Shown one piece after another: positions 1-64,000 of a stretch of 64,000 nucleotides of DNA; the stretch's first letter is position 1; every line of letters begins with the position of its first letter. This stretch comes from Candidatus Poribacteria bacterium. GTDB lineage: Bacteria; Poribacteria; WGA-4E; WGA-3G. The stretch covers positions 1,472,001 to 1,536,000 of the forward strand of contig OZ242029.1 of NCBI GenBank assembly GCA_965205015.1, in the 5' to 3' direction. The translations under genes and the position numbers were made by a program. The notes under the pieces are model-generated. The model had not been told where the DNA came from. It worked only from the letters and a program-made list of their open reading frames with translations, and did no database searches.

Positions 1-494
1 ATGCCATACGCGCCCGCCTTATCTGATGCTTCCCCGCTCGCAATATAGGCGGCTATCTCGGTACTATGCAATTCCCGAAAGTAAACCTGTGTTGTTTCTG
101 ACCAGACGCTCTCGCGTCCTGTCCCTGCTTCCACCAAGGCTACACCTGTAACAACCTCATGGCATGTGCCACTCAGGCGTGTCAACATTTCGAACGCGTC
201 TGTATCGTCGGTCGGTTTACCGAGAAGTGTCCCCTCCAACGATACCAAAGTATCCGCACCGATAATTATACTTTCATTAAAGTGCTGCGCAACATCTATT
301 GCCTTCAGCAAGGCGAGTTTCTGTGTTACTTCACTCGCAGGGCTATTTAAATACGCGTTGGGTGATGGTTCTATAATATCACTGGGACGCACCTCAAACG
401 TTATGCCGATCTGGGATAATAAAGCAGAACGGCGAGGTGACGCAGATGCCAGAACCAATCGCGGGATTTTTAGAGCGGATTCGCGCGTTTGCAT
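1..494 (-). CDS. maf: Maf family nucleoside-triphosphate pyrophosphatase (3' end runs off the window)
   Basis: Manual minus-strand translation from ATG 494: LVLASASPRR...IIGADTLV...LLGKPTD...HEVVTGV...DKAGAYG, all Maf signatures. Missing from the ORF track because it has no stop in the window. Confidence 0.93.
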   Translation of the reverse strand, partial: MQTRESALKIPRLVLASASPRRSALLSQIGITFEVRPSDIIEPSPNAYLNSPASEVTQKLALLKAIDVAQHFNESIIIGADTLVSLEGTLLGKPTDDTDAFEMLTRLSGTCHEVVTGVALVEAGTGRESVWSETTQVYFRELHSTEIAAYIASGEASDKAGAYG

Positions 495-495
495 G

Positions 496-804
496 CTACT
501 TCAGGTAGTATAAGCGTGTACCTTGTTCTGTGCGGATTTGCAATAAATCCACCTCGACCAACTCTTGCAGCGCGTTCCTAAGACCCCGCTTAGAAAACCC
601 GATATTTTTAAGACGCTGGTCGGATTCTGGTACACGAAACCATCCCGGTTCTTCACCAGAACAATATGCCTTTTTCATAACCCCTAACACACTATACAAA
701 CGCAAAGTCTTCGGAGGTAAGCCAACAAGGGGATTAATTTTAGCAAAGGATTGAAGGGATCCATTCCGCATTGCTTCAGTCCATAAAGAGATAGAATTAC
801 TCAT
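496..804 (-). CDS. Small hypothetical protein, possibly winged helix-turn-helix
   Basis: 102-aa ORF ending 2 nt before the maf start; C-terminus GFSKRGLRNALQELVEVDLLQIRTEQGTRLYYL looks like a wHTH recognition helix plus wing. Confidence 0.55.
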   Translation of the reverse strand: MSNSISLWTEAMRNGSLQSFAKINPLVGLPPKTLRLYSVLGVMKKAYCSGEEPGWFRVPESDQRLKNIGFSKRGLRNALQELVEVDLLQIRTEQGTRLYYLK

Positions 805-846
805 ATCTTGAGTAACGCCTCTATCTACAAACTGGTTACAAAAAAA

Positions 847-1025
847 TTTTTAATTATATCTTGCGGTTCGGTCAAGTGGTTTGTGATATTCACGTTCTCC
901 TCCGTATATCCGCCTGCGTGTTTTTGCAAACGCTGAAATCCAATGCGAAGAAAGTCTTTGCTTGGTGTCTTTGCTTGGGTGTTTCTGCGTATTTCTGCGT
1001 ATTTCTGCGTATTGTTGCAGGCTAT
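847..1025 (-). repeat. Dispersed intergenic repeat (CCGCAAG-ended family) with internal tandem repeats
   Basis: Shares modules TAGCCTGCAACAA, GAAACACCCAAGCAAA and CCGCAAGATATAATTAAAAA with 7804-7912 and 59602-59805; contains (TTTCTGCGTA)x3 at 982-1011. Confidence 0.75.
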
Positions 1026-1109
1026 GTCATCTTCTAAATTATAGTTGAATTTGACAAATTCAGGACATCATGATAAATTCTATTAAATTTTATAGAGGAC
1101 AGGGCACTA

Positions 1110-3080
1110 TTGGCTCCAATAAACGAAAATCGTCTCTCAGGACGTTCCTTCCTGCTCGGCACCTGCTTCGTTATTGTTATATGTTGCATCGTCTCCTACG
1201 CCGAATTAGTAATTACCTACATCCAAATTGGGTTTCTGCAACTTCCACCCGCGGTTATTGGGCTTTTCTTCTTTCTGGTATTAGGGAATCGGTTGCTTGA
1301 AAGACTGAACGCCCGATTTGGGTTGTCACCCCGCGAATTGATGTGCATTTACTGTATGATGCTCGTCGCATCGATGATTTCATCGCGTGGTGTTATGGAA
1401 AAACTCATCCCTGCCCTCATTGCCGTCAACTACTTCACCAACGAAACTAACAGTTGGGACACGCTCTTTTTCCCACACATCAAGCCGTGGCTGATTCCCT
1501 TTTCACCTGAACAGAAAGGACAAGCAACGATCGCCATCAGTTTCTATGAGGGTATACAAACAGGCGACACTGTTCCGTGGCAGGCATGGGTAGAGCCCCT
1601 ATGCGTCTGGGGTGTGCTTGTCTTTTTGGTGTTTACGGCGTTTCTCTGCTTAGCAGCAATTCTCCGGAAACAGTGGATTGAGAACGAGAAACTCACATTC
1701 CCGTTAGTCTCATTACCGCTTGAGTTTGTACACGAGGGACGCGGCTTCCTTCGGAACCGCCTGATGTGGTTCGGGTTTGCACTGCCCGCTCTCATCTTTA
1801 CGTTGAACGGACTTCACGAAATCTGGCCCCAAATCCCGAATCTATCGTTGAGGTACGTACTCAATCAATACTTCACAGAACGACCCTTCAACGCTATGGT
1901 GTACACCCCGATTTTCCTGTCCTTCGCGGCGGTAGGATTCTTTTATCTGCTCCCCACTCAACTCCTTTTCAGTCTATGGTTCTTTTTCTTACTCACACGG
2001 TTCCAAGATGTTATCGCTGCGATATTTGGTTGGCGGGTAAGCACGATGCCGCTCTACCCAACCCGACTCTATATCGGTTATCAAGTTGCTGGCGCTTATA
2101 TGGTACTCGTAATTTCGTTCATCTACATGGGGTTCCCACACTTTCGGCAGGTGTTTCGTCGCGCCTTTACGGGATGGGGAACCCAGCCCCTACCGAAAAC
2201 GGATGACACGGCGGAACTTTTGCCCTACCGCACGGCAGCTTGGGGACTCGTCGTCAGTTTAATCCTTGCGATAGGGTGGTGTTACACGGCAGGGCTGAAT
2301 TTAGGCTTCGCGGCGTTCGAGATACTGGTTTATGTATGTATTGTTGCCGTGGTGATGGCACGTAGCACAGCGGAAGGTGGACTGCTCATGACGGAAACAT
2401 CGTTCCGACCTCTGGATCTCTATCAACTCATCTCAACCAAAGCCGCCCTGGGGGCGCAGAGTCTCACTGTACTGTCATTTCTCGATGCAATCTTCACACG
2501 CGATCAGCGCGGTCTCATCCTCACAGGCTTCTTAGACGGCTTAAAAATTAGGGATCGGGTGGGAATGTCGTATCGTTCGTTGGTGGGGGTGTTTGTGTTA
2601 GGGAGTACACTCGCATTTCTGTGTGCCGCCGTCATTCATCTATGGCTCCCGTATACCCACGGCGCCAATTACATGTATAGCTACACCTATCGCGGCAATC
2701 CGCTCTGGGCATTTCAGGACAACGTCGCAGCGATGGAAGGATTAGGGACCGACCTCCGCACAACAGGAGGGCTCTTTTTTGGCATTGGCGCGTTCGTAAC
2801 AACAGGCTTAGTTATCTTGAGAATGCTATATTGGTGGTGGCCCCTCCATCCCCTTGGATATGCACTATCGGCTTCGTGGACACTGATCGTGTTCTGGTTT
2901 CCCGTTTTCATCGCATGGGGCATCAAAACGCCGCTCCTCCGTTACAGCGGTATCCGACAATATCAACGGCTCCGCCCCTTCTTTTTAGGCATGGTCTTCG
3001 GAGAATTTAGCATGGCGGTTCTCTGGACGCTTATCAGTTGGAGTACGAATGTGCCTGCCCCGTTCTTTCCCTGGCCATAA
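1110..3080 (+). CDS. Polytopic membrane protein, DUF6785/DUF6784-like putative transporter
   Basis: 656 aa with many TM segments; motifs RKQWIENEKLTFPL and WWPLHPLGY typical of this family; TTGACA at 1051 upstream. Confidence 0.75.
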   Translation: MAPINENRLSGRSFLLGTCFVIVICCIVSYAELVITYIQIGFLQLPPAVIGLFFFLVLGNRLLERLNARFGLSPRELMCIYCMMLVASMISSRGVMEKLIPALIAVNYFTNETNSWDTLFFPHIKPWLIPFSPEQKGQATIAISFYEGIQTGDTVPWQAWVEPLCVWGVLVFLVFTAFLCLAAILRKQWIENEKLTFPLVSLPLEFVHEGRGFLRNRLMWFGFALPALIFTLNGLHEIWPQIPNLSLRYVLNQYFTERPFNAMVYTPIFLSFAAVGFFYLLPTQLLFSLWFFFLLTRFQDVIAAIFGWRVSTMPLYPTRLYIGYQVAGAYMVLVISFIYMGFPHFRQVFRRAFTGWGTQPLPKTDDTAELLPYRTAAWGLVVSLILAIGWCYTAGLNLGFAAFEILVYVCIVAVVMARSTAEGGLLMTETSFRPLDLYQLISTKAALGAQSLTVLSFLDAIFTRDQRGLILTGFLDGLKIRDRVGMSYRSLVGVFVLGSTLAFLCAAVIHLWLPYTHGANYMYSYTYRGNPLWAFQDNVAAMEGLGTDLRTTGGLFFGIGAFVTTGLVILRMLYWWWPLHPLGYALSASWTLIVFWFPVFIAWGIKTPLLRYSGIRQYQRLRPFFLGMVFGEFSMAVLWTLISWSTNVPAPFFPWP

Positions 3081-3093
3081 AGAAAACATTCCG

Positions 3094-3122
3094 TTGCGAA
3101 TTAGTTTGGCAGATGATATAAT
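3094..3122 (+). promoter_or_regulatory. Sigma70-type promoter of the ATPase operon
   Basis: TTGCGA-N17-TATAAT with extended -10 TG. Confidence 0.6.
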
Positions 3123-3173
3123 TGCCTTAACTTCAGTTTCAACTTACTGCAAAAACGTGGCGAATTAGGAGAA

Positions 3174-4676
3174 ATGACGATGAGTCAAATTAGAGATATG
3201 CAGCAGCACCCGAACGTCGAAATCTCAGTTAGAAATTTCGGACCGATTGCAGAAGCGAACATTGACCTGCGTCCATTGACGGTATTTATCGGTCCCAGCA
3301 ATACCGGCAAGACCTATTTTTCCACGCAAATCTACACACTACATAGCATTTTCAACGGCTTTTCAGAGTCGGGTTTTTTATCTCCTTTTGGACCAACGAG
3401 TTTCATGGAACTGATGACAGGTAACAATCCAGAACGTGGAATCCTGTTAGATCCTGCTATTGCGGAAGAAGAGATCCAAGAGTTGGCGAAACTGGTAAAA
3501 GCGAGTGAAGGACCGATCAAATTATCAGATTTGACTACGAGAATGCAAAATCAGTTACAGGATATTATCAAGGAATCGAAGGTTTTCAGAGAACCGCTAC
3601 AAGAAGGACTCAAAAATTGCTTCGACCTGAATTCTATTTTGCCTCTAATAAGGTTGACAGAGACACAGCATAATGAAATGTTAGTCTCTCTGAAAGTCAG
3701 TAAAGGAAATAAGGAATGTTGGAAAATCAATCTAAAGGTTTCCGAGTCGGGGATTGTTGTTGACGGGTCAATCGGTGAGGGTATACACCTATTTCCAGAA
3801 GGATGGTCGATGTCCATAAGTGGGTTAGCAGAAAATGAACAGAGAGTTTCTTTTAACCATCCTTGGCCGAATTCACTAAAAAGAAATCGGTATTATTTGC
3901 CAGCTGCTCGGAGCGGCATTATGCAGAGCCATCGAGTTATAATGAGTTCCCTTGTTAAACGCACTACTCGAGTCGGTTTAGAACGTTTCCCAGAGGTGCC
4001 AACCTTGCCAGGAGTGATAGCGGAATTCATGCAACAAATCATTCTTTACGAAGAAGACAGGGTCCCTAACGGAGAAATACAGCACATTGCAGATGTATTA
4101 GAAACTGATGTACTTGCTGGGCAAATACATGTGAAACCATCACCAAGTGGATATCCGGACTTCCGTTACCGTCCATGCGGGACAAAAGAGGATATGCGTC
4201 TAAGTCAAGCCTCATCAATGGTATCTGAACTTGCCCCTCTGGCCCTGTTTATTCGAGGTCTCATCCGCCCTGGCGATACACTTATCATTGAAGAGCCCGA
4301 AGCACATTTGCACCCGGGTGCCCAGACAGAAATCGCCGCTACCTTAGGACGCTTGATACGCGCCGGAGTCCGCGTAGTGGTAACAACGCATAGCGATTGG
4401 TTACTCAAGGAAATCGGGAATCTGATTCGTGAAGGCGTTCTTATGGAAAAAGGTGAATTGCGGAAGAAATCTAACGGACCAGAAAGTTGGCTACTGCCAA
4501 ATGAGGTCGGGGCGTGGCAATTCCACAGGGAAAAACCTGTGGAACCACTACACTTTACGAATCTTGATGGAATAGATCCACCGGATTACGAGGAATTAGC
4601 ACTGAATCTGTATAACCGCTCAGCCGGACTCCACAACCAACTCGAGGTAACGGAAGGCGATAATACCAGTGAATGA
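3174..4676 (+). CDS. ABC-type ATPase of the AAA_15/AAA_21 class (defence/TA-associated)
   Basis: NFGPI, Walker A GPSNTGKT, signature-like SQASSMVSE, Walker B IIEEPEAHLHP, H-loop TTHS. Confidence 0.85.
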   Translation: MTMSQIRDMQQHPNVEISVRNFGPIAEANIDLRPLTVFIGPSNTGKTYFSTQIYTLHSIFNGFSESGFLSPFGPTSFMELMTGNNPERGILLDPAIAEEEIQELAKLVKASEGPIKLSDLTTRMQNQLQDIIKESKVFREPLQEGLKNCFDLNSILPLIRLTETQHNEMLVSLKVSKGNKECWKINLKVSESGIVVDGSIGEGIHLFPEGWSMSISGLAENEQRVSFNHPWPNSLKRNRYYLPAARSGIMQSHRVIMSSLVKRTTRVGLERFPEVPTLPGVIAEFMQQIILYEEDRVPNGEIQHIADVLETDVLAGQIHVKPSPSGYPDFRYRPCGTKEDMRLSQASSMVSELAPLALFIRGLIRPGDTLIIEEPEAHLHPGAQTEIAATLGRLIRAGVRVVVTTHSDWLLKEIGNLIREGVLMEKGELRKKSNGPESWLLPNEVGAWQFHREKPVEPLHFTNLDGIDPPDYEELALNLYNRSAGLHNQLEVTEGDNTSE

Positions 4677-5166
4677 GCGTCAGGTTTTTGGCGAAATTCA
4701 AAGACAAATCAACAGAGATAGCTTGATCAATTCCTGTAGTGGTGAAGGTTGTACCGTGGACATGGAGGGCGTTCCGTCTAAACGAATTATAGTCCATGTG
4801 GAAAATGAATTTGATCTTCAAAAGAGGACTGAAAAGCGGTGTGACCGGCTTCTTTTTTTCGTTAACACAGAAAACAGACTCGTAGCAGTGCCGATTGAAC
4901 TCAAGAGCGGCACAGCTCAAGAATCTGATGTCGTTGAAAAATTGGAAAACAGCCTGAAGTTTGCCGAAAGAATTGCCGCAGCAACGAGCACTCCTCGGAC
5001 AGAATACTGTCCGGTTCTATTTCATGGTCGAGGCATTAAATGGAACAACCCGAGAGGACTCAAACAACTCAGAGTGCGATTCCGTGGGGATTTGCTAGTC
5101 CTGAGAGGAAAGTGCAGTGGTAAAAATCATCTAGCAAATCTCCTGATTAACTCTGGCTACCTCTGA
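4669..5166 (+). CDS. Hypothetical protein, putative PD-(D/E)xK-like nuclease partner of the ATPase
   Basis: Overlaps the ATPase stop by 8 nt; KRCDRLLF...VPIELKSG fits a D...ExK motif. Confidence 0.55.
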   Translation: MNERQVFGEIQRQINRDSLINSCSGEGCTVDMEGVPSKRIIVHVENEFDLQKRTEKRCDRLLFFVNTENRLVAVPIELKSGTAQESDVVEKLENSLKFAERIAAATSTPRTEYCPVLFHGRGIKWNNPRGLKQLRVRFRGDLLVLRGKCSGKNHLANLLINSGYL

Positions 5167-5220
5167 TCTGCTATGCGATATGCTTGTTGCAACAAGAAAC
5201 GTACTTTTTACAAATCTCCT

Positions 5221-6351
5221 TCACGCAGCAGTCCGATTCCGTGCGATGACCTCCCATGTCCCACGACAATACCCATCCGCATCCACGACATAGTAAAAAG
5301 GATGTAGTGCCACACACGGACAGATATGCGTCGGACAGACGTAAATTTCTTGTCCGATATGTATCGGTGTGCTGTCAGGAACGTTAATCGCCCAATGCTC
5401 CTCGTGCTGTTTGTCCACATCAGCACCGTCAACATTCAAAACAACGCCACGCGCACCGTCAGGATCCGCGGCAATGGCTTTATGTCCCAAATCAAGCGTA
5501 ATCCTATGAGGCGTAGGAATACTAATCACACGGCTCAGGAGCAGTGCTGCAGGGGTAAAACCGAGATCGGGAAAGTGGGTGCTGTAACCGTAATCATGAA
5601 AAACAAAAGTGCCAGGGGATGCCTCTACACCCGGTGTCTCTGCATAGATAGGAAAGGTCGGTGTACCACCCATCACAACCAATGGCACGTCAAGTCCTTT
5701 GGAAGCAAGTCTATCTTTCATATCTTCTACCTGCGCGAGACTTTTATCGCAGGACACCTTTCGATCAGCGACATCTTCATCGTGAATATGTCCATCGTAG
5801 ACGTGCAATCCCCACGGTTGTAATCCGTCTACCGTTTCAATCTGTGCGTAGACATCCACAGCGGCATCACCGACAGGTATCCCCGTGCGATTCATGCCTA
5901 CATCCAGGTCCAGCATAACTTTGACGGTCACACCGTGCTTCGCCGCTGCTGATGAGAGAGCTGCCACCGATTCTTGATGATCGACAACGACCTTGAAATC
6001 AGCATCTGGATACTGTAGTTGTAGCGAAACAAAACGGTTGACATTCGGTCCTACCATCTGATAGGCAATCAGAATATCCTCTATACCGTTCTGCGCCAGC
6101 ATCTCTGCTTCCCGCAACGTGGCGCATTTGTGTTTGAGGATACCGGCATCCCGTTCCATAGCGATAATCTCTGCGGTTTTATGCGTCTTCGCGTGCGGTC
6201 TGAGCCTCGAGACATCTCCACCGACGGTCGCAATCGCATGTTCAATGTTATACCGAACCTGCTCGAGATAGACAACCAGCGATGGACTCGGTATCGTCTC
6301 AACGTTCTGAATACGGTATCTTTTATCCACGGTTTTACCCCTTTCCGACAC
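5221..6351 (-). CDS. D-TA family PLP-dependent enzyme (D-threonine aldolase/D-serine dehydratase-like)
   Basis: RPHAKTHK PLP lysine, GMNRTG, LHVYDGH, GGTPT, EEHW, PTHICP. The true start may be GTG 6330. Confidence 0.88.
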   Translation of the reverse strand: MSERGKTVDKRYRIQNVETIPSPSLVVYLEQVRYNIEHAIATVGGDVSRLRPHAKTHKTAEIIAMERDAGILKHKCATLREAEMLAQNGIEDILIAYQMVGPNVNRFVSLQLQYPDADFKVVVDHQESVAALSSAAAKHGVTVKVMLDLDVGMNRTGIPVGDAAVDVYAQIETVDGLQPWGLHVYDGHIHDEDVADRKVSCDKSLAQVEDMKDRLASKGLDVPLVVMGGTPTFPIYAETPGVEASPGTFVFHDYGYSTHFPDLGFTPAALLLSRVISIPTPHRITLDLGHKAIAADPDGARGVVLNVDGADVDKQHEEHWAINVPDSTPIHIGQEIYVCPTHICPCVALHPFYYVVDADGYCRGTWEVIARNRTAA

Positions 6352-6381
6352 TTCTGTTGGTATACACCACCAAGTTTCCCT

Positions 6382-7803
6382 TTAAGTCAATGTTGCAGTA
6401 CGCAGGATAATCCGATCCTCTGTCCAGTTATCGCGATACCACGTACACGCTTCAAAGGTATCGTTAATCGCATTCATGCGCTGCTGTAAGACGATTCGGA
6501 ATTGATCTCGAAGTCTGGTCGATTCGGGTTCGTCCATCAGATTACGGGTTTGGAACGGATCCGCGACATTATCAAAGAGTTTCTCACTTCGATCTGGACG
6601 GTGGATGGCGTAGGTATATCGCTTTGTCCGGAGGGCGCGCCACTCATAACCATCTTCCCACTTGGCAGTACATCCCATTCCTTGCATGAACGCCGCATCC
6701 GGTTCATCAGCGGATTGGTGAAACGGGACGTTGCTGAAATCTCTCCCTTCAACAGTTTCTGGAATCGGCAGATCCATCATAGATAACAAGGTCGGCATGA
6801 TGTCGGGTGTGTTCAGGCATGCATCTGAGACATGCCTCTTCGGAATTTGTCCGTGCAACCGAACAAGGAACGGAACGCGCACTGCCTCTTCATAAAAGAT
6901 GTTCTTTGCGCGGCGACCCTGTGCACCAAACATCTCGCCGTGATCGGAAGTGAACACAAAGATCGTATCGTCTCGCAATCCGAGATCATCAACGGTTTGT
7001 AGCAACCGCCCAATATTCCGATCCAAGTTGGCAGTCATGGCGTAATAGACACGCATCCACTCAGGCAATTCGGCACGTTCTGCGGGGGACATAATTGCCC
7101 ATGTATCGCCGTAAGGGTCATTTTCATCGCGATAATTTGGTGGTAACGGGAAATCAACATCCTGGAACATCTCATAATCGGCAGATGGAACGTTGTCTTG
7201 CGTCCACGGGTCGTGCGGTGTCCCGATTGAAAGAAAAAGCGCGAACGGATCATCACTTGTTGCAGCCCGTTGCAGATAATCAATTGCCATATCGGTTTGA
7301 CCGTCCGGTTCATAACCCGGTAGCACGATCTTTTCAGGCGAATCCCTGTGGTAATATGTGTCAAAGTACAAATGATGAAAATTGTATGCTGACCACTCAC
7401 CCTCAAAACCGAGCCGATGTGGTCCCGGCGGAATGTAAGAGTTCTCGGGGTCGTTGTGTCTCCCCAATTGATTTGCCCACAAATGCCATTTCCCGATGTA
7501 ACTTGTCTGGTAACCGTTGCGATGTAAAACATGCCCGAAACAGTCATGATTCGGGTTCATGCGAAGCTCATTAATCGCCATACCGGTACTACTTGCGTAT
7601 TTGCCGGTGAAGAGTGAGGCACGATACGGAGCACACATCGGGCTACCGGAAACAGCGTTGCAGAAATTTGTACTCTCCGTAGCGAGCTGATCGATATTAG
7701 GTGTACGCGCGCGGGCATCGCCAGCGTAGCCACACGACTGGTAGCGGAGCTGATCGGCGAAAACATAGACCAGATTCGGTCGCTTTCCAACTGAACGAGA
7801 CAT
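6382..7803 (-). CDS. Sulfatase (Cys-type, S1 family)
   Basis: PNLVYVFADQ, CAPYRASLFTG (CxPxR), GKWHL, FTSDHG. Confidence 0.93.
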   Translation of the reverse strand: MSRSVGKRPNLVYVFADQLRYQSCGYAGDARARTPNIDQLATESTNFCNAVSGSPMCAPYRASLFTGKYASSTGMAINELRMNPNHDCFGHVLHRNGYQTSYIGKWHLWANQLGRHNDPENSYIPPGPHRLGFEGEWSAYNFHHLYFDTYYHRDSPEKIVLPGYEPDGQTDMAIDYLQRAATSDDPFALFLSIGTPHDPWTQDNVPSADYEMFQDVDFPLPPNYRDENDPYGDTWAIMSPAERAELPEWMRVYYAMTANLDRNIGRLLQTVDDLGLRDDTIFVFTSDHGEMFGAQGRRAKNIFYEEAVRVPFLVRLHGQIPKRHVSDACLNTPDIMPTLLSMMDLPIPETVEGRDFSNVPFHQSADEPDAAFMQGMGCTAKWEDGYEWRALRTKRYTYAIHRPDRSEKLFDNVADPFQTRNLMDEPESTRLRDQFRIVLQQRMNAINDTFEACTWYRDNWTEDRIILRTATLT

Positions 7804-7912
7804 TTTTTAATTATACCTTGCGGAGAAAGGACGGGGGTTAGAACTTTGACGTACCTTCCTTAAATCTGAGGAAACGCCCAAGCAAAAACCCTTCCATTTC
7901 ATTACAGGCTAT
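7804..7912 (-). repeat. Dispersed repeat (CCGCAAGG-ended family) abutting the sulfatase start
   Basis: Minus strand TAGCCTGTAATGAAATGGAAGG...TTTTTGCTTGGGCGTTTC...CCGCAAGGTATAATTAAAAA followed directly by ATG. Confidence 0.75.
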
Positions 7913-8135
7913 GGGTTTCGAGCTAATTCCAACGAGGTCTGAACCCCGTAGGCGTGAAAATTGTTACGTTTATGATGCCTACAGTATAGCATATTCCAGC
8001 AGATTATTCAAAAAAAAACAAGCACTCGCGAGGCACACAAAAGCCAAAAAAGCGGGAGTTTTTTGCAAGATATGAAAAAGTGGGCGTTGTAGAAATGACG
8101 ACACCGCTGCACGATGGCCTTTTCTTTCCCCGCTT

Positions 8136-9548
8136 TCACTTATCAGATGGCTTTCTCCATTGCCCTCCAGTGACCTGATCTATCAGCATACGCGCTTTTT
8201 GACTCGCTCGAACCTGCTTCTCGATTTCAACAGGATCCCACTTCGCTAACAATTGTGCTTCAAGCTCTTGGCAGATTCCTTGATATGCCGCTTCATCGGC
8301 GAGATTCCGAAATTCGTTCGGATCTTCGGCAATATCGTAAAGTTCTGGTGCATCGCCGAGGCTGTAGTTGAATTTGTACCGTCCTTTCCGCAGCATCGCC
8401 ATGGGGCGTTCAACACCGTGCGCTAGGTATTCAGAAAACGCGAGATCCTTCCAATCACTTGCAGTATCCTGCACTAAAGGCATCAGACTATCCCCATCCA
8501 GTTGACTCAAGAACTGTGCCCCTGCAATATCAACGAGCGTCGCTGTTAGATCTACGAGGGACACGATCTCATCAACGCATTTGCCTGCGGATAAATGGTC
8601 GGGAAACATAATCTGTAAGGGGATGCGAGCGGATGCCTCGTAGAAATTCGATTTGCGCCACATGCCGTGTTCGCCGTTCATCTCACCGTGGTCGCTGGTA
8701 TAGACGACGACCGTATTCTCCAACTGATCGGTCTCCTCAAGTGCCTTGAGCAAGTTGCCAATCTTTTCGTCAAGGTAGGTAATCAACCCATAATAGCCCG
8801 CCCTTCCGCGACGCACCAGTTCTTCGGGGAAGTCAACACACCCGAACATACGCCGCATCCGTTGGTAGACGGGATGTTGGTTTTCGAGGTGTCCCTCTGG
8901 AATGTTGGGTAGATCGATCTCATCAAGTGGATAGAGGTCCCAAAACCGCTGTGGCACGATGAGCGGGAAATGCGGCGCGATAAACGAGACATTGAGTGCC
9001 CACGGCTGTTCGTGGCGTACCGGATCTCGGAGATACGCCAAAGCCTCTGTTTCCGCGAGGTCATCGACTTCAATTTCCTCCATTGTTCCCGGACGTGCCT
9101 GTGCGAGCCCTTGCCAGGGACGCGGTGCCGGTGGTGTGCCGTTATTCCAGTCCGTCAGTCCGTGCTGTCGTTCTGCGTGCAGATCGCGGGCGAGTTGTGC
9201 CCGAAATCCGTGGAGCTGATCCATACCACCGAAGTGCTGTTTCCCAGAGAGCACGACATCGTAGCCTTCTGCCCGCAGGAGATGTGCCCATGTGACAGCA
9301 TCTGGACGCAGGGGCGCGGCGTTGTCCCATGCACCGATTTTGTGGATATATCGACCCGTCATAAATGACATCCGAGATGGCATACAGAGCGGTGAATTGC
9401 AGTAGGCATTGGTGAAGGTGACACCCTCTTCAGCGAGCCTGTCCATGTGCGGCGTTTGGACGAGTGAGTGTCCGTAGGGACCGCTGTACATCGGGGCATG
9501 TTCGTCGGACATGATGATAAGGAGATTGGGTTTCTGTTTTGAGGGCAT
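8136..9548 (-). CDS. Choline-sulfatase-like sulfatase
   Basis: PNLLIIMSDEH, NSPLCMPSRMSFMTG, SGKQHF, YTSDHG; ATG 9548 preferred over 9569. Confidence 0.88.
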   Translation of the reverse strand: MPSKQKPNLLIIMSDEHAPMYSGPYGHSLVQTPHMDRLAEEGVTFTNAYCNSPLCMPSRMSFMTGRYIHKIGAWDNAAPLRPDAVTWAHLLRAEGYDVVLSGKQHFGGMDQLHGFRAQLARDLHAERQHGLTDWNNGTPPAPRPWQGLAQARPGTMEEIEVDDLAETEALAYLRDPVRHEQPWALNVSFIAPHFPLIVPQRFWDLYPLDEIDLPNIPEGHLENQHPVYQRMRRMFGCVDFPEELVRRGRAGYYGLITYLDEKIGNLLKALEETDQLENTVVVYTSDHGEMNGEHGMWRKSNFYEASARIPLQIMFPDHLSAGKCVDEIVSLVDLTATLVDIAGAQFLSQLDGDSLMPLVQDTASDWKDLAFSEYLAHGVERPMAMLRKGRYKFNYSLGDAPELYDIAEDPNEFRNLADEAAYQGICQELEAQLLAKWDPVEIEKQVRASQKARMLIDQVTGGQWRKPSDK

Positions 9549-9644
9549 AGTGTTTCTACATGGACTCAATCAATCCATAGGCAATCAACTTTAAGATTAA
9601 CAAGTAATTGTTCAAGGCTCGTTCCGTCTTGGAGATGGGATAGG

Positions 9645-11315
9645 TTAGATATGTATAGCGTTTGGATTTGACCTTGCTTGCTGCGCCCACATTTCAGCGA
9701 TCCGTTCAAAGGAGGGACGATAAATCTCACTTGAGGGTCGAAATAGACTTTCCTCTATGGGTTGGATTAGAGTCTCTTCTTCCTGCTGCACTAACATCAA
9801 TGAGAGGTCATCAGGTAACTTAACACCGATCTGCTTCTCAAAATCTGGTATGCTTTGATAGTCATCATGAAATAGAGCAACAATGTCTACATCCATGTCT
9901 TTAGCATCTGTTAAATCCGCTTTCGCTTTCTCCCACTCTTGTTCGTGTAACCACACCTTAGCACGACCATAATAAGCCTTTGCATAACGGCGGTTGAGTT
10001 GTATGGTCGTATTAAAATCTGCAAGAGCCATATCAAAGCCCCCTTCATTACCATAAACGTTACCACGATTATAATACGCTATCTCCAATAATGGGTTGAG
10101 TTGTATCGCTATCGTATAGTCTCTAATGGCATGGTCAATTTCACCTTTGTTACTATAAGAGATGCCGCGATTGATATAAGCTAGAATGTAGTCGGGTTGG
10201 AACCTAAGGACTACATTATAGTCTCTGATGGCATTATCAAAATCACCTTTTCCACTATAAGCAATACCACGATTAAAATAGCATTCAATGCTATGATGTG
10301 GGTTGCGTTCTATCACTTTCGTATAGTCCGATATGGCTTTGTTAAATTCGTCCCTGCTGCTATAAGCATTACCGCGTTCATAATACGCATTGAGGTAATT
10401 GGGTTGCAATTTTATCGTTTTTGTATAGTTTGCGATAGCCGATTCAAAATCGTTTTTGTTGCTGAAAGCCATGCCGAGAATCAGATACGCATCCGCAGCA
10501 TTCGGATTACGTTCCAACGCTTTTTCACAGTCTGCAATAGCGGAGTCAAATTCCCCCTTAAGACTATAAGCAGTTGCGCGGGTGATGTACGGATGAGCAG
10601 CGTTTGAATTGAGTTCTATCACCTTTTGGAAGTCCGCTATAGCGGAGTCAAATTCCCTTTTAAGTAAGTGAACATAGCCTCGCATAACATAGACTGTTGG
10701 GTAATTTGGTTTCAGTTCTATTGCCCTGCTATAGTCTGCAATAGCTTTATCATCTTCCTCCTTGCTGCGGTAAGCATTGCCACGAATAGCGTAAACCTCA
10801 GCAAAATCCGGCTTGAGTCGGATCGCCTTGCTATAGTCCATAATGGCGGAGTCCAGCTCATCTTTGTCGTTGTAAGCATTCCCTCGAATAAGATAGGCTT
10901 CAGCAGCATCAGGATTAAGTTGTATTGCCCTGTCACAGTCTTCAATGGCACGGTCGAAATCTTTCTTGCTAACATAAGCATGAGCACGCTGATAATAGGC
11001 CTCAGCGTAGTCCGGTTCGTATTGGATTGCCTTGGTGAAGTCTTCAATCGCCGTGTCAATGTCACCTTTAGCCCCATGTGCCATACCGCGACCATAATAA
11101 GCCCTAGCGGGTTGCCGAGTCCAGAAAATCGCGTCGGTATAATCCTTAATCGCGAGGTCAAATTTACCCATTTTGTGGTAAACATTACCGCGGTAGACGT
11201 AAGATAAAGCAAAATTTGGTCTCAAGTCAATGGCTCTACTATAGTGTTTGACAGCTTCTTCATAATGCGCCATTTTCACTGGGTTAGCCATTCTCTGAAT
11301 CTCCTCTTTGTTCAC
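9645..11315 (-). CDS. TPR-repeat protein (probably the C-terminal part of a frameshifted FRG-TPR gene)
   Basis: Long run of 34-aa TPRs (AYxxRGxAY...AIxDYxxAIxLxP). Confidence 0.85.
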   Translation of the reverse strand: MNKEEIQRMANPVKMAHYEEAVKHYSRAIDLRPNFALSYVYRGNVYHKMGKFDLAIKDYTDAIFWTRQPARAYYGRGMAHGAKGDIDTAIEDFTKAIQYEPDYAEAYYQRAHAYVSKKDFDRAIEDCDRAIQLNPDAAEAYLIRGNAYNDKDELDSAIMDYSKAIRLKPDFAEVYAIRGNAYRSKEEDDKAIADYSRAIELKPNYPTVYVMRGYVHLLKREFDSAIADFQKVIELNSNAAHPYITRATAYSLKGEFDSAIADCEKALERNPNAADAYLILGMAFSNKNDFESAIANYTKTIKLQPNYLNAYYERGNAYSSRDEFNKAISDYTKVIERNPHHSIECYFNRGIAYSGKGDFDNAIRDYNVVLRFQPDYILAYINRGISYSNKGEIDHAIRDYTIAIQLNPLLEIAYYNRGNVYGNEGGFDMALADFNTTIQLNRRYAKAYYGRAKVWLHEQEWEKAKADLTDAKDMDVDIVALFHDDYQSIPDFEKQIGVKLPDDLSLMLVQQEEETLIQPIEESLFRPSSEIYRPSFERIAEMWAQQARSNPNAIHI

Positions 11316-11997
11316 GGGTTAAGCCTATATAATGCGACTTGTATACTTCCAGATGGATGCTCTGATCCTTAATGAAACCATGGATATCATTGTAAATGGT
11401 TTCAACAGATATACCGTGAGAGTTTCGCAAATGCCCCAGTATAGGTTGTTTGAGCACTGCTGGAATATTAATTACATCATCCTCATTTGGACCAATAAAG
11501 CCATCGGGATGTCTAATAAATACGCTTTTCTGAGCGATAACACGATTTATTGGCTCGTAAGGCTTTTCAATGTAGGGACTTATCAGTTCCTTCTTTTCCA
11601 AGATAACCCTGCCATTTTTGCCAGGGGAGCCATCACATGCCATGAATAACGCGACGAGGTAATCCTCCGTGAAATCAATGAGGTTGGTTTTACCGCCGTA
11701 ATGTTGGATTTCGGCAAGGCGTTTTATCTCGCTAGCTGGTTCGCGGGAAAACTCTTTAACCGTTTCCAACATACCCATTTGGACATTTTCTATATCAAAT
11801 CGCGCGGTCTCAACATCAAAACCTTCTAGCTCCAGAAAAACGCGGTAAAGATTTGAAGAAACTTTCCCATAGTAAGGCTTCTCCTGATAATGTTCAGGTT
11901 CTCCCCGGTAGATGTATTCTCCAGTGTCCGCTTTTTCTTCTATTTTTCGGAGTATGTCGTCAACCGTACTTGGCTCGTTTGGTTTTTCTTTGTCCAT
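11284..11997 (-). CDS. FRG-domain protein
   Basis: YIYRGE, IQHYGGKTNLIDFTEDYLVALFMAC, NRVIAQKSVF are FRG motifs; promoter TTGACA-N17-TACTAT on the minus strand at 12059-12031. Confidence 0.85.
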   Translation of the reverse strand: MDKEKPNEPSTVDDILRKIEEKADTGEYIYRGEPEHYQEKPYYGKVSSNLYRVFLELEGFDVETARFDIENVQMGMLETVKEFSREPASEIKRLAEIQHYGGKTNLIDFTEDYLVALFMACDGSPGKNGRVILEKKELISPYIEKPYEPINRVIAQKSVFIRHPDGFIGPNEDDVINIPAVLKQPILGHLRNSHGISVETIYNDIHGFIKDQSIHLEVYKSHYIGLTREQRGDSENG

Positions 11998-12179
11998 CCA
12001 CTTTCCTTTACGATCACAATGCTGCTTAAAATAGTAACACGTTCCACAAAGGATGTCAACTGAATTTAACAGCCTGAACGGTCGCGAACTGTAGCTCGCT
12101 TCTACAGTATTCTGCTTGAATTATTCTTGGTAAGGTGCTATGCTGATTTTATTAATACATATAACATAAAGGAAACAGT

Positions 12180-13691
12180 ATGCCTGAAACCAGACCTAAT
12201 ATCCTACTTATTACCAGCGATCAGCAGCATTGGAATACTTTGGGCTGCCTCAACCCCGAAATACAGACCCCGCACTTAGACACATTGGCGCAACAAGGCA
12301 CGCTTTTCAATAGAGCCTATTGCCCGAACCCTACCTGCACACCGACGCGCGCATCTATTATCACTGGAAAATACCCGAGCCAACACGGTGCGTGGTCGCT
12401 CGGCACGAAACTCTCTGAAGATGAACATACCGTCGGTGAGGATTTCACGGATGCTGGCTATCGGACTGCCCTCGTCGGAAAAGCACATTTTCAACCGCTC
12501 CACGGGACAGAGGAATTCCCGTCTCTCGAATCCTACCCGATTCTCCAAGATTTGGACTTTTGGCGCAGTTTCAACGAGCCGTTTTACGGGTTTGAGCATG
12601 TCGAACTCGCACGCAACCACGCCGACGAAGCACACGTCGGACAACACTATGCGATCTGGATGGAAGAGAACGGCTGTACCAATTGGCGCGACTATTTCGC
12701 ACCGCCGACAGGGAACGCTCGCGGGCAATACCGCAAGTGGCACATCCCAGAAGAATACCATTACGATACCTGGATTGCGGAACGTACCAATGCGCTCATG
12801 GAAACGTATCAACAGAACGGTGAGAACTTTTTCCTCTGGGCGAGTTTCTTCGATCCGCATCCGAAATATCTTGTTCCAGAGCCGTGGGATACGATGTACG
12901 ACCCAGAGGCGTTGACGGTGCCCTCCGTAACCGAGGGAGAACACGATAACAACCCACCGCATTTCCAGCTAACACAACAAGAAAAGCCGGATTTCTCCGC
13001 TTGGCGTGAAAGTGGGAAGGGGGTACACGGCTTCAACTCACATCTACGCGATCGGGACGAACTCGCTAAAGACATTGCTGTCTATTACGGCATGGTGAGC
13101 CTGATGGATAAGTATATCGGGAAAATCTTGGCGAAACTGGACGAATTAGGGCTTGCAGAGAACACGTTGGTCGTGTTCACTTCCGATCATGGGCATTTTT
13201 ACGGACAACACGGACTCGTCGCAAAGGGAGCATTCCACTACGAGGATGTCATCCGAGTGCCGTTTATCGCGCGGTATCCAGGGGTCGTGCCTGCGGGGAA
13301 ACACTCCGAGGCATTGCAGACGTTGGTAGACTTAGCACCCTCATTTCTCAGCGCTGCTGGCATTGACATTCCTCTTCCAATGACAGGCGTAGATCAGATG
13401 CCGGTCTGGTCAGGACAAGCAGAACAGGCACGCGACCATATCCTCGTTGAAAATCATCATGAACCGACAACGGTGCACGTCAAAACCTATGTTGACGATC
13501 GTTATAAGATTACCGTCTACTATAACAGAGATTATGGCGAGTTATTTGATTTGCAAGCGGATCCTGGAGAAGTCAACAACCTATGGAATTCCGCTGAGCA
13601 TGCGGCACTGAAGGCGGATCTGGTGATGAAACTGTTGTTCGCGGAGATGGGGAAAGAACCGTTATGGATGCCGCGAACTTCGGGGGCATAA
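12180..13691 (+). CDS. Sulfatase (Cys-type)
   Basis: PNILLITSDQ, CTPTRASIITG, GKAHF, FTSDHG; promoter-like TTGAAT-N17-TATGCT at 12116-12144. Confidence 0.93.
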   Translation: MPETRPNILLITSDQQHWNTLGCLNPEIQTPHLDTLAQQGTLFNRAYCPNPTCTPTRASIITGKYPSQHGAWSLGTKLSEDEHTVGEDFTDAGYRTALVGKAHFQPLHGTEEFPSLESYPILQDLDFWRSFNEPFYGFEHVELARNHADEAHVGQHYAIWMEENGCTNWRDYFAPPTGNARGQYRKWHIPEEYHYDTWIAERTNALMETYQQNGENFFLWASFFDPHPKYLVPEPWDTMYDPEALTVPSVTEGEHDNNPPHFQLTQQEKPDFSAWRESGKGVHGFNSHLRDRDELAKDIAVYYGMVSLMDKYIGKILAKLDELGLAENTLVVFTSDHGHFYGQHGLVAKGAFHYEDVIRVPFIARYPGVVPAGKHSEALQTLVDLAPSFLSAAGIDIPLPMTGVDQMPVWSGQAEQARDHILVENHHEPTTVHVKTYVDDRYKITVYYNRDYGELFDLQADPGEVNNLWNSAEHAALKADLVMKLLFAEMGKEPLWMPRTSGA

Positions 13692-13692
13692 A

Positions 13693-14508
13693 TCAATACC
13701 GCCGTTTCCAGTGCCAACTGTCGCTTCCTGAAATGAGCGGACGGATGTCTTCGGGCAATGTCTCAATAAATTCAGGACTGACTTCGTTGCCGGGCCATTC
13801 GCGTACCATCGGTGGTGTGTACCCGGAGATGAGGATGACACGCTCTTTATCGCTACGGATGGCAGTTGTGCTGTGAATCAACGCCTCGGCAAAAAGAAGG
13901 ACGGACCCCGCGGATGCTTCGACTTGGTAGATGAGTTTGTCGTCAGAGAGTGCCGCTTCGATCATTTCTTTGTGATCCCACGTTAGGCGATGGCTTCCGG
14001 GTATAACGCACGTTCCACCATCGTCTGGACCGACATCGGTGAGGTAGGCGAGCGTTTTTACGAAGATACAGTGGAACTTGTTCTGTTCCACATAAGTGCC
14101 CCACCCGTGTTGCGTCCCGCGATGAAATCCTGTCGGGTTATAGCGGCGTTTATAGAGGTCGTCCAATTCTGTCTCAGGGTTACGACTATTAATGATCGCT
14201 TCGGTCTCTTCAAGGCGTACTGCCCCTCCTACCACCTCTTCAACCAACGGCACGAGTTGTGGGTGCGCGGCGTATTCTAAGAGTGCTGGGTCATATTCAA
14301 CGAGATTGCCGAAAAGGATATGGTGTTCTCCGCCGGGACGGGCATAGACACGCTTGGCATCCCGATTTTCGTCGGCTTTCATCCTGTAGAGGGCACCTTT
14401 CATGCGTGCAATTTCATCGTCGTTTAGGACGTTCTCTAACAAGACAAAACCGTAGATGTCAAAATGGAGTCTTTGTGCTGGCGTGAGGCGAACCGTTTCA
14501 TTGCGCAT
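13693..14508 (-). CDS. PhyH-family Fe(II)/2-oxoglutarate dioxygenase (HxG motif variant)
   Basis: FDIYGFVLLENVL, YLTDVGPDDGGTCVIPGSH, AGSVLLFAEALIHS, distal Arg; first iron motif reads FHRG. Confidence 0.85.
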   Translation of the reverse strand: MRNETVRLTPAQRLHFDIYGFVLLENVLNDDEIARMKGALYRMKADENRDAKRVYARPGGEHHILFGNLVEYDPALLEYAAHPQLVPLVEEVVGGAVRLEETEAIINSRNPETELDDLYKRRYNPTGFHRGTQHGWGTYVEQNKFHCIFVKTLAYLTDVGPDDGGTCVIPGSHRLTWDHKEMIEAALSDDKLIYQVEASAGSVLLFAEALIHSTTAIRSDKERVILISGYTPPMVREWPGNEVSPEFIETLPEDIRPLISGSDSWHWKRRY

Positions 14509-15244
14509 GATTTTCTTCCTCGTAAAACTTTTTTATATCCTTCGCAAGTTTTCGCTTTAGTTCCTCAGAAATCGGATATCTACCAATTTCCTCTCGAATT
14601 TCTTCACAAGTTTTGCCATCTTCTTCTAATTTAACAATTACTGCTGAGAACACCTTCTCAAAACCAAATTTGGTGAGTGCTCTTGACATAAATTGTAAAA
14701 CTCCCAACGCAGCGATTCCACCGAGCATCCCAAATGGTCCCAAAGCGGCAAGCGATGATGTTATCGCTGCCGCACCGAACCAAGGTGAAGAGGTCATTAA
14801 CATAACCAACACAAGACCAGGCACTCCGAACCCGGCAATTACTTCCGCTATTTTGTCTAAAGGCAAGTCATCTACTCTTGGGATTTGTATCTCATTTATA
14901 GAAGGAATCGCTTTCTTCAATTTATCAAGGACATTTTTCAGATTCCACCACCACTCAGCCACAGGTAGATCCGGCATCTGTGTTTCTGCTTTAGTTCTTA
15001 GAGAATCAATAGCATCTTGCAAATCCTGAATAGCCTCTCTCAACTTTTTCAACTCATCTAATCCAGCCTTCCGTACAACACTCACGGATCTTCTTAAGGC
15101 TTGAATAGCTTCTTTAGGATTTGGGATCCGTTCCTTGTCTATAGAAAGGATGGCATCTTTCAATTCTTGAAAGGTATTTGTCAGATCTCGCACCCATGCA
15201 CCTGTAGTGCGAGCACGCTCTCCCAGATCTCGTATCAATCTCAT
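14498..15244 (-). CDS. Hypothetical protein with helical N-terminus and Gly/Ala-rich hydrophobic hairpin
   Basis: 248-aa AT-rich ORF overlapping the PhyH start; GVPGLVLV...GAAAITSSLAALGPFGMLGGIAALG. Confidence 0.65.
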   Translation of the reverse strand: MRLIRDLGERARTTGAWVRDLTNTFQELKDAILSIDKERIPNPKEAIQALRRSVSVVRKAGLDELKKLREAIQDLQDAIDSLRTKAETQMPDLPVAEWWWNLKNVLDKLKKAIPSINEIQIPRVDDLPLDKIAEVIAGFGVPGLVLVMLMTSSPWFGAAAITSSLAALGPFGMLGGIAALGVLQFMSRALTKFGFEKVFSAVIVKLEEDGKTCEEIREEIGRYPISEELKRKLAKDIKKFYEEENHAQ

Positions 15245-15279
15245 AGTTTAAATATTTCCACAACTAAAAATAAGCGAAG

Positions 15280-15362
15280 CATTTCTACAAATGCCGCCCC
15301 TACGGGGCTTGGTCTTTTGTTGATACATATTTCTACAAAGATGCCGTCCCTACGGGACTGAA
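15280..15362. repeat. REP-like tandem palindromic repeat pair
   Basis: Two related units ATTTCTACAAA(GA)TGCCG(C/T)CCCTACGGG(G/A)CT with small hairpins. Confidence 0.65.
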
Positions 15363-15445
15363 GAAAAATATACACATCATAATTGATAGACGACACAATA
15401 AGACTTCCGCTCGTAAACTTCGGAAGTCACGACTCCAAATCGTTT

Positions 15446-16219
15446 TTATTTGAGCGTTGACTGTTTCTTAATATGTCCCCAGAGTGTTGTGAGTTTTCCG
15501 TTCGGATCAACGGCAAGGTCGAGTGGATCTGCCCCTTCATAGATTAACAAGTCATCAACGTAACCGGGTGCTGTCATTCCCCACGTATAGAAAGCGACCC
15601 ACTTGGCGACGGGACCGAGCGCAGCATTCCGAAAAGGAAGCCCTTTCTCCGGCTTGGCACCTAAAGCGTCATTCCTGTCGTTCCCTACGTAGAAATCGAA
15701 TTCGCTTTTATCGACATTGGCTACGACCCGAACGTATTTCCATGTATCGGTTTCAAAATCACCAATAGGTTGCCACGCGGCACCATCATAGAGGCGAACC
15801 ATATCGGCATTCCAATTGATGTAGGTGCACCCGTTGTTCTCGCCAATGCCGTCAGCAGTAGCGACTTTGAGATTGAAAGACCTACCGCCACTCTCTATGT
15901 AAACCCAGAATTCAACAGAGATGATAGGGTTCTCGGTTTCTATAGGCACACCGAGTCCATCTCCGTCTCCACCACCCAAAATAGCGAGTGCTTTTTTATC
16001 CGTTTTGACAGTGTCGCCAGAAATTTCAAAGTCCCCGCCAATTACCTCCCAATCGTCAGGCAGTTTACCGACAGAAAATTCCTCGAACCCAGTTTGTACA
16101 TAAGCCTCTTGTGCAATTGCGGTTTTTACACTGGCGAGGCTCAAAACAGCAACGAAAGTTAACACGACATATTTGCAAAAGGTAATCCGCTCCCTCTGAA
16201 TCATCTTCCATTCCTCCAT
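15446..16219 (-). CDS. Secreted beta-sandwich (ConA/LamG-like) protein with conserved C-terminal motif
   Basis: Signal peptide ending AIA-Q; YVDDLLIY; ends LAVDPNGKLTTLWGHIKK. Confidence 0.7.
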   Translation of the reverse strand: MEEWKMIQRERITFCKYVVLTFVAVLSLASVKTAIAQEAYVQTGFEEFSVGKLPDDWEVIGGDFEISGDTVKTDKKALAILGGGDGDGLGVPIETENPIISVEFWVYIESGGRSFNLKVATADGIGENNGCTYINWNADMVRLYDGAAWQPIGDFETDTWKYVRVVANVDKSEFDFYVGNDRNDALGAKPEKGLPFRNAALGPVAKWVAFYTWGMTAPGYVDDLLIYEGADPLDLAVDPNGKLTTLWGHIKKQSTLK

Positions 16220-16229
16220 TCAGTCTTCA

Positions 16230-17012
16230 TCACGGCATCCAGAGATTCCACTCCCCTTTTTTCTCCCATTTGCGACAGGCGAGACATAAGCACATATATC
16301 GGATTGCGAAGCGCGGGGCAGAACCGACATTCATTGCGCCACAATGTGGTAATAGATGGTGGAAAAACAGGACATCTCCCTGTTTGGCAACGACTTCCAT
16401 CGGTTCGCCTAAATCCATCTTTGGAAAGTGGGCACCAACATCGCGAACATGGTTTGAAAATTCCGGGTTTTTCTCACGGAATTCTCGAATCCGTTGTGCA
16501 CCTTTGGGCCATATCACGGTCGCTCCGCTGTGCGCATTCACGTTCGTGAGGTAGGTTAAACTGGTTACTCGGAATGTCCCAGGATCCAGCCGTAAATCCC
16601 GAAAACCGCCATCCAAGTGAGGGGACGGCCATTTCCACTCGGAATCCGAAACAGGAAATTGATTGAGTGCCCAGATACCATCAGGAGAGCAACTCTCACA
16701 ATGCGGAATTTCTGGGTATCGGGACGCGAGTTGTTTGAGAACAGCGAGATACTCAGGCGTGCAACACGCCAAGACATCCAGATGGGTAACGCCGTAGAGT
16801 TCAATCCGCTTTCCATCTGCCATTTTCTCCATATAAAAACCGGCGAGCGGTGGACGTTTGAAGTGGTCCCATGAATTCGGGTCATCCGCGTCCATGCCCA
16901 TCATCTTCCACATTGCTGCCTCCGCTTTTGTGACAGTCTCTTGCGGAATCAATCCGGGAAGCAGTAAATAGCCCTCTTCTTCAAATTGCGCCAACTGTTG
17001 CTTTGAAAGCAT
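16230..17012 (-). CDS. PhyH-family dioxygenase
   Basis: FEEEGYLLLPGLI, PHLDG (HxD), GDVLFFHHLLPHC, PRFA. Confidence 0.85.
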   Translation of the reverse strand: MLSKQQLAQFEEEGYLLLPGLIPQETVTKAEAAMWKMMGMDADDPNSWDHFKRPPLAGFYMEKMADGKRIELYGVTHLDVLACCTPEYLAVLKQLASRYPEIPHCESCSPDGIWALNQFPVSDSEWKWPSPHLDGGFRDLRLDPGTFRVTSLTYLTNVNAHSGATVIWPKGAQRIREFREKNPEFSNHVRDVGAHFPKMDLGEPMEVVAKQGDVLFFHHLLPHCGAMNVGSAPRFAIRYMCLCLACRKWEKKGEWNLWMP

Positions 17013-17029
17013 TTAACACCCCTTATCGT

Positions 17030-17842
17030 TTAATCCCCAATCGTGAATTTGGTGATATCAACAGAAGGTTCGGGATACTTCATGTCGAGTTTCCGGAGCG
17101 TCTCAACGATACACTCTGTGATAACGAGGTTCCGATACCACTTCTTATTCGCAGGAATTACGTGCCACGGTGCCCAGTCGGTACTACACTTCTGGAGCAT
17201 TACTTCATACGCCTGCATATAATCATCCCAATACGCTCGTTCACGAACATCGGATTCCTCGACTTTCCAATGTTTCGTCGGATCGCTAATTCGAGATTCG
17301 AGACGCGCCTTCTGTTCATCTTTTGAGATGTGAAGGAAAAATTTTAGGACGACCGTTCCACTTTCAACGAGCATCTTTTCAAAATCGTTAATCTGCTGAT
17401 AATGCCGCGACCAGGCCGCCTCTGGTACGAGATTGTGTACCCGAACAACGAGGACGTCTTCATAATGCGAACGGTTAAAGATACCGATTTTCCCTTTCGA
17501 TGGAACGGCTCTATGGGCACGCCATAAGAAATCACGGGAAAGTTCATCCGCAGAAGGGACTTTGAAATTAAAGACATCGCACCCCTGAACGTTGATGCCA
17601 GCCATTACCCGCCGAATGGTGCCATCCTTGCCACATGTATCCATGCCTTGCAGGATGATGAGAAGTGCATGCTGACTTTCAGCGTAAAGCAGTTCCTGAA
17701 GTTTCAGGAGTTGCCTATGGAGTTTTTTCAGCCTGCGCTTGGTTTGACCTTTTTTTTCGTAATCCCCCGTGAAATCGGGGGGGTAATCGCTCAGCTTGAT
17801 GAGCCCGCCGGGTTTAATGATATTCTTCGTTTCAAGTTCCAT
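17030..17842 (-). CDS. ppk2: Polyphosphate kinase 2 (class III-like)
   Basis: QGMDTCGKDG Walker A, FNRSHYEDVL, KFFLHISKDEQ, PWHVIPANKKWYRN. Confidence 0.93.
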   Translation of the reverse strand: MELETKNIIKPGGLIKLSDYPPDFTGDYEKKGQTKRRLKKLHRQLLKLQELLYAESQHALLIILQGMDTCGKDGTIRRVMAGINVQGCDVFNFKVPSADELSRDFLWRAHRAVPSKGKIGIFNRSHYEDVLVVRVHNLVPEAAWSRHYQQINDFEKMLVESGTVVLKFFLHISKDEQKARLESRISDPTKHWKVEESDVRERAYWDDYMQAYEVMLQKCSTDWAPWHVIPANKKWYRNLVITECIVETLRKLDMKYPEPSVDITKFTIGD

Positions 17843-17851
17843 ATTTTTAAT

Positions 17852-18000
17852 AGTTGTCAGTTATCGGTTTAGACTCTCCCACACTTACTGACATAAAACT
17901 TTTGAAGCGCGTGGGCGAGTCTGGGTTATTGGAGGAATAGTTATCGGTCTTCGGAAAAGCGGAGGATTTCGTTAAACGAAAACCTCTTAACCGAAAACGA
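17852..18000. repeat. Heptamer-flanked palindromic repeat family copy
   Basis: AGTTGTCAGTTATCGG...TTCGTTAAACGAAAACCTCTTAACCGA; related copies at 23961-24020, 25888-25940, 26681-26823, 32705-32755 and 41027-41103. Confidence 0.7.
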
Positions 18001-18001
18001 A

Positions 18002-21000
18002 TTATTGCGACAAAGACTCGTAGTAATCATCAACAAGTCTACGGTACTCAGGTGGAACATCTTCCCTTGCGACTTGAGCGAGCCGTTTTTTCTCTTGGAG
18101 CGTGTTAAGCCGCTCTTCGAGCGCGGATTCCAGCTGATCAAGATCCCTAATAACGAGGTCATAGTTAGGGAATGGATTTGAGCGATTTCCGGGTCGATAG
18201 TCCATTGTATCAAGCATACCGAGCCAGAGTCTTTCAATCTCCCTGTTTGACTCCCTGCCCCCTGTACGGGAAACCTCCTGATCTGCGGGTTCATCGGAAC
18301 CAGGTTGGTTCCCACTTTGTCGTTGCATCGCCTCCTGTGCGCGTTGCATCTGCTCTTGAATTTGTTGTTGTTGCTCTGCGAGCTGCTCCCGCCGACGCTG
18401 TTGTTCTTCCGTCTGCTCCTGACCTTCCATCGCTTGAAGTTCGCGTTGGATGTCCTGCATCCGTTCTCGCGCCTGTTGGAGTTGTTCAAGTGCAGCTTCA
18501 AGTTGTTCTTCTTCGGTATTCGCCATATTGGCTCGCGCCTGCTGCAGATCCCCTTGTGTCTGTTCCAATGTATCTAAGACCTCTTGCTGATTCTGGTCAG
18601 CGGCTCGGAAACTCCGCCATTGCAAGGCGCGTTGCGCAGTCGCCATATCTCCCGTAGTCTGTTCTTCAGCGAGTCGTCTTGTCGCATCCGCTACATTTTG
18701 GGAGGCTTCTGGATTGTCTGGAGCGAGTTGTTCTTGAATGTTTCTCAGTGTGCGCTCAAGTGTCTCCAGATTGCGCTGAAGTTCGCGCTGCTGATTGGCG
18801 AGCTCAGACGCTTTTCGGAAATCTTCAGGACGCATCTCTGATTGCTGAGAACGCCCCCTGAGTTCCTGTGTCTGTTGCTGAACATCAGACTGTGTTTCTG
18901 TCAACTCCTGAAGTTGTTGAGAGGCTCTATCAAGCGCGGCATCTGTGTATTCTGCGGCGACCTTCTCTAACTGCTCAATGGCTTCCTGAAGTCTTTCTTC
19001 CGCCTTTTGCCCTTTGGCAGCACTCAACTGCGGTTCCTCCTGTTGCATGCCTTGTGCGGCTTCGTCCATCTGCTCACCCGCTTGTTGCATCGCTTGTCCG
19101 GCTTGGTTTAGGCGTTGCCCTTGGGTACTTTGCCCATTTTGTTGCATGGTGTCGAGCTGCTGCGCCATCCGTTGTGCTTGTTGCGCCAACTGTCCCTGTT
19201 GTTGACTGTTCTGCTGCATCTCACTCGGCGAGGGTTGATCTTCACGTCCTAACTGTTGGCTTTGTTGGCTCAACTGCTGCTGTTCCCCTAACATCTGACG
19301 CGCCTGATCTAACATCTCCTGCGTCTGCTCTTGCATCTCCGTGTCGAGTTCGTTCTGCTGATTCTCAAGCTCACTTTGCAGTTCCTCCATTTCAAGCTCA
19401 AGGTTCTCAGCGAGTTGAGGATTACTGTTCCGCATCTGCATCAGTACTTTGGGGATCTCAAGACTCACTTTTATCAGGAGTTCAAGGGCTTCCTGTTCCG
19501 GTGGAATCGCTTCATCGGGACGGACAGCGTTCAAACTATCGCTCGCTTCACCCATTTTGTCTATTGCGTCCTCCAAGTTCATCAGAATCTCAGGCGTGAC
19601 AGCGGATTCCCCTTGCATCGCAGCACTAAATTCATCTACAACTCGCTGCGTCTTATCCTTTAACTCGGTTTGTCTTTCGCCCGTTTTCCTGACTGCAGCC
19701 TGATATGTTTCGGTAATCGCTGCAGGTTTCGTGAGAACGTGCCTCGATGTCTCTCGGATAATCTCCTTCTGTGAGCTAATTACATCCAAAAGCGGATTCG
19801 GCTCAGCCTCCCCCGGCTGGCCTTCGCTTTCGCCTTCATGGAAATCCTCATTAAAGGGACGAATTTCAATGAAATAAATCTCGCTACTGGCTTCGCCGGG
19901 ACCGGTGCGCGTGTTATTATCGGTCGCGTGCGCGTAGTAGGAGATAATATCGCCCGGTTCAACGTCAAATTCCTCCAGATAGAAGGTATAGGTCCCCTCT
20001 GCATACTCGCTTTCAGGTAAGAGGTTTTCGTTACTGACGGAAACCGATTCTTTCGAGGATTCCATCACGAGTTCCTGTAATTCATCGGATCCAACGCGAT
20101 ACATGAGTTTTAATTCTGCAACGCCGTAGTCATCTGTTGCTTCAGCAATGATTTCCACCTCATCTAACTTCGTAGCTTTCACATCTCGACCCGGTTCCTT
20201 GATAACGACCTCTGGAACGGCATCCGGAATGGCTTTAATCATGTATTCGATCGGTATCTCGTTGTTGAACCCATCAATACATAGCAGTTGAATAGCATAA
20301 CTCCCATCCTCGACAACATCTATAGGGGTCGTCAGCGTGTTTCCATTAGAAATAATCATTTGGCTATCGGCGGAATAGAGGTCAGCAGTCAGGTCGGGTT
20401 GCTGATCACTGACCGCTTTTCGGCTGATGGCTATTGACGCAGTTTGAATCGCTTTGTTGGTGATAAGCTTTATCTCTGCTTGCGTACCGACGACAGCCCG
20501 AATATCCCCTGTCCCCGTTTGCACAACAGGTTTAAGACCCGTATAGTCAGGATACGTATAAGCGACCGAAATTTCAGTCACCTTCGGCATTTCAAAAACC
20601 TCAACAGTGTAGCGTTCTGAAATCGTCTCGTTCGCAACGACATAGTATTCCATATCGGCATCAATGTTGAAAATTTCATAGGCAAACCCGCGTTTATCGT
20701 CCGGATTTTGCAGCATGCCAATCATAGTTTTGGACTGTTGTTCGTCTGTGTTAACCTCGGATGTGGAGGGTTGCTGCGCGCCAATATCCCCATACGTCAA
20801 GACGACCTTTCCAGCAGATTTACCGGTGACAGTGACATGAATCGGCAGGCTCTTGCCGCGGAGGATACGTGCATTTCCCGGTTCAACAGTGAGTCTGGTT
20901 GTCAAAACCGGATCCGTTTTCTCCCAAGGGACCAATACACGGAGCAGGCTGGTATGGATTTCTGTCGGAAATAACAATGAAAGGATAACACAACCGACAA

Positions 21001-21481
21001 TAACCAAAGTCGCAATGCCGACATGCTTACGGGTTTGACTGTGATCGATCGTTGCTTTGAAATTGATACCTTTTACACGCGCAACGGTATCCTCAAGCAA
21101 ACGTTGAAGCATGTGTGCCTCAATCGGATCCGCCGATTCTCGGTTTCCGAATTCGATGGCACTCACCAGCCTATCTTCCAGGTCGGGATGATTGCGTTCA
21201 ACGTTAAGGGCGACATCCCGGAGCGTAAGCGATGCCCGGAGCGGTTGAATGAGATACTTATACAACAGGTAACCGATAACACCTGCCCCGATAACTAACA
21301 AAGCGATGCGTACAGCACTCGGGAGCGGCATCAGCCAATCAACGATAGCTTCACCCACAAACAGAGCGATAACACCCGTCAGGACAATAGCAAATCCTGT
21401 CCAGAAGAGGCTGCGTTTCCAGACGCGCCGTGCGTCTAAAACTCTCGTTTGTAATTCCGTATAATTTTCTTTTGTATTCAC
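18002..21481 (-). CDS. Large DUF4175-like membrane-anchored protein with Ig-like region and Q/E-rich coiled coil
   Basis: N-terminal TMs, PDLEDRLVSA, YPDYTG, ATDDYGV, C-terminal VPPEYRRLVDDYYESL. Confidence 0.8.
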   Translation of the reverse strand: MNTKENYTELQTRVLDARRVWKRSLFWTGFAIVLTGVIALFVGEAIVDWLMPLPSAVRIALLVIGAGVIGYLLYKYLIQPLRASLTLRDVALNVERNHPDLEDRLVSAIEFGNRESADPIEAHMLQRLLEDTVARVKGINFKATIDHSQTRKHVGIATLVIVGCVILSLLFPTEIHTSLLRVLVPWEKTDPVLTTRLTVEPGNARILRGKSLPIHVTVTGKSAGKVVLTYGDIGAQQPSTSEVNTDEQQSKTMIGMLQNPDDKRGFAYEIFNIDADMEYYVVANETISERYTVEVFEMPKVTEISVAYTYPDYTGLKPVVQTGTGDIRAVVGTQAEIKLITNKAIQTASIAISRKAVSDQQPDLTADLYSADSQMIISNGNTLTTPIDVVEDGSYAIQLLCIDGFNNEIPIEYMIKAIPDAVPEVVIKEPGRDVKATKLDEVEIIAEATDDYGVAELKLMYRVGSDELQELVMESSKESVSVSNENLLPESEYAEGTYTFYLEEFDVEPGDIISYYAHATDNNTRTGPGEASSEIYFIEIRPFNEDFHEGESEGQPGEAEPNPLLDVISSQKEIIRETSRHVLTKPAAITETYQAAVRKTGERQTELKDKTQRVVDEFSAAMQGESAVTPEILMNLEDAIDKMGEASDSLNAVRPDEAIPPEQEALELLIKVSLEIPKVLMQMRNSNPQLAENLELEMEELQSELENQQNELDTEMQEQTQEMLDQARQMLGEQQQLSQQSQQLGREDQPSPSEMQQNSQQQGQLAQQAQRMAQQLDTMQQNGQSTQGQRLNQAGQAMQQAGEQMDEAAQGMQQEEPQLSAAKGQKAEERLQEAIEQLEKVAAEYTDAALDRASQQLQELTETQSDVQQQTQELRGRSQQSEMRPEDFRKASELANQQRELQRNLETLERTLRNIQEQLAPDNPEASQNVADATRRLAEEQTTGDMATAQRALQWRSFRAADQNQQEVLDTLEQTQGDLQQARANMANTEEEQLEAALEQLQQARERMQDIQRELQAMEGQEQTEEQQRRREQLAEQQQQIQEQMQRAQEAMQRQSGNQPGSDEPADQEVSRTGGRESNREIERLWLGMLDTMDYRPGNRSNPFPNYDLVIRDLDQLESALEERLNTLQEKKRLAQVAREDVPPEYRRLVDDYYESLSQ

Positions 21482-21615
21482 CAGTCGCCTCCAGTTATGT
21501 TTTGCATAGGAACGGTCTTCGTGTCAGTTTCTACAGTTTCCACCTGTCATTTGTCGCGTGCTGTTCACAGTGAACTGTAGCGTATCACTCGCAAATTGCG
21601 TAAGCCCCAATATAC

Positions 21616-22293
21616 TTAGGAGGCAAAGAGGACTTCAGACAGAACCATGAGTATCCACAGAATCACCGCAGCGATACGGGATCTGGTCTTTTCCATATCA
21701 GCAAGCGCGGCGATTGCTATTGCTATCACTGCGATTAGCCATAGACTCAGCGGATTCATGTGACTGAGGAACACCAATAACTTAGTGTTTGCCCCAGAAT
21801 CAAACAGCATGTGGAGTCCCGGGATCATTTTGAAGTCCACTCCGCTTTTGACATCTCCCACGTCTCTAAAAACAAGTAAGAGTGCGGTGTTGACGAGCTG
21901 TATGACGCAATTGATCAACGAAATATGGATAACAGCGGCGTAGATATGCTGGAACCTTAATGTCTCATTTTTTAGCAGATATCGCGCGCCTAATTTGAGG
22001 AGAGCACTGCCAACGATAAACCCTACCACCGTAAAAAGCGGGCCCAGAAAGATGATAAGCGCTCCCATAACCCGGGCGATGGTTTGAAGTTGTTCGGAAG
22101 GTGCATCCCCCTCTGCCATGCCTTTAGACATCAATTGTTGCATGTAAGGCGCGATAGCCCACAACAGTAGAACAGAAAATAGGTAGAAGATAACAAAGGC
22201 GACTCCCGACCTCGGTTGGGATTTAAGACGTGTAAAGGTACTCCTTGGCTCAGCGACGAGGTCCCCGATGTTCTGTAAACTCTCGTTCATCAT
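21616..22293 (-). CDS. Yip1-family membrane protein
   Basis: EPRSTFTRLKSQP start, about five TM helices, NPLSLW motif. Confidence 0.7.
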   Translation of the reverse strand: MMNESLQNIGDLVAEPRSTFTRLKSQPRSGVAFVIFYLFSVLLLWAIAPYMQQLMSKGMAEGDAPSEQLQTIARVMGALIIFLGPLFTVVGFIVGSALLKLGARYLLKNETLRFQHIYAAVIHISLINCVIQLVNTALLLVFRDVGDVKSGVDFKMIPGLHMLFDSGANTKLLVFLSHMNPLSLWLIAVIAIAIAALADMEKTRSRIAAVILWILMVLSEVLFAS

Positions 22294-22403
22294 TTTTTCC
22301 TACAGATTAGACAAGATTTTCTTGAAATTGATTGTAACCCCTTTTTAAACTGCCCTAAACTTTTCAGTAGCAACTATTGGGACATCTATCCTACAGAAAA
22401 ATC

Positions 22404-23582
22404 TCAATCAGAAGTTTGTTCATACAGTTTACTTTTTTCTACCTCTAACTGTGCCTTCTGCCAACTGTAATCGACACCGCCGTCATAGAATTTATCCGGA
22501 TGCTCCACTGCCCAAATTTGTTTATGAATAATCCAGTTCTGCGGGTCTAATGCCAAAGCCTTCCGCCATTCCGCCATCGCCTCTTCTTTTTTACCGACCT
22601 CCAACAAGACCAGACCCAGTTGGAAACGTGCAGTAGCTTCAGTAGTCGTTTGCGCATTTAGCGTATCTAAGGGTTTCGCATCATGGAGCAATTTCGCATT
22701 ATAATCGGGGTCTGACAACCATTTTTCAAGCATTGCGAGGGTTTCTTGATCTGCGACATTGATGTTGAACGGTCCTTTTACCAATCGCCCTGCTTCATCA
22801 ACCATAACACCATACGGAATCGCTTTGAGGTCATAGCGGTTTCCGAACGTATTTTGTGAATCAACGAGCGTGACAAAATCGGCGTTTGCCGCCTGATGCC
22901 AAGGGCGTACGACGGATGCGCCTTGTGCATCAAGCGCAATAGAGACAAGGTTTAACGTCTCGCGGTGTTTGGCATAAAACCTCTGCCAGCCTGGCAGTTG
23001 TTCACGACACCCTCACCACGATCCCCAAACATAGAGGAGTGTCTTTTTTCCTCTGAAATCGCGTAAGCGTTTTGGCGTCCCTTCAAGGTCGGGGAGCGTA
23101 AATTCGGGAGCGAAGTGCATGGGTTGAACAACCTCTAACCGATTTGCTGATACTTCGTAGACTTCAAAGCCGAAGGGTTCCGCGACAAGCACCGGTTGGA
23201 CATAAGTTACGCCATCAATATCAACAACACCCTTCTTACTATCTTCGAATTCGAGGGGCACACAGAGTTCCGATGCTACACCGCCGCAGAGAACCACCAT
23301 CTTTGCACCTTCCGGGTACTCAACCTTTAACCCGAGCCGTTTGGCGAAAGGTTCCAAAGGCACGAACCAATTACCATCTTCAAGAATAGGAGGTGCGGCA
23401 AATCTGAAAGGTTGGGCATCTATCGAAATATGAAAATCCTTTTTGTTCATATTCCCCTCTTCGGTCACCCCCATCCATACACCTACTGTACAGGTCAACG
23501 CCGCTACCAACATTGCGAACCATGTTACAATAGGGCGCAACTTGGAAGGGCGCAACTTGGAAGCCAGCATTGCAATAATCAT
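22404..23582 (-). CDS. TlpA/ResA-like redoxin selenoprotein (WGSW-U-GC motif) with C-terminal TPR
   Basis: The ORF-track pieces 23013-23582 and 22404-22805 are in one frame, separated only by TGA at 23013-23015. Read-through gives APEFTLPDLEG...LYVWGSW-U-GCREQLPGWQRFY...VSIALD...AIPYGVMVDEAGR, a complete thioredoxin fold. The start could be ATG 23450. Confidence 0.88.
22983..22997 (-). promoter_or_regulatory. Putative bacterial SECIS hairpin
   Basis: CTGCCA-GGC-TGGCAG perfect stem starting 15 nt after the in-frame UGA, with G in the apical loop. Confidence 0.75.
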
Positions 23583-23947
23583 TGTGTTTTTTTCTCTCGA
23601 TGTTCTGAATCGTAGATCAGAAATTTAATGATTTCTTCCGCGGTCTTTGGCGTAAGCCCTGAACCCGGTTTCCGCATCATCTTATAGACATATTTTCGCC
23701 ATTCCGCTGCGGCAAAAGTCGAATTAATCGGGCGTGCAACGGTATGGCATCGGCTACATTTACGGGCAAAAAGTTCGTAAGCCTCCTGCATCTTGGGCGG
23801 ATAGGTGGTAACATCAATAAAGTTGGGTCCCTTATCCGCGGGATAGGTTTTAGGTACCGCCCGCGGGGCGCGCAAGGCGTAAATCATCCCAATCCCAACG
23901 AGGAGGATAACCCCCAAGACAGTAAACCAGACGATTGTGTTTTGCAT
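23579..23947 (-). CDS. Membrane-anchored monohaem c-type cytochrome
   Basis: N-terminal TM, CSRCH haem motif, MMRKPGSG candidate distal Met; ATGA overlap with the selenoprotein ORF. Confidence 0.8.
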   Translation of the reverse strand: MQNTIVWFTVLGVILLVGIGMIYALRAPRAVPKTYPADKGPNFIDVTTYPPKMQEAYELFARKCSRCHTVARPINSTFAAAEWRKYVYKMMRKPGSGLTPKTAEEIIKFLIYDSEHREKKTQ

Positions 23948-24021
23948 GTTTATCGGCGGTCATCCATCAGCGTATTGGCTATCGGCTTTTAGAAAAAGGA
24001 CCTTTTTGCTGACGGCTATTC

Positions 24022-25866
24022 TTACTGAAGACTTTTAACTTTTTCCACAATAGTGTCGGCACTAATGCCGTGATGTTCCAAAAGTTCTTCCGGTTTCCCT
24101 GACCTCGGCACTCCTGTAACTGCGAGTTTGTAGACGCAGACGCCTTCAGTTGCCACAGCATCAAGGACAGCATCACCGAGACCACCTTCAGGATAATGGT
24201 CTTCAACGGTGATTAGGGTGTTGCTTGTCTCAGATGCCGCCTTTCGTAGTGCGTCCTTATCAATCGGCTTGATAGAATAGAGATCTATAATTCGGACGGC
24301 AATCCCTTCTTGCGCAAGTATTTCATGTGCTTTCAACGCTTCGTGAAGGGCAACACCTGCGGCAACAACGGTCGCCTTATCTTCACCACTTTCCCGAATA
24401 ACTTTACATCCACCGATTGGGAAACTCTCATTAGCATCGTAGAGGATAGCGGTTTTTGGACGTGAGGTGCGGAGGTAAACAATCCCTTCGTATGCAGCAG
24501 CTTCTGAGACGAGCCGTTCCGCGGCAACCGCGTCGCTTGGATACAGCACGACCGCTCCCGGAATTGCGCGGAACATCGCGATGTCCTCTAAACCCATCTG
24601 TGAGGGACCATCTTCACCAATAGAGACGCCACAGTGTGAACCGGCATATTTAATATTCGCTTGTGAGATCGCAGACATCCGAATCTGATCATAGGCACGG
24701 GATAAAAAGGCAGCAAACGTGGAGACAAACGGAATCTTCCCGCGTTTCGCCAAACCGATGCCAGCACCGACCAAATTTTGTTCCGCGATAAACATCTCGA
24801 AATAGCGATTCGGATGGAGGTCCATAAATTGTTCAGCATACGTGGAATTTTTAGTGTCCCCGTCCAAGGCGACAACAGTGGGATTCACGCTGCCGAGTTT
24901 TGCCAAACCTGCGCCGTAGCCACTCCGCGTTGCGACTTCTTCGTCCACCGGATAGTCAGGCGGTTCACATTCAGTTAGGGTTGAACCATCGGTACTCGCA
25001 TTTATAGGATTCGGGGCTTCAATCTGAACGGGAACCTCCACATGCAACGGACCGAGTTCAGCTAAAGCCTTATCAAGTTCGTCACCCTCGGCAAGTGCTT
25101 TTCCGTGCCAGTTGTCGGCGTTTTCAAGGAACGAAACCCCTTTCCCCTTAAAAGTTTTGGCGACTATCATCGTCGGTTTCTCGTCCGAAACCTTCGCCTC
25201 GTCGAGTGCGGGAAGGATTTCATCAAAATCGTGTCCATCAATGCCGATGGCTTGCCAACCAAACGCCTCAAAACGCTGACAATAGGTATCAACATCGAAG
25301 GCATACATTGTCCGCTGACTCTGTCCAAGCGCATTTACATCCACAATCCCAATCAAATTATTAAGTTTGTAGTGCGATGCCAAAGCAGCCGCCTCCCAGA
25401 CGCCACCTTCGGCAGTCTCGCCATCACCAAGGAGGACATACACCCGGTAGTCAGCATTGTCTAAGTATTTGCCATTGAGAGCCATGCCGAGTCCAAGCGA
25501 TAAGCCCTGTCCAAGGGATCCAGTTGCGACTTCTGTCCATTCGAACCGAGGGGTCGGATGCCCCTCGAAAATGCTATCAATTTGTCGTAGTGTGCGCAGT
25601 TTCTCGGTTGGAATAATCCCGGCTTCCGCGTAAGCCGCGTAAAGCAGTGGTGCGGCATGTCCTTTGGACAAGATGAATCTATCGTTGTTGGGGTTCTGCG
25701 CATCGGTCGTGTCATAACGCATGGCGTGAAAAAAGAGTGCTGAGACGATATCCGCAGCCGAGAGACACGTGGTTGGATGTCCAGAACCCGCCTCCGATGT
25801 AGAGATGACGGAATGAATGCGTAGGTTAGTCGCTTTCTGTTTGAGAAAATTTTTCAAGGTTTCCAC
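24022..25866 (-). CDS. tkt: Transketolase (single-chain, ~614-aa type)
   Basis: SGHPT, LSKGHAAP, TGSLGQG, GDGE..EG ThDP motif, IAEQN, GEDGPSQM, EDHY. Confidence 0.95.
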   Translation of the reverse strand: METLKNFLKQKATNLRIHSVISTSEAGSGHPTTCLSAADIVSALFFHAMRYDTTDAQNPNNDRFILSKGHAAPLLYAAYAEAGIIPTEKLRTLRQIDSIFEGHPTPRFEWTEVATGSLGQGLSLGLGMALNGKYLDNADYRVYVLLGDGETAEGGVWEAAALASHYKLNNLIGIVDVNALGQSQRTMYAFDVDTYCQRFEAFGWQAIGIDGHDFDEILPALDEAKVSDEKPTMIVAKTFKGKGVSFLENADNWHGKALAEGDELDKALAELGPLHVEVPVQIEAPNPINASTDGSTLTECEPPDYPVDEEVATRSGYGAGLAKLGSVNPTVVALDGDTKNSTYAEQFMDLHPNRYFEMFIAEQNLVGAGIGLAKRGKIPFVSTFAAFLSRAYDQIRMSAISQANIKYAGSHCGVSIGEDGPSQMGLEDIAMFRAIPGAVVLYPSDAVAAERLVSEAAAYEGIVYLRTSRPKTAILYDANESFPIGGCKVIRESGEDKATVVAAGVALHEALKAHEILAQEGIAVRIIDLYSIKPIDKDALRKAASETSNTLITVEDHYPEGGLGDAVLDAVATEGVCVYKLAVTGVPRSGKPEELLEHHGISADTIVEKVKSLQ

Positions 25867-25939
25867 AAATTTTGCTAATCCTTTTTAGTAGTTGCGGGTT
25901 TTCGTAGAAAACCCGTACTGATAACCCTTCCTCTGACGG

Positions 25940-26656
25940 CTATTTTGGGTTCAACTGAGTCGCTCGTCGCTCTGCGGCTAACGAAAGATAATGTTCTTGA
26001 CACGTCTGGATGAGATTCTCAAAAGTTACAATGGCTTGCGGGATGTCTTGCATTTTGACGTACGCTTCTGCTTGCCAGTACATCGCCTTGGCTACAATCG
26101 AATTGGAATTTGTCACATTCTCCGGCGTGCCTTGGGCTTCGTTTTCTATAGCCTCCGCAAATTTTTCGATTGCGCGTTGATAATCTTTCTCCTCATAGTA
26201 GGCTTTCAGAGCATCTGCATAAGCGAAATTGTTTTGTTCCTGTGGTCGTAAAAATTCAACTTCAACCGGAGGTAATTCCAGCGGGGGGACCGCCTCTAAA
26301 TCTGCTTCGTCCGGTAATGCCTCTATTGCTTCTAAATCTTCTTCGTCTGGTAATGCATCTATCGCTTCAGCGAGTCGTTGTTCGTATGATTCAGTGTCAT
26401 CGCTACCTCTTTCTTTCGGAGTGTCTTCCTTTTCATCTTCAGGCTCTTCCACTGCCTCTTCATCTTCATCCTCTTCTACTTCCTCAACTGCTGCGGCTTC
26501 ACGAAATGCGTGAGAGAGTGCAGTAGCAGAATCCTCTAAATCATCTTCCAAATCAACGACATCAGCATCCTCTTCATCCAGATAGGAATCCTGTGATTCA
26601 TCATCAAAATCGTCTATTTCGTCAAAGTCGTCTGTTTCGTCAAAACTAAATACCAT
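25940..26656 (-). CDS. Protein with very acidic N-terminus and C-terminal TPR pair (CpoB/BamD-like)
   Basis: D/E-rich first 120 aa; YADALKAYYEEKDYQRAIEKF and AKAMYWQAEAY TPR helices; internal repeat (EAIxALPDExDL)x2. Confidence 0.7.
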   Translation of the reverse strand: MVFSFDETDDFDEIDDFDDESQDSYLDEEDADVVDLEDDLEDSATALSHAFREAAAVEEVEEDEDEEAVEEPEDEKEDTPKERGSDDTESYEQRLAEAIDALPDEEDLEAIEALPDEADLEAVPPLELPPVEVEFLRPQEQNNFAYADALKAYYEEKDYQRAIEKFAEAIENEAQGTPENVTNSNSIVAKAMYWQAEAYVKMQDIPQAIVTFENLIQTCQEHYLSLAAERRATQLNPK

Positions 26657-26680
26657 TCGTTCCTCCAGATTTCTGTTTTT

Positions 26681-26823
26681 TCAGTTGTCAGTAATCGGAA
26701 GAAGGGTTGTCGGTTACAAGAGGAAACCTTTGTTAAACGAAACCTCTTTACCGATAACTGAAAGGGTTTTCGTAGAAAATCCGAGTCGATAACCGACAAC
26801 CATAAAACCGATAATTGATAATC
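26681..26823. repeat. Heptamer-flanked palindromic repeat family copy
   Basis: TCAGTTGTCAGTAATCGG...AAGAGG...AACGAAACCTCTT...GGGTTTTCGTAGAAAATCC...ACCGATA/ACCGACA heptamers. Confidence 0.7.
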
Positions 26824-26825
26824 AC

Positions 26826-27650
26826 TTAGTACTTGATTTTCACATCTGCCCAAGTGGTTGCCACCTTGTCAGCAGGATCAATCGCTAAGGCTGAATGCAT
26901 ACCGTTCAACAACTCTTCAATATCCGCTTGCGCCAAAGCGACATCGAAGATTACAACCTCATCAATAGTCGCTGCACCGTAGCGTGCGCCACCACAGCAA
27001 TCATCAAATCCGATATTGACGGGACCGCTATCGGCATCAATGGGATTCTTAGCCAAATCTAATGTACTGGCTTCTTCCGCATCAATATAGATAGCCCACT
27101 TACCGGTTTTACTATCAAAAGTGGTTGTGTACATGTGCCACTTGGTAATATCTTTGGTGCCAACATTACCGTCATTCCAACCGCCGGGTTTATTCCAGCA
27201 GCCTCCGTTGCAAATGGGCCAAGCAATATTTTTTGTTCCTTGATTGGGATGGATGATATAGGCGTTCCGCTTTTCAACCATCCAGCCGTGTTGGTTCCAA
27301 GTATCCCCTGCACTCTTCGCCCAAGCTGAGACCGTGATTGCCTGAGTTGGATTATCATGCTCGACGATCTGAACGTAAGCACCTTTACCATCAAATTCAA
27401 GTGCTTGCCCAAACTGTCCCTTAACCCATTTCGGCTTACCTTTGAAGTCCCCATCCAGTCCATTTCCTGAGTCATCGGTTGCCATATTTCCTTTGCCCGC
27501 ATCAAAAAGCCACATCCCGACAATCGTATCAGGGTCGATCTCGGCAGAGGTGGTGGAGACGCACAATACACCAACCCCAAAAAGACTGAAACACACGAGG
27601 ACTAAGCTTACAAGCAAAAATTTGCTGCCAGAAATAATACTGAAATTCAT
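26826..27650 (-). CDS. Secreted LamG domain protein with conserved C-terminal motif
   Basis: Signal peptide, GMWLFD...GQFGQALEFDG, WHMYTTTFD, IDEVVIFD; ends LAIDPADKVATTWADVK. Confidence 0.88.
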   Translation of the reverse strand: MNFSIISGSKFLLVSLVLVCFSLFGVGVLCVSTTSAEIDPDTIVGMWLFDAGKGNMATDDSGNGLDGDFKGKPKWVKGQFGQALEFDGKGAYVQIVEHDNPTQAITVSAWAKSAGDTWNQHGWMVEKRNAYIIHPNQGTKNIAWPICNGGCWNKPGGWNDGNVGTKDITKWHMYTTTFDSKTGKWAIYIDAEEASTLDLAKNPIDADSGPVNIGFDDCCGGARYGAATIDEVVIFDVALAQADIEELLNGMHSALAIDPADKVATTWADVKIKY

Positions 27651-27767
27651 TTTTACCTCCTGCTCAATATTACAAACTCAAGGACTGTATACACATATCT
27701 GTGCGATTTACACGGACACCCCAACTGCGGGGAAGTATAAATCGCCGCTAAAATATCACATACATCT

Positions 27768-27796
27768 ATCATATCAGATTCACAGATACATGTCAA
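27768..27796 (-). promoter_or_regulatory. Sigma70-type promoter (leftward)
   Basis: Minus strand TTGACA-N17-TATGAT upstream of the long minus-strand gene run. Confidence 0.65.
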
Positions 27797-27988
27797 GAAA
27801 AATTGAAATTCAGGTAGGGTCATTTCGTTTTAAGAAATTATTGAGTTTCTCGCCTTTTTTCAACGATCCGGTGTCCCTTCCCCGTAACGGGTGGGAACCC
27901 TGGTTAGAAAACCGCACCTACCGGCCCGGGGATCAAAAACGTCTAAAAAACGGAAAACGAAATAGCCCTAACTATATCTAAAAAATCG

Positions 27989-28016
27989 TTGACATGACAG
28001 GAATTTTCATTATAAT
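27989..28016 (+). promoter_or_regulatory. Sigma70-type promoter (rightward)
   Basis: TTGACA-N16-TATAAT, both hexamers consensus. Confidence 0.7.
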
Positions 28017-28099
28017 GTTTCCATACACTTATCTTAACATAGAGGAATTCAGGGTGTTTTTGCTTGGGCGTTTCCCCAGAAACCCCTCCCACAGGAAAT

Positions 28100-29173
28100 A
28101 TGAAGCGGATAGGATTTATCTCTTTACTCTTGATCTTTGGTATTCTGCCCGTTTTTGGACATATATCAGAGAACACGGTGCAAATTTTAGACTCGCGACA
28201 CCCCACCCTTGCGCATGAAAAGCCGGCGAGAGGTGTTCTTATTGCACAAAACTTAATGGCACAGAATTTGGAAGATGCTCCTGACGCGTCTACAAAGCAA
28301 AGCGATGCGGTTGATTTGGAGAAAGTGAAAGCCAGAAATGAAGGGCATATACAGCAGAAAGAGACACGACGGATATTTAAGATTATTAACGACTATCAGT
28401 TAGCAAAAGGCGAGGTATTAACAACACTCGTTATTATTGCGGCAGACGCGAGATTACAAGGACAGGTGACGGGCAATGTATTAGTCATCGGTGGAGACGT
28501 TCAATTGTCGTCAGAGGCACAAGTGAATGGCACTCTACACATTATCGGCGGGCAGATTACTGGAAATACACAAGGCGTCGCTAACCTTCACGTAAGCAAT
28601 GACTGGCATCTGGTACCCGCTGCGGGACACCTTGCCATGCATCCACATCGTCTGTGGGGTATCAGCAAGCAAGCGAATTTTCGCCTAACACTCATCAAAC
28701 TTGGATTTTTCCTCTTGATGTATCTATTGATAGTAGCCGTGCTTTCAAAGCCGATAAACGAGATAAGCGAACTCTTCGCGAGGCGACCCATCGGTAGCAT
28801 ATTATTTGGCATCTTGATGTTAGTTATGATCCCCTTTGTCCTCGCGGTGTTGACCCTGTCAATCATTGGGGTGCCATTCATGCTTTTGACGCTTTCGGTC
28901 TTGGTTCCCTTGGCAATCTGTGGTAAGGCAGCGATTTTCCTGACGCTCGGCAGTACCCTCTTCTCAGGGCGCTGGAGACCGCTCGCAGTCATATTTGGTT
29001 ATCTCCTCTACTTCATGGCAACATCCGTGCCGTATATTGACTGGGTAGTGTTTCTCATTGTCAATAGTATCGCTATTGGACTCTGCTTGCTCAGCGGCAT
29101 CAGTATGATACGTTCGCAAGAGCCCCGTAGAAACATCTCTCCACTCACGAGCAATGAGTGGGGATCTCGGTAG
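28100..29173 (+). CDS. Membrane protein with beta-helix (bactofilin-like) extracytoplasmic domain
   Basis: Signal-like N-terminus from ATG 28100, GQVTGNVLVIGGDVQL..AQVNGTLHIIGG repeats, C-terminal TM bundle with SIIGVP. Confidence 0.65.
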   Translation: MKRIGFISLLLIFGILPVFGHISENTVQILDSRHPTLAHEKPARGVLIAQNLMAQNLEDAPDASTKQSDAVDLEKVKARNEGHIQQKETRRIFKIINDYQLAKGEVLTTLVIIAADARLQGQVTGNVLVIGGDVQLSSEAQVNGTLHIIGGQITGNTQGVANLHVSNDWHLVPAAGHLAMHPHRLWGISKQANFRLTLIKLGFFLLMYLLIVAVLSKPINEISELFARRPIGSILFGILMLVMIPFVLAVLTLSIIGVPFMLLTLSVLVPLAICGKAAIFLTLGSTLFSGRWRPLAVIFGYLLYFMATSVPYIDWVVFLIVNSIAIGLCLLSGISMIRSQEPRRNISPLTSNEWGSR

Positions 29174-29190
29174 GAAAGAGTGTCGTCAGT

Positions 29191-30246
29191 ATGCAGTTAG
29201 CGTCCCCGTTCTCCCTGAGCTTGTTCATTGTAATTCCGCTACTGATATTCGCTTTACGGCACCTCCGTAGAGGCGAGGTGACCTCGCCCGTACACAGGCG
29301 GGGACCCCGGTTACGTGGACAGACAATCGCACCCGTCGTGCGTTTTTCTGATTTTAAACATGGGTTTGCAGCAAGCATTCAGCAGATGCGGCATACCTCT
29401 TCCGTTAAAGCGTTTCCGATACTGAGAGTGATCAGATTTATTGTTCTCGCGCTCCTCATTTTCTCCCTTGCTCGTCCGCAACTGTCCCAAAGCCGTGAGC
29501 ATCAATTCACTGAAGGTATTGATATTTTCTTAGTACTCGACACCTCGGAGAGCATGCGAGCAGAGGATTTTGAAGGGTCCAATCGCATTCAAATCGCTAA
29601 ATCCGTCGTTAATGATTTTTTGAGACACCGCCAAAACGATCGTATCGGTTTAGTTGTTTTTGCGGGTGAAAGTTTTACGCTCTGTCCCCTAACGTCAGAT
29701 TATTCCGTGTTAGTCGAATTGCTCCGAGATGTAGAGATTGGACAGCTCAAGGATGGCACGGCTATCGGTGATGCGCTTGCAACTGCCACCTATCGGTTAC
29801 GTGCCTCGGAATCTCAAACGAAGATTGTTATCCTCTTGACCGATGGTGAAAACAACGCTGGTAGCATTGCGCCGGGAGCCGCGGCTTCCCTCGCAGAATC
29901 TTTCGAGATTAAGGTTTACACGATCGGGATGGGAAAAGAGGGCGGCGCACGCATTCCTTACGCCGATACAACCTTTGGCAAACGCTATCGCGAGGTTTTA
30001 ACCTATCTCGACGAGGATACCCTTAAACAGATTGCCAACATAACAGGCGGACGCTATTTTCGTGCAACAGACACGCAATCGCTGAAACACATCTACGCAG
30101 AAATTGATCGTTTTGAGAAGACGAAATTTGAGACGGTCTCTTTAGTTGCACACAAGGCGTTGACGGCATACTTCTTAATACCCGCAGTACTCTTACTGGG
30201 AACCGAGATTTTACTGAGCAACACAGTGTTACGGAAAATTCCTTAG
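29191..30246 (+). CDS. BatA-like von Willebrand factor A domain protein
   Basis: LARPQ, MIDAS DTSES, DRIGLVVFAG, GTAIGDAL, LLTDGENN, C-terminal TM ending LRKIP. Confidence 0.88.
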   Translation: MQLASPFSLSLFIVIPLLIFALRHLRRGEVTSPVHRRGPRLRGQTIAPVVRFSDFKHGFAASIQQMRHTSSVKAFPILRVIRFIVLALLIFSLARPQLSQSREHQFTEGIDIFLVLDTSESMRAEDFEGSNRIQIAKSVVNDFLRHRQNDRIGLVVFAGESFTLCPLTSDYSVLVELLRDVEIGQLKDGTAIGDALATATYRLRASESQTKIVILLTDGENNAGSIAPGAAASLAESFEIKVYTIGMGKEGGARIPYADTTFGKRYREVLTYLDEDTLKQIANITGGRYFRATDTQSLKHIYAEIDRFEKTKFETVSLVAHKALTAYFLIPAVLLLGTEILLSNTVLRKIP

Positions 30247-30301
30247 GCAGAAGTCTGAATCGGGATTTTCGTGATTCGTTACCGCAAGGAAAATTTTAAA
30301 A

Positions 30302-31063
30302 ATGGAAAATATTATTGCATGTAATTTGGGAAGCTACCGACAGTTTCGCGCTGGAGCATACACGCACTTAGCAGAAATCGGTTTGACGAACGTGGAAATC
30401 GGTGTACCCGCGCCTGAATCCGTTGAGGCACTTCGTTCGGAATTGAATACGCACGGACTCACCGCTACGAGCCTACTTGGCAGTTGTGACGTTCAATCTG
30501 AAACGATCGTCTCAGATTTCCAGACGACGCTGGACATCGCTGATCAGATGGGCGTGAAGATTATTTTTGTCAGCGTGCACGCGGGTGAAACTGACATCAA
30601 CGCCGTCTATGATCGACTCCGTGCCATCGGCGAAAATGCTGCACCCGCAGGCATTAAAGTCTGTCTGGAAACACACCCGGATATGGTACATAATGGTGAT
30701 ATCGCACTTGAAACGATGCAAGCCGTGAATCATCCGAATATTTGCGTCAACTTCGACACCGGAAACGTCTACTATTACAATCACAATGTAACAGCGGTTA
30801 CGGAGGTCCAGAAAGTGATCGGGCATGTCGGTGCTGTCCACCTCAAGGATACAAACGGCGGTTATCGAACGTGGAATTTCCCGACGCTCGGTGAGGGCGT
30901 TGTCGATTTTAAGGCGGTATTTCAGACATTGAACGATGCGGGTTTCTACGGTCCTTTCACGATGGAATTAGAAGGGGTTGAGGGTGAAAACCTTGACGAA
31001 GCAGGCGCCAAGGCACGGGTCGCAGACTCGCTGCAACACCTGAAAAATATTGGAGTCATCTAA
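30302..31063 (+). CDS. Sugar-phosphate isomerase/epimerase (AP endonuclease 2 TIM barrel)
   Basis: LETH, NFDTGN, VHLKD, LGEGVVDF, TMELE. Confidence 0.88.
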   Translation: MENIIACNLGSYRQFRAGAYTHLAEIGLTNVEIGVPAPESVEALRSELNTHGLTATSLLGSCDVQSETIVSDFQTTLDIADQMGVKIIFVSVHAGETDINAVYDRLRAIGENAAPAGIKVCLETHPDMVHNGDIALETMQAVNHPNICVNFDTGNVYYYNHNVTAVTEVQKVIGHVGAVHLKDTNGGYRTWNFPTLGEGVVDFKAVFQTLNDAGFYGPFTMELEGVEGENLDEAGAKARVADSLQHLKNIGVI

Positions 31064-31428
31064 TGGATACGAATCTTTGTGTTATTCGATTGAGTGAGGG
31101 AGAGCGCATCGGTGATGTGCTCGGGAAAGTCTTGGATACCCCAGACATGACAACGATCGGGGCTTTCGCCGTTTCAAAGGAAAATCCCACTGAACTTCAC
31201 TATCACGATTTCGACGAGTACTGGTATTTCACAGAAGGCATGACGACAGTGACACTCCGAAACGCTGATGGAGAGTCTGAATCCTATCGTATCGGTCCTG
31301 GAGATTTGGTTGTTACGCCTAAAGGTGTCGAACATGGACACATCCCGGACGATGTCGTTAAAGGGGTGCAGTGGGTGAGCGTGATTCCCTCTGATGCCCG
31401 CCGTGGACATTTGCATCGCGATTTATAG
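31063..31428 (+). CDS. Cupin domain protein
   Basis: HYHDFDEYW and GDLVVTPKGVEH cupin motifs; TAATG coupling with the upstream gene. Confidence 0.85.
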   Translation: MDTNLCVIRLSEGERIGDVLGKVLDTPDMTTIGAFAVSKENPTELHYHDFDEYWYFTEGMTTVTLRNADGESESYRIGPGDLVVTPKGVEHGHIPDDVVKGVQWVSVIPSDARRGHLHRDL

Positions 31429-31455
31429 GCATATCCCGTTGTGCCGTAGCAAGGA

Positions 31456-31773
31456 ATGCCCAATATGAATACAGCAATCCTTACCAAAAGCGAGATCAAA
31501 CAAACGCTTCTCAGCCACCAGAACACACTGAGAACCTATGGTGTGAAACGCCTGGGCCTTTTCGGATCCTATGTTAAAAACACTGCTCATAGCGAGAGCG
31601 ACATCGATCTGCTTGTAGAACTTGAGGAAGTGTCATTTGACCGGTATATGGAACTCCGTATTTTTCTCGAAGACCTATTTCAGAAGAAGATTGACCTCGT
31701 CATTGCTGATTCACTCAAACCACGTTTGCGACCACGCATCGAAAAGGAAATTGAGTATGTCGCAGGACTCTAA
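31456..31773 (+). CDS. MNT-family minimal nucleotidyltransferase (MntA-type antitoxin)
   Basis: YGVKRLGLFGSY...SDIDLLVE...LEDLFQKKIDLV...LKPRLRPRI. Confidence 0.9.
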   Translation: MPNMNTAILTKSEIKQTLLSHQNTLRTYGVKRLGLFGSYVKNTAHSESDIDLLVELEEVSFDRYMELRIFLEDLFQKKIDLVIADSLKPRLRPRIEKEIEYVAGL

Positions 31774-31792
31774 TATCAAGAAAGGCAAAATT

Positions 31793-32695
31793 ATGTCAAT
31801 ACAAGAAAATCCGTTGCCATTGCGACGCTTAGGACGAACAGAATTAGAGGTTACATGTCTCGGTATGGGAGGCGCAGGCGTCGGCAGAGGCGATGTTACT
31901 GACGATGAAGCAATTGAAGCCGTCCACCGAGCCATCGACTTAGGGATAAACTATCTCGACACCGCACCGCTCTACGGTGAGAGTGAGAGACGGGTAGGAC
32001 TCGCACTCGCCGACGGTTGGCGTGAGAAGATTTATCTCGCCACGAAGATAGGAACGCACCCTGAATGGCGTGGCGATTTTAGTGCCTCGGGGACGCGTCG
32101 AAGTGTCGAAAATAGCCTGCGTCTACTCGGCACCGAGTGTCTCGATGTCTGCTTAGTGCATGACCCAGACAGCATGGACCCCGTTGTGGCAAAAGATGGC
32201 GCATTCGACGAACTCCAACGGATGCGCGAGGAAGGCCTGCTTAAGTTCATCGGGCTTGGGGTTCGACAACACGAATTTCACAAAATCGCCATCGAAACCG
32301 GTGTTGTTGATGTAATTCTAACGTATTTGGATTACACGCTTCTGAGCCAAACCGCAAACGATTGGTTGTTACCGCTTGCCGCTGAAAACGACATCGGGGT
32401 TATCAACGGCAGTCCCATCGCAATGGGATTGCTTTCAGGGATTGAGCCAGATGTATCCATTGAAAGGATGCACTTAGACACATCTGATGCCGAAAAAGCA
32501 CATCGACTCTGGCGGTGGGCAACCGATAACGATCTGAATCTTCTGAATCTCGCCATTCAATTCTGTTTCCGTCAACCTCGCCTCGCGATGAGTCTGACGG
32601 GTTCCAAGAATGCGGCAGAAGTAGAGCAGAATTTCGCCGCCGCTACGACCCCAGTTTCCGACGATGTATGGGAACAATTACAGGTACTGTTGTAA
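31793..32695 (+). CDS. Aldo/keto reductase
   Basis: RRLGRT..V..LGMG, DTAPLYG.SE, ATK, SL..LG...D...HDP, IGLG. Confidence 0.9.
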   Translation: MSIQENPLPLRRLGRTELEVTCLGMGGAGVGRGDVTDDEAIEAVHRAIDLGINYLDTAPLYGESERRVGLALADGWREKIYLATKIGTHPEWRGDFSASGTRRSVENSLRLLGTECLDVCLVHDPDSMDPVVAKDGAFDELQRMREEGLLKFIGLGVRQHEFHKIAIETGVVDVILTYLDYTLLSQTANDWLLPLAAENDIGVINGSPIAMGLLSGIEPDVSIERMHLDTSDAEKAHRLWRWATDNDLNLLNLAIQFCFRQPRLAMSLTGSKNAAEVEQNFAAATTPVSDDVWEQLQVLL

Positions 32696-32769
32696 GTAAC
32701 AGAACAGTCAGTTGTCGGTTAAGAAGTGTTCGTCTAACAAAGGGTTACTCTTAAGGTAGCATCAGAACC

Positions 32770-32859
32770 CGTAGCCCGTAATGTAATGGAGGGCGGGTTT
32801 AAGCAACGCACGTTAAAGTCCAAACGTCCGTTATTTACCCGCAAGGTATAATTAATAAA
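32770..32859 (+). repeat. Dispersed repeat (CCGCAAGG-ended family) abutting the SDR start
   Basis: GTAGCCCGTAATGTAATGGAGG...CAAACGTCC...CCGCAAGGTATAATTAATAAA followed by ATG; similar to the reverse complement of 59602-59703. Confidence 0.75.
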
Positions 32860-33609
32860 ATGAAATTTCAGGGAAGGGTTGCATTGGTAACCGGTGCAAG
32901 CCGTGGGATAGGACAGGCAACTGCACGCAAACTTGCCGGTGAAGGTGCAACTGTTGCTGTCCACTATTCTCGCGCCGTTGAGAAAGCGGAAGCCGTCTGT
33001 GAGCAGATTCGTGAGTTGGGACAAAAAGCAATACCTGTCCAAGCCGACATTGCTGATAGAGAGGCCGTAAACAGAATGGTCGCGACGGTGACGGAAGAAC
33101 TCGGGACAATCGAACTATTGGTAAACAATGCCGGAGATGTCGGTGATGTGGCGTTTGACGAACTCGCGCCTGAACATTGGGACAGGATTATCGCGATTAA
33201 TCTGACAGGTCCCTTCAACGTGTTATGGGCAGTCAAATCCGGGATGATTGAGAGGCAGTTCGGACGTATCGTCAACGTATCCTCAATCGCTGCATTGGCA
33301 GTCCGCCCGAACCAATTGCCTTATGCAGCAGCGAAAGCCGGCGTCATTGCGCTGACAAAATCGTGCTGCGGACCCCTTGCACCGCACAACATCCGCATCA
33401 ATTCGGTTGCCCCCGGGGCAATCGCGACAGATATGTTAGGGGAAGTCTCATCAGAGATGGTGGAACAACTTCGGTCTACGACCCCGCTCGGCAGACTCGG
33501 TGAACCGGAAGAGATGGCAGATGTGATAGCGTTCCTTTTGAGTGAGGAATCGAGTTATATGACAGGCTCAACTGTTATCGCGAGTGGTGGCAGAATCCTT
33601 ATTCCGTAA
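32860..33609 (+). CDS. SDR family oxidoreductase (FabG-like)
   Basis: TGASRGIG, NNAG, NVSS, YAAAK, PLGRLG. Confidence 0.92.
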   Translation: MKFQGRVALVTGASRGIGQATARKLAGEGATVAVHYSRAVEKAEAVCEQIRELGQKAIPVQADIADREAVNRMVATVTEELGTIELLVNNAGDVGDVAFDELAPEHWDRIIAINLTGPFNVLWAVKSGMIERQFGRIVNVSSIAALAVRPNQLPYAAAKAGVIALTKSCCGPLAPHNIRINSVAPGAIATDMLGEVSSEMVEQLRSTTPLGRLGEPEEMADVIAFLLSEESSYMTGSTVIASGGRILIP

Positions 33610-33633
33610 GGAAAAGAGACACAGCCTGACAGG

Positions 33634-34914
33634 CTATGCTACAGTCAGCGCAAGTTTTGTCTCACCAACCTCCAAATCGAACGCAACGAAGGTCTGCTTT
33701 CCTTCAATAAGAAACGTATCCCTCTGAAAATCGCGTCGGAAACGAACTTCGCGCAGATCCCACCCGTTAACCTGAACATGGCGGATCGGTGCATCAAGAG
33801 CGAGCGTAAAGTTTGCTGTGGGGAATTGGGTAGAGAGGTTAACTGACGTTACGGCAGAACGGCGTCTGCCTACTACTACTATATCGGTAAGTTCACGCGC
33901 CATCCAGTAGTGCCCAATCTCCGAATTCTTCATCCAGAGCGTCTTCGTGCCATCGGGATCATAACTGTCGAGCCGTGCCTTGACAGTTTTGAGTATATCG
34001 AACCCAGATTTTTCGCCGTTGAAATAGAATCCGGGCCAATGCCCAACGAGGACACACGGCAGTTCCTTTTCGAGAATCGGTGGCAAGCGACCGCCCTGTA
34101 AATCTTCTGTAATGAACCGATCGGCATCCCCCAAATCGTAGCCTGTCCAACCACCGAACCAGTCCCCCGCACATGAGACAATACTGGCAATCGCAATCCC
34201 TGCCTCTTTCTCAGCATACCAGATGGGGACATCCGGCAGTTCATCATGCTTGAGCCAGAGGAAATAGAACGGACGCGGATTGTTATTGACATATTGGGAG
34301 GCGGTTAGCACGGCTTTCGCATACGCCGCCTCCTGACGTTTTCCAAAGGCACCGGGACTCGTCACACCCTCACACGGGATGCCAACATTGTCAAGCATTT
34401 CCATCGCTGTGATGATGTAGTCCGTGAGTCTATTGTCAACCGGCGGATCCACCCATTCCACCTGCTCCCATTCTTCGGTGAGCGCGAATGTGTCCAGATC
34501 AACGACAGCAGTATGCGTGAGCATCTCGGGGGTCAAGTCGAAACTGGGCCAAATCAGTTCCCTGTAGATTCGCAGCCACGCTTGATATTCGTGTGTTGGG
34601 AAGTCCGGAAACCCTTCGTCGACGCGTCCGACGCCTGCTGGATAAGGAATGAGGCTAAATTTGCCTTTCACACCGTTTTCCCAGCACCATTCTGCCCATT
34701 CATAAGCGAAGTCTGAGGGGATTGCGGGGGGTATGCTTTTCAGCTGCGTGGCGTTGCCTTCCCAACGTTCTGGGGGGATATTGGGTTGGTGTCTCGCTTT
34801 CCAGGCGTGCCGTTGATGTATCCAGTAGTAGGTGAGATTGACCACGGGACACGAATCGTCAACAATAAGCGACAGCGGAGTCCTTAACAATGGGTTGCAG
34901 ACGGTCATATTCAT
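33634..34914 (-). CDS. Hypothetical protein, polysaccharide-deacetylase/GH57-like barrel
   Basis: LIVDDS, GKFSLIP, PEMLTH, GVTSPG, HW motifs resemble NodB-like barrels; function uncertain. Confidence 0.6.
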   Translation of the reverse strand: MNMTVCNPLLRTPLSLIVDDSCPVVNLTYYWIHQRHAWKARHQPNIPPERWEGNATQLKSIPPAIPSDFAYEWAEWCWENGVKGKFSLIPYPAGVGRVDEGFPDFPTHEYQAWLRIYRELIWPSFDLTPEMLTHTAVVDLDTFALTEEWEQVEWVDPPVDNRLTDYIITAMEMLDNVGIPCEGVTSPGAFGKRQEAAYAKAVLTASQYVNNNPRPFYFLWLKHDELPDVPIWYAEKEAGIAIASIVSCAGDWFGGWTGYDLGDADRFITEDLQGGRLPPILEKELPCVLVGHWPGFYFNGEKSGFDILKTVKARLDSYDPDGTKTLWMKNSEIGHYWMARELTDIVVVGRRRSAVTSVNLSTQFPTANFTLALDAPIRHVQVNGWDLREVRFRRDFQRDTFLIEGKQTFVAFDLEVGETKLALTVA

Positions 34915-35149
34915 AAAAAGTCTGGATTATGATTGATGTGATTCAATGGTTTGCCAGGATTGCCAGAGATCTTATCATTATGGTAATCGTGATAATCATA
35001 AGAATGCTGGTCTAACTTTAGCACACCCCGGGCAAAACAGCAAGGAAAATAAGAAGTCTGAACTATGATTGATGTGATTATCAGATTTACCAAGATTGTC
35101 GGAGGCCTTATTATCATGGAAAATTTTAAAAATCCTGGTTCTGACTTCG

Positions 35150-36634
35150 TTACTTCACCTCACTCATCAGAAACGAGACTTGTGCCATAATAAAGAAGAG
35201 TAGATTAAAGAGCACTAACAAGCTGACTTGGGATAACACACTCCGATAGGAAATCTGCTCCGAAAATACCGGCACAGCATCTGGATCCACAGGTTTCTGG
35301 GACAATCCCTCCTTCACAGGATAGATATGGAGACTCTCTGGATCACTCTGATCTTCCGCCTTGATGAAGTCTATGAACGTTTGACGATAGCGGCGCGCCT
35401 GTTTGACGAAATTCATATAACCCACGATACCCGTATTCGCAAGCCCTTCCATCGCATACTGGAAAGTCGCTATCGGAGAAATCTGGGTGAGATCGCGGGC
35501 AAGCTGCACCTGCCTAAACTGCTGATCAATGTGTTCATCAAGACTTTTTGTTTCTATCCCTTTCTGCGCTGTAAAGTATGTTGCCCACTGTCGCGTCGCT
35601 GATGGATTTTCAGTGGAGGGTGCTTGGTTCAACTTACTCGATGTTTCACCAGACACGCCCCAAGGCCCGTAGGCGCCCCAAGGCTGAAATTGATCCATAA
35701 TTTGCTTCAATTGCGCTTCTCTTCGTAATGAGACCTCGTCAACCGACGGAATTGGATTCAGGTTACCAACAAAGATCCCGAGTAGGTTCGGAAAGACAAA
35801 GGCGAGGAAAACCCAAGTGAGTAAGAGCCATACCAAACTTGTAATAGCGTTTGAGACGCGACTTGAAAAAAACAAACCGACGAAAATAAAAGCAGAAATG
35901 AGTAGCCCAAACAGTCCGACCATCCCCAGAATTCTGAGAGAGGTTCCCGAATCAAAGGAAAGACTCCCAGAAAGTTGGATAACTAATAGATTCATCAGGA
36001 TACCAATTACGAGTGGCACCATGAGCGTCAGAAATGCGCCGATGGACTTTCCCAACAACACTTGGCTGCGCGAGACCGTGTTGGACATCATCATACTGAG
36101 GGTGCCGCTGGATCGTTCCCCAGCGACGGCATCGAAAGTGAACAAGATGGCGAAAAAACTCATCAGTACACCGATGAAAACCCAGTCTATTTTGATACGA
36201 CGGGTTCCCCCCCCTTCATCAAAACTATTCAACGGATACCTTAACGTCCAAGGGCCCTTCCATGCATAAGCTTCAAATTTACCAGGCTTAGCACTGCGAC
36301 TGGCAGTGCCGTACTCCTGCATGATGACATAACGCGGTATCACTTCATCAGCCCCATTGGCGGAGAATTTCAGAGGACTCGGACGTTTCGGCATATCCCC
36401 GGGGCCTATCACCGCCAACTCCCCTAAACCCTGGGCGGCATACGTTTCAACATGAGATAACTTTTTTTCTACTTGCTTATTGTAGGCATTGACCTGTGTT
36501 ATGTATCCATCATCACCATAACCGTATATCAACGCGTTCGCTATCATCAGAAGGGGTAGCAGAATTATCATCAAAGCGAACCGGAGCGTCGTGAGATTGT
36601 GATGAATCTCTTTCTTCGCAATGTGCAAAATCAT
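35150..36634 (-). CDS. ABC-2-type transporter permease with large extracytoplasmic loops (B copy 2)
   Basis: HIAKKE, FDAVAGERSSGTL..MMSN.VSR..LLGK; paralogue of 39568-41019. Confidence 0.85.
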   Translation of the reverse strand: MILHIAKKEIHHNLTTLRFALMIILLPLLMIANALIYGYGDDGYITQVNAYNKQVEKKLSHVETYAAQGLGELAVIGPGDMPKRPSPLKFSANGADEVIPRYVIMQEYGTASRSAKPGKFEAYAWKGPWTLRYPLNSFDEGGGTRRIKIDWVFIGVLMSFFAILFTFDAVAGERSSGTLSMMMSNTVSRSQVLLGKSIGAFLTLMVPLVIGILMNLLVIQLSGSLSFDSGTSLRILGMVGLFGLLISAFIFVGLFFSSRVSNAITSLVWLLLTWVFLAFVFPNLLGIFVGNLNPIPSVDEVSLRREAQLKQIMDQFQPWGAYGPWGVSGETSSKLNQAPSTENPSATRQWATYFTAQKGIETKSLDEHIDQQFRQVQLARDLTQISPIATFQYAMEGLANTGIVGYMNFVKQARRYRQTFIDFIKAEDQSDPESLHIYPVKEGLSQKPVDPDAVPVFSEQISYRSVLSQVSLLVLFNLLFFIMAQVSFLMSEVK

Positions 36635-36646
36635 CTGTTCTCCTTT

Positions 36647-38185
36647 TTAACTCATCTCATATCTCAGAAAAGACACATAAGCCAACATAAACAGAACAAT
36701 ATTCCATGCCAACAAGATTAGAATATCCACAGAAGCGCGTGAGAAACTTTCGGAGAGGGAGAACCGCTGATGTCGATAAACCGGCAGATCCGCTAAATCC
36801 GCAGCACCTTGGTCATCGGAAAACCAGGCGCGCGAAGAAAATGCTTTTTTATCTTTCAAATATTCAACAATCTCGCGCTTATGGGTCCTGGAACTCTCAA
36901 GAAAGTCATTATAACTCTGCCGGTCGGTCCCCGCTATTGCCCCAACAGCAAAGCGGTACACATCTGCGAAGGAGATACGGGAGAGAAAATCTGCGAACTT
37001 CGCGTTCCGCTCTCGGTCGTCCGCAGGTTTTCTGAGAATTTCTTCCGCCCTATCCGTATACCCAATTCGAAGTGGTTCCTGATAACTTAAAAATTCTTGG
37101 AGAACAGACACATCGGCATCCTTAAGGTTTCTGATCTGATAACTCTCTGTCAGAAACCACTGTGCAGACATAGAGAAAGTGCCAGCAGACCCACGTTTTC
37201 TACCTTTTTCATCGCGGTGCCAAGAGACCGTCTCCGTTGGACTATCGTACCCCCTCTTTTTCAGGTGATCGCCGCGTTCTTTTCTGAAATCGTTCCAGAG
37301 TTGAATCGTCTGTTGAAAAATTTTCTCCTCCGAGTCCGGTTTATGTGGCGAAAATTTCGTCACCGCAAATGTCGCCACGTTCGCATGAACACTTGTCAGG
37401 ATCACCCAGAGAAACATCGAAAGAATTAATGTTGTCGTTGCTTCCTTCGTCCAAACAGATAAGAGCAGTCCTAAAAGATACCACGCTGACACGTACAACA
37501 GCGAAACAGCGAATATCAGAACAACGTGGGCAATGTCGCTTCCATCAAAGGCAATGTCAGGTGAAGAGAGTGCAAGCAACAGTGCCATAATCAAACTCAC
37601 CACAACAATCGGGAACAGCGACAACATACCGCCAAGGTATTTCCCCAAAACCACCGTGTCCCTCGGTATCGAATTAGATAATACGAGTTTCAGTGTGCCG
37701 TCCTCTCTTTCGCCTGAAATTGTGTTGTAAGCAAACAGAATCGCTAAAGCACTGAGTACGATTTTGAAGATGAAAACCACATCAACGGAGAGAAACATTG
37801 CGAGAAAAGGGTTGTCTGCCCCTATCTTCCGAGTCGTTTCGCCCCAACCGGGGGAACTGCTATCCCGTTTCCAAATCGGCTTGTCAGGCTCAACAACGAC
37901 CGTATTTACACCAGAAGTTTCCATCCCGATGTTAAAAATGCCGAGCGGATTCGGTTTTCTGTGCACCTTTGAACTAATATCAGTGTAGAGTTTCCAATTC
38001 TTTGCTTCTGCTTGGGATTCCCGGATAGCCGTATTATATCCCACTAAACGCTTTTCGTGATCATCCACTTGGACAAAAACAGCGACAGCCGTTGAAAGCA
38101 GACACACGATAAACCCAATCATGAAGCGGGATGTTAGCATATTTGAGACGAATTCGCGTTGGATAACAAGCCAAAGCGTATGCAT
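36647..38185 (-). CDS. ABC-2-type transporter permease (A copy 2)
   Basis: YNTISGEREDGTLKLVLSNSIPR..VVLGK, ends FLRYEMS; paralogue of 41108-42634. Confidence 0.85.
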   Translation of the reverse strand: MHTLWLVIQREFVSNMLTSRFMIGFIVCLLSTAVAVFVQVDDHEKRLVGYNTAIRESQAEAKNWKLYTDISSKVHRKPNPLGIFNIGMETSGVNTVVVEPDKPIWKRDSSSPGWGETTRKIGADNPFLAMFLSVDVVFIFKIVLSALAILFAYNTISGEREDGTLKLVLSNSIPRDTVVLGKYLGGMLSLFPIVVVSLIMALLLALSSPDIAFDGSDIAHVVLIFAVSLLYVSAWYLLGLLLSVWTKEATTTLILSMFLWVILTSVHANVATFAVTKFSPHKPDSEEKIFQQTIQLWNDFRKERGDHLKKRGYDSPTETVSWHRDEKGRKRGSAGTFSMSAQWFLTESYQIRNLKDADVSVLQEFLSYQEPLRIGYTDRAEEILRKPADDRERNAKFADFLSRISFADVYRFAVGAIAGTDRQSYNDFLESSRTHKREIVEYLKDKKAFSSRAWFSDDQGAADLADLPVYRHQRFSLSESFSRASVDILILLAWNIVLFMLAYVSFLRYEMS

Positions 38186-38291
38186 TTAATACACCTCATT
38201 AGCAGAATGACATCTGCAGCGGTTTCCTAAAGACAGCACATCATGAAATATTGCTATTTTGATGCTTGATCGGCGATAGCTGGAAAGTTAT

Positions 38292-39176
38292 CTACCCGCC
38301 TTTAGAATCAGTAGATTTGACTTCATACCTCTTTAATTGAAGGGTTTTACCCGTGGTTGAAGCCTTCACTTGAGAGTGAGTTATAACTGTCAGAAGGATA
38401 TCCTCCGCTTCTTGGTGAAACTTGACAATTCCGACGTTGGGTGCTACCCACAGCGTCGTAACGGATTCACCGGGTGGATTCGCTTCCCCAGCCCGGTCGC
38501 GTGCGCCCCCATTCGCGCCATGAACGAATATTGCGACTTCTGTTGACGTCCGATACTCAATTTTCAAACAGTCTTCAAAAGTGCCAGCGGGTGTCTCAAC
38601 GTTTTCCGTCCCTAAAACCTTGCCTGTTTCAACAATAGTAAACTCACATATCGTTTCCTCAGGATCTTGCGGCGGATCAGGTGTCATCGTGACTTTGGCT
38701 TTTATCTGTGCTACGTCCCACTTTTCGTCGAAGGTAACAGACGTTGGAAGCACATAAAATGGGTCTTGTGCCTCTACCTCAATGTCGTAGAGGAGATCGA
38801 AATTCGCCTCATGTATTTTGCCGAAGACCTCTACCTCTTTGGCAAGACGCGCCTTGACCGCTTTCTCTACATCATCACCGACCCAGAACGTAACTTGCTC
38901 TTCACCAACTCGATAGAGATGTGGGTGGATATGATAGTCATAATCCGCCCAATCCTCTAAAGCAGGTTCATAACTGAAGGCGTGATACGTCTCTCCGTCG
39001 ATATCTTTGTTCTCAATGACACGACGTGTTAATTCGTTTCCGTCTTGGTCTTCATAAACCCAGTAACTTCCGAGCGTGTGTGGAAAATAGGTATCAGCCC
39101 CTTCTTTCCCCACCAGTGTTGCACTAAAACCCAAAATGAGCGACAAACTAAAAATGACACGAAATCTTTTCAACAT
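38292..39176 (-). CDS. Secreted hypothetical protein with DUF3108-like beta domain
   Basis: Signal peptide; YFPHTLGSYWVY ... ENVETPAGTFEDCLKIEY ... LWVAPNVGIVK. Confidence 0.65.
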   Translation of the reverse strand: MLKRFRVIFSLSLILGFSATLVGKEGADTYFPHTLGSYWVYEDQDGNELTRRVIENKDIDGETYHAFSYEPALEDWADYDYHIHPHLYRVGEEQVTFWVGDDVEKAVKARLAKEVEVFGKIHEANFDLLYDIEVEAQDPFYVLPTSVTFDEKWDVAQIKAKVTMTPDPPQDPEETICEFTIVETGKVLGTENVETPAGTFEDCLKIEYRTSTEVAIFVHGANGGARDRAGEANPPGESVTTLWVAPNVGIVKFHQEAEDILLTVITHSQVKASTTGKTLQLKRYEVKSTDSKGG

Positions 39177-39239
39177 GATAGATTCCTCGAATTTTTCGTT
39201 TTTTAACCTAATGCTCTGTCAGGATTATTTTGAGAGGTT

Positions 39240-39270
39240 GTAGGTTGGGTTGAACGCAGTGAAACCCAAC
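39240..39270 (+). repeat. GTAG-type REP palindrome
   Basis: GTAG-GTTGGGTT-GAACGCAGTGA-AACCCAAC. Confidence 0.7.
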
Positions 39271-39567
39271 GTATTCTGCCAATCTAATCTATCAGCGTAG
39301 AGGTGACAGAACACGAACCTATAGGTAGAAGCGATTTTCAAGCGTGCTTCCTGAAATGAATTGCTTCAATTCCCACCGCGCATTTTGAGGTTGTCGTTAC
39401 TACAAACGAGTTTGAAAAAAGTTGCATTTTATTTTAATTTTAAATTTTCAGAATACTTACAATCCCATGAAATTTCACTAACGAAAGTCTCTACATGTTT
39501 TCGGACTTTATGGTAACCTCTATCCAACCGCAACGAGATATACACAAATCTACTGAATCCCGCCGCG

Positions 39568-41019
39568 TTACTTAACTTCGCTCATCAGAAACGAGACCTG
39601 TGCGATAATAAAGAAGAGTAGATTAAAGAGCACCAACAGACCGACTTGGGATAACACACTCCGATAGGAAATCTGCTCCGAAAAGACCGGCACAGCATTC
39701 GGATCCACAGGTTTCTGGGATAACCCTTCTCTCACAGGATAGATATGGAGGCTCTCCGGGTCACTTCGGTCTTCTGTTTTAACGAAGTCTATGAATGTCT
39801 GTCGGTAGCGACGCGCCTGTTTGACGAAATTCATATAACCGACGATACTCGTGTTCGCAAGCCCCTCCATCGCATACTGGAAAGTCGCTATCGGCGAGAT
39901 TTGGGTGAGGTCGCGGGCGAGTTGCACCTGCTGAAGCTGCCGGTCGATGTGTCCATCGGCAATTTGTGTGTCCGTATCGTTGATTGCTGTGAAGTATTCC
40001 GCCCAGAGACGTGTCACGGAAATTCTTTCAACGGAAGGTGATTTTTTTAGCTTCTTTGGGGACCCCCGTTGCCATTCGTCCTCGATCTGGTCTAATTGTG
40101 CCCGTCTTTGCATTGAAATCTCATCAACGGATGGAATCGGATTCAGATTACTGACAAAGGTGCCAAGTAAACTCGGAAAAACAAATGCCAAACAGACCCA
40201 AGTTAACAAGAGCCACACCAAACTTGTAATCGCATTTGAAACGCGACTTGAAAAAAACAGCCCAAGAAAAATAAAGACAGAGATGTGCAACGCAAAGAGT
40301 CCGACCATACCCAAAATTCTCAGCCAATCCGCAGCATCAAATGGAATGCTGCCAATGAGGCGAATGATTAAGAGGTTCATGAGGACACCCATGACCAGTG
40401 GTAGAAAGACTGTCACAAACGCGCCGAGATATTTCCCTAACAATACCTGTCCGCGCGAGATAGCGTTCGACATTATCAGGCTCAACGTGCCGCGCATCCG
40501 TTCCCCAGCGATAGCATCAAACGTGAACAAGATCGCAAAGAAACTCATCAGCACACCGATGAAGACCCAGTTGATTTTGACCCTCCCTGTCGAATTGCTG
40601 TCGGAACCTACGACTTCATACTCCAATCTCAATGGATGTCGCCATGCGTAATCTTCATCCTCAACACCGCTACTTCGACTAATATTGTAATCGCTCTTCA
40701 ATTTAATAGAACGCGATACGACTTCATCAACGCCACCGGCACAGAATATCAGACGACTGGGACGTTTCGGGATATCCCCAGGTCCCCTCAGCGCTAACTC
40801 CGCTAAACTTACGTCCGCTTGCTCTTTAATATGCTTCCTATTTTGTCGCACCCGTTCGTTGTAGCCATTAACCTGCGTCGTATACCCATCATCGCCGAGG
40901 CTATAGATCAGCGCATTCGCTACAAATAAAACAGGCAGCAGGATTATCATCAAAGCGAACCGTAGCGTCGTGAGATTGTGATGAATTTCTTTTTTTGCAA
41001 TGTGTAAAATCATTTTCAA
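39568..41019 (-). CDS. ABC-2-type transporter permease (B copy 1)
   Basis: HIAKKE, FDAIAGERMRGTL, LLGK. Confidence 0.85.
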   Translation of the reverse strand: MKMILHIAKKEIHHNLTTLRFALMIILLPVLFVANALIYSLGDDGYTTQVNGYNERVRQNRKHIKEQADVSLAELALRGPGDIPKRPSRLIFCAGGVDEVVSRSIKLKSDYNISRSSGVEDEDYAWRHPLRLEYEVVGSDSNSTGRVKINWVFIGVLMSFFAILFTFDAIAGERMRGTLSLIMSNAISRGQVLLGKYLGAFVTVFLPLVMGVLMNLLIIRLIGSIPFDAADWLRILGMVGLFALHISVFIFLGLFFSSRVSNAITSLVWLLLTWVCLAFVFPSLLGTFVSNLNPIPSVDEISMQRRAQLDQIEDEWQRGSPKKLKKSPSVERISVTRLWAEYFTAINDTDTQIADGHIDRQLQQVQLARDLTQISPIATFQYAMEGLANTSIVGYMNFVKQARRYRQTFIDFVKTEDRSDPESLHIYPVREGLSQKPVDPNAVPVFSEQISYRSVLSQVGLLVLFNLLFFIIAQVSFLMSEVK

Positions 41020-41026
41020 TAGTCCT

Positions 41027-41103
41027 CAGCAATCAGCAGTCAGCAGTCAGCAAGATAGTAGCCAGCCATTTTTCCGACAACTGACGACTGACAACCGACA
41101 ACC
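41027..41103. repeat. Heptamer tandem repeats in opposing orientation
   Basis: CAGCAAT CAGCAGT CAGCAGT CAGC ... CCGACAA CTGACGA CTGACAA CCGACAA. Confidence 0.7.
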
Positions 41104-41107
41104 ATTT

Positions 41108-42634
41108 CTAACTCATATCATATCGTAGGAAGGACACATAAGCCACCATGAATAGGACGATATTCCATGCGAATAAAATCAGAATATCCACGGAAGCGCG
41201 CGCGAAACTTTCTGAGATGGAGAGCCTTTTATGTTTAAAAACAGGCAGATCTGCCAAGTCCGCAACCCCCTTATCTGTGGAAAACCATGCCCGCGAAGAA
41301 AACGCTTCTTTATCCTTCAGATATTCGACAATCTCACGTTTATAGGCTCTGGAATCCTGAATAAAATCGTTATAACTCTGCCGGTCGGTTCCTGCTATTG
41401 TCCCGACAGCGAAGTGATATACGTCTGCGAACGAGATACGGGAGAGCGCGTCTGCGAGTTTAGCATTCCGCTCTCGTTCTTCGGCAGGTTTGTTGAGAAT
41501 TTCCTCCGCTTTACTCGCATATTCACTCCGAAGCCGCTCTTGATACCCTAAAAGTTCTTGGAAGATAGTGGTATCCGCTTTAGTAACATTTGTGACGCTA
41601 TAACGCCTGAGTCTGAAATAGCCTCCCGTATGGGAACTCGAACCTAACCCCGTTGAACTCGTCTCAGGTTCCCAAACAATTGACGCTTGCAAATTGTCAT
41701 AGCCTCTCTGTTGGAAGTAGGCATCCCGCTCTTTTTTGTACTCGTCCCAAACATCAAAGGCAGGTTGAAGAAATGTCCCTTCAGATTGCGACACATACGG
41801 CGAGAATTTGTCCACTGCAAACGTTACAACATTCGCATGCACACTCGTCAGGACCACCCAGATAAACATGGAAAGGATTAAGGTCGTTGCAGCTGTCTTC
41901 GTCCAAACTGACAGGAGCAATCCCAGAAGATACCACGTCGACACGTACAACAATGAGACCCCAAACATCAGGATGATATGCGTAATATCGTTTCCATCAA
42001 ACCCGGTAACTGGAGAAGAAACAGCGATGAGGAGTGCCACGATTAAACTCACCAAAACGATCGGGAACAGCGACAGCATCCCACCGAGATATTTTCCCAA
42101 AACGACTGTATCCCTCGGTATCGAATTGGACAATACAAGCTTCAGCGTGCCGTCTTCCCTCTCTCCCGAAATCGTATTGTAAGCGAACAGAATTGCCAAC
42201 GCGCTCAGCACGATCTTGAAGATGAAAACCACATCAACTGTCAGGAACATCGCAAGGAAGGGGTTGTCTGAGCCTCGTTTCTGTGTCGGTGCCCCCCACA
42301 TAGGGGAGGAGAATTCAAAGATAGGCTTTCCCAATTCAACGGTGACCGTATTTGCCCCCTCATTCTCCGCTCCGACGTTAAAGATACTCAACGGATTCGG
42401 TTTTCGGTGCGCTTTCGGTTTGATGTCGACATAGAGATCCCATTCCCGCGCTTCCACCTCCGCCTCCCGGACAGCGGTATTGTACCCCGACAAACGCTTC
42501 TCATAATCGTCCACTTGGACGAAAACGGCAACAGCGGTTGAAAGCACACATACAATAAACCCAATCATGAAGCGGGATGTCAACACATTCGAGACGAATT
42601 CTCGTTGGATAACCAGCCAAAGTGTCTGCATCAA
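41108..42634 (-). CDS. ABC-2-type transporter permease (A copy 1)
   Basis: YNTISGEREDGTLKLVLSN, ends FLRYDMS. Confidence 0.85.
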   Translation of the reverse strand: MMQTLWLVIQREFVSNVLTSRFMIGFIVCVLSTAVAVFVQVDDYEKRLSGYNTAVREAEVEAREWDLYVDIKPKAHRKPNPLSIFNVGAENEGANTVTVELGKPIFEFSSPMWGAPTQKRGSDNPFLAMFLTVDVVFIFKIVLSALAILFAYNTISGEREDGTLKLVLSNSIPRDTVVLGKYLGGMLSLFPIVLVSLIVALLIAVSSPVTGFDGNDITHIILMFGVSLLYVSTWYLLGLLLSVWTKTAATTLILSMFIWVVLTSVHANVVTFAVDKFSPYVSQSEGTFLQPAFDVWDEYKKERDAYFQQRGYDNLQASIVWEPETSSTGLGSSSHTGGYFRLRRYSVTNVTKADTTIFQELLGYQERLRSEYASKAEEILNKPAEERERNAKLADALSRISFADVYHFAVGTIAGTDRQSYNDFIQDSRAYKREIVEYLKDKEAFSSRAWFSTDKGVADLADLPVFKHKRLSISESFARASVDILILFAWNIVLFMVAYVSFLRYDMS

Positions 42635-42661
42635 GGCACCTCCGATAGTAGGTTTCGGTTC

Positions 42662-42723
42662 GTAGTAGGGCGATTCATCGCCCGTTTGTCCCGCGAAGGA
42701 TGCGCAATGAATTGCGCTACTAC
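42662..42723. repeat. Inverted pair of GTAG-type REP palindromes
   Basis: GTAGTAGGGCGATTCATCGCCC ... GCGCAATGAATTGCGCTACTAC. Confidence 0.75.
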
Positions 42724-42792
42724 AAACAACGATGAACCACCCTCAACTATTTATTCTCCATTGATCGCTCAGATTGCATATCCTGCAGATGC

Positions 42793-43602
42793 CTATTCAT
42801 AAACGATTGTCCGTCGCTTAATATCCCCCCAAGTGGTGGCAATTTTGTCTCTTGATGAAACCGCGAGAAAGTCTTTCATTGCTTCCGTAATTTCGGCTTC
42901 GGTGAGGGCACGTCGCCAGACACCCACTTCGTCAATAGAACCGTTTCTGAAGATATATCCCGGATGGCCTACCGCGCATCCAATGCGCAGATCTGAGTCA
43001 TTAGTTCCCATGAATTCAAACTCCTGCTCGCCATCAGAACGGATTACGCCATCCAGATAGATTCTCTTGGTCTTACCATCGTAAGTTCCTGCGATGTGAT
43101 GCCAGCTTTTATTTTCCATGGGTCCCGAGGTGATGAATCTCTTCTCCCCCCGACCTTCACCCAAGATCATGCCGATCTTTGGACCCTTGAATTCAATATG
43201 ACTTTCAAAGAACCCCATGCTGTAGGACCGCTTCTGATGAATCGGGTTTTGACTGCCTCTATCAAGCCACGCTCCCCAAGCCTTTTCCCAATCTTCATGA
43301 TATACCCAAGCCATCATTGTTATCTCATCTTCTATTTTTAGAAGGTCGTCCGCCGGGATATTGACGCACTCATCGCCTTCTGCTGCAGCGGCAATATGAA
43401 TCGCATCTCCATACTTGCCTTTAACAAAATCTACATTGGCGACGACATCGGCATGGAGATCATTGCCAGAGGCATCCAGAATCTTCTTGCCCTTCACGTT
43501 GTCAAAGGTAAAATAAAAAACAAGGTCATCCTCCAGTTCAGCAGTCGCTTGGCTTGTTGTGAATAATAGTGCAGCGATGAAAAGAAATGCTATCGATTTC
43601 AT
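42793..43602 (-). CDS. Secreted LamG domain protein with conserved C-terminal motif
   Basis: Signal peptide, DASGN, GKYG, WHHIAGTYDG, IDEVGVW; ends LAVSSRDKIATTWGDIK. Confidence 0.9.
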   Translation of the reverse strand: MKSIAFLFIAALLFTTSQATAELEDDLVFYFTFDNVKGKKILDASGNDLHADVVANVDFVKGKYGDAIHIAAAAEGDECVNIPADDLLKIEDEITMMAWVYHEDWEKAWGAWLDRGSQNPIHQKRSYSMGFFESHIEFKGPKIGMILGEGRGEKRFITSGPMENKSWHHIAGTYDGKTKRIYLDGVIRSDGEQEFEFMGTNDSDLRIGCAVGHPGYIFRNGSIDEVGVWRRALTEAEITEAMKDFLAVSSRDKIATTWGDIKRRTIVYE

Positions 43603-43634
43603 TGATACTTCCTCCCAGAGATTTCAAAATCCAA

Positions 43635-44438
43635 TTAGTCAGCAACTGCCCTCTGCTTCACATCGCCCCAAGTGGCGGCAACCTTGTCTTCCGGTGAAAC
43701 TACGAGGAAACCTTTCATCGCCTTCTCAATTTCCGCCTGAGAGAGCGCACGTCGCCAGACACCCACTTCGTCAATAGAGCCATTCTTGAAGGTATACTGT
43801 GGATGGTTTTTGGTACATCCGATGCGAAGGTCTATGTCATTGGCCCCACTGAATTCAAATGCTCTGTCAACGTTGGAGAGGATTTCGCCATTCAAATAGA
43901 TCTTTGCGGTCTTACCATCGTAAGTCCCAGCAATGTGGTGCCAGTTTTTATCTACCATTGCCCCCGTGGTGTTGAAGCCATACACGGCTTGGATTCCGCC
44001 TAAACGCATTCCAATATTTGGGCCCTTGAATGCCCCGACATCATTGATGAGTCCCATACTGTAGCCCTTCTTCTCCTCACCCAAAACATAACTACCCTTG
44101 TCAAACCACATTCCTGAATTCTTATCCCAATCTTCATTGAATACCCAAGCCATCATCGTTATCTTGTCTTCGAGTTTTAACAGATCATCCGTGGGGATAT
44201 GGACGCACTCATCGTCTTCCGCTACAGCGGCAATATGAAGCGCATTCCCATATTTGCCTTTGACAAAATCTACATTTGCGATGATTTCAGCATCAAGATC
44301 ATTGCCAGAGGCATCAAGAACCCTCTTACCCTTCACGTTGTCAAAGGAAAAAAACACAACCAGATCTTTATCGAGTCCCGCAAAGACTTGGCTCCCTGCA
44401 AATAGTACAAGAATCAAAGGAAATAGTATCCGTTTCAT
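43635..44438 (-). CDS. Secreted LamG domain protein (paralogue of 42793-43602)
   Basis: Same motifs; ends LVVSPEDKVAATWGDVK; ATGA overlap with the upstream 997-aa gene. Confidence 0.9.
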   Translation of the reverse strand: MKRILFPLILVLFAGSQVFAGLDKDLVVFFSFDNVKGKRVLDASGNDLDAEIIANVDFVKGKYGNALHIAAVAEDDECVHIPTDDLLKLEDKITMMAWVFNEDWDKNSGMWFDKGSYVLGEEKKGYSMGLINDVGAFKGPNIGMRLGGIQAVYGFNTTGAMVDKNWHHIAGTYDGKTAKIYLNGEILSNVDRAFEFSGANDIDLRIGCTKNHPQYTFKNGSIDEVGVWRRALSQAEIEKAMKGFLVVSPEDKVAATWGDVKQRAVAD

Positions 44439-47428
44439 TTTTTCTCCTCCAATGGATATTGATGTGGAACGATTTCAACAATTTTATCTCCAGCGTTCGC
44501 CTCGAAAAAGGCGGCAACATCATCAATCATCTCAGTCTTGATTTCATGTCTGGTATTCTCGTAGGTAACAAATTGCGCAGGAATACCAAGTGCCGTGTAT
44601 ATCGCCTGACTCATGTCCCATCGATCCGGCATCATTTTCGCGCCAATGAGGCTTTTGACCAACTCGGCATCCACCTCATCATAAGCATCCGGATACGGAA
44701 GGGTATCATTGTCATCCAAGGCACCCATGTAGATGTACTGGGAGACTTTTTTATACGCTGCTTCATCAAAGTCAACCCCAGCGATCTCTTTCACGTCCGC
44801 AATTCCAACCGGGTAACGCATCGTCGTACCGTTCCATTGACCCGTTGGGAAGGTCGGAATGCAGTTGATGCCACCCGTTGCGACAGCGCGAACAACCGTT
44901 GGGTGTAAAATGGTAAACCGATTTGTAAATGTCCCGGAAGCTGAAAACCCGTTCATGAAGACCTTCTCATCCACCTTGACATCATTGTGTCGTAGGAGCC
45001 TTTGGGCATGATTTATCATTCTGATGAGTTGCAAGTCGATCCGCCTAAGTCCTCCTTCTTGAATCAGGAGGGTATCTCTATCTAAAGCGTGCGTGTAGAT
45101 ATGTCCCCGATCTCCGCCGGGTCTCGGAAAAACTGGAACGAGCAATGGGACTTTCAGTTTTCTTGCGATTGCAGTCGCATGCGATCCCTCCGCTAATTCC
45201 TTTGTACTCCTATCGTGGATTTTAAAATTGTCACTCAGTGTTCCCGTGTTGCAAGGCTCTATCAGTAGATGAACCGGTTTGCTGGAATCCATTCCTCGTG
45301 GAACGAACAGATAATACGGAAAAGCAAATCCTTCTGTGAGGTCGGCTGAAATGCGATAAAGCAATTCATTCGAGAGATCGAGTTCTTCAATATCTGTTAC
45401 ATGGATAGGTGTCATATCCACAAAAGTAGGCGTAACTGGATCGGGACCTTCCGTTGTAAATGTTAGGATATACTCTTCCAGCGGAACGCCAGTCATATTC
45501 CTGTAACCTTCATTGCGTCCCAATATAAGTCTATAGATTTTTGAAGGTGATAGACGTTGATTAAACGAAATAACGAGGGTTGTATTGTCATCTTCCCACT
45601 GGATATCACCGAGTGGAACCCCGGCAAACCCGACATCCATTCCCTGCATCCTCTCGCTGAAGACGATTCGTATCTCTTTCAGATCCGTAGAAACTTTTTT
45701 AGATACGTCGGGAATAGTTCTTTCTACTTTTGGCGGTGTTGTCCCTTGTTGCGCCAAATCGGCATTTTCGGCGACTTGCCATTTCTCAATAACCGCTTCG
45801 TCCCGGTAACTATTTTGCCATCTATATGTCCACGTGTTATCAATCTGCAAGGGAAGGTATTCTTCTCCTTTGGCTGGAACATTGTATTCAAGCAGCTCCG
45901 CCTCCGTAACGACACCGTTGGCATGTTCATAGCGCATTTTCACGAGTCCAACACCTTTAGCGAACCATAAATAACGCGTGCCGTTGACAAGCGAACTCTT
46001 GCGCTCAGCACCGGCATTAGCACCTGTGAAGACGGTTTTATGCTTCAGGCATATTGTGAAAATGTCCGCGGAGACATCCACGGCTTCATAGCCCTCCAAG
46101 GTTGTCTCCACCTGTGAATCCCAATCCCCTTCCTGGGTCCAAGTATCTCCAACAACCAGGGGAAATCTAAATAGGTCTGTTGGATGGTGCACAAGATAAC
46201 GGACCAACATGTACCTCGGCGATGGATCGTTTTTCCCCATTCCACGAGTTTGATAACTTGCGGAGGTCAAAGCCGTATCGGTTTCCCTGAGCGTAACAGT
46301 GCCATCCGCCAAATGTTGTCCGGTTTCCGTAGCAGCGTTGGCACTTAGAACAATGGTGCGTTCATCTGAATATTGATACGGGTTAATTTCAACTATATCG
46401 GCACCCGAATTCGCCTCAAAAAACGCGACGACATCATCAATCATCTCCCGCCTGATTTCATGTCGAGTATTCTCATAAGTAACAAATTGCGCGGGAATTT
46501 CAAGTGTCTTGTATATCGACTGACTCACGTCCCACCGATCCGGCATCATTTTCGCGCCGATGAGGCTTTTGACTAACTCGGCATCTACTTCATCATAAGC
46601 ATCCCGGTACGGAACGGTATCGTTGTTATCCAACGCACCCATATAAATGTATTGGGAGACACGTTTATATGCCGCTTCGTCAAAGTCAATCCCGGTGATC
46701 TCTTTTACGTCCGCTATGCCGACGGGATAACGCATTGGGGTCCCGTTCCATTGATCTGTTGGGAAGGTCAGAATGCAGTTGACACCCCCCGTCGCGACGG
46801 CTCGGACAATCTTTGGGTGCAAAATCGCAAACCGATTCGTAAACGTCCCAGAAGCTGAAAATCCGTTCATGAAAACTCGCTCATTTATCTTCATGTTGTT
46901 GTGCCGCAGGAGCCCTTGGGCATGATTTATCATTTTGATCAGCTGCAGGTCAATTCTCTTGAGATCTCCGTCCGCAATCAGAAGGGTGTCTCTATCTAAG
47001 GAATGCGTATAGATTCGCCACCGCTCTCCACCCGGTCTCGGGAAAACAGGCACCAGTAGCGGAACTCCTAACTTGCGTGCGATTTTGTTAGCGTGGGAGG
47101 ATTTTTTTAATGCCAAGGACTTTGCTTTGCTATCATGGCGTTCAAAATCGTCACTGGTCGTTCCTGTATTACACGGTTCTACGAATAGATGAACCGGTTT
47201 GCTGGAATCCATCCCTTCTGGGACAAACAGATAATATGGGAAGGAAAATCCGGCTGCAGGGTTTGCTGATACACGTGCAGCTAACCCCTTTGAAAGATCC
47301 AGGTTCCCGGTATCTTCAATGTGAACAAAATCAATGGGTAGTGCTGTATCTTGCTGCGCCAAAAGGGTGGCTGATGCCCCGCACAAAAAGATCATTAACA
47401 CGCCCAACAGGATAAAAGGGGTTGCCAT
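44435..47428 (-). CDS. Secreted protein with two alpha/beta-hydrolase domains flanking a shared beta domain and an Ig-like (Big_5-like) domain
   Basis: Signal peptide; two near-identical domains each with GFSASG elbow, GALD(N/D)ND and TRHEI; central domain shared with the M61 proteins; PPKVERTIP...IRIVFSERM. Confidence 0.75.
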   Translation of the reverse strand: MATPFILLGVLMIFLCGASATLLAQQDTALPIDFVHIEDTGNLDLSKGLAARVSANPAAGFSFPYYLFVPEGMDSSKPVHLFVEPCNTGTTSDDFERHDSKAKSLALKKSSHANKIARKLGVPLLVPVFPRPGGERWRIYTHSLDRDTLLIADGDLKRIDLQLIKMINHAQGLLRHNNMKINERVFMNGFSASGTFTNRFAILHPKIVRAVATGGVNCILTFPTDQWNGTPMRYPVGIADVKEITGIDFDEAAYKRVSQYIYMGALDNNDTVPYRDAYDEVDAELVKSLIGAKMMPDRWDVSQSIYKTLEIPAQFVTYENTRHEIRREMIDDVVAFFEANSGADIVEINPYQYSDERTIVLSANAATETGQHLADGTVTLRETDTALTSASYQTRGMGKNDPSPRYMLVRYLVHHPTDLFRFPLVVGDTWTQEGDWDSQVETTLEGYEAVDVSADIFTICLKHKTVFTGANAGAERKSSLVNGTRYLWFAKGVGLVKMRYEHANGVVTEAELLEYNVPAKGEEYLPLQIDNTWTYRWQNSYRDEAVIEKWQVAENADLAQQGTTPPKVERTIPDVSKKVSTDLKEIRIVFSERMQGMDVGFAGVPLGDIQWEDDNTTLVISFNQRLSPSKIYRLILGRNEGYRNMTGVPLEEYILTFTTEGPDPVTPTFVDMTPIHVTDIEELDLSNELLYRISADLTEGFAFPYYLFVPRGMDSSKPVHLLIEPCNTGTLSDNFKIHDRSTKELAEGSHATAIARKLKVPLLVPVFPRPGGDRGHIYTHALDRDTLLIQEGGLRRIDLQLIRMINHAQRLLRHNDVKVDEKVFMNGFSASGTFTNRFTILHPTVVRAVATGGINCIPTFPTGQWNGTTMRYPVGIADVKEIAGVDFDEAAYKKVSQYIYMGALDDNDTLPYPDAYDEVDAELVKSLIGAKMMPDRWDMSQAIYTALGIPAQFVTYENTRHEIKTEMIDDVAAFFEANAGDKIVEIVPHQYPLEEKK

Positions 47429-47498
47429 TTTTTATCTTCTCCTAATTTCGCTTGAAAACCGATGAAATCTCAAGGGACAATTTGAAAAATATATATTA

Positions 47499-47556
47499 CC
47501 TTGTGACGCTATGTCGTATTTTAAGGGCGGAAAGGTTGCATAAAATGAATTTTATG
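47499..47556 (-). promoter_or_regulatory. Putative ECF-sigma promoter, copy 2
   Basis: Minus strand CATTTTATGCAACCTTTCCGCCCTTAAAATACGACATAGCGTCACAAGG, nearly identical to 56612-56668. Confidence 0.7.
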
Positions 47557-47573
47557 CCAATTTTTTTGCTAAC

Positions 47574-48806
47574 TATGGTAAATTTCAGAATGACTTGGAC
47601 ATTGTGACCCGTGAATTTTCGGGTCAAAGGAGGCGTGAATGGATACCTTATCTACGCATAACTGTTCCCCGGAAAACCGTGTGGATGATCTGTTACGACC
47701 GGAAGTGCTTCAGGCGTTTGAGCGTGCTACGTTTGAGCGCGATGGATATTGGGTGTGGGAAGGGATACTGACGGACGCTGCCCGTAAACGGTGGACAGCC
47801 AGCTTGCAGAAGTTACAGCAGATGAACGATGCGATCCTCATGGATACGGAGTGGAGTGCTATCGACTTTGAGGCGCGGGGATTTCCTCCGCCTTCGCCTG
47901 AACAAATCACACCGGAGTTTTTGGCAGCGTGCTGTGGCGGTTCAGAGCAAATGCCGGGTTTCCTCAGAACCGCTGAGTTGCGTCAATATATGCACACCTA
48001 CGGGCTATTCGGGCCGGGAGCGGCGTTGATCACACATGGATTCGAGTCGCAAGGCGTTATGCCGGAATACTTCCCTGCCGGATATGACGAATTTATCATG
48101 GATGTGACCAGTGCTCACCCGCAAATGATGGCACTCTTCACGAAACTTTTCGGGGACCGATTCATACTTGACCACTGTTTTATGCTCAACCGGGCGATCG
48201 GTTCAAAAGGACGTCGATGGCATGCACATCAGTATCGGGATGGGCAGTACGAAGTTGAGGACCCCATTGGGACCGGAAACGCCCTTACCCCTGAATTTCT
48301 AAAACGACAGTGTATTCGGACGCTGTGCTATCCAGAAGGGGCAACCATCGAAGAGGGTGGAGAACTTGCGATTATCCCTGGAGCGCATCTCTATCGCATT
48401 CCGTACAAATGGAGCACAGAACGACCCGATGATGACGCTGCCATGAAAGCAGGGTGGTTGAAGGGTAAAATTCACGCCTTTACAAGGAAACCCTTAGAAA
48501 TTGTACATCTCTCGCTACCGCCCGGAAGCATGGTGTCCTTTGTCCATCATATGCCGCATTATGTTGGTTATCGAAAACCGGGGACGACGACTCGGTGGGG
48601 ACTCCTGATGGCGTATCGAACGCCCGACCCGGATGCAGAACCGGAAAAGTGGACAAATGGTATTCCCACCCATTGGGTGGAACAGGCCGCGGCTCAAGGA
48701 AAGCTGTCTGCTGCGGCGCAGCGTGTGTTTGAGGCTGATAATCCCATCCACAAGCATCTGAGAACGTACCGGTCATAATGTCCAAGTCATGCTAAAATTT
48801 ACCATA
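47574..48806. mobile_element. Non-autonomous cassette bounded by 36-bp terminal inverted repeats, carrying a PhyH-like gene
   Basis: 47574-47609 TATGGTAAATTTCAGAATGACTTGGACATTGTGACC versus reverse complement of 48771-48806 TATGGTAAATTTTAGCATGACTTGGACATTATGACC (33/36); both outer ends are TA. Confidence 0.7.
47639..48778 (+). CDS. PhyH-like Fe(II)/2OG dioxygenase-fold protein
   Basis: FERDGYWVWEGIL, WHAH, GGELAIIPGAH, PGSMVSFVHHMPH, TRWG; stop codon lies inside the right inverted repeat. Confidence 0.75.
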   Translation: MDTLSTHNCSPENRVDDLLRPEVLQAFERATFERDGYWVWEGILTDAARKRWTASLQKLQQMNDAILMDTEWSAIDFEARGFPPPSPEQITPEFLAACCGGSEQMPGFLRTAELRQYMHTYGLFGPGAALITHGFESQGVMPEYFPAGYDEFIMDVTSAHPQMMALFTKLFGDRFILDHCFMLNRAIGSKGRRWHAHQYRDGQYEVEDPIGTGNALTPEFLKRQCIRTLCYPEGATIEEGGELAIIPGAHLYRIPYKWSTERPDDDAAMKAGWLKGKIHAFTRKPLEIVHLSLPPGSMVSFVHHMPHYVGYRKPGTTTRWGLLMAYRTPDPDAEPEKWTNGIPTHWVEQAAAQGKLSAAAQRVFEADNPIHKHLRTYRS

Positions 48807-48809
48807 AAA

Positions 48810-51182
48810 TTACCGACTGTTGCCCAATATTTCTGACCAGATCGAACGTTGCGATCCTGTACTATCTGCGCTTTTCGTGATGGTAACACCAATAGTATCC
48901 GCTTCCAACGGCGGTTTCTTGGAAGCGTCCCCACCTAATGTAACAGGTAAGATCATTTCTGTACCCTCTCGTCCAAGGGTTAACTCCACCACATCGCCGG
49001 ATTTCCACCGCTTGGCAAGTTTCGCTATGTCGCTAAATGAATTCACGGGTGTACCATTGATGGCAGCCAGATGATCTCCATCTTGATACGCAGGGGATTT
49101 ATCAATAATCACATCCCCCGCCGGCGTTTGTGTAAGGGACCGGATACCGAGCATCTCTTTGAAAACATAACCGAGGTCGGGAAGTTCCTCCTCTATCTGT
49201 ACATCCAGACCCGCCTCTCCGAAATATTCAGCGAGCGGCAATTTTTCCGTTCCCGAAACATACTTTCGGAAGAACGGCTCAAAATTTTTATCCGCAACGT
49301 CAGTAACAATGCGGATGACATCATCTATCGTATACTTTTCACCGGTGGTCCCAAACTCCTGATACATCTGCTTCATTACGTCGTCCAGACTCTTTTGTCC
49401 CGCGTCTATTGAGACGTGTGTGAGTTTGCGGATTTGCACATCTAATGCAGCGGCAACCAGACCGCCACCGCGATAGACTAAACCCGAGTTCGCCATTTTG
49501 GCTTCACCCGCCCTGCGTAGGGAGAGTTTCCCCACCTGACCCAGATACGACTCACAGGAACGCCCAAGGTTTTTGAGGAAATCGCCTTCAGAAAGGAGCC
49601 CAAGCTGAACAGAGATAATCCTTGAATAATAATCGGTGAACCCTTCCATAAACCAGTATTCCTGCTCATCAAAAAAATCAATAGCTGTGCCGATCCAGAT
49701 ATGGCAAATTTCATGTGCGACCAGCGGCACCCAAAAATTCTTACTGGTTTCATCTAAGGATCCACCCATCAGAACGCTGATGCTGTGTCCAGAAACACCG
49801 CCGCACGTTTCACCTTTCCCGCCATAAGGATTTGCGACAAATAGCATCCTGCCCTTCGGGGTACCACCGAATACCCTTGAATACGCGTGTAAAAGTGCTT
49901 CCACTGTGCGTTGCATTTCATCAGCGGCGGCTTTAAAGCGCCCACCGATTGCGACTACAATCTCCGCCTCTTTAGACTTCGCCACCTTCTCAGAATGCGT
50001 GCCAAGCACCATATACGCATACATCAAATCGTCCTGATCTCCAATAGCAAAACGGTGTCCTTTATCGCCAATGCGCTGCCAAGGGGTCGAGACGTGCCAA
50101 TTCTCTGGCACATCAACATAGAGTTCGATATCGCTCGCCTCACCAACGATAAACAAGGCATATCCAGGACAGAAAATACAGTCTTCTTGGAGATATGGAG
50201 CCTCACTCTGACCGGTGGGCCACTCTCGTTCATCATGGTTCAGCAGTACTTTGTAACTCAGCGTCACAGGCGATTTATCCGTTGTTTTAATTGCCCAACG
50301 CGTTTTACCGAGGAGCACCTGTGGCAATTTTTCTCCGTCAGCATTCGTGACTGATATATCCCTGAGGTACCTTTCATATCCATCATGTATATTTTCCGTG
50401 CCAAACTCACTCATGGATAACAAGAGGGTCTCGCCACTGTTCCGTTTTGGGGTTAAGACGCAACTGACGTGCGCCACGCGTCGCTCATCAGCATCTATTT
50501 TGATCTCATACCTCGCTGACGCAAGTTCCATCGGGTTCCCTAAATCTTCAGGTTTTTCAAAATTTCTGACGACGCGACACGTCTCAATAACCGCTTCGTC
50601 ACGATAATCGTTCTGCCACTTATATCGCCACATATTACCGACTTGTAAGGGAAGGTATTCTTGTGCTTCGGTAGGAACTTCATATTCAAGCAACTCAGCT
50701 TCCGTAACAACACCGTTGGCATGCTCATAACGCATCTTTACAACTCCAATGCCTTCGGCGAACCATAGATAGCGCGTGCCGTTCACAAGCGAGTTTCGCT
50801 GTTCAGAACCCGCTTCCGCGTCCGTAAAGACTGTCTTATGCTTTAGGCAATCAGAAAAGATGCCTGCGGAAATTTTTACCGACTCATAGCCTTCCAAGCT
50901 TGTCTTTGTCCGCGTGTTCCAGTGTCCTCCTTCCGTCCAGATATCCCCAATCCTTATAGGAAATCGAAAGAGGTCAGTTTCATGGTGACTGATATAATAC
51001 AGCAACATATACCTCGGCGATGGATCGCTCCCACCGGTCCCACTGGAGCCAAAATCGGTGGATGTCAAAGCCGTATCGGTTCTTTCGAGATCGAAAACGC
51101 CTTCTGCCAAACGCATTCCACTTTCTGTAGCGGCACTGGCACTCAGGACGATGTTACGTTCGGATTTAATCGTTTCTTCCAT
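48810..51182 (-). CDS. Peptidase M61-like metallopeptidase with C-terminal PDZ-like domain (paralogue 3)
   Basis: AHEICHIW (HExxH) plus WFMEGFTDYY, VYRGG, SLDDVMK, GD...AING. True start ATG 51182 (MEETIKSERN) by alignment with paralogue 2. Confidence 0.85.
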   Translation of the reverse strand: MEETIKSERNIVLSASAATESGMRLAEGVFDLERTDTALTSTDFGSSGTGGSDPSPRYMLLYYISHHETDLFRFPIRIGDIWTEGGHWNTRTKTSLEGYESVKISAGIFSDCLKHKTVFTDAEAGSEQRNSLVNGTRYLWFAEGIGVVKMRYEHANGVVTEAELLEYEVPTEAQEYLPLQVGNMWRYKWQNDYRDEAVIETCRVVRNFEKPEDLGNPMELASARYEIKIDADERRVAHVSCVLTPKRNSGETLLLSMSEFGTENIHDGYERYLRDISVTNADGEKLPQVLLGKTRWAIKTTDKSPVTLSYKVLLNHDEREWPTGQSEAPYLQEDCIFCPGYALFIVGEASDIELYVDVPENWHVSTPWQRIGDKGHRFAIGDQDDLMYAYMVLGTHSEKVAKSKEAEIVVAIGGRFKAAADEMQRTVEALLHAYSRVFGGTPKGRMLFVANPYGGKGETCGGVSGHSISVLMGGSLDETSKNFWVPLVAHEICHIWIGTAIDFFDEQEYWFMEGFTDYYSRIISVQLGLLSEGDFLKNLGRSCESYLGQVGKLSLRRAGEAKMANSGLVYRGGGLVAAALDVQIRKLTHVSIDAGQKSLDDVMKQMYQEFGTTGEKYTIDDVIRIVTDVADKNFEPFFRKYVSGTEKLPLAEYFGEAGLDVQIEEELPDLGYVFKEMLGIRSLTQTPAGDVIIDKSPAYQDGDHLAAINGTPVNSFSDIAKLAKRWKSGDVVELTLGREGTEMILPVTLGGDASKKPPLEADTIGVTITKSADSTGSQRSIWSEILGNSR

Positions 51183-53586
51183 CAGTGCCTTCCTCACAAA
51201 AGTTGCCCTTGCCCAATATTCCTGACCAAATTGCCCGTTGCGCTTGTGTGCTATTTGCGCTTTTGGTGATGGTAACATCAATAGGACCCGCCTCCAACGG
51301 AGGGCTTTTAGACGCGTCCCCGCCTAACGTGACAGGTAGGATAATTTCTTTACCCTCCCTTTCAAGGGTTAACTTTACCATCTCACCCGGTTTCCACGCT
51401 TTGGCAGCCTTTCTGATGTCGTCAAAAAATTTCACCGGTGTGCCGTTGACACCTATCAGATTGTCCTCATCTTGATACTGCTCGGACTGGTGGATAAACA
51501 TACCGCCCCCTGTTGGTCCCCCGATTGAACTGATACCAAGCATCTCATGAACGACATACCCGAAACGCGGCAGCTCTTCGCTAAATTCTACATTTGCATC
51601 CACACCTGCATCTCCGAGATATTCCGTCAGGGGCAACCGATCTGTCCCTGAAACATACTTGCAGAAGAACGGTTCCAAATCTTCACCCGCAATTTGACCG
51701 ACAATTCTGATGACATCCTTCATTGTGTATTTGCTTCCGGTGAGACCGAATTCTTGATACATCTGCTTCATCACATCGTCCAAACTCTTCCGGTTTTGCG
51801 TGAGACTGCGAATCCGTAAATCCAGAGCCGCAGCAATGAGACTTCCTCCCTGATAGACGAGTTCACGGTTGGCGGATTTGTCTTCACCCGCCTCGCGGAT
51901 AGAAAGCTGCCCCTGTCGAGAGAGATACGATTCACACTTGCGTTCCAGATCCCTGAGAAAATCATTTTCAGAGGTTAATCCGAGACGGGTACAGATAATT
52001 CTCGAATAGTATTCGGTGAAACCTTCGCTAAGCCAGTATTCCTGCCATTTAAAATCGATAGTTTTTCCGATCCAGATATGGCAAATCTCATGCGCAACCA
52101 GCGGCACCCAAAAACTTCTATCGGTTTCACTCAAAGACCCACTCGTCAGAACAGTGATACTGCTTCCAGAAACACCGCCTCCGCGGTGTTTCTCATTGGG
52201 ATTTGCCACAAACAGCATACGATCCTGTGGCGTACCATCGAAAACTCCGGAATACGCGTGCAAGAGTGATTTAACAGTTTTTTGAACTTCATCCATAGAC
52301 GCCTTGAAGCGTCCACCCAGTGCAAGCACAATCTCGGGCTCTCCCGTCCCTCTTGACAAACGTGCCAACCTCTCAGAATGCGTTCCAAGTAAGAGATAGG
52401 CAGATATCAAATTGTTCTGGTCGGTGATAGCAAAACGGTGTCCCTGGTTTCCAATACGTTGCCAAGATGTTGAAACATGCCAATTTTCAGGAACATCAAG
52501 ATACAGTTCGATATCCTCCACTTCTGCGGCGATGAACAGAGCATATCCGGGCCAAAAAATACAGTCCTCTTGGATGTAAGGGGTTTCAGGCTTACCCCAC
52601 TGCCATTCCCTCTCATCATGATTTAGTAACACTTTGTAATGCAATGTCACAGGTAAGTCATTCTCGGTTTCAATCATCCACTGTGTTTTGCCAATCTCTG
52701 TGACGGGTATTTTTTCACCATTAGCATCTGTGCCGCTTAGATCTCGCAGATATCTGCCATATCCCTCGTAGAGACCTTCCGTCCCAAAATGGCTCATGGA
52801 TAATAGCAACGGCTTTCGGTCGCCTTTTGTATCATGGGTCGCCTTTGGTGTTAAGACACACGTGACATGTGCGACACGCCGTTCAGCAGCATCTATTTTA
52901 ACTTGATACTGCGCCGACGCGAGTTCCATCGGATTATCAAGATTCTCAGGCTCACTGAAATTTCGGATGACGCGCCACTCCTCAATAGTTGCCTCGTCGC
53001 GAGAGATGTTCTGCCACCTGTATGTCCACTGTGTGCCAATCTGGACAGGGAGGTACTCTTGTGCCTCAACAGGCATCTCGTATTCAAGCAACTCGGCTTC
53101 CGTAACGATACCGTTGGAATGTTCATAACACATTTTCACGAGTCCAACACCCTTAGCGAACCACAAATAACGGGTGCCGTTCACAAACGCATTCCGCAGT
53201 TGAGCGTCGGCATCCTCAGCATCAGCGTTTGTGAAGACAGTTTTATGTTTAAGGCATGACGAAAAAGCCCCCGCGGAAACCTCAACTGTCTCAGACCCTT
53301 CCAAAGTTATCGTTGCTTCTGATTTGCAAGGACCCTCCTGCCGCCAATGATTTCCGATAACCACAGGAAATCTAAAGAGGTCACTCTCACCCCCATAGCT
53401 AACATGGCGTAGCAACATGTACATCGGGGAGCCAAGACTGCGCCCTTCCGTAGAAGAACCATTAGATGTCAAAGCCTCATTGGTCTTCTTGAAATTAAAA
53501 ATTCCTTCTGCCAAATGCACTCCATCTTCCGTAGCGGCACTGTTACTAAAGACAATATTACGTTCGGATTTAATCGTTTCTTTCAT
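51166..53586 (-). CDS. Peptidase M61-like metallopeptidase with C-terminal PDZ-like domain (paralogue 2)
   Basis: AHEICHIW plus WLSEGFTEYY, VYQGG, SLDDVMK; TGATG coupling to the sigma-fusion gene; no signal peptide. Confidence 0.87.
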   Translation of the reverse strand: MKETIKSERNIVFSNSAATEDGVHLAEGIFNFKKTNEALTSNGSSTEGRSLGSPMYMLLRHVSYGGESDLFRFPVVIGNHWRQEGPCKSEATITLEGSETVEVSAGAFSSCLKHKTVFTNADAEDADAQLRNAFVNGTRYLWFAKGVGLVKMCYEHSNGIVTEAELLEYEMPVEAQEYLPVQIGTQWTYRWQNISRDEATIEEWRVIRNFSEPENLDNPMELASAQYQVKIDAAERRVAHVTCVLTPKATHDTKGDRKPLLLSMSHFGTEGLYEGYGRYLRDLSGTDANGEKIPVTEIGKTQWMIETENDLPVTLHYKVLLNHDEREWQWGKPETPYIQEDCIFWPGYALFIAAEVEDIELYLDVPENWHVSTSWQRIGNQGHRFAITDQNNLISAYLLLGTHSERLARLSRGTGEPEIVLALGGRFKASMDEVQKTVKSLLHAYSGVFDGTPQDRMLFVANPNEKHRGGGVSGSSITVLTSGSLSETDRSFWVPLVAHEICHIWIGKTIDFKWQEYWLSEGFTEYYSRIICTRLGLTSENDFLRDLERKCESYLSRQGQLSIREAGEDKSANRELVYQGGSLIAAALDLRIRSLTQNRKSLDDVMKQMYQEFGLTGSKYTMKDVIRIVGQIAGEDLEPFFCKYVSGTDRLPLTEYLGDAGVDANVEFSEELPRFGYVVHEMLGISSIGGPTGGGMFIHQSEQYQDEDNLIGVNGTPVKFFDDIRKAAKAWKPGEMVKLTLEREGKEIILPVTLGGDASKSPPLEAGPIDVTITKSANSTQAQRAIWSGILGKGNFCEEGTDGRND

Positions 53587-56552
53587 CAGTCAGAATTCTC
53601 CTTGCCTAACATTCCTAACCAGATGGCGCGTTGCGAGTCCGTGGCATCCGCGCTCTTTGTGATGGTAACATCAATAGGTCCAGCTTCAAGGGGAGGTTTT
53701 TCAGATGTGTTACCCGCTAATGCGACCGGTAGGGTAATTTCCTCCCCCTCTCTCTCAAGCGTTAACGCTACGACATCACCGGAACGCCAATCTTTGGCAA
53801 CCTTTCTAATGTCGTCAAACGTCTTCACCGAGGTACCGTTGATGCTTATCAACGCATCGTCATCCTGATATTGCGGTGACTGATGGATGAACATACCGCC
53901 GCCTGTTGGTCCACCAAGTGAATTGATATGAAGCATCTGAAAAAGAATATACCCAAGACTTGGAAGTCTTTCGCCAAAGTCTATCTCAACACTCATACCC
54001 GCGTCCTTAAGATATTTCTCTAACGGCAACCGCTCTGTCCCTGCCACATATTTGTGGAAGAAGGGTTTAAAATCTTCACCCGTCATTTGGCTGACGATCC
54101 GGATGACATCGTTCATTGTATACCTAATATCGGTAAGACCGAATTCTTGATACATCTGCTTCATCACATCGTCCAAGCTGCTTCGGTTCTGTGTAAGTGT
54201 ACGGATCTGTAAATCCAGAGTAGCGGCGACTAAACTGCCACCGTCATAGACGAGTTCGCGGTTGGCGGATTTGTCTTTCCCTGCCTCGCGAATCGAAAGT
54301 TGTCCGTGTCGAGATAGATAAGATTTCCACCTGCGTTCAAACTTCCTGAGAAAATCGCTTTCAGAAATAAGTCCAAGGCGGGCAGAAACAACATCTGAGT
54401 AATATCCTGTGAAACCTGCGCTAAACCAATACTCCTGTTCCCTAAAAGTGATAGCCTGACCCGCAACCCAGAGACAGCAAACCATATATCCCACAAGCGG
54501 CAGCCAAAAACGTCTGCTCGCTTCATCTAATTCACCACCGATCAGCACGCTGATGCTGCGTCCGGACGCGCCTCCACTCATGTGTCCCTTTTCACCATAG
54601 GGGTTTGCAACAAACAACAGTTTACCTTCCGGGGTGCCACCGAATATCCCAGAATATGCGTCCAGAAGTCCCTCAATAGTCCCCTGTATTTCATTCATAG
54701 ACGCTTTGAAGTGTGCCCCAGTCACCAGCACAACCTCGGTATCCCCAACCTTTGCCAGACGCTCAGCGTGTTCACCGAGCACAAGATACGCATACATCAA
54801 GTCGTCGTGATCTTTACAAACGAAACGGTGCCCCTCAGACGCAATCCGTTCCCAAGGTGTTGAAACACGCCAATTCTCTGGCACATCCACACACAGTTCG
54901 ACATCGCTCGTCTCACCGACAACAAACAGCGCATACCCTGGACAGAAAATACAATCCTCTTGGACATAAGGGGCTTCATCTGGACCCGGTGCCCATTCCC
55001 ATTCATCGTGATTCAGCAACACTTTGTAACGCACCGTTATAGGTGATGCGTCCCGTGCTTTAACTAACCATTGCGTTTTGCCGATCTCCTCTACCGGCAA
55101 TGTTTCACCGTTTACATCGGTCACCGTCAAATCTCGAAGATACCGGGCATACCCATCATATACCCATTCAGCCCCAAAACGACTCATGGATAACAGCAAA
55201 GGCTTTTGCTCCCCTTTTGTACTGCCAACTTTCGGCGTTAGTACACACTTGACATGCGCCACGCGTCGTTCATCGGCATCTATTTTAACGTCATATCTCG
55301 CTGACGCAAGTTCCATGAGATTATCAAGATTTTCGGGATGACTGAAATTCCGGAGGACGCGCCACTCTTCAACGATCGCCTCATCGCGATAATCGTTGTG
55401 CCATCTGTATGTCCACTGCGTGCCAATTTGCGAAGGTAGGTATTCTTGTTCTTGGACGGGGATCTCATATTCAAGCAATTCGGCTTCTGTAATGACACCA
55501 TTGGCATGCTCATAGCGCATCTTCACGATCCCAACGCCCTCGGCAAACCACAGATAACGCGTGCCGTTTAGGTATGCGTTTCCCCCTTCAGCGTCGGGGT
55601 CTTCCACGTCAGCATCTGTGAAGACAGTTTTATGCTTCAGGCACGATCGGAAACTCCCAGCGGAGATTTCGACAGTCTCATACCCTTCCAAGGTTATCGT
55701 CGCTTTCGATTTGTAAGGACCTTCCTGCTCCCAACGACTTCCAATAACCAAAGGGAATTTAAAGAGGTTTATCTCATTACGACGGTGGTTAATATAGTGT
55801 AGCAACATGTACATTGGTAGCGGGTAGTCCCCTCTGAGCCCTGTCGTACGAGAACCCATAGATGCGAAAACCTTATCGGTTTGGCTGAGATCAAAACCCC
55901 CTTCCGCCAAATGTTTACCGGTTTCCATTGCCGCAGTTGCTTGAACACCAATGTATCGCTGTTCGTTTTTTAATAAATTCGGACTCAAGTTTTCCCGAAG
56001 CATCGACTCCTCCTGCTCCAATCGCTTCCGTGCACGATATAGTCGACTTTTTACTGTGTTCAAAGATACATCTAAACGCTCACTCACTTCCTCACATGTC
56101 AGACCGTTGAAATAGTGCAATATCATCACCGAACGCTCACTGGGCGTCAGTTTTTGGAGGAGGCGTTCCACGACTTCACGCAGTCCCTCCCTTGACGCTT
56201 GTGTTTGCTCTTTCTCAAGATATTGCGTATAGAACACTCCCTCTAACTCGGCTTTCGGCATCGCATCCAAAGACTGCATCGTCATCGGCTCTCGTCGCAG
56301 CCATTCAATACACTGACGTTTCGCTATGACATGTAACCACCCCGAAAAACGATTGGGGTCTCTCAAGCTTGGAAGCGACTTAAAAGCCTGGATGAAGGTG
56401 TCCTGTGTAATCTCCTGTGCGGCGTGGAAATCACCGATCTCACGCCACGCGAGCGAATGAATCCATTTCCGGTGTCTTTCCACCAGCGCGGTGAACGCAC
56501 CTTCATCGCCCGACAAGATGCGTTGAATCAGATTAACATCTTCGTTTTTCAC
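53586..56552 (-). CDS. ECF sigma-70 factor fused to a catalytically degenerate M61-like peptidase/PDZ module
   Basis: Sigma2 (GDEGAF..LV, AQEITQDTFIQAF, FSGWL..IA) and sigma4 (ERSVMILHYFNGLTCEEVS..L..SLNTVKSRLYRARKRL), then ~800 aa collinear with the two peptidases but VGYMVCCLW and WFSAGFTGYY at the zinc-ligand positions. GTG 56552 has a GGAGG RBS (ORF track start 56570). Confidence 0.9.
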   Translation of the reverse strand: MKNEDVNLIQRILSGDEGAFTALVERHRKWIHSLAWREIGDFHAAQEITQDTFIQAFKSLPSLRDPNRFSGWLHVIAKRQCIEWLRREPMTMQSLDAMPKAELEGVFYTQYLEKEQTQASREGLREVVERLLQKLTPSERSVMILHYFNGLTCEEVSERLDVSLNTVKSRLYRARKRLEQEESMLRENLSPNLLKNEQRYIGVQATAAMETGKHLAEGGFDLSQTDKVFASMGSRTTGLRGDYPLPMYMLLHYINHRRNEINLFKFPLVIGSRWEQEGPYKSKATITLEGYETVEISAGSFRSCLKHKTVFTDADVEDPDAEGGNAYLNGTRYLWFAEGVGIVKMRYEHANGVITEAELLEYEIPVQEQEYLPSQIGTQWTYRWHNDYRDEAIVEEWRVLRNFSHPENLDNLMELASARYDVKIDADERRVAHVKCVLTPKVGSTKGEQKPLLLSMSRFGAEWVYDGYARYLRDLTVTDVNGETLPVEEIGKTQWLVKARDASPITVRYKVLLNHDEWEWAPGPDEAPYVQEDCIFCPGYALFVVGETSDVELCVDVPENWRVSTPWERIASEGHRFVCKDHDDLMYAYLVLGEHAERLAKVGDTEVVLVTGAHFKASMNEIQGTIEGLLDAYSGIFGGTPEGKLLFVANPYGEKGHMSGGASGRSISVLIGGELDEASRRFWLPLVGYMVCCLWVAGQAITFREQEYWFSAGFTGYYSDVVSARLGLISESDFLRKFERRWKSYLSRHGQLSIREAGKDKSANRELVYDGGSLVAATLDLQIRTLTQNRSSLDDVMKQMYQEFGLTDIRYTMNDVIRIVSQMTGEDFKPFFHKYVAGTERLPLEKYLKDAGMSVEIDFGERLPSLGYILFQMLHINSLGGPTGGGMFIHQSPQYQDDDALISINGTSVKTFDDIRKVAKDWRSGDVVALTLEREGEEITLPVALAGNTSEKPPLEAGPIDVTITKSADATDSQRAIWLGMLGKENSD

Positions 56553-56611
56553 GATGACCCTCCAAGTCATTTGATAGCAAGTTTCGGAGACCTGTAAGCT
56601 TCGCCGAAATG

Positions 56612-56668
56612 CCTTGTGACGTTATGTCGTATTTTAACGGGGGTAAGGTTGCATAAAATGCAATTTTA
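56612..56668 (-). promoter_or_regulatory. Putative ECF-sigma (autoregulatory) promoter, copy 1
   Basis: Minus strand CATTTTATGCAACCTTACCCCCGTTAAAATACGACATAACGTCACAAGG: TGCAAC-N18-CGAC, an AAC/CG-type ECF arrangement. Confidence 0.7.
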
Positions 56669-56904
56669 TCTAAAATTTTTTTGTTGTGGGAAAAAAATAA
56701 AGGAAGATGTCTGTGGACTATCGTATCTTTAATCAATACCACCAACTTTCATGCGCCAGTGGTGCGCGATTGAGCGTATCCCGATATGTCCGCCATTAAG
56801 GAATTGCTGAAGGTGTTCGGTCCCTTTCGCGAGTTGATAGATGTGTTGCAGACGCGCTGTTACGATCTCCCGCTGCGAGGTTCCGCCACCAAATCGCCAA
56901 TATT

Positions 56905-56959
56905 GTCGGGAATCGGAGTTCCCTCCTACAGAAGAGAGGCGAGGTTGGGAAACCTCGCC
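56905..56959. repeat. REP-like palindromes
   Basis: GTCGGGAATCGGAGTTCCCTCCTAC and GGCGAGGTTGGGAAACCTCGCC. Confidence 0.65.
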
Positions 56960-56979
56960 AGCGAAGGAGGTGCGTTTAT

Positions 56980-58499
56980 CAAAACCTCCGAGTCTAAAAC
57001 CCCCTGCTTCAGCTGGGGGATACAGACTCGCTTTTGTGGACAGGGCCACGGGGTTATCTGTGAAAATTAATGTGCTTTTGCAGGCAAATCGTGGTATAAT
57101 GAAAGTATCGTATGAGGACCGGCATTATCAGCGTTACGGACTTGGGAGCGTGTCGGTTCCACCCACTGAGAAGGGGTAAAAGATGCGATATGCGAGAATC
57201 CAGCAATGCCGAAGTTTCACCGCACCGATATCCTGAAAATAGAACCTCAACCGATATATGCTGAGATCAATGAGGCGTCGGGGTCTGTATGGAACGAGTG
57301 TCTCTCTCAAATGTCAATGTATCAGTGGCACCGTGGGTATCCTCACGCGTGGGACTTTTTCTACTTTGGTCCGGAGTGTGAAGGCTGGATTGATAAAAGG
57401 CTTACCAAATCCCAACCTTTGCATTCACAAAGTATTCAAGCTGTTCGTGAACGTTACTTTAAATCTTGGGAGTCCTATCGTATTCTGAAAAAGGGTAACC
57501 CAACTGCGAGACCCCCACGGAAGCCGAAACGCTTTTTGACGACCCGTTGGAAAAAATCAGCGATTCGCTTTCAAGACGGCTGCGTCTCTCTGTCAATGGG
57601 ACTGGGTAGAGATCGCCTCTGTATCCCTTTGCCTTCCAACTTCAATATGTCCAAAACGGAGCAGATTGCGACGATTGATTTGGTCTACACCTTCGGTCAA
57701 TGGGAACTCCATTTCTCCTATAGATACGAACTGGAAAAGACCGAAACAGGTAAAGGGGTTGTCGGCGTTGATATTGGTGAAATACACCCGATTGTGAGTC
57801 ATGACGGAACAGACACACGGATTTTCAATGGACGGTATATCCGCTCGCTCTATCGCCATAGAAACAAAGTGATTGCCGAGTTCAGTCAAGCCATCAGTCG
57901 GTGTAAACGCCATTCGAAACGCTGGTGGAAACTCACGCGTCGGAAGTGGAAATGTATCAAAAAGATTGACAATCAGCTTAAAGATGCGTTGCATCAACAT
58001 ACCTGTAAGTTTCTAAAGTATTGCAACCTCAAAGGCATCGGCACGATTGTGCTTGGCGACCTCACCGGTATCCGTCATCGCATTCACTACGGAAAACGTG
58101 CCAACCAGAAACTTCACCAGTGGGCTTTTGGTAAAATCACAGCATTGCTAACCTACAAAGCGAAGGTGTTTGGTATCAAGGTTGTGCAGATTGACGAAGC
58201 CTACACCTCACAAACTTGCCCAAGCTGTGGCAATCGGAAGAAACCTACAAATCGGACCTATACCTGCCCCTGCGGGTTCAAATACCATCGCGACGGTGTA
58301 GGTGCTATCAATATCAGAGCAAAGTATCTGGGACACTTTGGTGTCCCCGTAGTGGCGGACATGGACCTGCGAACCATGAAGATGACACCGCCCTTGGGCT
58401 TTCGATTGAAAGTCCCTGTTGCCTCGTCTTAGACGCGAGGAATGTTCCTACAAGGAACAAAAGAACCCCTGGTTTCCTTTAGGCTTGGGAGTATGTCAG
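56980..58499 (+). mobile_element. IS200/IS605-family tnpB-only (IS1341-like) element
   Basis: Left-end hairpin AAAACCCCCTGCTTCAGCTGGGGG downstream of TTTAT; right-end GAACCCCTGG..TTTAGGCTTGGGAGTATGTCAG; no tnpA. Exact ends are inferred. Confidence 0.75.
57206..58432 (+). CDS. tnpB: RNA-guided endonuclease TnpB
   Basis: LHSQSIQA, RuvC-I GVDIG, IVLGDL, IDEAYTSQTCPSCG zinc finger, CPCG, RuvC-III HRDGVGAINI. Confidence 0.95.
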   Translation: MPKFHRTDILKIEPQPIYAEINEASGSVWNECLSQMSMYQWHRGYPHAWDFFYFGPECEGWIDKRLTKSQPLHSQSIQAVRERYFKSWESYRILKKGNPTARPPRKPKRFLTTRWKKSAIRFQDGCVSLSMGLGRDRLCIPLPSNFNMSKTEQIATIDLVYTFGQWELHFSYRYELEKTETGKGVVGVDIGEIHPIVSHDGTDTRIFNGRYIRSLYRHRNKVIAEFSQAISRCKRHSKRWWKLTRRKWKCIKKIDNQLKDALHQHTCKFLKYCNLKGIGTIVLGDLTGIRHRIHYGKRANQKLHQWAFGKITALLTYKAKVFGIKVVQIDEAYTSQTCPSCGNRKKPTNRTYTCPCGFKYHRDGVGAINIRAKYLGHFGVPVVADMDLRTMKMTPPLGFRLKVPVASS

Positions 58500-58519
58500 G
58501 CTCCTAATAATCGGCAATA
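58350..58519 (+). ncRNA. Putative omega/reRNA of TnpB (scaffold plus ~20-nt flanking guide)
   Basis: Stacked hairpins over the tnpB 3' end and right end (GGGCTTTC..GAAAGTCC, CCTCG..CGAGG, TGTTCC..GGAACA, RE hairpin); position follows the established TnpB architecture; 5' boundary approximate. Confidence 0.6.
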
Positions 58520-59601
58520 GAGCCATCCGCCAATCGACTGTTGGGCCAGGTGAAACGTCTATCCTCTTCCTGTCCGACTTCAATCACTTTTGCCTCATCA
58601 ACGGTAACTCCTAAGCCAGGTCCCTCTGGAAGCGAAACGTAACCCTCTTCGTCCATCTCCCACGCTTTGTGGGCAACGCCATCTGGAAGGACGTTCTCAT
58701 AACCCTCGTGGATCAGGAAAAACGGCACAGCGGCGGATAAGTGCAAACTCGCGGTGAGACCGAGGTAGGACATCGTGCAATGCGGTGCGATCGGGACATG
58801 ATGCGCCTCTGCGAGTGCGGCGACCTTTTTGACCTGTGTGATACCGCCGCCGTGTCCAACATCGGGTTGAAGGATGTCAATGACTTGTGCTTCCAGGATT
58901 TCTCGGACCTCCCAGATTGTTCGGTCGCGCTCTCCTGTGGCGAGCGGCACAGGAACGGATTCCCGGATTTTACGCATCACTTCAATATTGCCCGGGACCC
59001 ATGCCTCCTCTAAAAAGAGGAGGTCGTCTGGCTGGAGATAACTCGCGAATTGTTTGACAATGGGTGGCGGTAGGCAGCTATGCGCATCGAACATCACGGC
59101 ACCATCGGAACCGACCTGATCCCGTGCATCCCGTACGCGTCGAACGAGATCAGCGATTTCATCGGGGGTGCCAGCAAAGGGTTTGGAGCCTCCCGGTCCC
59201 GTCTTAATTGCTTTCGGACTCGGATACTTCCAAATCTTATCGCGGCAGGGACCGCCGAGCAAGCGATAGACGGGTACGCCCCAGAGTTTCCCGGCAATAT
59301 CCCACAGTGCCATATCAATGGCGGAGATGGTATGCACCATCAAGCCACCGCCCCGGATGTTGCGATGTGCGCGGAACAATCGCTGCCAGTGATGCTCAAT
59401 CCGCGTCGGGTTTTCCCCGATAATCAACTCGGACAACGAACGCGCCAACGCACAGGTGACGGTCGTCTCCATATTGTTGATCTCGCCCCACCCCGTAACC
59501 CCCATGTTCGTTTCAATCTTGACGTAGGCTTTCACACCCATCGGAAAAGCCTCAAGGTTGGTCACTCGAATCTGTGAACCTTTATCTTCATAATCTGCCA
59601 T
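58504..59601 (-). CDS. Mandelate racemase/galactonate dehydratase-like enolase-superfamily enzyme
   Basis: GWGE, SAIDMALWDIAGK..GVPVYRLLGG, MFDAH, FLEE, ATGER, QPD..H.GGIT, APH, PGLG. Confidence 0.92.
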   Translation of the reverse strand: MADYEDKGSQIRVTNLEAFPMGVKAYVKIETNMGVTGWGEINNMETTVTCALARSLSELIIGENPTRIEHHWQRLFRAHRNIRGGGLMVHTISAIDMALWDIAGKLWGVPVYRLLGGPCRDKIWKYPSPKAIKTGPGGSKPFAGTPDEIADLVRRVRDARDQVGSDGAVMFDAHSCLPPPIVKQFASYLQPDDLLFLEEAWVPGNIEVMRKIRESVPVPLATGERDRTIWEVREILEAQVIDILQPDVGHGGGITQVKKVAALAEAHHVPIAPHCTMSYLGLTASLHLSAAVPFFLIHEGYENVLPDGVAHKAWEMDEEGYVSLPEGPGLGVTVDEAKVIEVGQEEDRRFTWPNSRLADGSIADY

Positions 59602-59805
59602 TTTTAATTTTTCCTTTTTTAATTTTTCCTTGCGGAGTAATGAAGGACGTTTGAACCGTTATGTGCGTTCCATCTATCCCTCCTCCATTTCATTACGGAC
59701 TACTGTTCCGTCAAACTTAAAATGAGAGGTATCTGCTTTGGTATCGGACGAGGGAACCTTTAAGAAACACCCAAGCAAAAACCTTGCGCCGTTGTTGCAG
59801 GCTAC
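59602..59805 (-). repeat. Composite dispersed repeat (CCGCAAGG-ended family) abutting the dehydratase start
   Basis: Minus strand GTAGCCTGCAACAA...TTTTTGCTTGGGTGTTTC...GTAGTCCGTAATGAAATGGAGG...CCGCAAGGAAAAATTAAAAAAGGAAAAATTAAAAATG. Confidence 0.75.
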
Positions 59806-60020
59806 CGTTTTGGTCTAATAAAGACACTATATAGCAACCCATAAGAAACCGTACATATCCTTATTTGTGTATCAATTCTATATTGCTTTTTATAGTTTGC
59901 AACGTCTGTGAAAGTTTGTCAAGATTTTAGAGAAATTCCGTTTTTCGATAGGTTTTGCCAACAGGATCTCCACAAACCGTCCTTGGAACACTTCAGTAGA
60001 AGGTACTTCACGGCACGTCC

Positions 60021-60728
60021 TCAAAATCGTTTCAAATTTCCCCACATTGTTGCGAGTTTCGTGTGAGGCGTTATCGACAATCCACCCTTATCTGGAATAC
60101 GGGGTCCTGTGATCTTAAGATTATCAAATCTTGTTGTGTAATTTGCGAGACCTAATCCAATCCTACCGGTTGGAAACTCAGGAAATCCATGGAGGGGTTC
60201 CAAAACTATGGGACCTAAGACTTGCTTCCCATTTATCCAGAAGGTTAAACGCTTTCCATGAACGCTCAATTTGATGGCTATCCATTTCTGCAATTTTAGC
60301 AAAGGGTGGGGTTCCTGATCATAGACCAAAAATGCTCTTCCATGCAAATCGCCACCGAAACATTGCACCTCTGATTTTCCGGGAAAATCTGTGTCACCGA
60401 CTTCACATACTACACCCGATGTTCCCATAATCCGAGCAGCAACTGCAACACCGCCAGGCCCATGTCTTTCGAGCGGTTTAACATCAAATTCAATGTCATA
60501 ATCTTCCCACGTCTCCTCTCCAATTGTAAGCAAACGAGTTATGTCTCCCTCGCTTATTGCCTGAAGCTCGCCATTAACGATTTCCCAAGTCCCGGGAGCA
60601 TCAACACCGAAAAGGACCAATTCTTGCCACCCGACGAGTTTCCCATCATCAAAAGTATATAGAGATGTTCCTGCCGAGGCAGAGAAAATAAGAAAAAGTA
60701 TCCCTAATCCGATAAGTCCCAATTTCAT
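60021..60728 (-). CDS. Secreted DUF1080-like beta-sandwich protein with conserved C-terminal motif
   Basis: ATG 60728 with GGAGG RBS, signal peptide, WEIVNG, WEDYDIEFDVK, GRIGL...FDNLKI; ends LSITPHTKLATMWGNLK. Confidence 0.75.
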   Translation of the reverse strand: MKLGLIGLGILFLIFSASAGTSLYTFDDGKLVGWQELVLFGVDAPGTWEIVNGELQAISEGDITRLLTIGEETWEDYDIEFDVKPLERHGPGGVAVAARIMGTSGVVCEVGDTDFPGKSEVQCFGGDLHGRAFLVYDQEPHPLLKLQKWIAIKLSVHGKRLTFWINGKQVLGPIVLEPLHGFPEFPTGRIGLGLANYTTRFDNLKITGPRIPDKGGLSITPHTKLATMWGNLKRF

Positions 60729-60921
60729 TACGATTTCCTCCAGAAAGTTTATTAAAGATTGTCTGACCAGTGCCCGGTCGTTTTGCATCTCGTGCGATAC
60801 ACACCCATTTAAAAAAGCCAAAACCACCAAGAGACATCAGAATCCTCTTATAATTAAAGATACTCTGTTGAAATGGAAAGGGTGCATATACGGCTTAACC
60901 GCAAGGAACATTAGAAAATTA

Positions 60922-60950
60922 TTGACTGAAAGGATAAAAATTGATAGAAT
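60922..60950 (+). promoter_or_regulatory. Sigma70-type promoter
   Basis: TTGACT-N17-TAGAAT, 30 nt before the oxidoreductase start. Confidence 0.65.
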
Positions 60951-60979
60951 CCTTGCTAATATAGAAGGAGGCTAAAGAG

Positions 60980-62047
60980 ATGGCAAACCAGACATATCGA
61001 GTTGGAATTATTGGCTGCGGCGGAATGGGCAGGTCCCACACCAGAGCATGGACCGCACATCCCAGGGCACAAGTCGTGGCAATAATGGACATCTACGAAG
61101 AGGCAACACACCGCATCACAGACGAGTACGATGTATCCGCTGTCTACACCGATGTTGACGAAATGTTAGCAAAAGAGGATTTGGACATCGTCAGTATCAC
61201 AACATGGCAGGGACCGAGGGCGGAAGCTACGGTCGCGGCGGCGAAGGCAGGTGTGAAAGGCATTATCGGCGAGAAGCCGATGGCAGCCTCACTCGGACAA
61301 GCCGACGCTATGATCGCTGCCTGCGAAGAGAACGATGTCAAGCTTATCATCGGCCACCAAGGCAGATACGCGCCGGCAAATATTGAAACCCGCAGGCTCG
61401 TCGCTGCAGGAGCGATTGGCGAACCAACAACCGTCCACCACAGTGCCAAAAGGCACGCAGGATTGCTGAACACAGGCACACACGCCATCGATGGCTGGCG
61501 TTTCATCCTGTCTGATCCTGAAACACTCTGGGTCATTGGACAGACCGCCCGGACGACGGATCGGTGGGAACGCCGTACGATCTGTGAGGACCTCTGTATG
61601 GGCTTGGTCTGTTTTGAAGGCGGAGCGCGCGGTATCTACGAAGGCGATCTGCCGGAACCGTCAGTCTCCCACCCCAGAATTGCTGGAACAGAGGGACAAA
61701 TCCGCAACGGACCTGACGGCACCCTTCTGCTCCAAAACGGGGACGCGAAGGGCTGGCAAACTATTACGCCACCCCCACAAACTAAAAATCAGTACGATGA
61801 ATTCATTGAATGGATTGAGGGTGAAATTCCTGAGCATCGCGGCAGTGGCGTTCAGGCACGCTATACGCTTGAAATCATGATGGCTATCTATGAATCTTTA
61901 CGGATCAAGGACGTCGTCACTATGCCGATGGAAACCAAAGCGTTACCGTTGGAGCTCATGGTTAACGATGGTACGCTTCCTGTCTTAGTAGAAGGACGAT
62001 ACGATTTGCGCAGGCCCTTTGAAGGGCAGACGTGGAAAAAGCCGTAA
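60980..62047 (+). CDS. Gfo/Idh/MocA family oxidoreductase
   Basis: GIIGCGGMG, EKPMA, GTHAID. Confidence 0.92.
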   Translation: MANQTYRVGIIGCGGMGRSHTRAWTAHPRAQVVAIMDIYEEATHRITDEYDVSAVYTDVDEMLAKEDLDIVSITTWQGPRAEATVAAAKAGVKGIIGEKPMAASLGQADAMIAACEENDVKLIIGHQGRYAPANIETRRLVAAGAIGEPTTVHHSAKRHAGLLNTGTHAIDGWRFILSDPETLWVIGQTARTTDRWERRTICEDLCMGLVCFEGGARGIYEGDLPEPSVSHPRIAGTEGQIRNGPDGTLLLQNGDAKGWQTITPPPQTKNQYDEFIEWIEGEIPEHRGSGVQARYTLEIMMAIYESLRIKDVVTMPMETKALPLELMVNDGTLPVLVEGRYDLRRPFEGQTWKKP

Positions 62048-62059
62048 AGGAGAAAATGG

Positions 62060-62539
62060 ATGGCAAAGCAGGGTAGACGCTCATTTTTAGTCTTTTCTAT
62101 AGAGTGGGCGACAGCGTTTATGGGTGGGATCCTAAGCCTCGCCGCCGGTATCCCGCTCATCGGCTTTGCGATTTCGCCTGCCTTCAAAAAAGGGGAGTCG
62201 AAATGGGTGGACTTGGGGCTCGCTGACCGACTCAAAAACAGTCGTTTTAAAAAGGTAGATTATACCTTCACTGCAAAAGACGGCTGGGTCAAAGCGACGA
62301 AAAAACGCTCTGTCTATGTAACGGATGCCGGTAACGGGGAATGGAACGTCTTTTCGCGAACGTGTTCACACCTCGGTTGTCTCGTCCGATGGGATGAACA
62401 GAAGGAATCTTTCCTCTGTCCGTGCCACGGTGCGGTGTTCGACAAGAACGGAATCGTTGTTGCCGGACCGCCGCCGCGCCCGTTGCAGAAACTCCAAACG
62501 AAAGTCGAAGCCGGCATTTTATACGTGAAGGAGACGTAG
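62060..62539 (+). CDS. Rieske iron-sulfur subunit of a cytochrome bc-type complex (QcrA/PetC-like)
   Basis: Twin-arginine RRSFL, TM, CSHLGC and CPCHGAVF boxes, GPPPRPL. Confidence 0.92.
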   Translation: MAKQGRRSFLVFSIEWATAFMGGILSLAAGIPLIGFAISPAFKKGESKWVDLGLADRLKNSRFKKVDYTFTAKDGWVKATKKRSVYVTDAGNGEWNVFSRTCSHLGCLVRWDEQKESFLCPCHGAVFDKNGIVVAGPPPRPLQKLQTKVEAGILYVKET

Positions 62540-63769
62540 ATGCGTCAATTTCTCAACGAACGTCTCCCGTTAGCGGAATTCTCTGCACATTTACGCAAAC
62601 CTTTACCGAAACACATCAATCTGCTTTTTTCACTCGGCAGCTTGGCGATGTTCCTGCTTCTGCTTCAGGCGGCTACGGGGGCATTTCTGGCGTTATACTA
62701 TTCGCCTTCACCGGAACATGCCCATAACGCGGTAACGTATATCAGCGAAGAGGTACCCTTTGGGTCATTCGTGCGCGGGTTGCACCATTGGGGTGCGAGT
62801 GCGATGGTCATCATCGTCTTCCTGCACCTGCTCCGTGTTGTGCTTTATAGTTCATACAAAGCCCCGCGTGAACTCACATGGATATTCGGCGTCCTCCTAC
62901 TGCTGGTCGTCCTCGGCTTCGGATTCACGGGTTATCTCCTTCCATGGGACGAGAAAGCGTATTGGGCAACGGTTGTGGGGGTCGAAATCGCGAGCACTGC
63001 CCCTATATTAGGCGATTTTGTCGCGAAGGTCTTGCGCGGTGGAACGGAGATAGGTGCGGTAACACTGTCTCGGTTTTACGCCCTTCACACGATCTGGTTG
63101 CCGTGGTTGGCTTTCGGTTTGGTCGGTGTACACCTTTTCTTCGTCCGATACTACGGGTCTTCAGGCACGCCACAGAACACCTCAGAAGAGATGAAGACAG
63201 GAAAACCCTTCTATCCGGATCAGGTCTTTGAAGACGTTGTCGGCATGCTAATCCTCTTTGTTGCTTTGGCGGCTGCTGCGTTGTTCATGTCTGTTCCGCT
63301 TGAAGATGTCGCCGACCCAACGAACGCGAACTACGATCCGCGTCCCGAATGGTATTTCCTATTCCTGTTCCAACTGCTGAAGTATTTCCAAGGTCCGCTC
63401 GAAATCGTTGGAACGTTTGTAATTCCGACGGTTGGTATGGTGCTTTTGCTATTCCTCCCGTTCTTAGATAGAAGTGAACGCGCCGTCCTCTGGAAACGTC
63501 CCATTGCGTTGACGGTCACGACTGTCTGTGTTGTGGCGATTGTGGGGTTAACGATTCTCGGTGCAAGTTCTCCTAAACTTGAAACAGAGGAAACACCGCA
63601 ACCCACAGAACAGGCCCAAAGCACTATGCCCGCGGATACAGAGATAGAAGCGGTTGAGGAAGGGGAAGAAGCAGTCTTTGATTTCCAACTCACAGAGGAA
63701 GAAATTGAAGGAACTGGAGAAGGAGAAGAGGTCTTTGATTTTCAGTTAACTGAGGAAGAATTACAGTAA
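62540..63769 (+). CDS. Cytochrome b (b6-like plus subunit-IV-like fusion) with acidic tail
   Basis: RGLHHWGAS, HLLR, TGYLLPWD, RFYALH, VHL, PFYP, RPEWYF. Confidence 0.93.
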   Translation: MRQFLNERLPLAEFSAHLRKPLPKHINLLFSLGSLAMFLLLLQAATGAFLALYYSPSPEHAHNAVTYISEEVPFGSFVRGLHHWGASAMVIIVFLHLLRVVLYSSYKAPRELTWIFGVLLLLVVLGFGFTGYLLPWDEKAYWATVVGVEIASTAPILGDFVAKVLRGGTEIGAVTLSRFYALHTIWLPWLAFGLVGVHLFFVRYYGSSGTPQNTSEEMKTGKPFYPDQVFEDVVGMLILFVALAAAALFMSVPLEDVADPTNANYDPRPEWYFLFLFQLLKYFQGPLEIVGTFVIPTVGMVLLLFLPFLDRSERAVLWKRPIALTVTTVCVVAIVGLTILGASSPKLETEETPQPTEQAQSTMPADTEIEAVEEGEEAVFDFQLTEEEIEGTGEGEEVFDFQLTEEELQ

Positions 63770-63856
63770 TGTTTTCATGGCATAGCATAACGTTCCTGAA
63801 ACTTTTTATGGACTCCATTCACAAACTGAAGATCAACGCAACAAAGGGAATATCTC

Positions 63857-64000
63857 ATGCCAAACATATATTCTGAGAGAAAATTTTTACATCTGATGGA
63901 CCCCAACGAAGAAGCAATATTGGTAAAAGATATTCTTAAAAGCCCACTTGGTCTCGCTTCAAAGATAATAACATCTCTTTTTGAGGAAAAGTTAACAAAA
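63857..64000 (+). CDS. Hypothetical protein, 5' fragment
   Basis: ATG after AAGGGA, open for 48 codons to the window edge (MPNIYSERKFLHLMD...). Confidence 0.45.
   Translation, partial: MPNIYSERKFLHLMDPNEEAILVKDILKSPLGLASKIITSLFEEKLTK

Follow-up and report, generated by a model that had tools for sequence, protein, structure and literature searches.

A probable UGA-containing selenoprotein of the TlpA/ResA-like redoxin family, annotated as two products in Candidatus Poribacteria

ResA and TlpA are thioredoxin-fold proteins with an N-terminal membrane anchor, and in peroxiredoxins (AhpC/TSA) the peroxidatic Cys lies within a P-x3-T/S-x2-C motif. The form PxxxTxxU of this motif is quoted in a 2026 review (PMC13188914). 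A selenoprotein family named 'Prx-like (UGC-containing)' was reported in Table 2 of the 2008 GOS study (PMC2398784), according to which it was commoner in non-marine samples, and the UGC-containing family is also found in a table of the 2026 review. Poribacteria are named in neither of these two papers (0 occurrences in PMC13188914), UGC, TlpA and Poribacteria are each absent from the main text of PMC5029168 (Peng 2016), and the term 'WAxxUGC', used by NCBIfam for a ResA-like family, had no match in the literature searched.

In the 64-kb window, by which we mean the whole stretch of DNA analysed, we considered a single frame of the minus strand (23582..22404) that starts with an ATG at 23582..23580 and ends with a TGA at 22406..22404. 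The initial annotation had described this frame as open to 22404 with a TGA at 23013-23015, and we found the same: this triplet, codon 190, is the only internal stop of the frame. The peptide around it is LLYVWGSW-U-GCREQLPGWQ, in which codon 190 aligns with the attacking (first) Cys of the CxxC in solved ResA, Etrx and TlpA structures. A six-frame scan for TGA-interrupted frames with at least two long pieces returned three frames in the window, and 23582..22404 (203 + 202 codons) was the only clean one. The other two, 17897-18574 on the plus strand and 6084-7859 on the minus strand, were dismissed, as each overlaps one or more genes in another frame or on the opposite strand. We propose that 23582..22404 encodes, as one gene, a selenoprotein of 392 residues from the UGC-containing TlpA/ResA-like ('Prx-like') redoxin family, where it falls into a clade with only Candidatus Poribacteria among its named members, and we assign to this reading a probability of roughly 0.88. 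The features of the locus are collected in Table 1.

Table 1. Coordinates of the features of the candidate selenoprotein gene and of its upstream neighbour.
Feature	Position	Strand	Basis or remark
Complete candidate selenoprotein gene	22404..23582	-	392 codons plus terminal TGA, one in-frame UGA (Sec190)
UGA codon 190, putatively read as selenocysteine, attacking residue of U-G-C	23013..23015	-	Alignment to CxxC structures, Cys homologues and conserved stop
TGT, Cys192, putative resolving Cys of U-G-C	23007..23009	-	Column C192 invariant in A1, A2 and A3
Candidate SECIS, 60-nt extended hairpin	22961..23020	-	Apical stem CUGCCA/UGGCAG, apical loop GGC 21 nt past UGA
Hydrophobic helix at the N-terminus, residues 16-38, putative signal anchor or peptide	23469..23537	-	Helix H16-38 in model
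Beta-rich N-terminal domain, residues 51-152, Cu_amine_oxidN1-like	23127..23432	-	Pfam PF07833
Cys pair C99 / C107	23288..23286 / 23264..23262	-	In beta-rich N-terminal domain
TlpA/ResA-type thioredoxin-fold domain, residues 157-269	22776..23114	-	Pfam AhpC-TSA and Redoxin, PDB, Foldseek
C-terminal helical region with TPR, residues 279-391	22410..22748	-	Pfam TPR_2 at 317-349 and model helices
122-aa membrane-anchored protein with CSRCH haem-c motif	23579..23947	-	Upstream ORF, ATGA overlap, translationally coupled

The search with the N-terminal fragment gave 313 protein clusters at E <= 0.01, of which 120 were listed (145-192 aa, 58-100% identity). All of these 120 end in [LF]LY[VI]WGSW, a protein-level result that gives the position of the stop and not which stop codon is present, and the 5 that are named are all Candidatus Poribacteria. 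The C-terminal piece gave 318 clusters, with 120 listed at 65-92% identity, and mean column identity was 0.79 over residues 225-380 vs 0.75 over residues 46-189. We considered the N and C fragments as adjacent in relatives because four N/C pairs are on contigs of equal length (53327, 47558, 120859 and 5636236 bp). Damaged or misassembled copies do exist, as relative P0002 has frame changes around the site. However, a stop at the same codon in 120/120 listed relatives, down to 58% identity, with both halves similarly conserved, is not private to this sequence, and it leaves a negligible probability to a private nonsense mutation, the alternative already raised in the initial annotation, as well as to a pseudogene or a sequencing error. 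A Cys form was not found in the close clade, where the full-length search (216-688 aa) returned nothing above 52% identity, and the best match, at that value, passes the TGA region in another frame.

The conservation of both pieces would also be expected if they were two genes, precisely a 189-residue N-terminal protein ending at the UGA and a C-terminal 'TPR protein' translated from an internal start, which might reassemble non-covalently. Public annotations name exactly these two products, 'hypothetical protein' and 'tetratricopeptide repeat protein', hence the gene is split by ORF calling as the initial annotation had anticipated. Against this arrangement, the break would cut the thioredoxin fold at the very codon of the catalytic residue, and the next in-frame start is 69 codons downstream, codons 191-259 being without any ATG, GTG or TTG, whereas this skipped stretch still encodes in frame the family-invariant C192, P197, A216 and D218 (alignment A1). 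Moreover, the called starts of the C-terminal pieces vary among relatives (133 to 193 aa), therefore a conserved internal start is absent. We regard the two-gene arrangement as very improbable, and the single selenoprotein gene remains our reading of the locus.

In the wider family the UGA position is represented by Cys in many sequences. In alignment A1 the motif W-[AGS]-[ST]-[WY]-C-x-C occurs in 13/16 aligned relatives, more distant full-length relatives have W-[AG]-S-W-C-G-C, and 32 among the top 150 representatives span the site with Cys. We also searched genomic contigs with the pattern W[AG]SW[CW][GR]C[RS]x[DQ], obtained from a 7-sequence alignment, which gave 219 relatives, and 80 loci were kept. 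Because this pattern is unable to match a TGA, only Cys forms were returned, and 80/80 retained loci fit a pattern that admits only C or W at the site. A stricter motif was matched in 46 of the 80 loci, always with a Cys codon (39 TGC and 7 TGT), the G-for-A motif variant being present in 3/46, and a six-frame regex found neither TGA nor TGG at the site over the 80 loci, which had been preselected by a pattern excluding TGA. The distant homologues of A1 and the 46 stricter matches thus bear out the observation of the initial annotation that the TGA falls where the first Cys belongs. In further relatives the site is occupied by Ser, Asp, Asn or Leu, hence parts of the family tolerate a redox-dead residue there.

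Three database relatives (P0003, P0004 and P0359) have Trp at the UGA position, which could stem from genuine TGG codons and not from a TGA translated under another code. They nevertheless fit a reading in which near-cognate decoding, or a code altered locally, inserts a standard amino acid at the UGA, be it Trp, Cys or Gly, and no selenium is involved. The initial annotation had implied selA, selB, selC and selD elsewhere in the genome, and the 64-kb window itself gives no direct sign of Sec machinery, since 0 tRNA genes and none of SelA, SelB and SelD were found in it. However, TGA is the terminator of 11/45 window ORFs, the gene under study included, therefore the genetic code is not reassigned; the site pairs with the redox Cys of homologues, which is the classic Sec signature; and the NCBIfam family NF041054, to which the protein is related, is curated as selenoproteins. 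Furthermore, sel genes of the phylum are present in a published table: the entry for the Poribacteria reference genome Ca_Poribacteria_WGA3G in Supplementary file 2 of PMC5649159 has COG1921 x2, COG3276 x1 and COG0709 x1 (SelA, SelB and SelD COGs). In a passage of PMC13582414, Poribacteria also appear as one of nine phyla whose group 4 hydrogenases contain Sec. At the level of the phylum, and from literature evidence only, Poribacteria use Sec. We consider decoding as a standard amino acid improbable, and selenocysteine the preferred residue at codon 190.

The initial annotation had also relied on a hairpin, CTGCCA-GGC-TGGCAG, 15 nt downstream from the TGA. This element is present, as the UGA is followed by a 15-nt spacer (23012..22998), then by CTGCCA (22997..22992), GGC (22991..22989) and TGGCAG (22988..22983). 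RNAfold widens the stem-loop to 60 nt (23020..22961), the U and the G of the UGA lying in its basal stem, with an MFE of -27.6 kcal/mol and z = -3.27, equalled in 1/200 dinucleotide shuffles. The apical loop is small and contains a G, which a passage of PMC1088965 gives as a common feature of bacterial SECIS elements. As evidence, the hairpin is weaker than the initial annotation had assumed: when the same peptide was recoded according to the codon usage of the window, equally stable folds were obtained in 233/2000 cases for the UGA plus 20 codons, in 94/2000 for plus 17 codons and in 472/2000 for plus 12 codons, and the full 6-pair LP/WQ stem was formed in 838/5000 synonymous recodings. Taken by itself, the hairpin is thus weak evidence; it does not stand out clearly from what the L-P-G-W-Q peptide would give, of which it may largely be a by-product. 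An Rfam scan of the region returned no SECIS or other family, the sole match being a chance snoRNA (E 4.7). In the Cys-form loci the mean hairpin energy was -22.1 vs -19.8 kcal/mol here, a comparison that we left unused because it is confounded by the high G+C of those genomes.

With regard to the protein, Pfam agrees with the architecture proposed in the initial annotation, namely an N-terminal Cu-amine-oxidase-like domain with a Cys pair, a redoxin domain and a TPR region: the matches are Cu_amine_oxidN1 at residues 54-99 (PF07833, E 7.6e-7, 29.5 bits vs a cutoff of 24.2), AhpC-TSA/Redoxin at residues 157-269 (E 3.4e-15) and TPR (TPR_2) at residues 317-349. AlphaFold2 modelled the read-through protein with a mean pLDDT of 91.3 and a pTM of 0.82, and in this model helix 191-205 is the first helix of the thioredoxin fold, with Sec190 directly before it. 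The redoxin domain matched Etrx2, ResA, StoA, DsbE and TlpA sequences in PDB (best E 6.9e-15), and among the Foldseek matches listed the target-normalised TM-score was 0.72-0.84 for ResA-type chains and 0.60-0.62 for TlpA chains. C99 and C107 are kept in 119/119 Poribacteria fragments, the wider family (alignment A1) also has a C...C-V/I-P pair, and in the C-terminal helical region homologues share a conserved ...P-x-N-W...Q-x-W... pattern. K9, R11, K14 and R16 are located at or before the N-terminal hydrophobic helix (residues 16-38), and from the positive-inside rule we infer a membrane topology in which this helix would hold the product in the membrane, with the three domains presumably extracytoplasmic.

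On these grounds a mechanism can be outlined. SelB and Sec-tRNA(Sec) would decode the UGA of codon 190 during translation, possibly under the direction of the hairpin beginning at the UGA, the apical stem-loop of which follows after 21 nt, while the terminal UGA of the same gene, which is without this hairpin context, would terminate. The parts of the anchored product outside the cytoplasm would be a beta-rich domain with C99/C107, then the ResA-type thioredoxin fold, and last the helical tail with its TPR. Judging from this fold and from the alignment to CxxC enzymes, Sec190 would attack either an oxidised thiol or a disulfide of the substrate, and Cys192 would resolve the intermediate by closing a selenenylsulfide within the contracted U-G-C turn. 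As a working analogy limited to this chemistry, we considered the C-x-C catalysts (the thioredoxin CGC mutant, YphP and the CGC tripeptide), which have a similarly contracted two-cysteine motif with Cys and not Sec. A passage of PMC3173608 quotes for C-x-C motifs isomerase-like potentials of -130 to -200 mV, values on the oxidising side of what typical reductases have; therefore, by this analogy, the enzyme is expected to be isomerase- or oxidoreductase-like rather than a strongly reducing ResA.

The gene located immediately upstream encodes a CSRCH protein whose cytochrome c matches do not reach threshold (PF13442 with 19 bits, SorB with 19.3 bits), and which is a possible partner of the redoxin, its membership being uncertain. 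Among the ~160 ORFs flanking the 80 Cys loci no conserved partner gene emerged, and a CxxCH motif was present in 1 of them, with the limit that the picking of the target ORF was imperfect at some loci. A more speculative idea, which we regard as doubtful, is that the apical stem CUGCCA/UGGCAG, being encoded by the family-wide L-P-x-W-Q located 6-10 residues past the catalytic Cys/Sec, provides the family with a SECIS-like palindrome that is 'pre-built' and correctly spaced, and that the translationally coupled CSRCH protein is a dedicated substrate or redox partner. If this were true, switching from Cys to Sec would be unusually easy in this family, and it could explain why many divergent clusters look split at codon 190; short proteins beginning at most 40 residues past the site are 63 among the top 150 representatives.

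The main value of the result concerns annotation, since public protein sets record one gene as two unrelated products in this Poribacteria clade, and the curated NF041054 model misses the clade because its score is about half of the cutoff. If the two products were recognised as one selenoprotein, a fixed Sec-dependent extracytoplasmic redox enzyme would be added to the biology of Poribacteria, a selenium requirement would be implied for sponge-associated Poribacteria, and the study of contracted redox motifs would gain natural variants of the U-G-C, C-G-C and S-x-S kinds.

Among known systems, the best NCBIfam match is NF041054, 'WAxxUGC_long', described as ResA-like WAxxUGC motif-containing protein (E 1.3e-44). 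The score, 152.9 bits, is under the 300-bit equivalog cutoff, therefore we consider the protein as a divergent relative or a sister subfamily and not as an equivalog member; planctomycete-type relatives (P0007, P0008, P0013 and P0292) clear the cutoff with 308-321 bits. Like NF041054, the protein has a W-x-x-x-[U/C]-G-C active site in a ResA-like fold, and the long architecture, in which the redoxin domain is flanked by an N-terminal C...C domain and, on the C-terminal side, by a helical region. Here the profile aligns to residues 103-286 and to a second stretch, and in P0292 end to end (profile 10-353). Differently from NF041054, the motif is W-G-S-W-U-G-C, with G replacing A, and the Cys pair is spaced C-x7-C, unlike the C-x4-C of most aligned relatives. 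The U/C-G-C motif and the three-part architecture are the norm of the 'long' NF041054 family and not special to this gene.

ResA of B. subtilis, Etrx2 of S. pneumoniae, StoA, CcmG/DsbE and TlpA of B. japonicum share with it the thioredoxin-fold subtype (E 6.9e-15, TM up to 0.84) and, for ResA and TlpA, the N-terminal anchor, but their active site is one residue longer (W-C-G-P-C vs W-U-G-C with Sec) and the window protein has extra N-terminal and TPR domains. We did not assign it to the ResA/CcmG-type reductases of cytochrome c maturation: the C-x-x-C is contracted to U-G-C, the family scores are under cutoff (NF002854 ResA 60.5 vs 170, TlpA 36.2 vs 230, TIGR00385 dsbE 23.3 vs 123), and no ccdA/dsbD, resBC or ccm neighbour was found among 44 window ORFs. 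A peroxiredoxin (AhpC/TSA) was likewise rejected, as U190 is preceded by L-L-Y-V-W-G-S-W, with no Pro at -7 and no Thr/Ser at -3. With the 'Prx-like (UGC-containing)' family, compared by description only, the protein has in common Pfam PF00578 (cd02966 in PMC13188914), the UGC motif and a single Sec. NF041054, the GOS Table 2 and the 2026 review table together agree with the statement of the initial annotation that ResA-like proteins with a contracted U-G-C are known. The enzyme family is hence already described, and the gene of the window is a divergent Poribacteria addition to it rather than a new class of system.

The minus-strand frame 23582..22404 is very probably a genuine selenoprotein gene (probability of about 0.88), as judged from sequence comparisons. 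The initial annotation had spotted this hidden selenoprotein by eye, and the reading is borne out by the conserved stop, by Cys pairing and by kinship to NF041054, the NCBIfam model of ResA-like WAxxUGC motif-containing proteins ('WAxxUGC_long'). Earlier work has already described this family with its contracted U-G-C motif; the chief value of the finding is that it corrects a systematic split annotation in Poribacteria. As that annotation had anticipated, standard ORF calling splits the gene, in our listing into an ORF of 189 aa (23582..23013) and one of 133 aa with its first start at ATG 22805.

Features of the proposed selenoprotein, its gene and the upstream gene
Feature	Position	Strand	Remarks
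Selenoprotein gene frame	ATG 23582..23580 to TGA 22406..22404	minus	one internal stop
Internal stop TGA, codon 190	23015..23013	minus	context LLYVWGSW-U-GCREQLPGWQ
Cu_amine_oxidN1-like domain	residues 54-99		Pfam, 29.5 bits vs cutoff 24.2
AhpC-TSA/Redoxin domain	residues 157-269		Pfam, E 3.4e-15 and 1.6e-12
TPR	residues 317-349		Pfam
Upstream gene, 122 aa	23947..23579	minus	membrane-anchored, CSRCH (haem c-type) motif, N-terminal hydrophobic helix

A six-frame scan of the window for frames interrupted only by TGA, with at least two long pieces, gave three frames, of which only this one, with 203 + 202 codons, is clean; the remaining two share their DNA with genes in another frame or on the opposite strand and were rejected. 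TGA is the terminator of 11 of the 45 window ORFs, the selenoprotein gene among them, hence there is no reassignment of the code. No ATG, GTG or TTG occurs in codons 191-259, which nevertheless encode in frame the family-invariant residues C192, P197, A216 and D218; this speaks against a C-terminal gene with a start of its own.

We took the relatives of the two gene pieces as the decisive evidence for a real, conserved stop. As a query, the 189-aa N-terminal piece retrieved 313 proteins (E <= 0.01). Of these, 120 were listed; they were 145-192 aa long and 58-100% identical, [LF]LY[VI]WGSW was the C-terminal end of all 120, and the five named ones were all 'hypothetical protein [Candidatus Poribacteria bacterium]'. 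The search with the 202 residues beyond the UGA gave 318 proteins; the 120 listed were 133-193 aa long and 65-92% identical, and nine were named ('tetratricopeptide repeat protein' or 'hypothetical protein'), six of them from Candidatus Poribacteria. In four cases the same contig sizes (53327, 47558, 120859 and 5636236) occurred in both lists. The mean column identity of the two halves was similar (0.75 and 0.79), and C99 and C107 were kept in 119/119 fragments.

No close Cys-containing version was found in the full-length search (216-688 aa). Its best match, the relative P0002 (52% identity), crosses the site in the +1 frame, with two frame changes, and conserves both the TGGTGAGGG string and the downstream GCRGQLPGWQQFYAKHRE peptide; the sequences suggest indels in its contig, several of them around the gene. 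At the conserved TGA, P0002 reads ..GDRGEG.. in the +1 frame and then returns in frame, with the second shift near the C-terminus.

Distant full-length relatives (24-38% identity) carry W-[AGS]-[ST]-[WY]-C-x-C, mostly W-A-S-W-C-G-C, in most cases followed by L-P-x-W-Q, and the genome records fetched for the redoxin family include planctomycetes, Frankia and Myxococcus. The site followed the C or W pattern in 80/80 fetched genomic loci, the fetch pattern permitting only these residues and excluding TGA. A stricter motif was matched by 46 of these loci, 39 with TGC and 7 with TGT, all of them Cys codons at the TGA position. Three relatives, P0003, P0004 and P0359, have Trp at the Sec position (W-A-S-W-W-x-C), and the contigs of the first two are short (1780 and 1210 bp); this Trp may be a true TGG codon or a TGA translated by the gene caller under a Trp-reading code.

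We also surveyed the site in the top 150 of 27,886 representative matches. The residue was Cys in 32 (C-x-C), Ser in 5 (S-x-S/S-x-C) and Asp in 5 (D-x-C/D-x-S), with single cases of Asn, Leu, Trp and Glu, the last being the frame-shifted P0002. Short proteins whose first residues lie 1-40 positions past the site numbered 63 (four begin M-C-R), N-terminal pieces ending at residue 189 were three and C-terminal pieces with a later start seven; the rest were TPR-only (13), had no BLASTP match (14) or belonged to other categories (4). By this tally, split, Sec-type genes look widespread in the family outside Poribacteria, and some of the short pieces could have other causes. C-x-S was a further variant among the family representatives and, given such varied active-site pairs, redox-inactive relatives exist in the family.

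Pfam, run on the read-through product, agrees with the three-part architecture initially proposed, a Cu_amine_oxidN1-like domain with a Cys pair, a redoxin domain and TPR. The AlphaFold2 model, built from a 104-row alignment, was confident (mean pLDDT 91.3, pTM 0.82) and has a helix at the N-terminus (16-38), a beta-rich domain, a thioredoxin fold and, at the C-terminus, four helices. Foldseek against the PDB matched ResA, StoA, DsbE, Etrx and TlpA chains, with target-normalised TM-scores of 0.72-0.84 for the ResA type and 0.60-0.62 for TlpA. The PDB sequence search aligned W-G-S-W-[U]-G-C-R to W-A-S-W-C-G-P-C-K of Etrx2, hence residue 190 corresponds to the attacking Cys of CxxC, where the TGA had been placed from the start, and Cys192 to the resolving one; the motif here is one residue shorter than that of Etrx2.

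The arms and loop of the hairpin, CTGCCA-GGC-TGGCAG, were found as first described. In RNAfold the arms extend to a 60-nt hairpin (-27.6 kcal/mol, z = -3.27, 1/200 shuffles equally stable), which begins five bases before the UGA and in which the U and G of this codon are paired. The apical loop GGC, 21 nt past the UGA, contains G, and a small apical loop with G is given as the common feature of bacterial SECIS elements (PMC1088965). The 6-bp stem is itself the coding sequence of L-P / W-Q. When the peptide was recoded with window codon usage, folds at least as stable arose in 233/2000, 94/2000 and 472/2000 samples for three window lengths, and a 6-pair stem in 838/5000. The exact CTG CCA ... 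TGG CAG occurred in 0/80 Cys loci, a few having wobble-equivalent versions, and the Rfam scan of the hairpin region gave no SECIS match. The hairpin could thus be a SECIS but is not independent proof of one.

No tRNA genes were found in the 64-kb window, and no SelA, SelB or SelD among the 44 window ORFs scanned. Poribacteria is one of nine phyla listed with Sec-containing group 4 [NiFeSe] hydrogenases (PMC13582414), and hand-counted columns of supplementary file 2 of PMC5649159 give Ca_Poribacteria_WGA3G COG1921 = 2, COG3276 = 1 and COG0709 = 1. In the literature searched, hydrogenases were the only named selenoproteins tied to Poribacteria.

We propose that UGA190 would be read by SelB with Sec-tRNA(Sec), the hairpin assisting, and that the N-terminal helix, after K9, R11, K14 and R16, would anchor the protein, its domains lying outside the cytoplasm. 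Sec190 would attack a disulfide or an oxidised sulfur of the substrate, and the intermediate would be resolved by Cys192 into a selenenylsulfide. The C-x-C potentials reported in PMC3173608 (CGC tripeptide -167 mV, thioredoxin CGC mutant -200 mV, YphP -130 mV) suggest, by analogy, isomerase- or oxidoreductase-like behaviour, not strongly reducing. C99 and C107, on neighbouring strands of the model, may serve as a structural disulfide or as a relay site. The CSRCH protein is a candidate partner. The stop TGA of its gene overlaps the selenoprotein ATG (ATGA), and its cytochrome c matches are all sub-threshold (PF13442 19 bits, SorB 19.3 bits). No CSRCH-like gene was found flanking the Cys relatives.

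On the strand of the selenoprotein gene, two genes further downstream, 18002-21481 (minus) encodes a 1159-aa protein that has a membrane region at its N-terminus, matches DUF4175 and is rich in Gln/Glu over a long C-terminal half. At 35150-42634 (minus) lie four paralogous permease genes of the ABC-2 family (~480-510 aa each), all in one direction and with a DUF3108-like gene interspersed. In an unusual 994-aa ORF at 53586-56570 (minus), an M61-like peptidase body is joined to ECF sigma-70 regions 2 and 4 (residues ~13-188), and two more M61-like paralogues follow in tandem (51166-53586 and 48810-51281, minus). The TnpB / Cas12f-like ORF at 57206-58432 (plus; OrfB_IS605 and Cas12f1-like TNB domain) indicates an IS200/IS605-type element. 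Three sulfatase genes, three Laminin_G_3 proteins and PhyH dioxygenases lie at 6382-13691, 26826-27650 and 42793-44438; such a gene content is typical of Poribacteria and fits the names borne by the closest relatives.

As to known systems, the ResA, TlpA, DsbE and StoA models scored far under their cutoffs, and the window holds no ccdA or resBC-type neighbours; the protein would work like these reductases, yet stands outside their families. The term 'WAxxUGC' had no occurrence in the literature searched. The best NCBIfam match was NF041054 (E 1.3e-44); its 152.9 bits fall below the 300-bit cutoff, which the planctomycete-type Cys relatives P0007, P0008, P0013 and P0292 pass (317.5, 320.6, 308.6 and 321.3 bits; P0292 covers profile positions 10-353 of 354), so that the three-domain 'long' architecture is the family norm. 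That contracted U-G-C ResA-like proteins are known, as stated initially, holds through this match and through the 'Prx-like (UGC-containing)' family of the GOS study (pfam00578, motif UGC), for which Table 2 of PMC2398784 lists 46 selenoprotein sequences and 855 homologues with Cys. By profile score, we place the window protein as a divergent sister of the NF041054 family.

Follow-up and report, generated by a model that had tools for sequence, protein, structure and literature searches.

In a 64,000-nucleotide stretch of DNA from a member of the Poribacteria, a sponge symbiont (the window), we found a gene on the minus strand (gene 1, positions 53586-56552) encoding a 988-aa protein in which an ECF sigma factor is followed by a large C-terminal extension. 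On balance, we lean towards reading gene 1 as a one-component ECF sigma factor, soluble and self-contained, in which a catalytically dead peptidase and a beta-barrel serve as the input that gates a small local regulon.

Domain make-up of gene 1 and its tandem paralogues

Three tandem open reading frames are present on the minus strand, at positions 53586-56570, 51166-53586 and 48810-51281. The start of gene 1 was placed at GTG 56552, just preceded by GGAGGG, the same coordinate as in the original prediction, and this choice matches the [M/V]KNEDV start with GGAGG found in 26 orthologous loci. The same protein (P0004) appears as P0001 when read from ATG 56570. The features of the three genes are as follows.

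53586..56552, minus strand: gene 1 (P0004), ECF sigma factor with beta-barrel, dead M61 module and PDZ-like domain
56289..56486, minus strand: sigma region 2 (Pfam PF04542, Sigma70_r2; 55.9 bits, profile positions 1-68 of 71)
56019..56177, minus strand: sigma region 4, helix-turn-helix (Pfam PF08281, Sigma70_r4_2; 61.6 bits, profile positions 2-54 of 54)
55341..55958, minus strand: predicted beta-barrel of about 12 strands, DUF3108-like/LolA-superfamily-like, directly after the sigma4 helix (AF2 pLDDT 87.9, pTM 0.87; Foldseek; VIA-align)
54795..55298, minus strand: M61 N-terminal beta domain (Pfam PF17899, Peptidase_M61_N; 46.8 bits)
54003..54773, minus strand: M61 catalytic-fold domain without the catalytic centre (alignment, conservation, Foldseek to M61 structures)
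53718..53996, minus strand: PDZ-like domain, then a conserved C-terminal tail (PDZ_2 below cut-off; AF2 strands at residues 853-944)
51166..53586, minus strand: gene 2, 806-aa soluble paralogue (beta-barrel, M61 and PDZ) keeping HEICH (52078-52092) and the third-ligand Glu
48810..51182, minus strand: gene 3, second soluble paralogue, keeping HEICH (49701-49715) and the Glu (alignment, Pfam)

By domain content, with regions 2 and 4 but without region 3 or 1.1, gene 1 belongs to the ECF (group 4) branch of the sigma-70 family. Specifically, the matches to Sigma70_r2, Sigma70_r4_2 and Sigma70_ECF (40.3 bits) all exceeded the Pfam cut-offs and NCBIfam TIGR02937 scored 94.9 against a cut-off of 42.9; Pfam returned no sigma region 3 or region 1 domain on gene 1, and no NCBIfam equivalog model reached its cut-off. 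The sigma2-sigma4 core leads through a short flexible hinge into the extension of about 800 aa. In the AF2 model of the full protein (pLDDT 86.4, pTM 0.71), hinge residues 189-195 had pLDDT below 50, the sole other low-confidence stretch being the sigma2-sigma4 linker.

The fold of the extension was assigned by structure and profile searches. Foldseek related the barrel to 3buu, 9tp6, 3bk5 and 3fzx at E of about 1e-4, with TM scores of only 0.28-0.39 (3buu, 9tp6 and 3fzx); the best VIA-align matches were 12-strand outer-membrane porins (Z 11-12), 4fvs following with Z 8.7 at 16% identity, and a barrel profile search against PDB sequences gave only a chance-level match (E 0.47). DUF3108_like scored 17.1 bits on gene 2, below its cut-off of 27, but relatives exceeded that value, for example P0127 with 40.4. 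Similarly, PDZ_2 scored 17.3 bits on gene 1 and 18.5 on gene 3, both under the Pfam cut-off of 27, but exceeded it at the homologous positions of P0125 (78 bits) and P0132 (37.7 bits). Peptidase_M61 matched gene 1 only partially (26.6 bits, profile positions 35-82), and in genes 2 and 3 the matches to M61_N and M61 began at profile position 5, Peptidase_M1 matching as well. Foldseek matched the modelled M61 domain of gene 1 to 4fgm (E 1.4e-28), 8j9c (5.6e-26) and 7xyo (3.6e-22), showing that the M61 fold, an N-terminal beta domain with a thermolysin-like catalytic domain, is present. Gene 1 thus shares the fold and the Pfam pair M61_N and M61 with these M61 glycyl aminopeptidases, from which it differs in having a barrel before the fold, a sigma factor at the N-terminus and replaced HExxH and Glu residues.

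Over the shared module of about 800 aa, gene 1 was 65% identical to gene 2 and 59% to gene 3. The start of gene 2 overlaps the gene 1 stop (TGATG), and the likely start of gene 3 is ATG 51182, which follows GAGGAAGG and overlaps gene 2 by 17 nt; genes 2 and 3 are thus predicted to be translationally coupled to the series headed by gene 1. No 19-residue window in genes 1-3 reached 1.6 in a Kyte-Doolittle scan; the gene 1 maximum (1.59) fell within the buried YMVCC helix, with no peak at residues 190-260. Since it lacks a transmembrane helix, the whole gene 1 protein should be cytoplasmic and cannot be a target of regulated intramembrane proteolysis. Anti-sigma families were not detected in the small ORFs upstream or nearby. 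What the original prediction observed was confirmed by the open reading frames, the alignment and these scans, namely tandem overlapping genes with a collinear module of about 800 aa, no membrane segment in any of the three, no adjacent anti-sigma gene, and copies 2 and 3 that keep HEICH and the third ligand (WLSEG/WFMEG).

Loss of the catalytic site and origin of the fusion

In the alignment of gene 1 with genes 2 and 3, HEICH corresponds to YMVCC (54474-54488) and WLSEG/WFMEG to WFSAG, the third zinc ligand Glu having become Ala at 54417-54419, within an intact frame, as had been predicted for this copy. With other residues in place of both HExxH and the Glu downstream of it, the gene 1 module represents a pseudo-enzyme. 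We found 118 fused protein clusters in other sources, at 66-86% identity, and a single-frame, full-length match to the fusion in 46 of the 175 genomes of the phylum, so that the combination of sigma factor and M61 module is genuine and conserved. In 116 of the 118 clusters the site was lost, meaning that they lacked the catalytic Glu together with one or more zinc ligands; one cluster (P0105, from genome G175) kept HEIGH and the Glu, and one was unreadable. None of the 33 fused genes in the loci retained HExxH, and the adjoining paralogues keep the motif. The predicted pattern of consistent loss in fusions and retention in neighbours was thus observed, with P0105 showing that a fusion can persist without having lost its catalytic residues.

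The loss was confined to the active site. Among 61 columns invariant in active proteins (32 active paralogues and 20 outgroups), 52 were still conserved at 90% or more in the 116 dead copies, and the only columns below 20% were H499, E500, H503 and E521, exactly the catalytic tetrad. The dN/dS ratio was 0.17 for the dead catalytic domain, 0.08 for the sigma module and 0.16-0.19 for the active neighbour, values that are approximate because dS was about 1, near saturation. The dead domain is thus under purifying selection with the rest of its fold kept, as opposed to the neutral evolution that would have spoken against the prediction. The Cys-Cys pair of gene 1, proposed earlier as a possible redox or metal sensor, was found in only five of the 116 dead clusters, the position being mostly Tyr, Ser or Ala, and such sensing can therefore be discarded as a family trait.

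In the phylogenetic tree, all 27 fused rows grouped together with support 100, and the neighbouring "act1" paralogues formed their sister group, also with support 100; gene 2 fell within the "act1" clade and gene 3 within an "act2" clade, while the HExxH-keeping P0105 was placed inside the fused clade. The fused copy thus arose once, by duplication of a soluble paralogue that still adjoins it, and the sigma factor was joined to the M61 module while the site was intact, catalysis being lost later. The origin of the extension is clear because the sister paralogue adjoins.

The sigma part points to another ancestry, which the original prediction had missed. Of 79 sigma relatives examined, 58 had one transmembrane helix at about residues 216-262. 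Poribacteria possess membrane-tethered fusions in which a sigma factor and a transmembrane helix precede WD40, BNR, LamG, LRR, lectin, peptidase or other domains; their sigma module is about 50% identical to that of gene 1, which carries the same juxtamembrane remnant. Gene 1 therefore probably descends from such fusions, although, in contrast to these and to other membrane-tethered hybrids (IutY-like), it has no transmembrane segment between sigma core and sensor. Among the tethered fusions, P0129 is a transmembrane-anchored member with an M61 module in which the first His is lost (RELFH).

Promoter motif and genomic neighbourhood

Alignment of 31 orthologous upstream regions revealed a near-invariant motif, GCAACC-N17-CGAC, which is also repeated in the window, and the repeated promoter of the original prediction was recovered as a sequence motif with two copies. 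The features concerned are as follows.

56626..56652, minus strand: predicted ECF-type promoter, GCAACC-N17-CGAC, before the sigma fusion (31 upstream regions aligned)
47513..47539, minus strand: second copy of the motif (pattern match; near-identical block of about 85 nt)
44435..47428, minus strand: 997-aa gene behind the second copy, with a signal-peptide-like N-terminus (Pfam; homologues in loci)
35150..44438, minus strand: downstream cluster of two LamG genes, two ABC-2 permease gene pairs and a 294-aa DUF3108-like barrel gene (Pfam)

The first copy sits in a longer conserved block, with an AT-rich part upstream and AACGTCACAAGGCA downstream. In five genomes the motif occurred one to three times per approximately 6 Mb, and the reversed control did not occur. 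Extra copies precede an M61 paralogue, a homologue of the 997-aa gene (in G005), ABC-2 permeases and an ABC ATPase with an OEP gene; related GCAACC-N16-CGTC motifs precede paralogues consisting of sigma factor and barrel only. The 997-aa protein contains, in order, a hydrolase-like repeat, the same beta-barrel, Big_5 and a second hydrolase-like repeat. An Rfam scan of positions 44000-59000 matched no family, and the predicted fold of the 5'UTR was indistinguishable from shuffles (z-score -0.49).

Homologues of the ABC-2 permeases and/or the 294-aa barrel gene were located downstream on the same strand in 29 of the 33 loci, and likewise in G175. The conserved neighbours of the fusion, overlooked in the original prediction, are thus ABC-2 permeases and a secreted DUF3108-like barrel, and the cluster at 35150..44438 is the probable regulon of the sigma fusion. 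The HExxH paralogue was less constant, lying within 300 bp downstream in 23 of the 33 loci, where its start codon usually overlaps the preceding stop, and being absent within about 8 kb in seven. Three complete genomes (G006, G008 and G009; single chromosomes of 5.2-5.6 Mb) had the fused gene as their sole full match to the M61 module at E<=1e-20; the other matches in G007 were only fragments with stop codons, and G175 carries the fused gene with no other M61-module gene. The active paralogues are therefore dispensable for the fused gene.

Mode of action and comparison with known systems

ECF factors without an anti-sigma factor, in which C-terminal extensions take over sensing, are described in PMC8999054 and PMC7826278. 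Gene 1 resembles these in having an ECF core, no anti-sigma gene and a conserved C-terminal extension, but its extension is about 800 aa long, as against roughly 20-200 aa in the same texts, and consists of a beta-barrel, a dead M61 fold and a PDZ-like domain, with active paralogues adjoining. There was no Pfam match to a SnoaL (ECF41) or TPR (ECF42) extension in gene 1 at E<=0.01. The terms "Peptidase", "M61" and "Poribacteria" are absent as extension types from the main texts of PMC7826278 and PMC7671368, whose full group lists are in supplements, and a fusion of sigma factor with M61 or another pseudo-peptidase is not described in the passages of PMC8999054, PMC7826278 and PMC7671368 that the analysis covered.

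We suggest that the dead peptidase and barrel module would act as an input domain, keeping the sigma factor inactive or off RNA polymerase until a ligand is bound, and that the extension would in this way gate sigma activity. The ligand would most plausibly be a peptide or hydrophobic molecule, related to the substrates of the paralogues and the cargo of the ABC-2 permeases. Once active, the sigma factor may activate its own gene through GCAACC-N17-CGAC and drive a small local regulon, that of the 997-aa gene and the LamG, ABC-2 permease and barrel genes behind it. A complex prediction of the sigma core (1-190) with the extension (196-988) scored 0.01, which gives no answer and is evidence neither way.

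It is less likely, but worth weighing, that the extension is a tether or mask and that cleavage of the hinge behind sigma4 is required to activate the sigma factor, whether the protease is one of the PDZ-bearing, presumably co-expressed HExxH paralogues or some other enzyme. Regulated proteolysis, as presumed for the membrane-tethered relatives, would then have been carried over into a soluble protein. The nearest sigma modules (about 50% identity) occur in proteins with a juxtamembrane segment, a transmembrane helix and a large outer domain, and the gene 1 linker retains "SPNL" as a remnant of the juxtamembrane segment. "Activated by proteolysis" is among the known modes of ECF extensions in PMC8999054. 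The hinge at residues 189-195, which shares its low model confidence with the sigma2-sigma4 linker alone, is equally suited to release by proteolysis, and for the closest sigma relatives cleavage, not a conformational change, is the presumed mode of activation; both points count against conformational gating. However, no protease is a constant partner, the fused gene is the only M61-module gene of the three complete genomes, and the strong fold-wide purifying selection exceeds the needs of a disposable mask.

The original prediction takes M61 peptidases to oligomerise, and the dead domain might form heteromers with the active M61 paralogues of the same putative operon, the amount of enzyme thereby acting back on the sigma factor. 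The fused module being the sister clade of the adjacent paralogue, and the close, usually overlapping downstream paralogue in 23 of the 33 loci, fit such titration. However, the seven loci without a paralogue, together with the three complete genomes, G175 and the stop-containing fragments of G007, make it improbable, and the proposed partnership with the active paralogues, whether by co-assembly or by sensing on their behalf, cannot be the core function. The original interpretation thus holds for the architecture, the HExxH pattern, selection and the promoter, but not for the Cys-Cys pair or for paralogue co-assembly as the core.

We also doubt that the extension is non-regulatory and serves instead for structure, localisation or some moonlighting task, such as binding a cell component, with the fusion only coupling its dosage to the sigma factor. 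Gating is something that we infer, and P0105 has a full active site while fused, both of which would suit such a role. However, the search nearby found neither an anti-sigma gene nor another regulator, some paralogues (about 420 aa) comprise only sigma factor and barrel, and barrel and M61 modules recur behind BlaR1-type M56 transducer domains; the last two observations indicate a signalling role for the modules. Finally, an artefact, in which a frameshift, misassembly or decaying pseudogene links a sigma gene to a peptidase gene, can be rejected, given one open frame in 46 genomes and in 118 clusters from several sources, dN/dS well below 1 and a conserved start codon and ribosome-binding site.

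Returning to the gated sigma factor, we tentatively propose a broader scenario, whose parts are put forward jointly and which may well prove wrong, of a pseudo-enzyme receptor in the making. A cytoplasmic metallopeptidase would have been duplicated and one copy fused to an ECF sigma factor while active, P0105 possibly representing a living intermediate; the site would then have been lost stepwise and by lineage, through HV..Y+E, NV..Y+E and GV..Y+E to RL..Y+A and YM..S/C+A. The remaining groove may only bind the peptide or lipid handled by the paralogues and the ABC-2 permeases, switching on their transcription. By extension, many "eukaryote-like" WD40, LRR, TPR, lectin and BNR proteins of Poribacteria could be input domains of sigma devices, and such single-protein devices a large, undescribed family, which suggests a signalling function for some of the repeat proteins that have expanded in sponge symbionts.

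Within bacterial signal transduction, no branch is less well understood than the ECF sigma factors that carry their own sensor extension, and the extensions studied so far have all been small. Gene 1 offers a large enzyme-derived extension of traceable origin, a surviving intermediate that keeps the active site, a defined promoter motif and a small candidate regulon. Gating of a sigma factor by a pseudo-enzyme is thus directly testable in a heterologous host, although the organism is uncultured. In BlaR1/MecR1, the sensor domain of the transducer is enzyme-derived, a turnover-deficient relative of the resistance enzyme that it induces. By analogy, gene 1 may share the logic of an enzyme-like domain serving as receptor for the expression of active relatives, but gene 1 is soluble and its output is a sigma factor, whereas that of BlaR1/MecR1 is a protease acting on a repressor. 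M61-module relatives fused behind BlaR1-type M56 domains were found in P0139, P0148 and P0149, and these M56-fused copies keep HExxH.

The candidate sigma-peptidase operon and its domains

Three genes lie in tandem on the minus strand, each head to tail with the next:

53586-56552 (-), gene 1, 988 aa, GTG start at 56552 with GGAGGG in front; the protein is identical to P0004
51166-53586 (-), gene 2, collinear with gene 1 residues ~200-994 (65% identity)
48810-51182 (-), gene 3, collinear with gene 1 residues ~200-994 (59% identity)

In 26 orthologous loci the fused gene has the same [M/V]KNEDV start, with GGAGG 6-7 nt ahead of it. A single TGATG contains both the stop of gene 1 and the start of gene 2, and gene 3 likely begins at an ATG 17 nt within gene 2, with GAGGAAGG ahead of it; by these overlaps, the three genes look translationally coupled. 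No hydrophobic stretch fit for a signal peptide or membrane helix was found in the three proteins. In Pfam, gene 1 has complete sigma region 2 and region 4 domains, a Peptidase_M61_N match and a partial Peptidase_M61 match that starts only past the zinc motif; in NCBIfam, it scored 94.9 bits against the ECF superfamily model TIGR02937 (cut-off 42.9), and no named equivalog model reached its own cut-off. Genes 2 and 3 keep HEICH and a Glu 18 residues past the second His, and alignment with them places YMVCC (54474-54488) and an Ala at these positions in gene 1. The full gene 1 protein was modelled confidently by AF2 (pLDDT 86.4, pTM 0.71), with only the sigma2-sigma4 linker (88-123) and the hinge past sigma4 (189-195) poorly defined, and Foldseek matched the model to the solved M61 structures 4fgm, 8j9c and 7xyo (E 1e-28 to 1e-22). 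Sequence and model together indicate that the M61 domain is a textbook pseudo-enzyme, with the predicted fold kept and the chemistry lost.

Between sigma and M61, a ~12-strand barrel was predicted (AF2 domain model, pLDDT 87.9, pTM 0.87). Its best Foldseek matches were LolA-superfamily proteins and the DUF3108/YmcC-like 3fzx (E ~1e-4, low TM-scores), and VIA-align placed 12-strand porins first (Z 11-12) and also returned 4fvs, a Bacteroidales lipoprotein (Z 8.7, 16% identity); we read it as a putative soluble LolA/DUF3108-like barrel. The barrel is common to genes 2 and 3 and a secreted 997-aa protein (44435-47428, minus strand), and recurs in more distant form in a 294-aa protein (38292-39176). 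The 997-aa protein contains two close repeats of ~330 aa (…FPYYLFVP.GMDSSKPVHL…EPCNTGT…GFSASGTF…) on either side of a stretch made up of the barrel and Big_5; no Pfam family matched these repeats, and their GFSASG motif may mark a serine hydrolase.

ECF factors with C-terminal extensions, among them ECF41, ECF42 and ECF238, make up at least 19-26 groups, of which many are unstudied, according to PMC7826278 and PMC8999054. Gene 1 likewise has an ECF core and a C-terminal extension, here a pseudo-peptidase of ~800 aa with active paralogues nearby. A soluble ECF factor with such an extension and active neighbours was not found in the article text reached by full-text literature searches, nor in the main texts of two ECF classification papers; a bare group number for it may exist.

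Conservation of the fusion and loss of the catalytic site

The sigma-M61 fusion is real and conserved. A search of 5.8 billion proteins gave 118 other clusters with this architecture (P0005-P0122), sharing 66-86% identity over 81-100% of the query (at least 97% in all but three); those with a source-given name are 'Candidatus Poribacteria'. Scanning one genome per species yielded 50 loci, all in Poribacteria MAGs or unnamed MAGs, with the fused gene present through the motif region in 33. By a hand tally of listed matches, 46 of 175 Poribacteria-phylum genomes have a single-frame match from residues 1-3 to 982 or beyond, and ~10 more have partial or fragmented copies. Clustering a protein library at 50% identity left a single representative, P0020, for the whole fused family, which is therefore narrow and lineage-specific. 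One protein of 805 aa, P0123, encoded on a contig of 399,671 bp and 77% identical to gene 1, is dead (DYMVCC, Ala) and without the sigma part; an unfused dead paralogue, a start called wrongly or a gene split in two could each account for it.

In 116 of the 118 clusters, the catalytic Glu is gone together with one or more zinc ligands, the other two being P0108, with a gap at the motif, and P0105, with HEIGH and the Glu intact; HExxH is likewise present in none of the 33 fused genes of the loci. The inactivation seen in gene 1 in the original prediction is thus consistent among fused copies. Replacements in the 116 dead clusters form lineage-specific sets, conserved within each: RL..Y/A in 47 clusters, and YM..S/A, YM..C/A, NV..Y/E, GV..Y/E, HV..Y and more in others. 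The Cys-Cys pair of the window occurs in only five of the 116, so that redox or metal sensing, which had also been suggested, is not a family property.

Among 61 columns invariant across 32 active Poribacteria paralogues and 20 HExxH-bearing outgroups, 52 stay at 90% or more in the 116 dead copies, and retention falls below 20% only at H499, E500, H503 and E521, exactly the catalytic tetrad. Pairwise Nei-Gojobori dN/dS among 27 fused orthologues was 0.08 for sigma, 0.18 for the barrel, 0.15 for M61_N, 0.17 for the dead catalytic domain and 0.19 for the PDZ and tail, against 0.16-0.19 in 19 adjacent active paralogues; with dS ~1 these values are rough, though they exclude neutral evolution of the fused gene, including the dead domain for which the original prediction had proposed a function.

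Origin of the two modules

In a tree of the barrel-to-PDZ module (62 rows, SH-aLRT support), the 27 fused copies group together in a single clade (100) whose sister (100) is act1, the active paralogues that sit directly downstream of the fusion; a second active clade, act2, falls outside this pair, as do the membrane-anchored and the ~1230-aa forms. P0105, its site intact, is placed within the fused clade, close to the unresolved base. From this topology, duplication and fusion occurred once, the copy being intact when fused. Catalysis was lost after fusion, possibly more than once; restoration of the P0105 site through gene conversion is also conceivable.

The sigma module has a different ancestry, being ~50% identical to the N-termini of dozens of 400-1283-aa proteins that carry WD40, BNR/Sortilin, LamG, LRR, C-type lectin, TPR+trypsin, GHL15, redoxin and other Pfam domains. 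One strong membrane helix, mostly at ~216-250, is present in 58 of 79 relatives examined, between a conserved REALxNFQISPNLTENIMRE... and RFQKPYSLD. The gene 1 linker, RENLSPNLLKN, retains the SPNL core of this juxtamembrane stretch, though gene 1 has no such helix; P0129, a sigma tethered in the membrane, carries an M61 module lacking the first His (RELFH), and P0124-type paralogues have the juxtamembrane stretch, helix and active M61 module without sigma. Taken together, these forms make the soluble fusion look like a cytoplasmic offshoot of a membrane-tethered, single-protein sigma signalling family.

A large Poribacteria family (P0171-P0272, loci L042-L049) joins an ECF sigma and the conserved juxtamembrane stretch to one TM helix and a big outer domain, PD40 and Reg_prop also being represented, and L043, L044 and L046 each have three to four sigma-like ORFs in tandem. 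Many 'eukaryote-like' repeat proteins of Poribacteria symbionts may be sigma-factor sensor domains. Beyond Poribacteria, most M61 relatives have a signal peptide and HExxH, and some sit behind BlaR1-type M56 transducer domains. P0139, P0148, P0149, P0153 and P0212 join a BlaR1-type M56 domain to either the M61 module, with HExxH kept, or a DUF3108-like barrel, a second type of signal-transduction head on these modules.

Promoter, neighbourhood and proposed role

A near-invariant block, AAAAATTTT.CATAAAAATGCATTTT-ATGCAACC-N17-CGACAT-AACGTCACAAGGCA, precedes the fused gene in 31 orthologous regions. Its GCAACC-N17-CGAC has the AAC/CG(T/A) character of ECF promoters, and a pattern match located two copies in the window, matching the repeated promoter of the original prediction:

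56626-56652 (-), GCAACC-N17-CGAC, candidate promoter of the sigma operon
47513-47539 (-), second GCAACC-N17-CGAC, with ~85 nearly identical bases, directly ahead of the 997-aa gene

Five complete Poribacteria genomes have the motif at 1-3 sites per ~6 Mb (reversed control, 0), with one copy ahead of the fusion in all five. The other copies precede, in G005, an active, membrane-anchored M61 paralogue and a homologue of the 997-aa gene; in G001, DUF4097/Big_5/lectin genes; in G002, with one mismatch, an ABC ATPase accompanied by NPCBM-like and OEP genes; and in G004, ABC-2 permeases. In L072-L075 (genomes G006-G009), ~420-aa sigma+barrel-only paralogues are followed directly by ABC-2 permease genes and preceded by a candidate sister promoter, GCAACC-N16-CGTC; further such paralogues are P0134, P0150, P0259 and one in L035.

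Of the 33 loci, 23 have an HExxH paralogue no more than 300 bp downstream of the fusion; in three it is 1-3 kb away, and in seven there is none within ~8 kb. Whole-genome searches found no other M61-module genes in complete genomes G006, G008 and G009, and in G007 only fragments with stop codons. The latter (G007:C1:4362028-4362630; L076, L077), just downstream of the fused gene, are a decayed active paralogue next to a dead fused copy that was kept. G175, the genome of P0105, has the fused gene only, with an ABC-2 permease pair 210 bp further on. ABC-2 permease pairs and/or the 294-aa barrel gene follow on the same strand in 29 of 33 loci, and in the window (35150-44438) come after the 997-aa gene, which points to an export and barrel cluster, not peptidases, as the constant partner.

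The analysis thus establishes how the fusion is built, that it is conserved and under selection, where it came from, that its promoter motif is repeated and that its neighbours are conserved. Beyond this, we lean, with some reserve, towards a reading in which the gene 1 sigma would recognise GCAACC-N17-CGAC, and hence autoregulate and drive both the paralogues next to it and the 997-aa gene, and probably the ABC-2 cluster as well, with the barrel, dead M61 and PDZ extension as its input domain; the extension would bind a peptide-like or hydrophobic ligand and so control whether sigma works. The main rival, that a cut at the hinge frees sigma, as presumed for the membrane-tethered relatives, seems rather unlikely. 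Titration of the sigma fusion by active paralogues is improbable, being weakened by the genomes without them, and we give similarly little credence to a non-regulatory role of the extension.

A ~45-nt 5'UTR segment (TTTCGG...CCGAAACTTGCTATCA; window 56553-56620, minus strand) is present in 24 of 31 aligned upstream regions, cleanly missing in L007, L013, L018, L023, L032 and L038, and replaced by unrelated sequence in L021; its predicted fold did not stand out from shuffles (z -0.49). Between the sigma operon and an enolase-superfamily gene (58504-59601) lies a TnpB-like gene (57206-58432, plus strand; flanks ~56760-58500) with OrfB_IS605 and Cas12f1-like TNB domains. In L007, L013 and L026, the sigma promoter region borders directly on the 3' end of the enolase gene (coding ...FTWPNSRLADGSIADY), and the window's lineage seems to have received the TnpB-like region as an IS200/IS605-family insertion. 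The left half of the window has, at 6382-13691, three sulfatase genes, PhyH-family dioxygenases, a PPK2 gene and LamG genes, ordinary content for such genomes and unrelated to the fusion.
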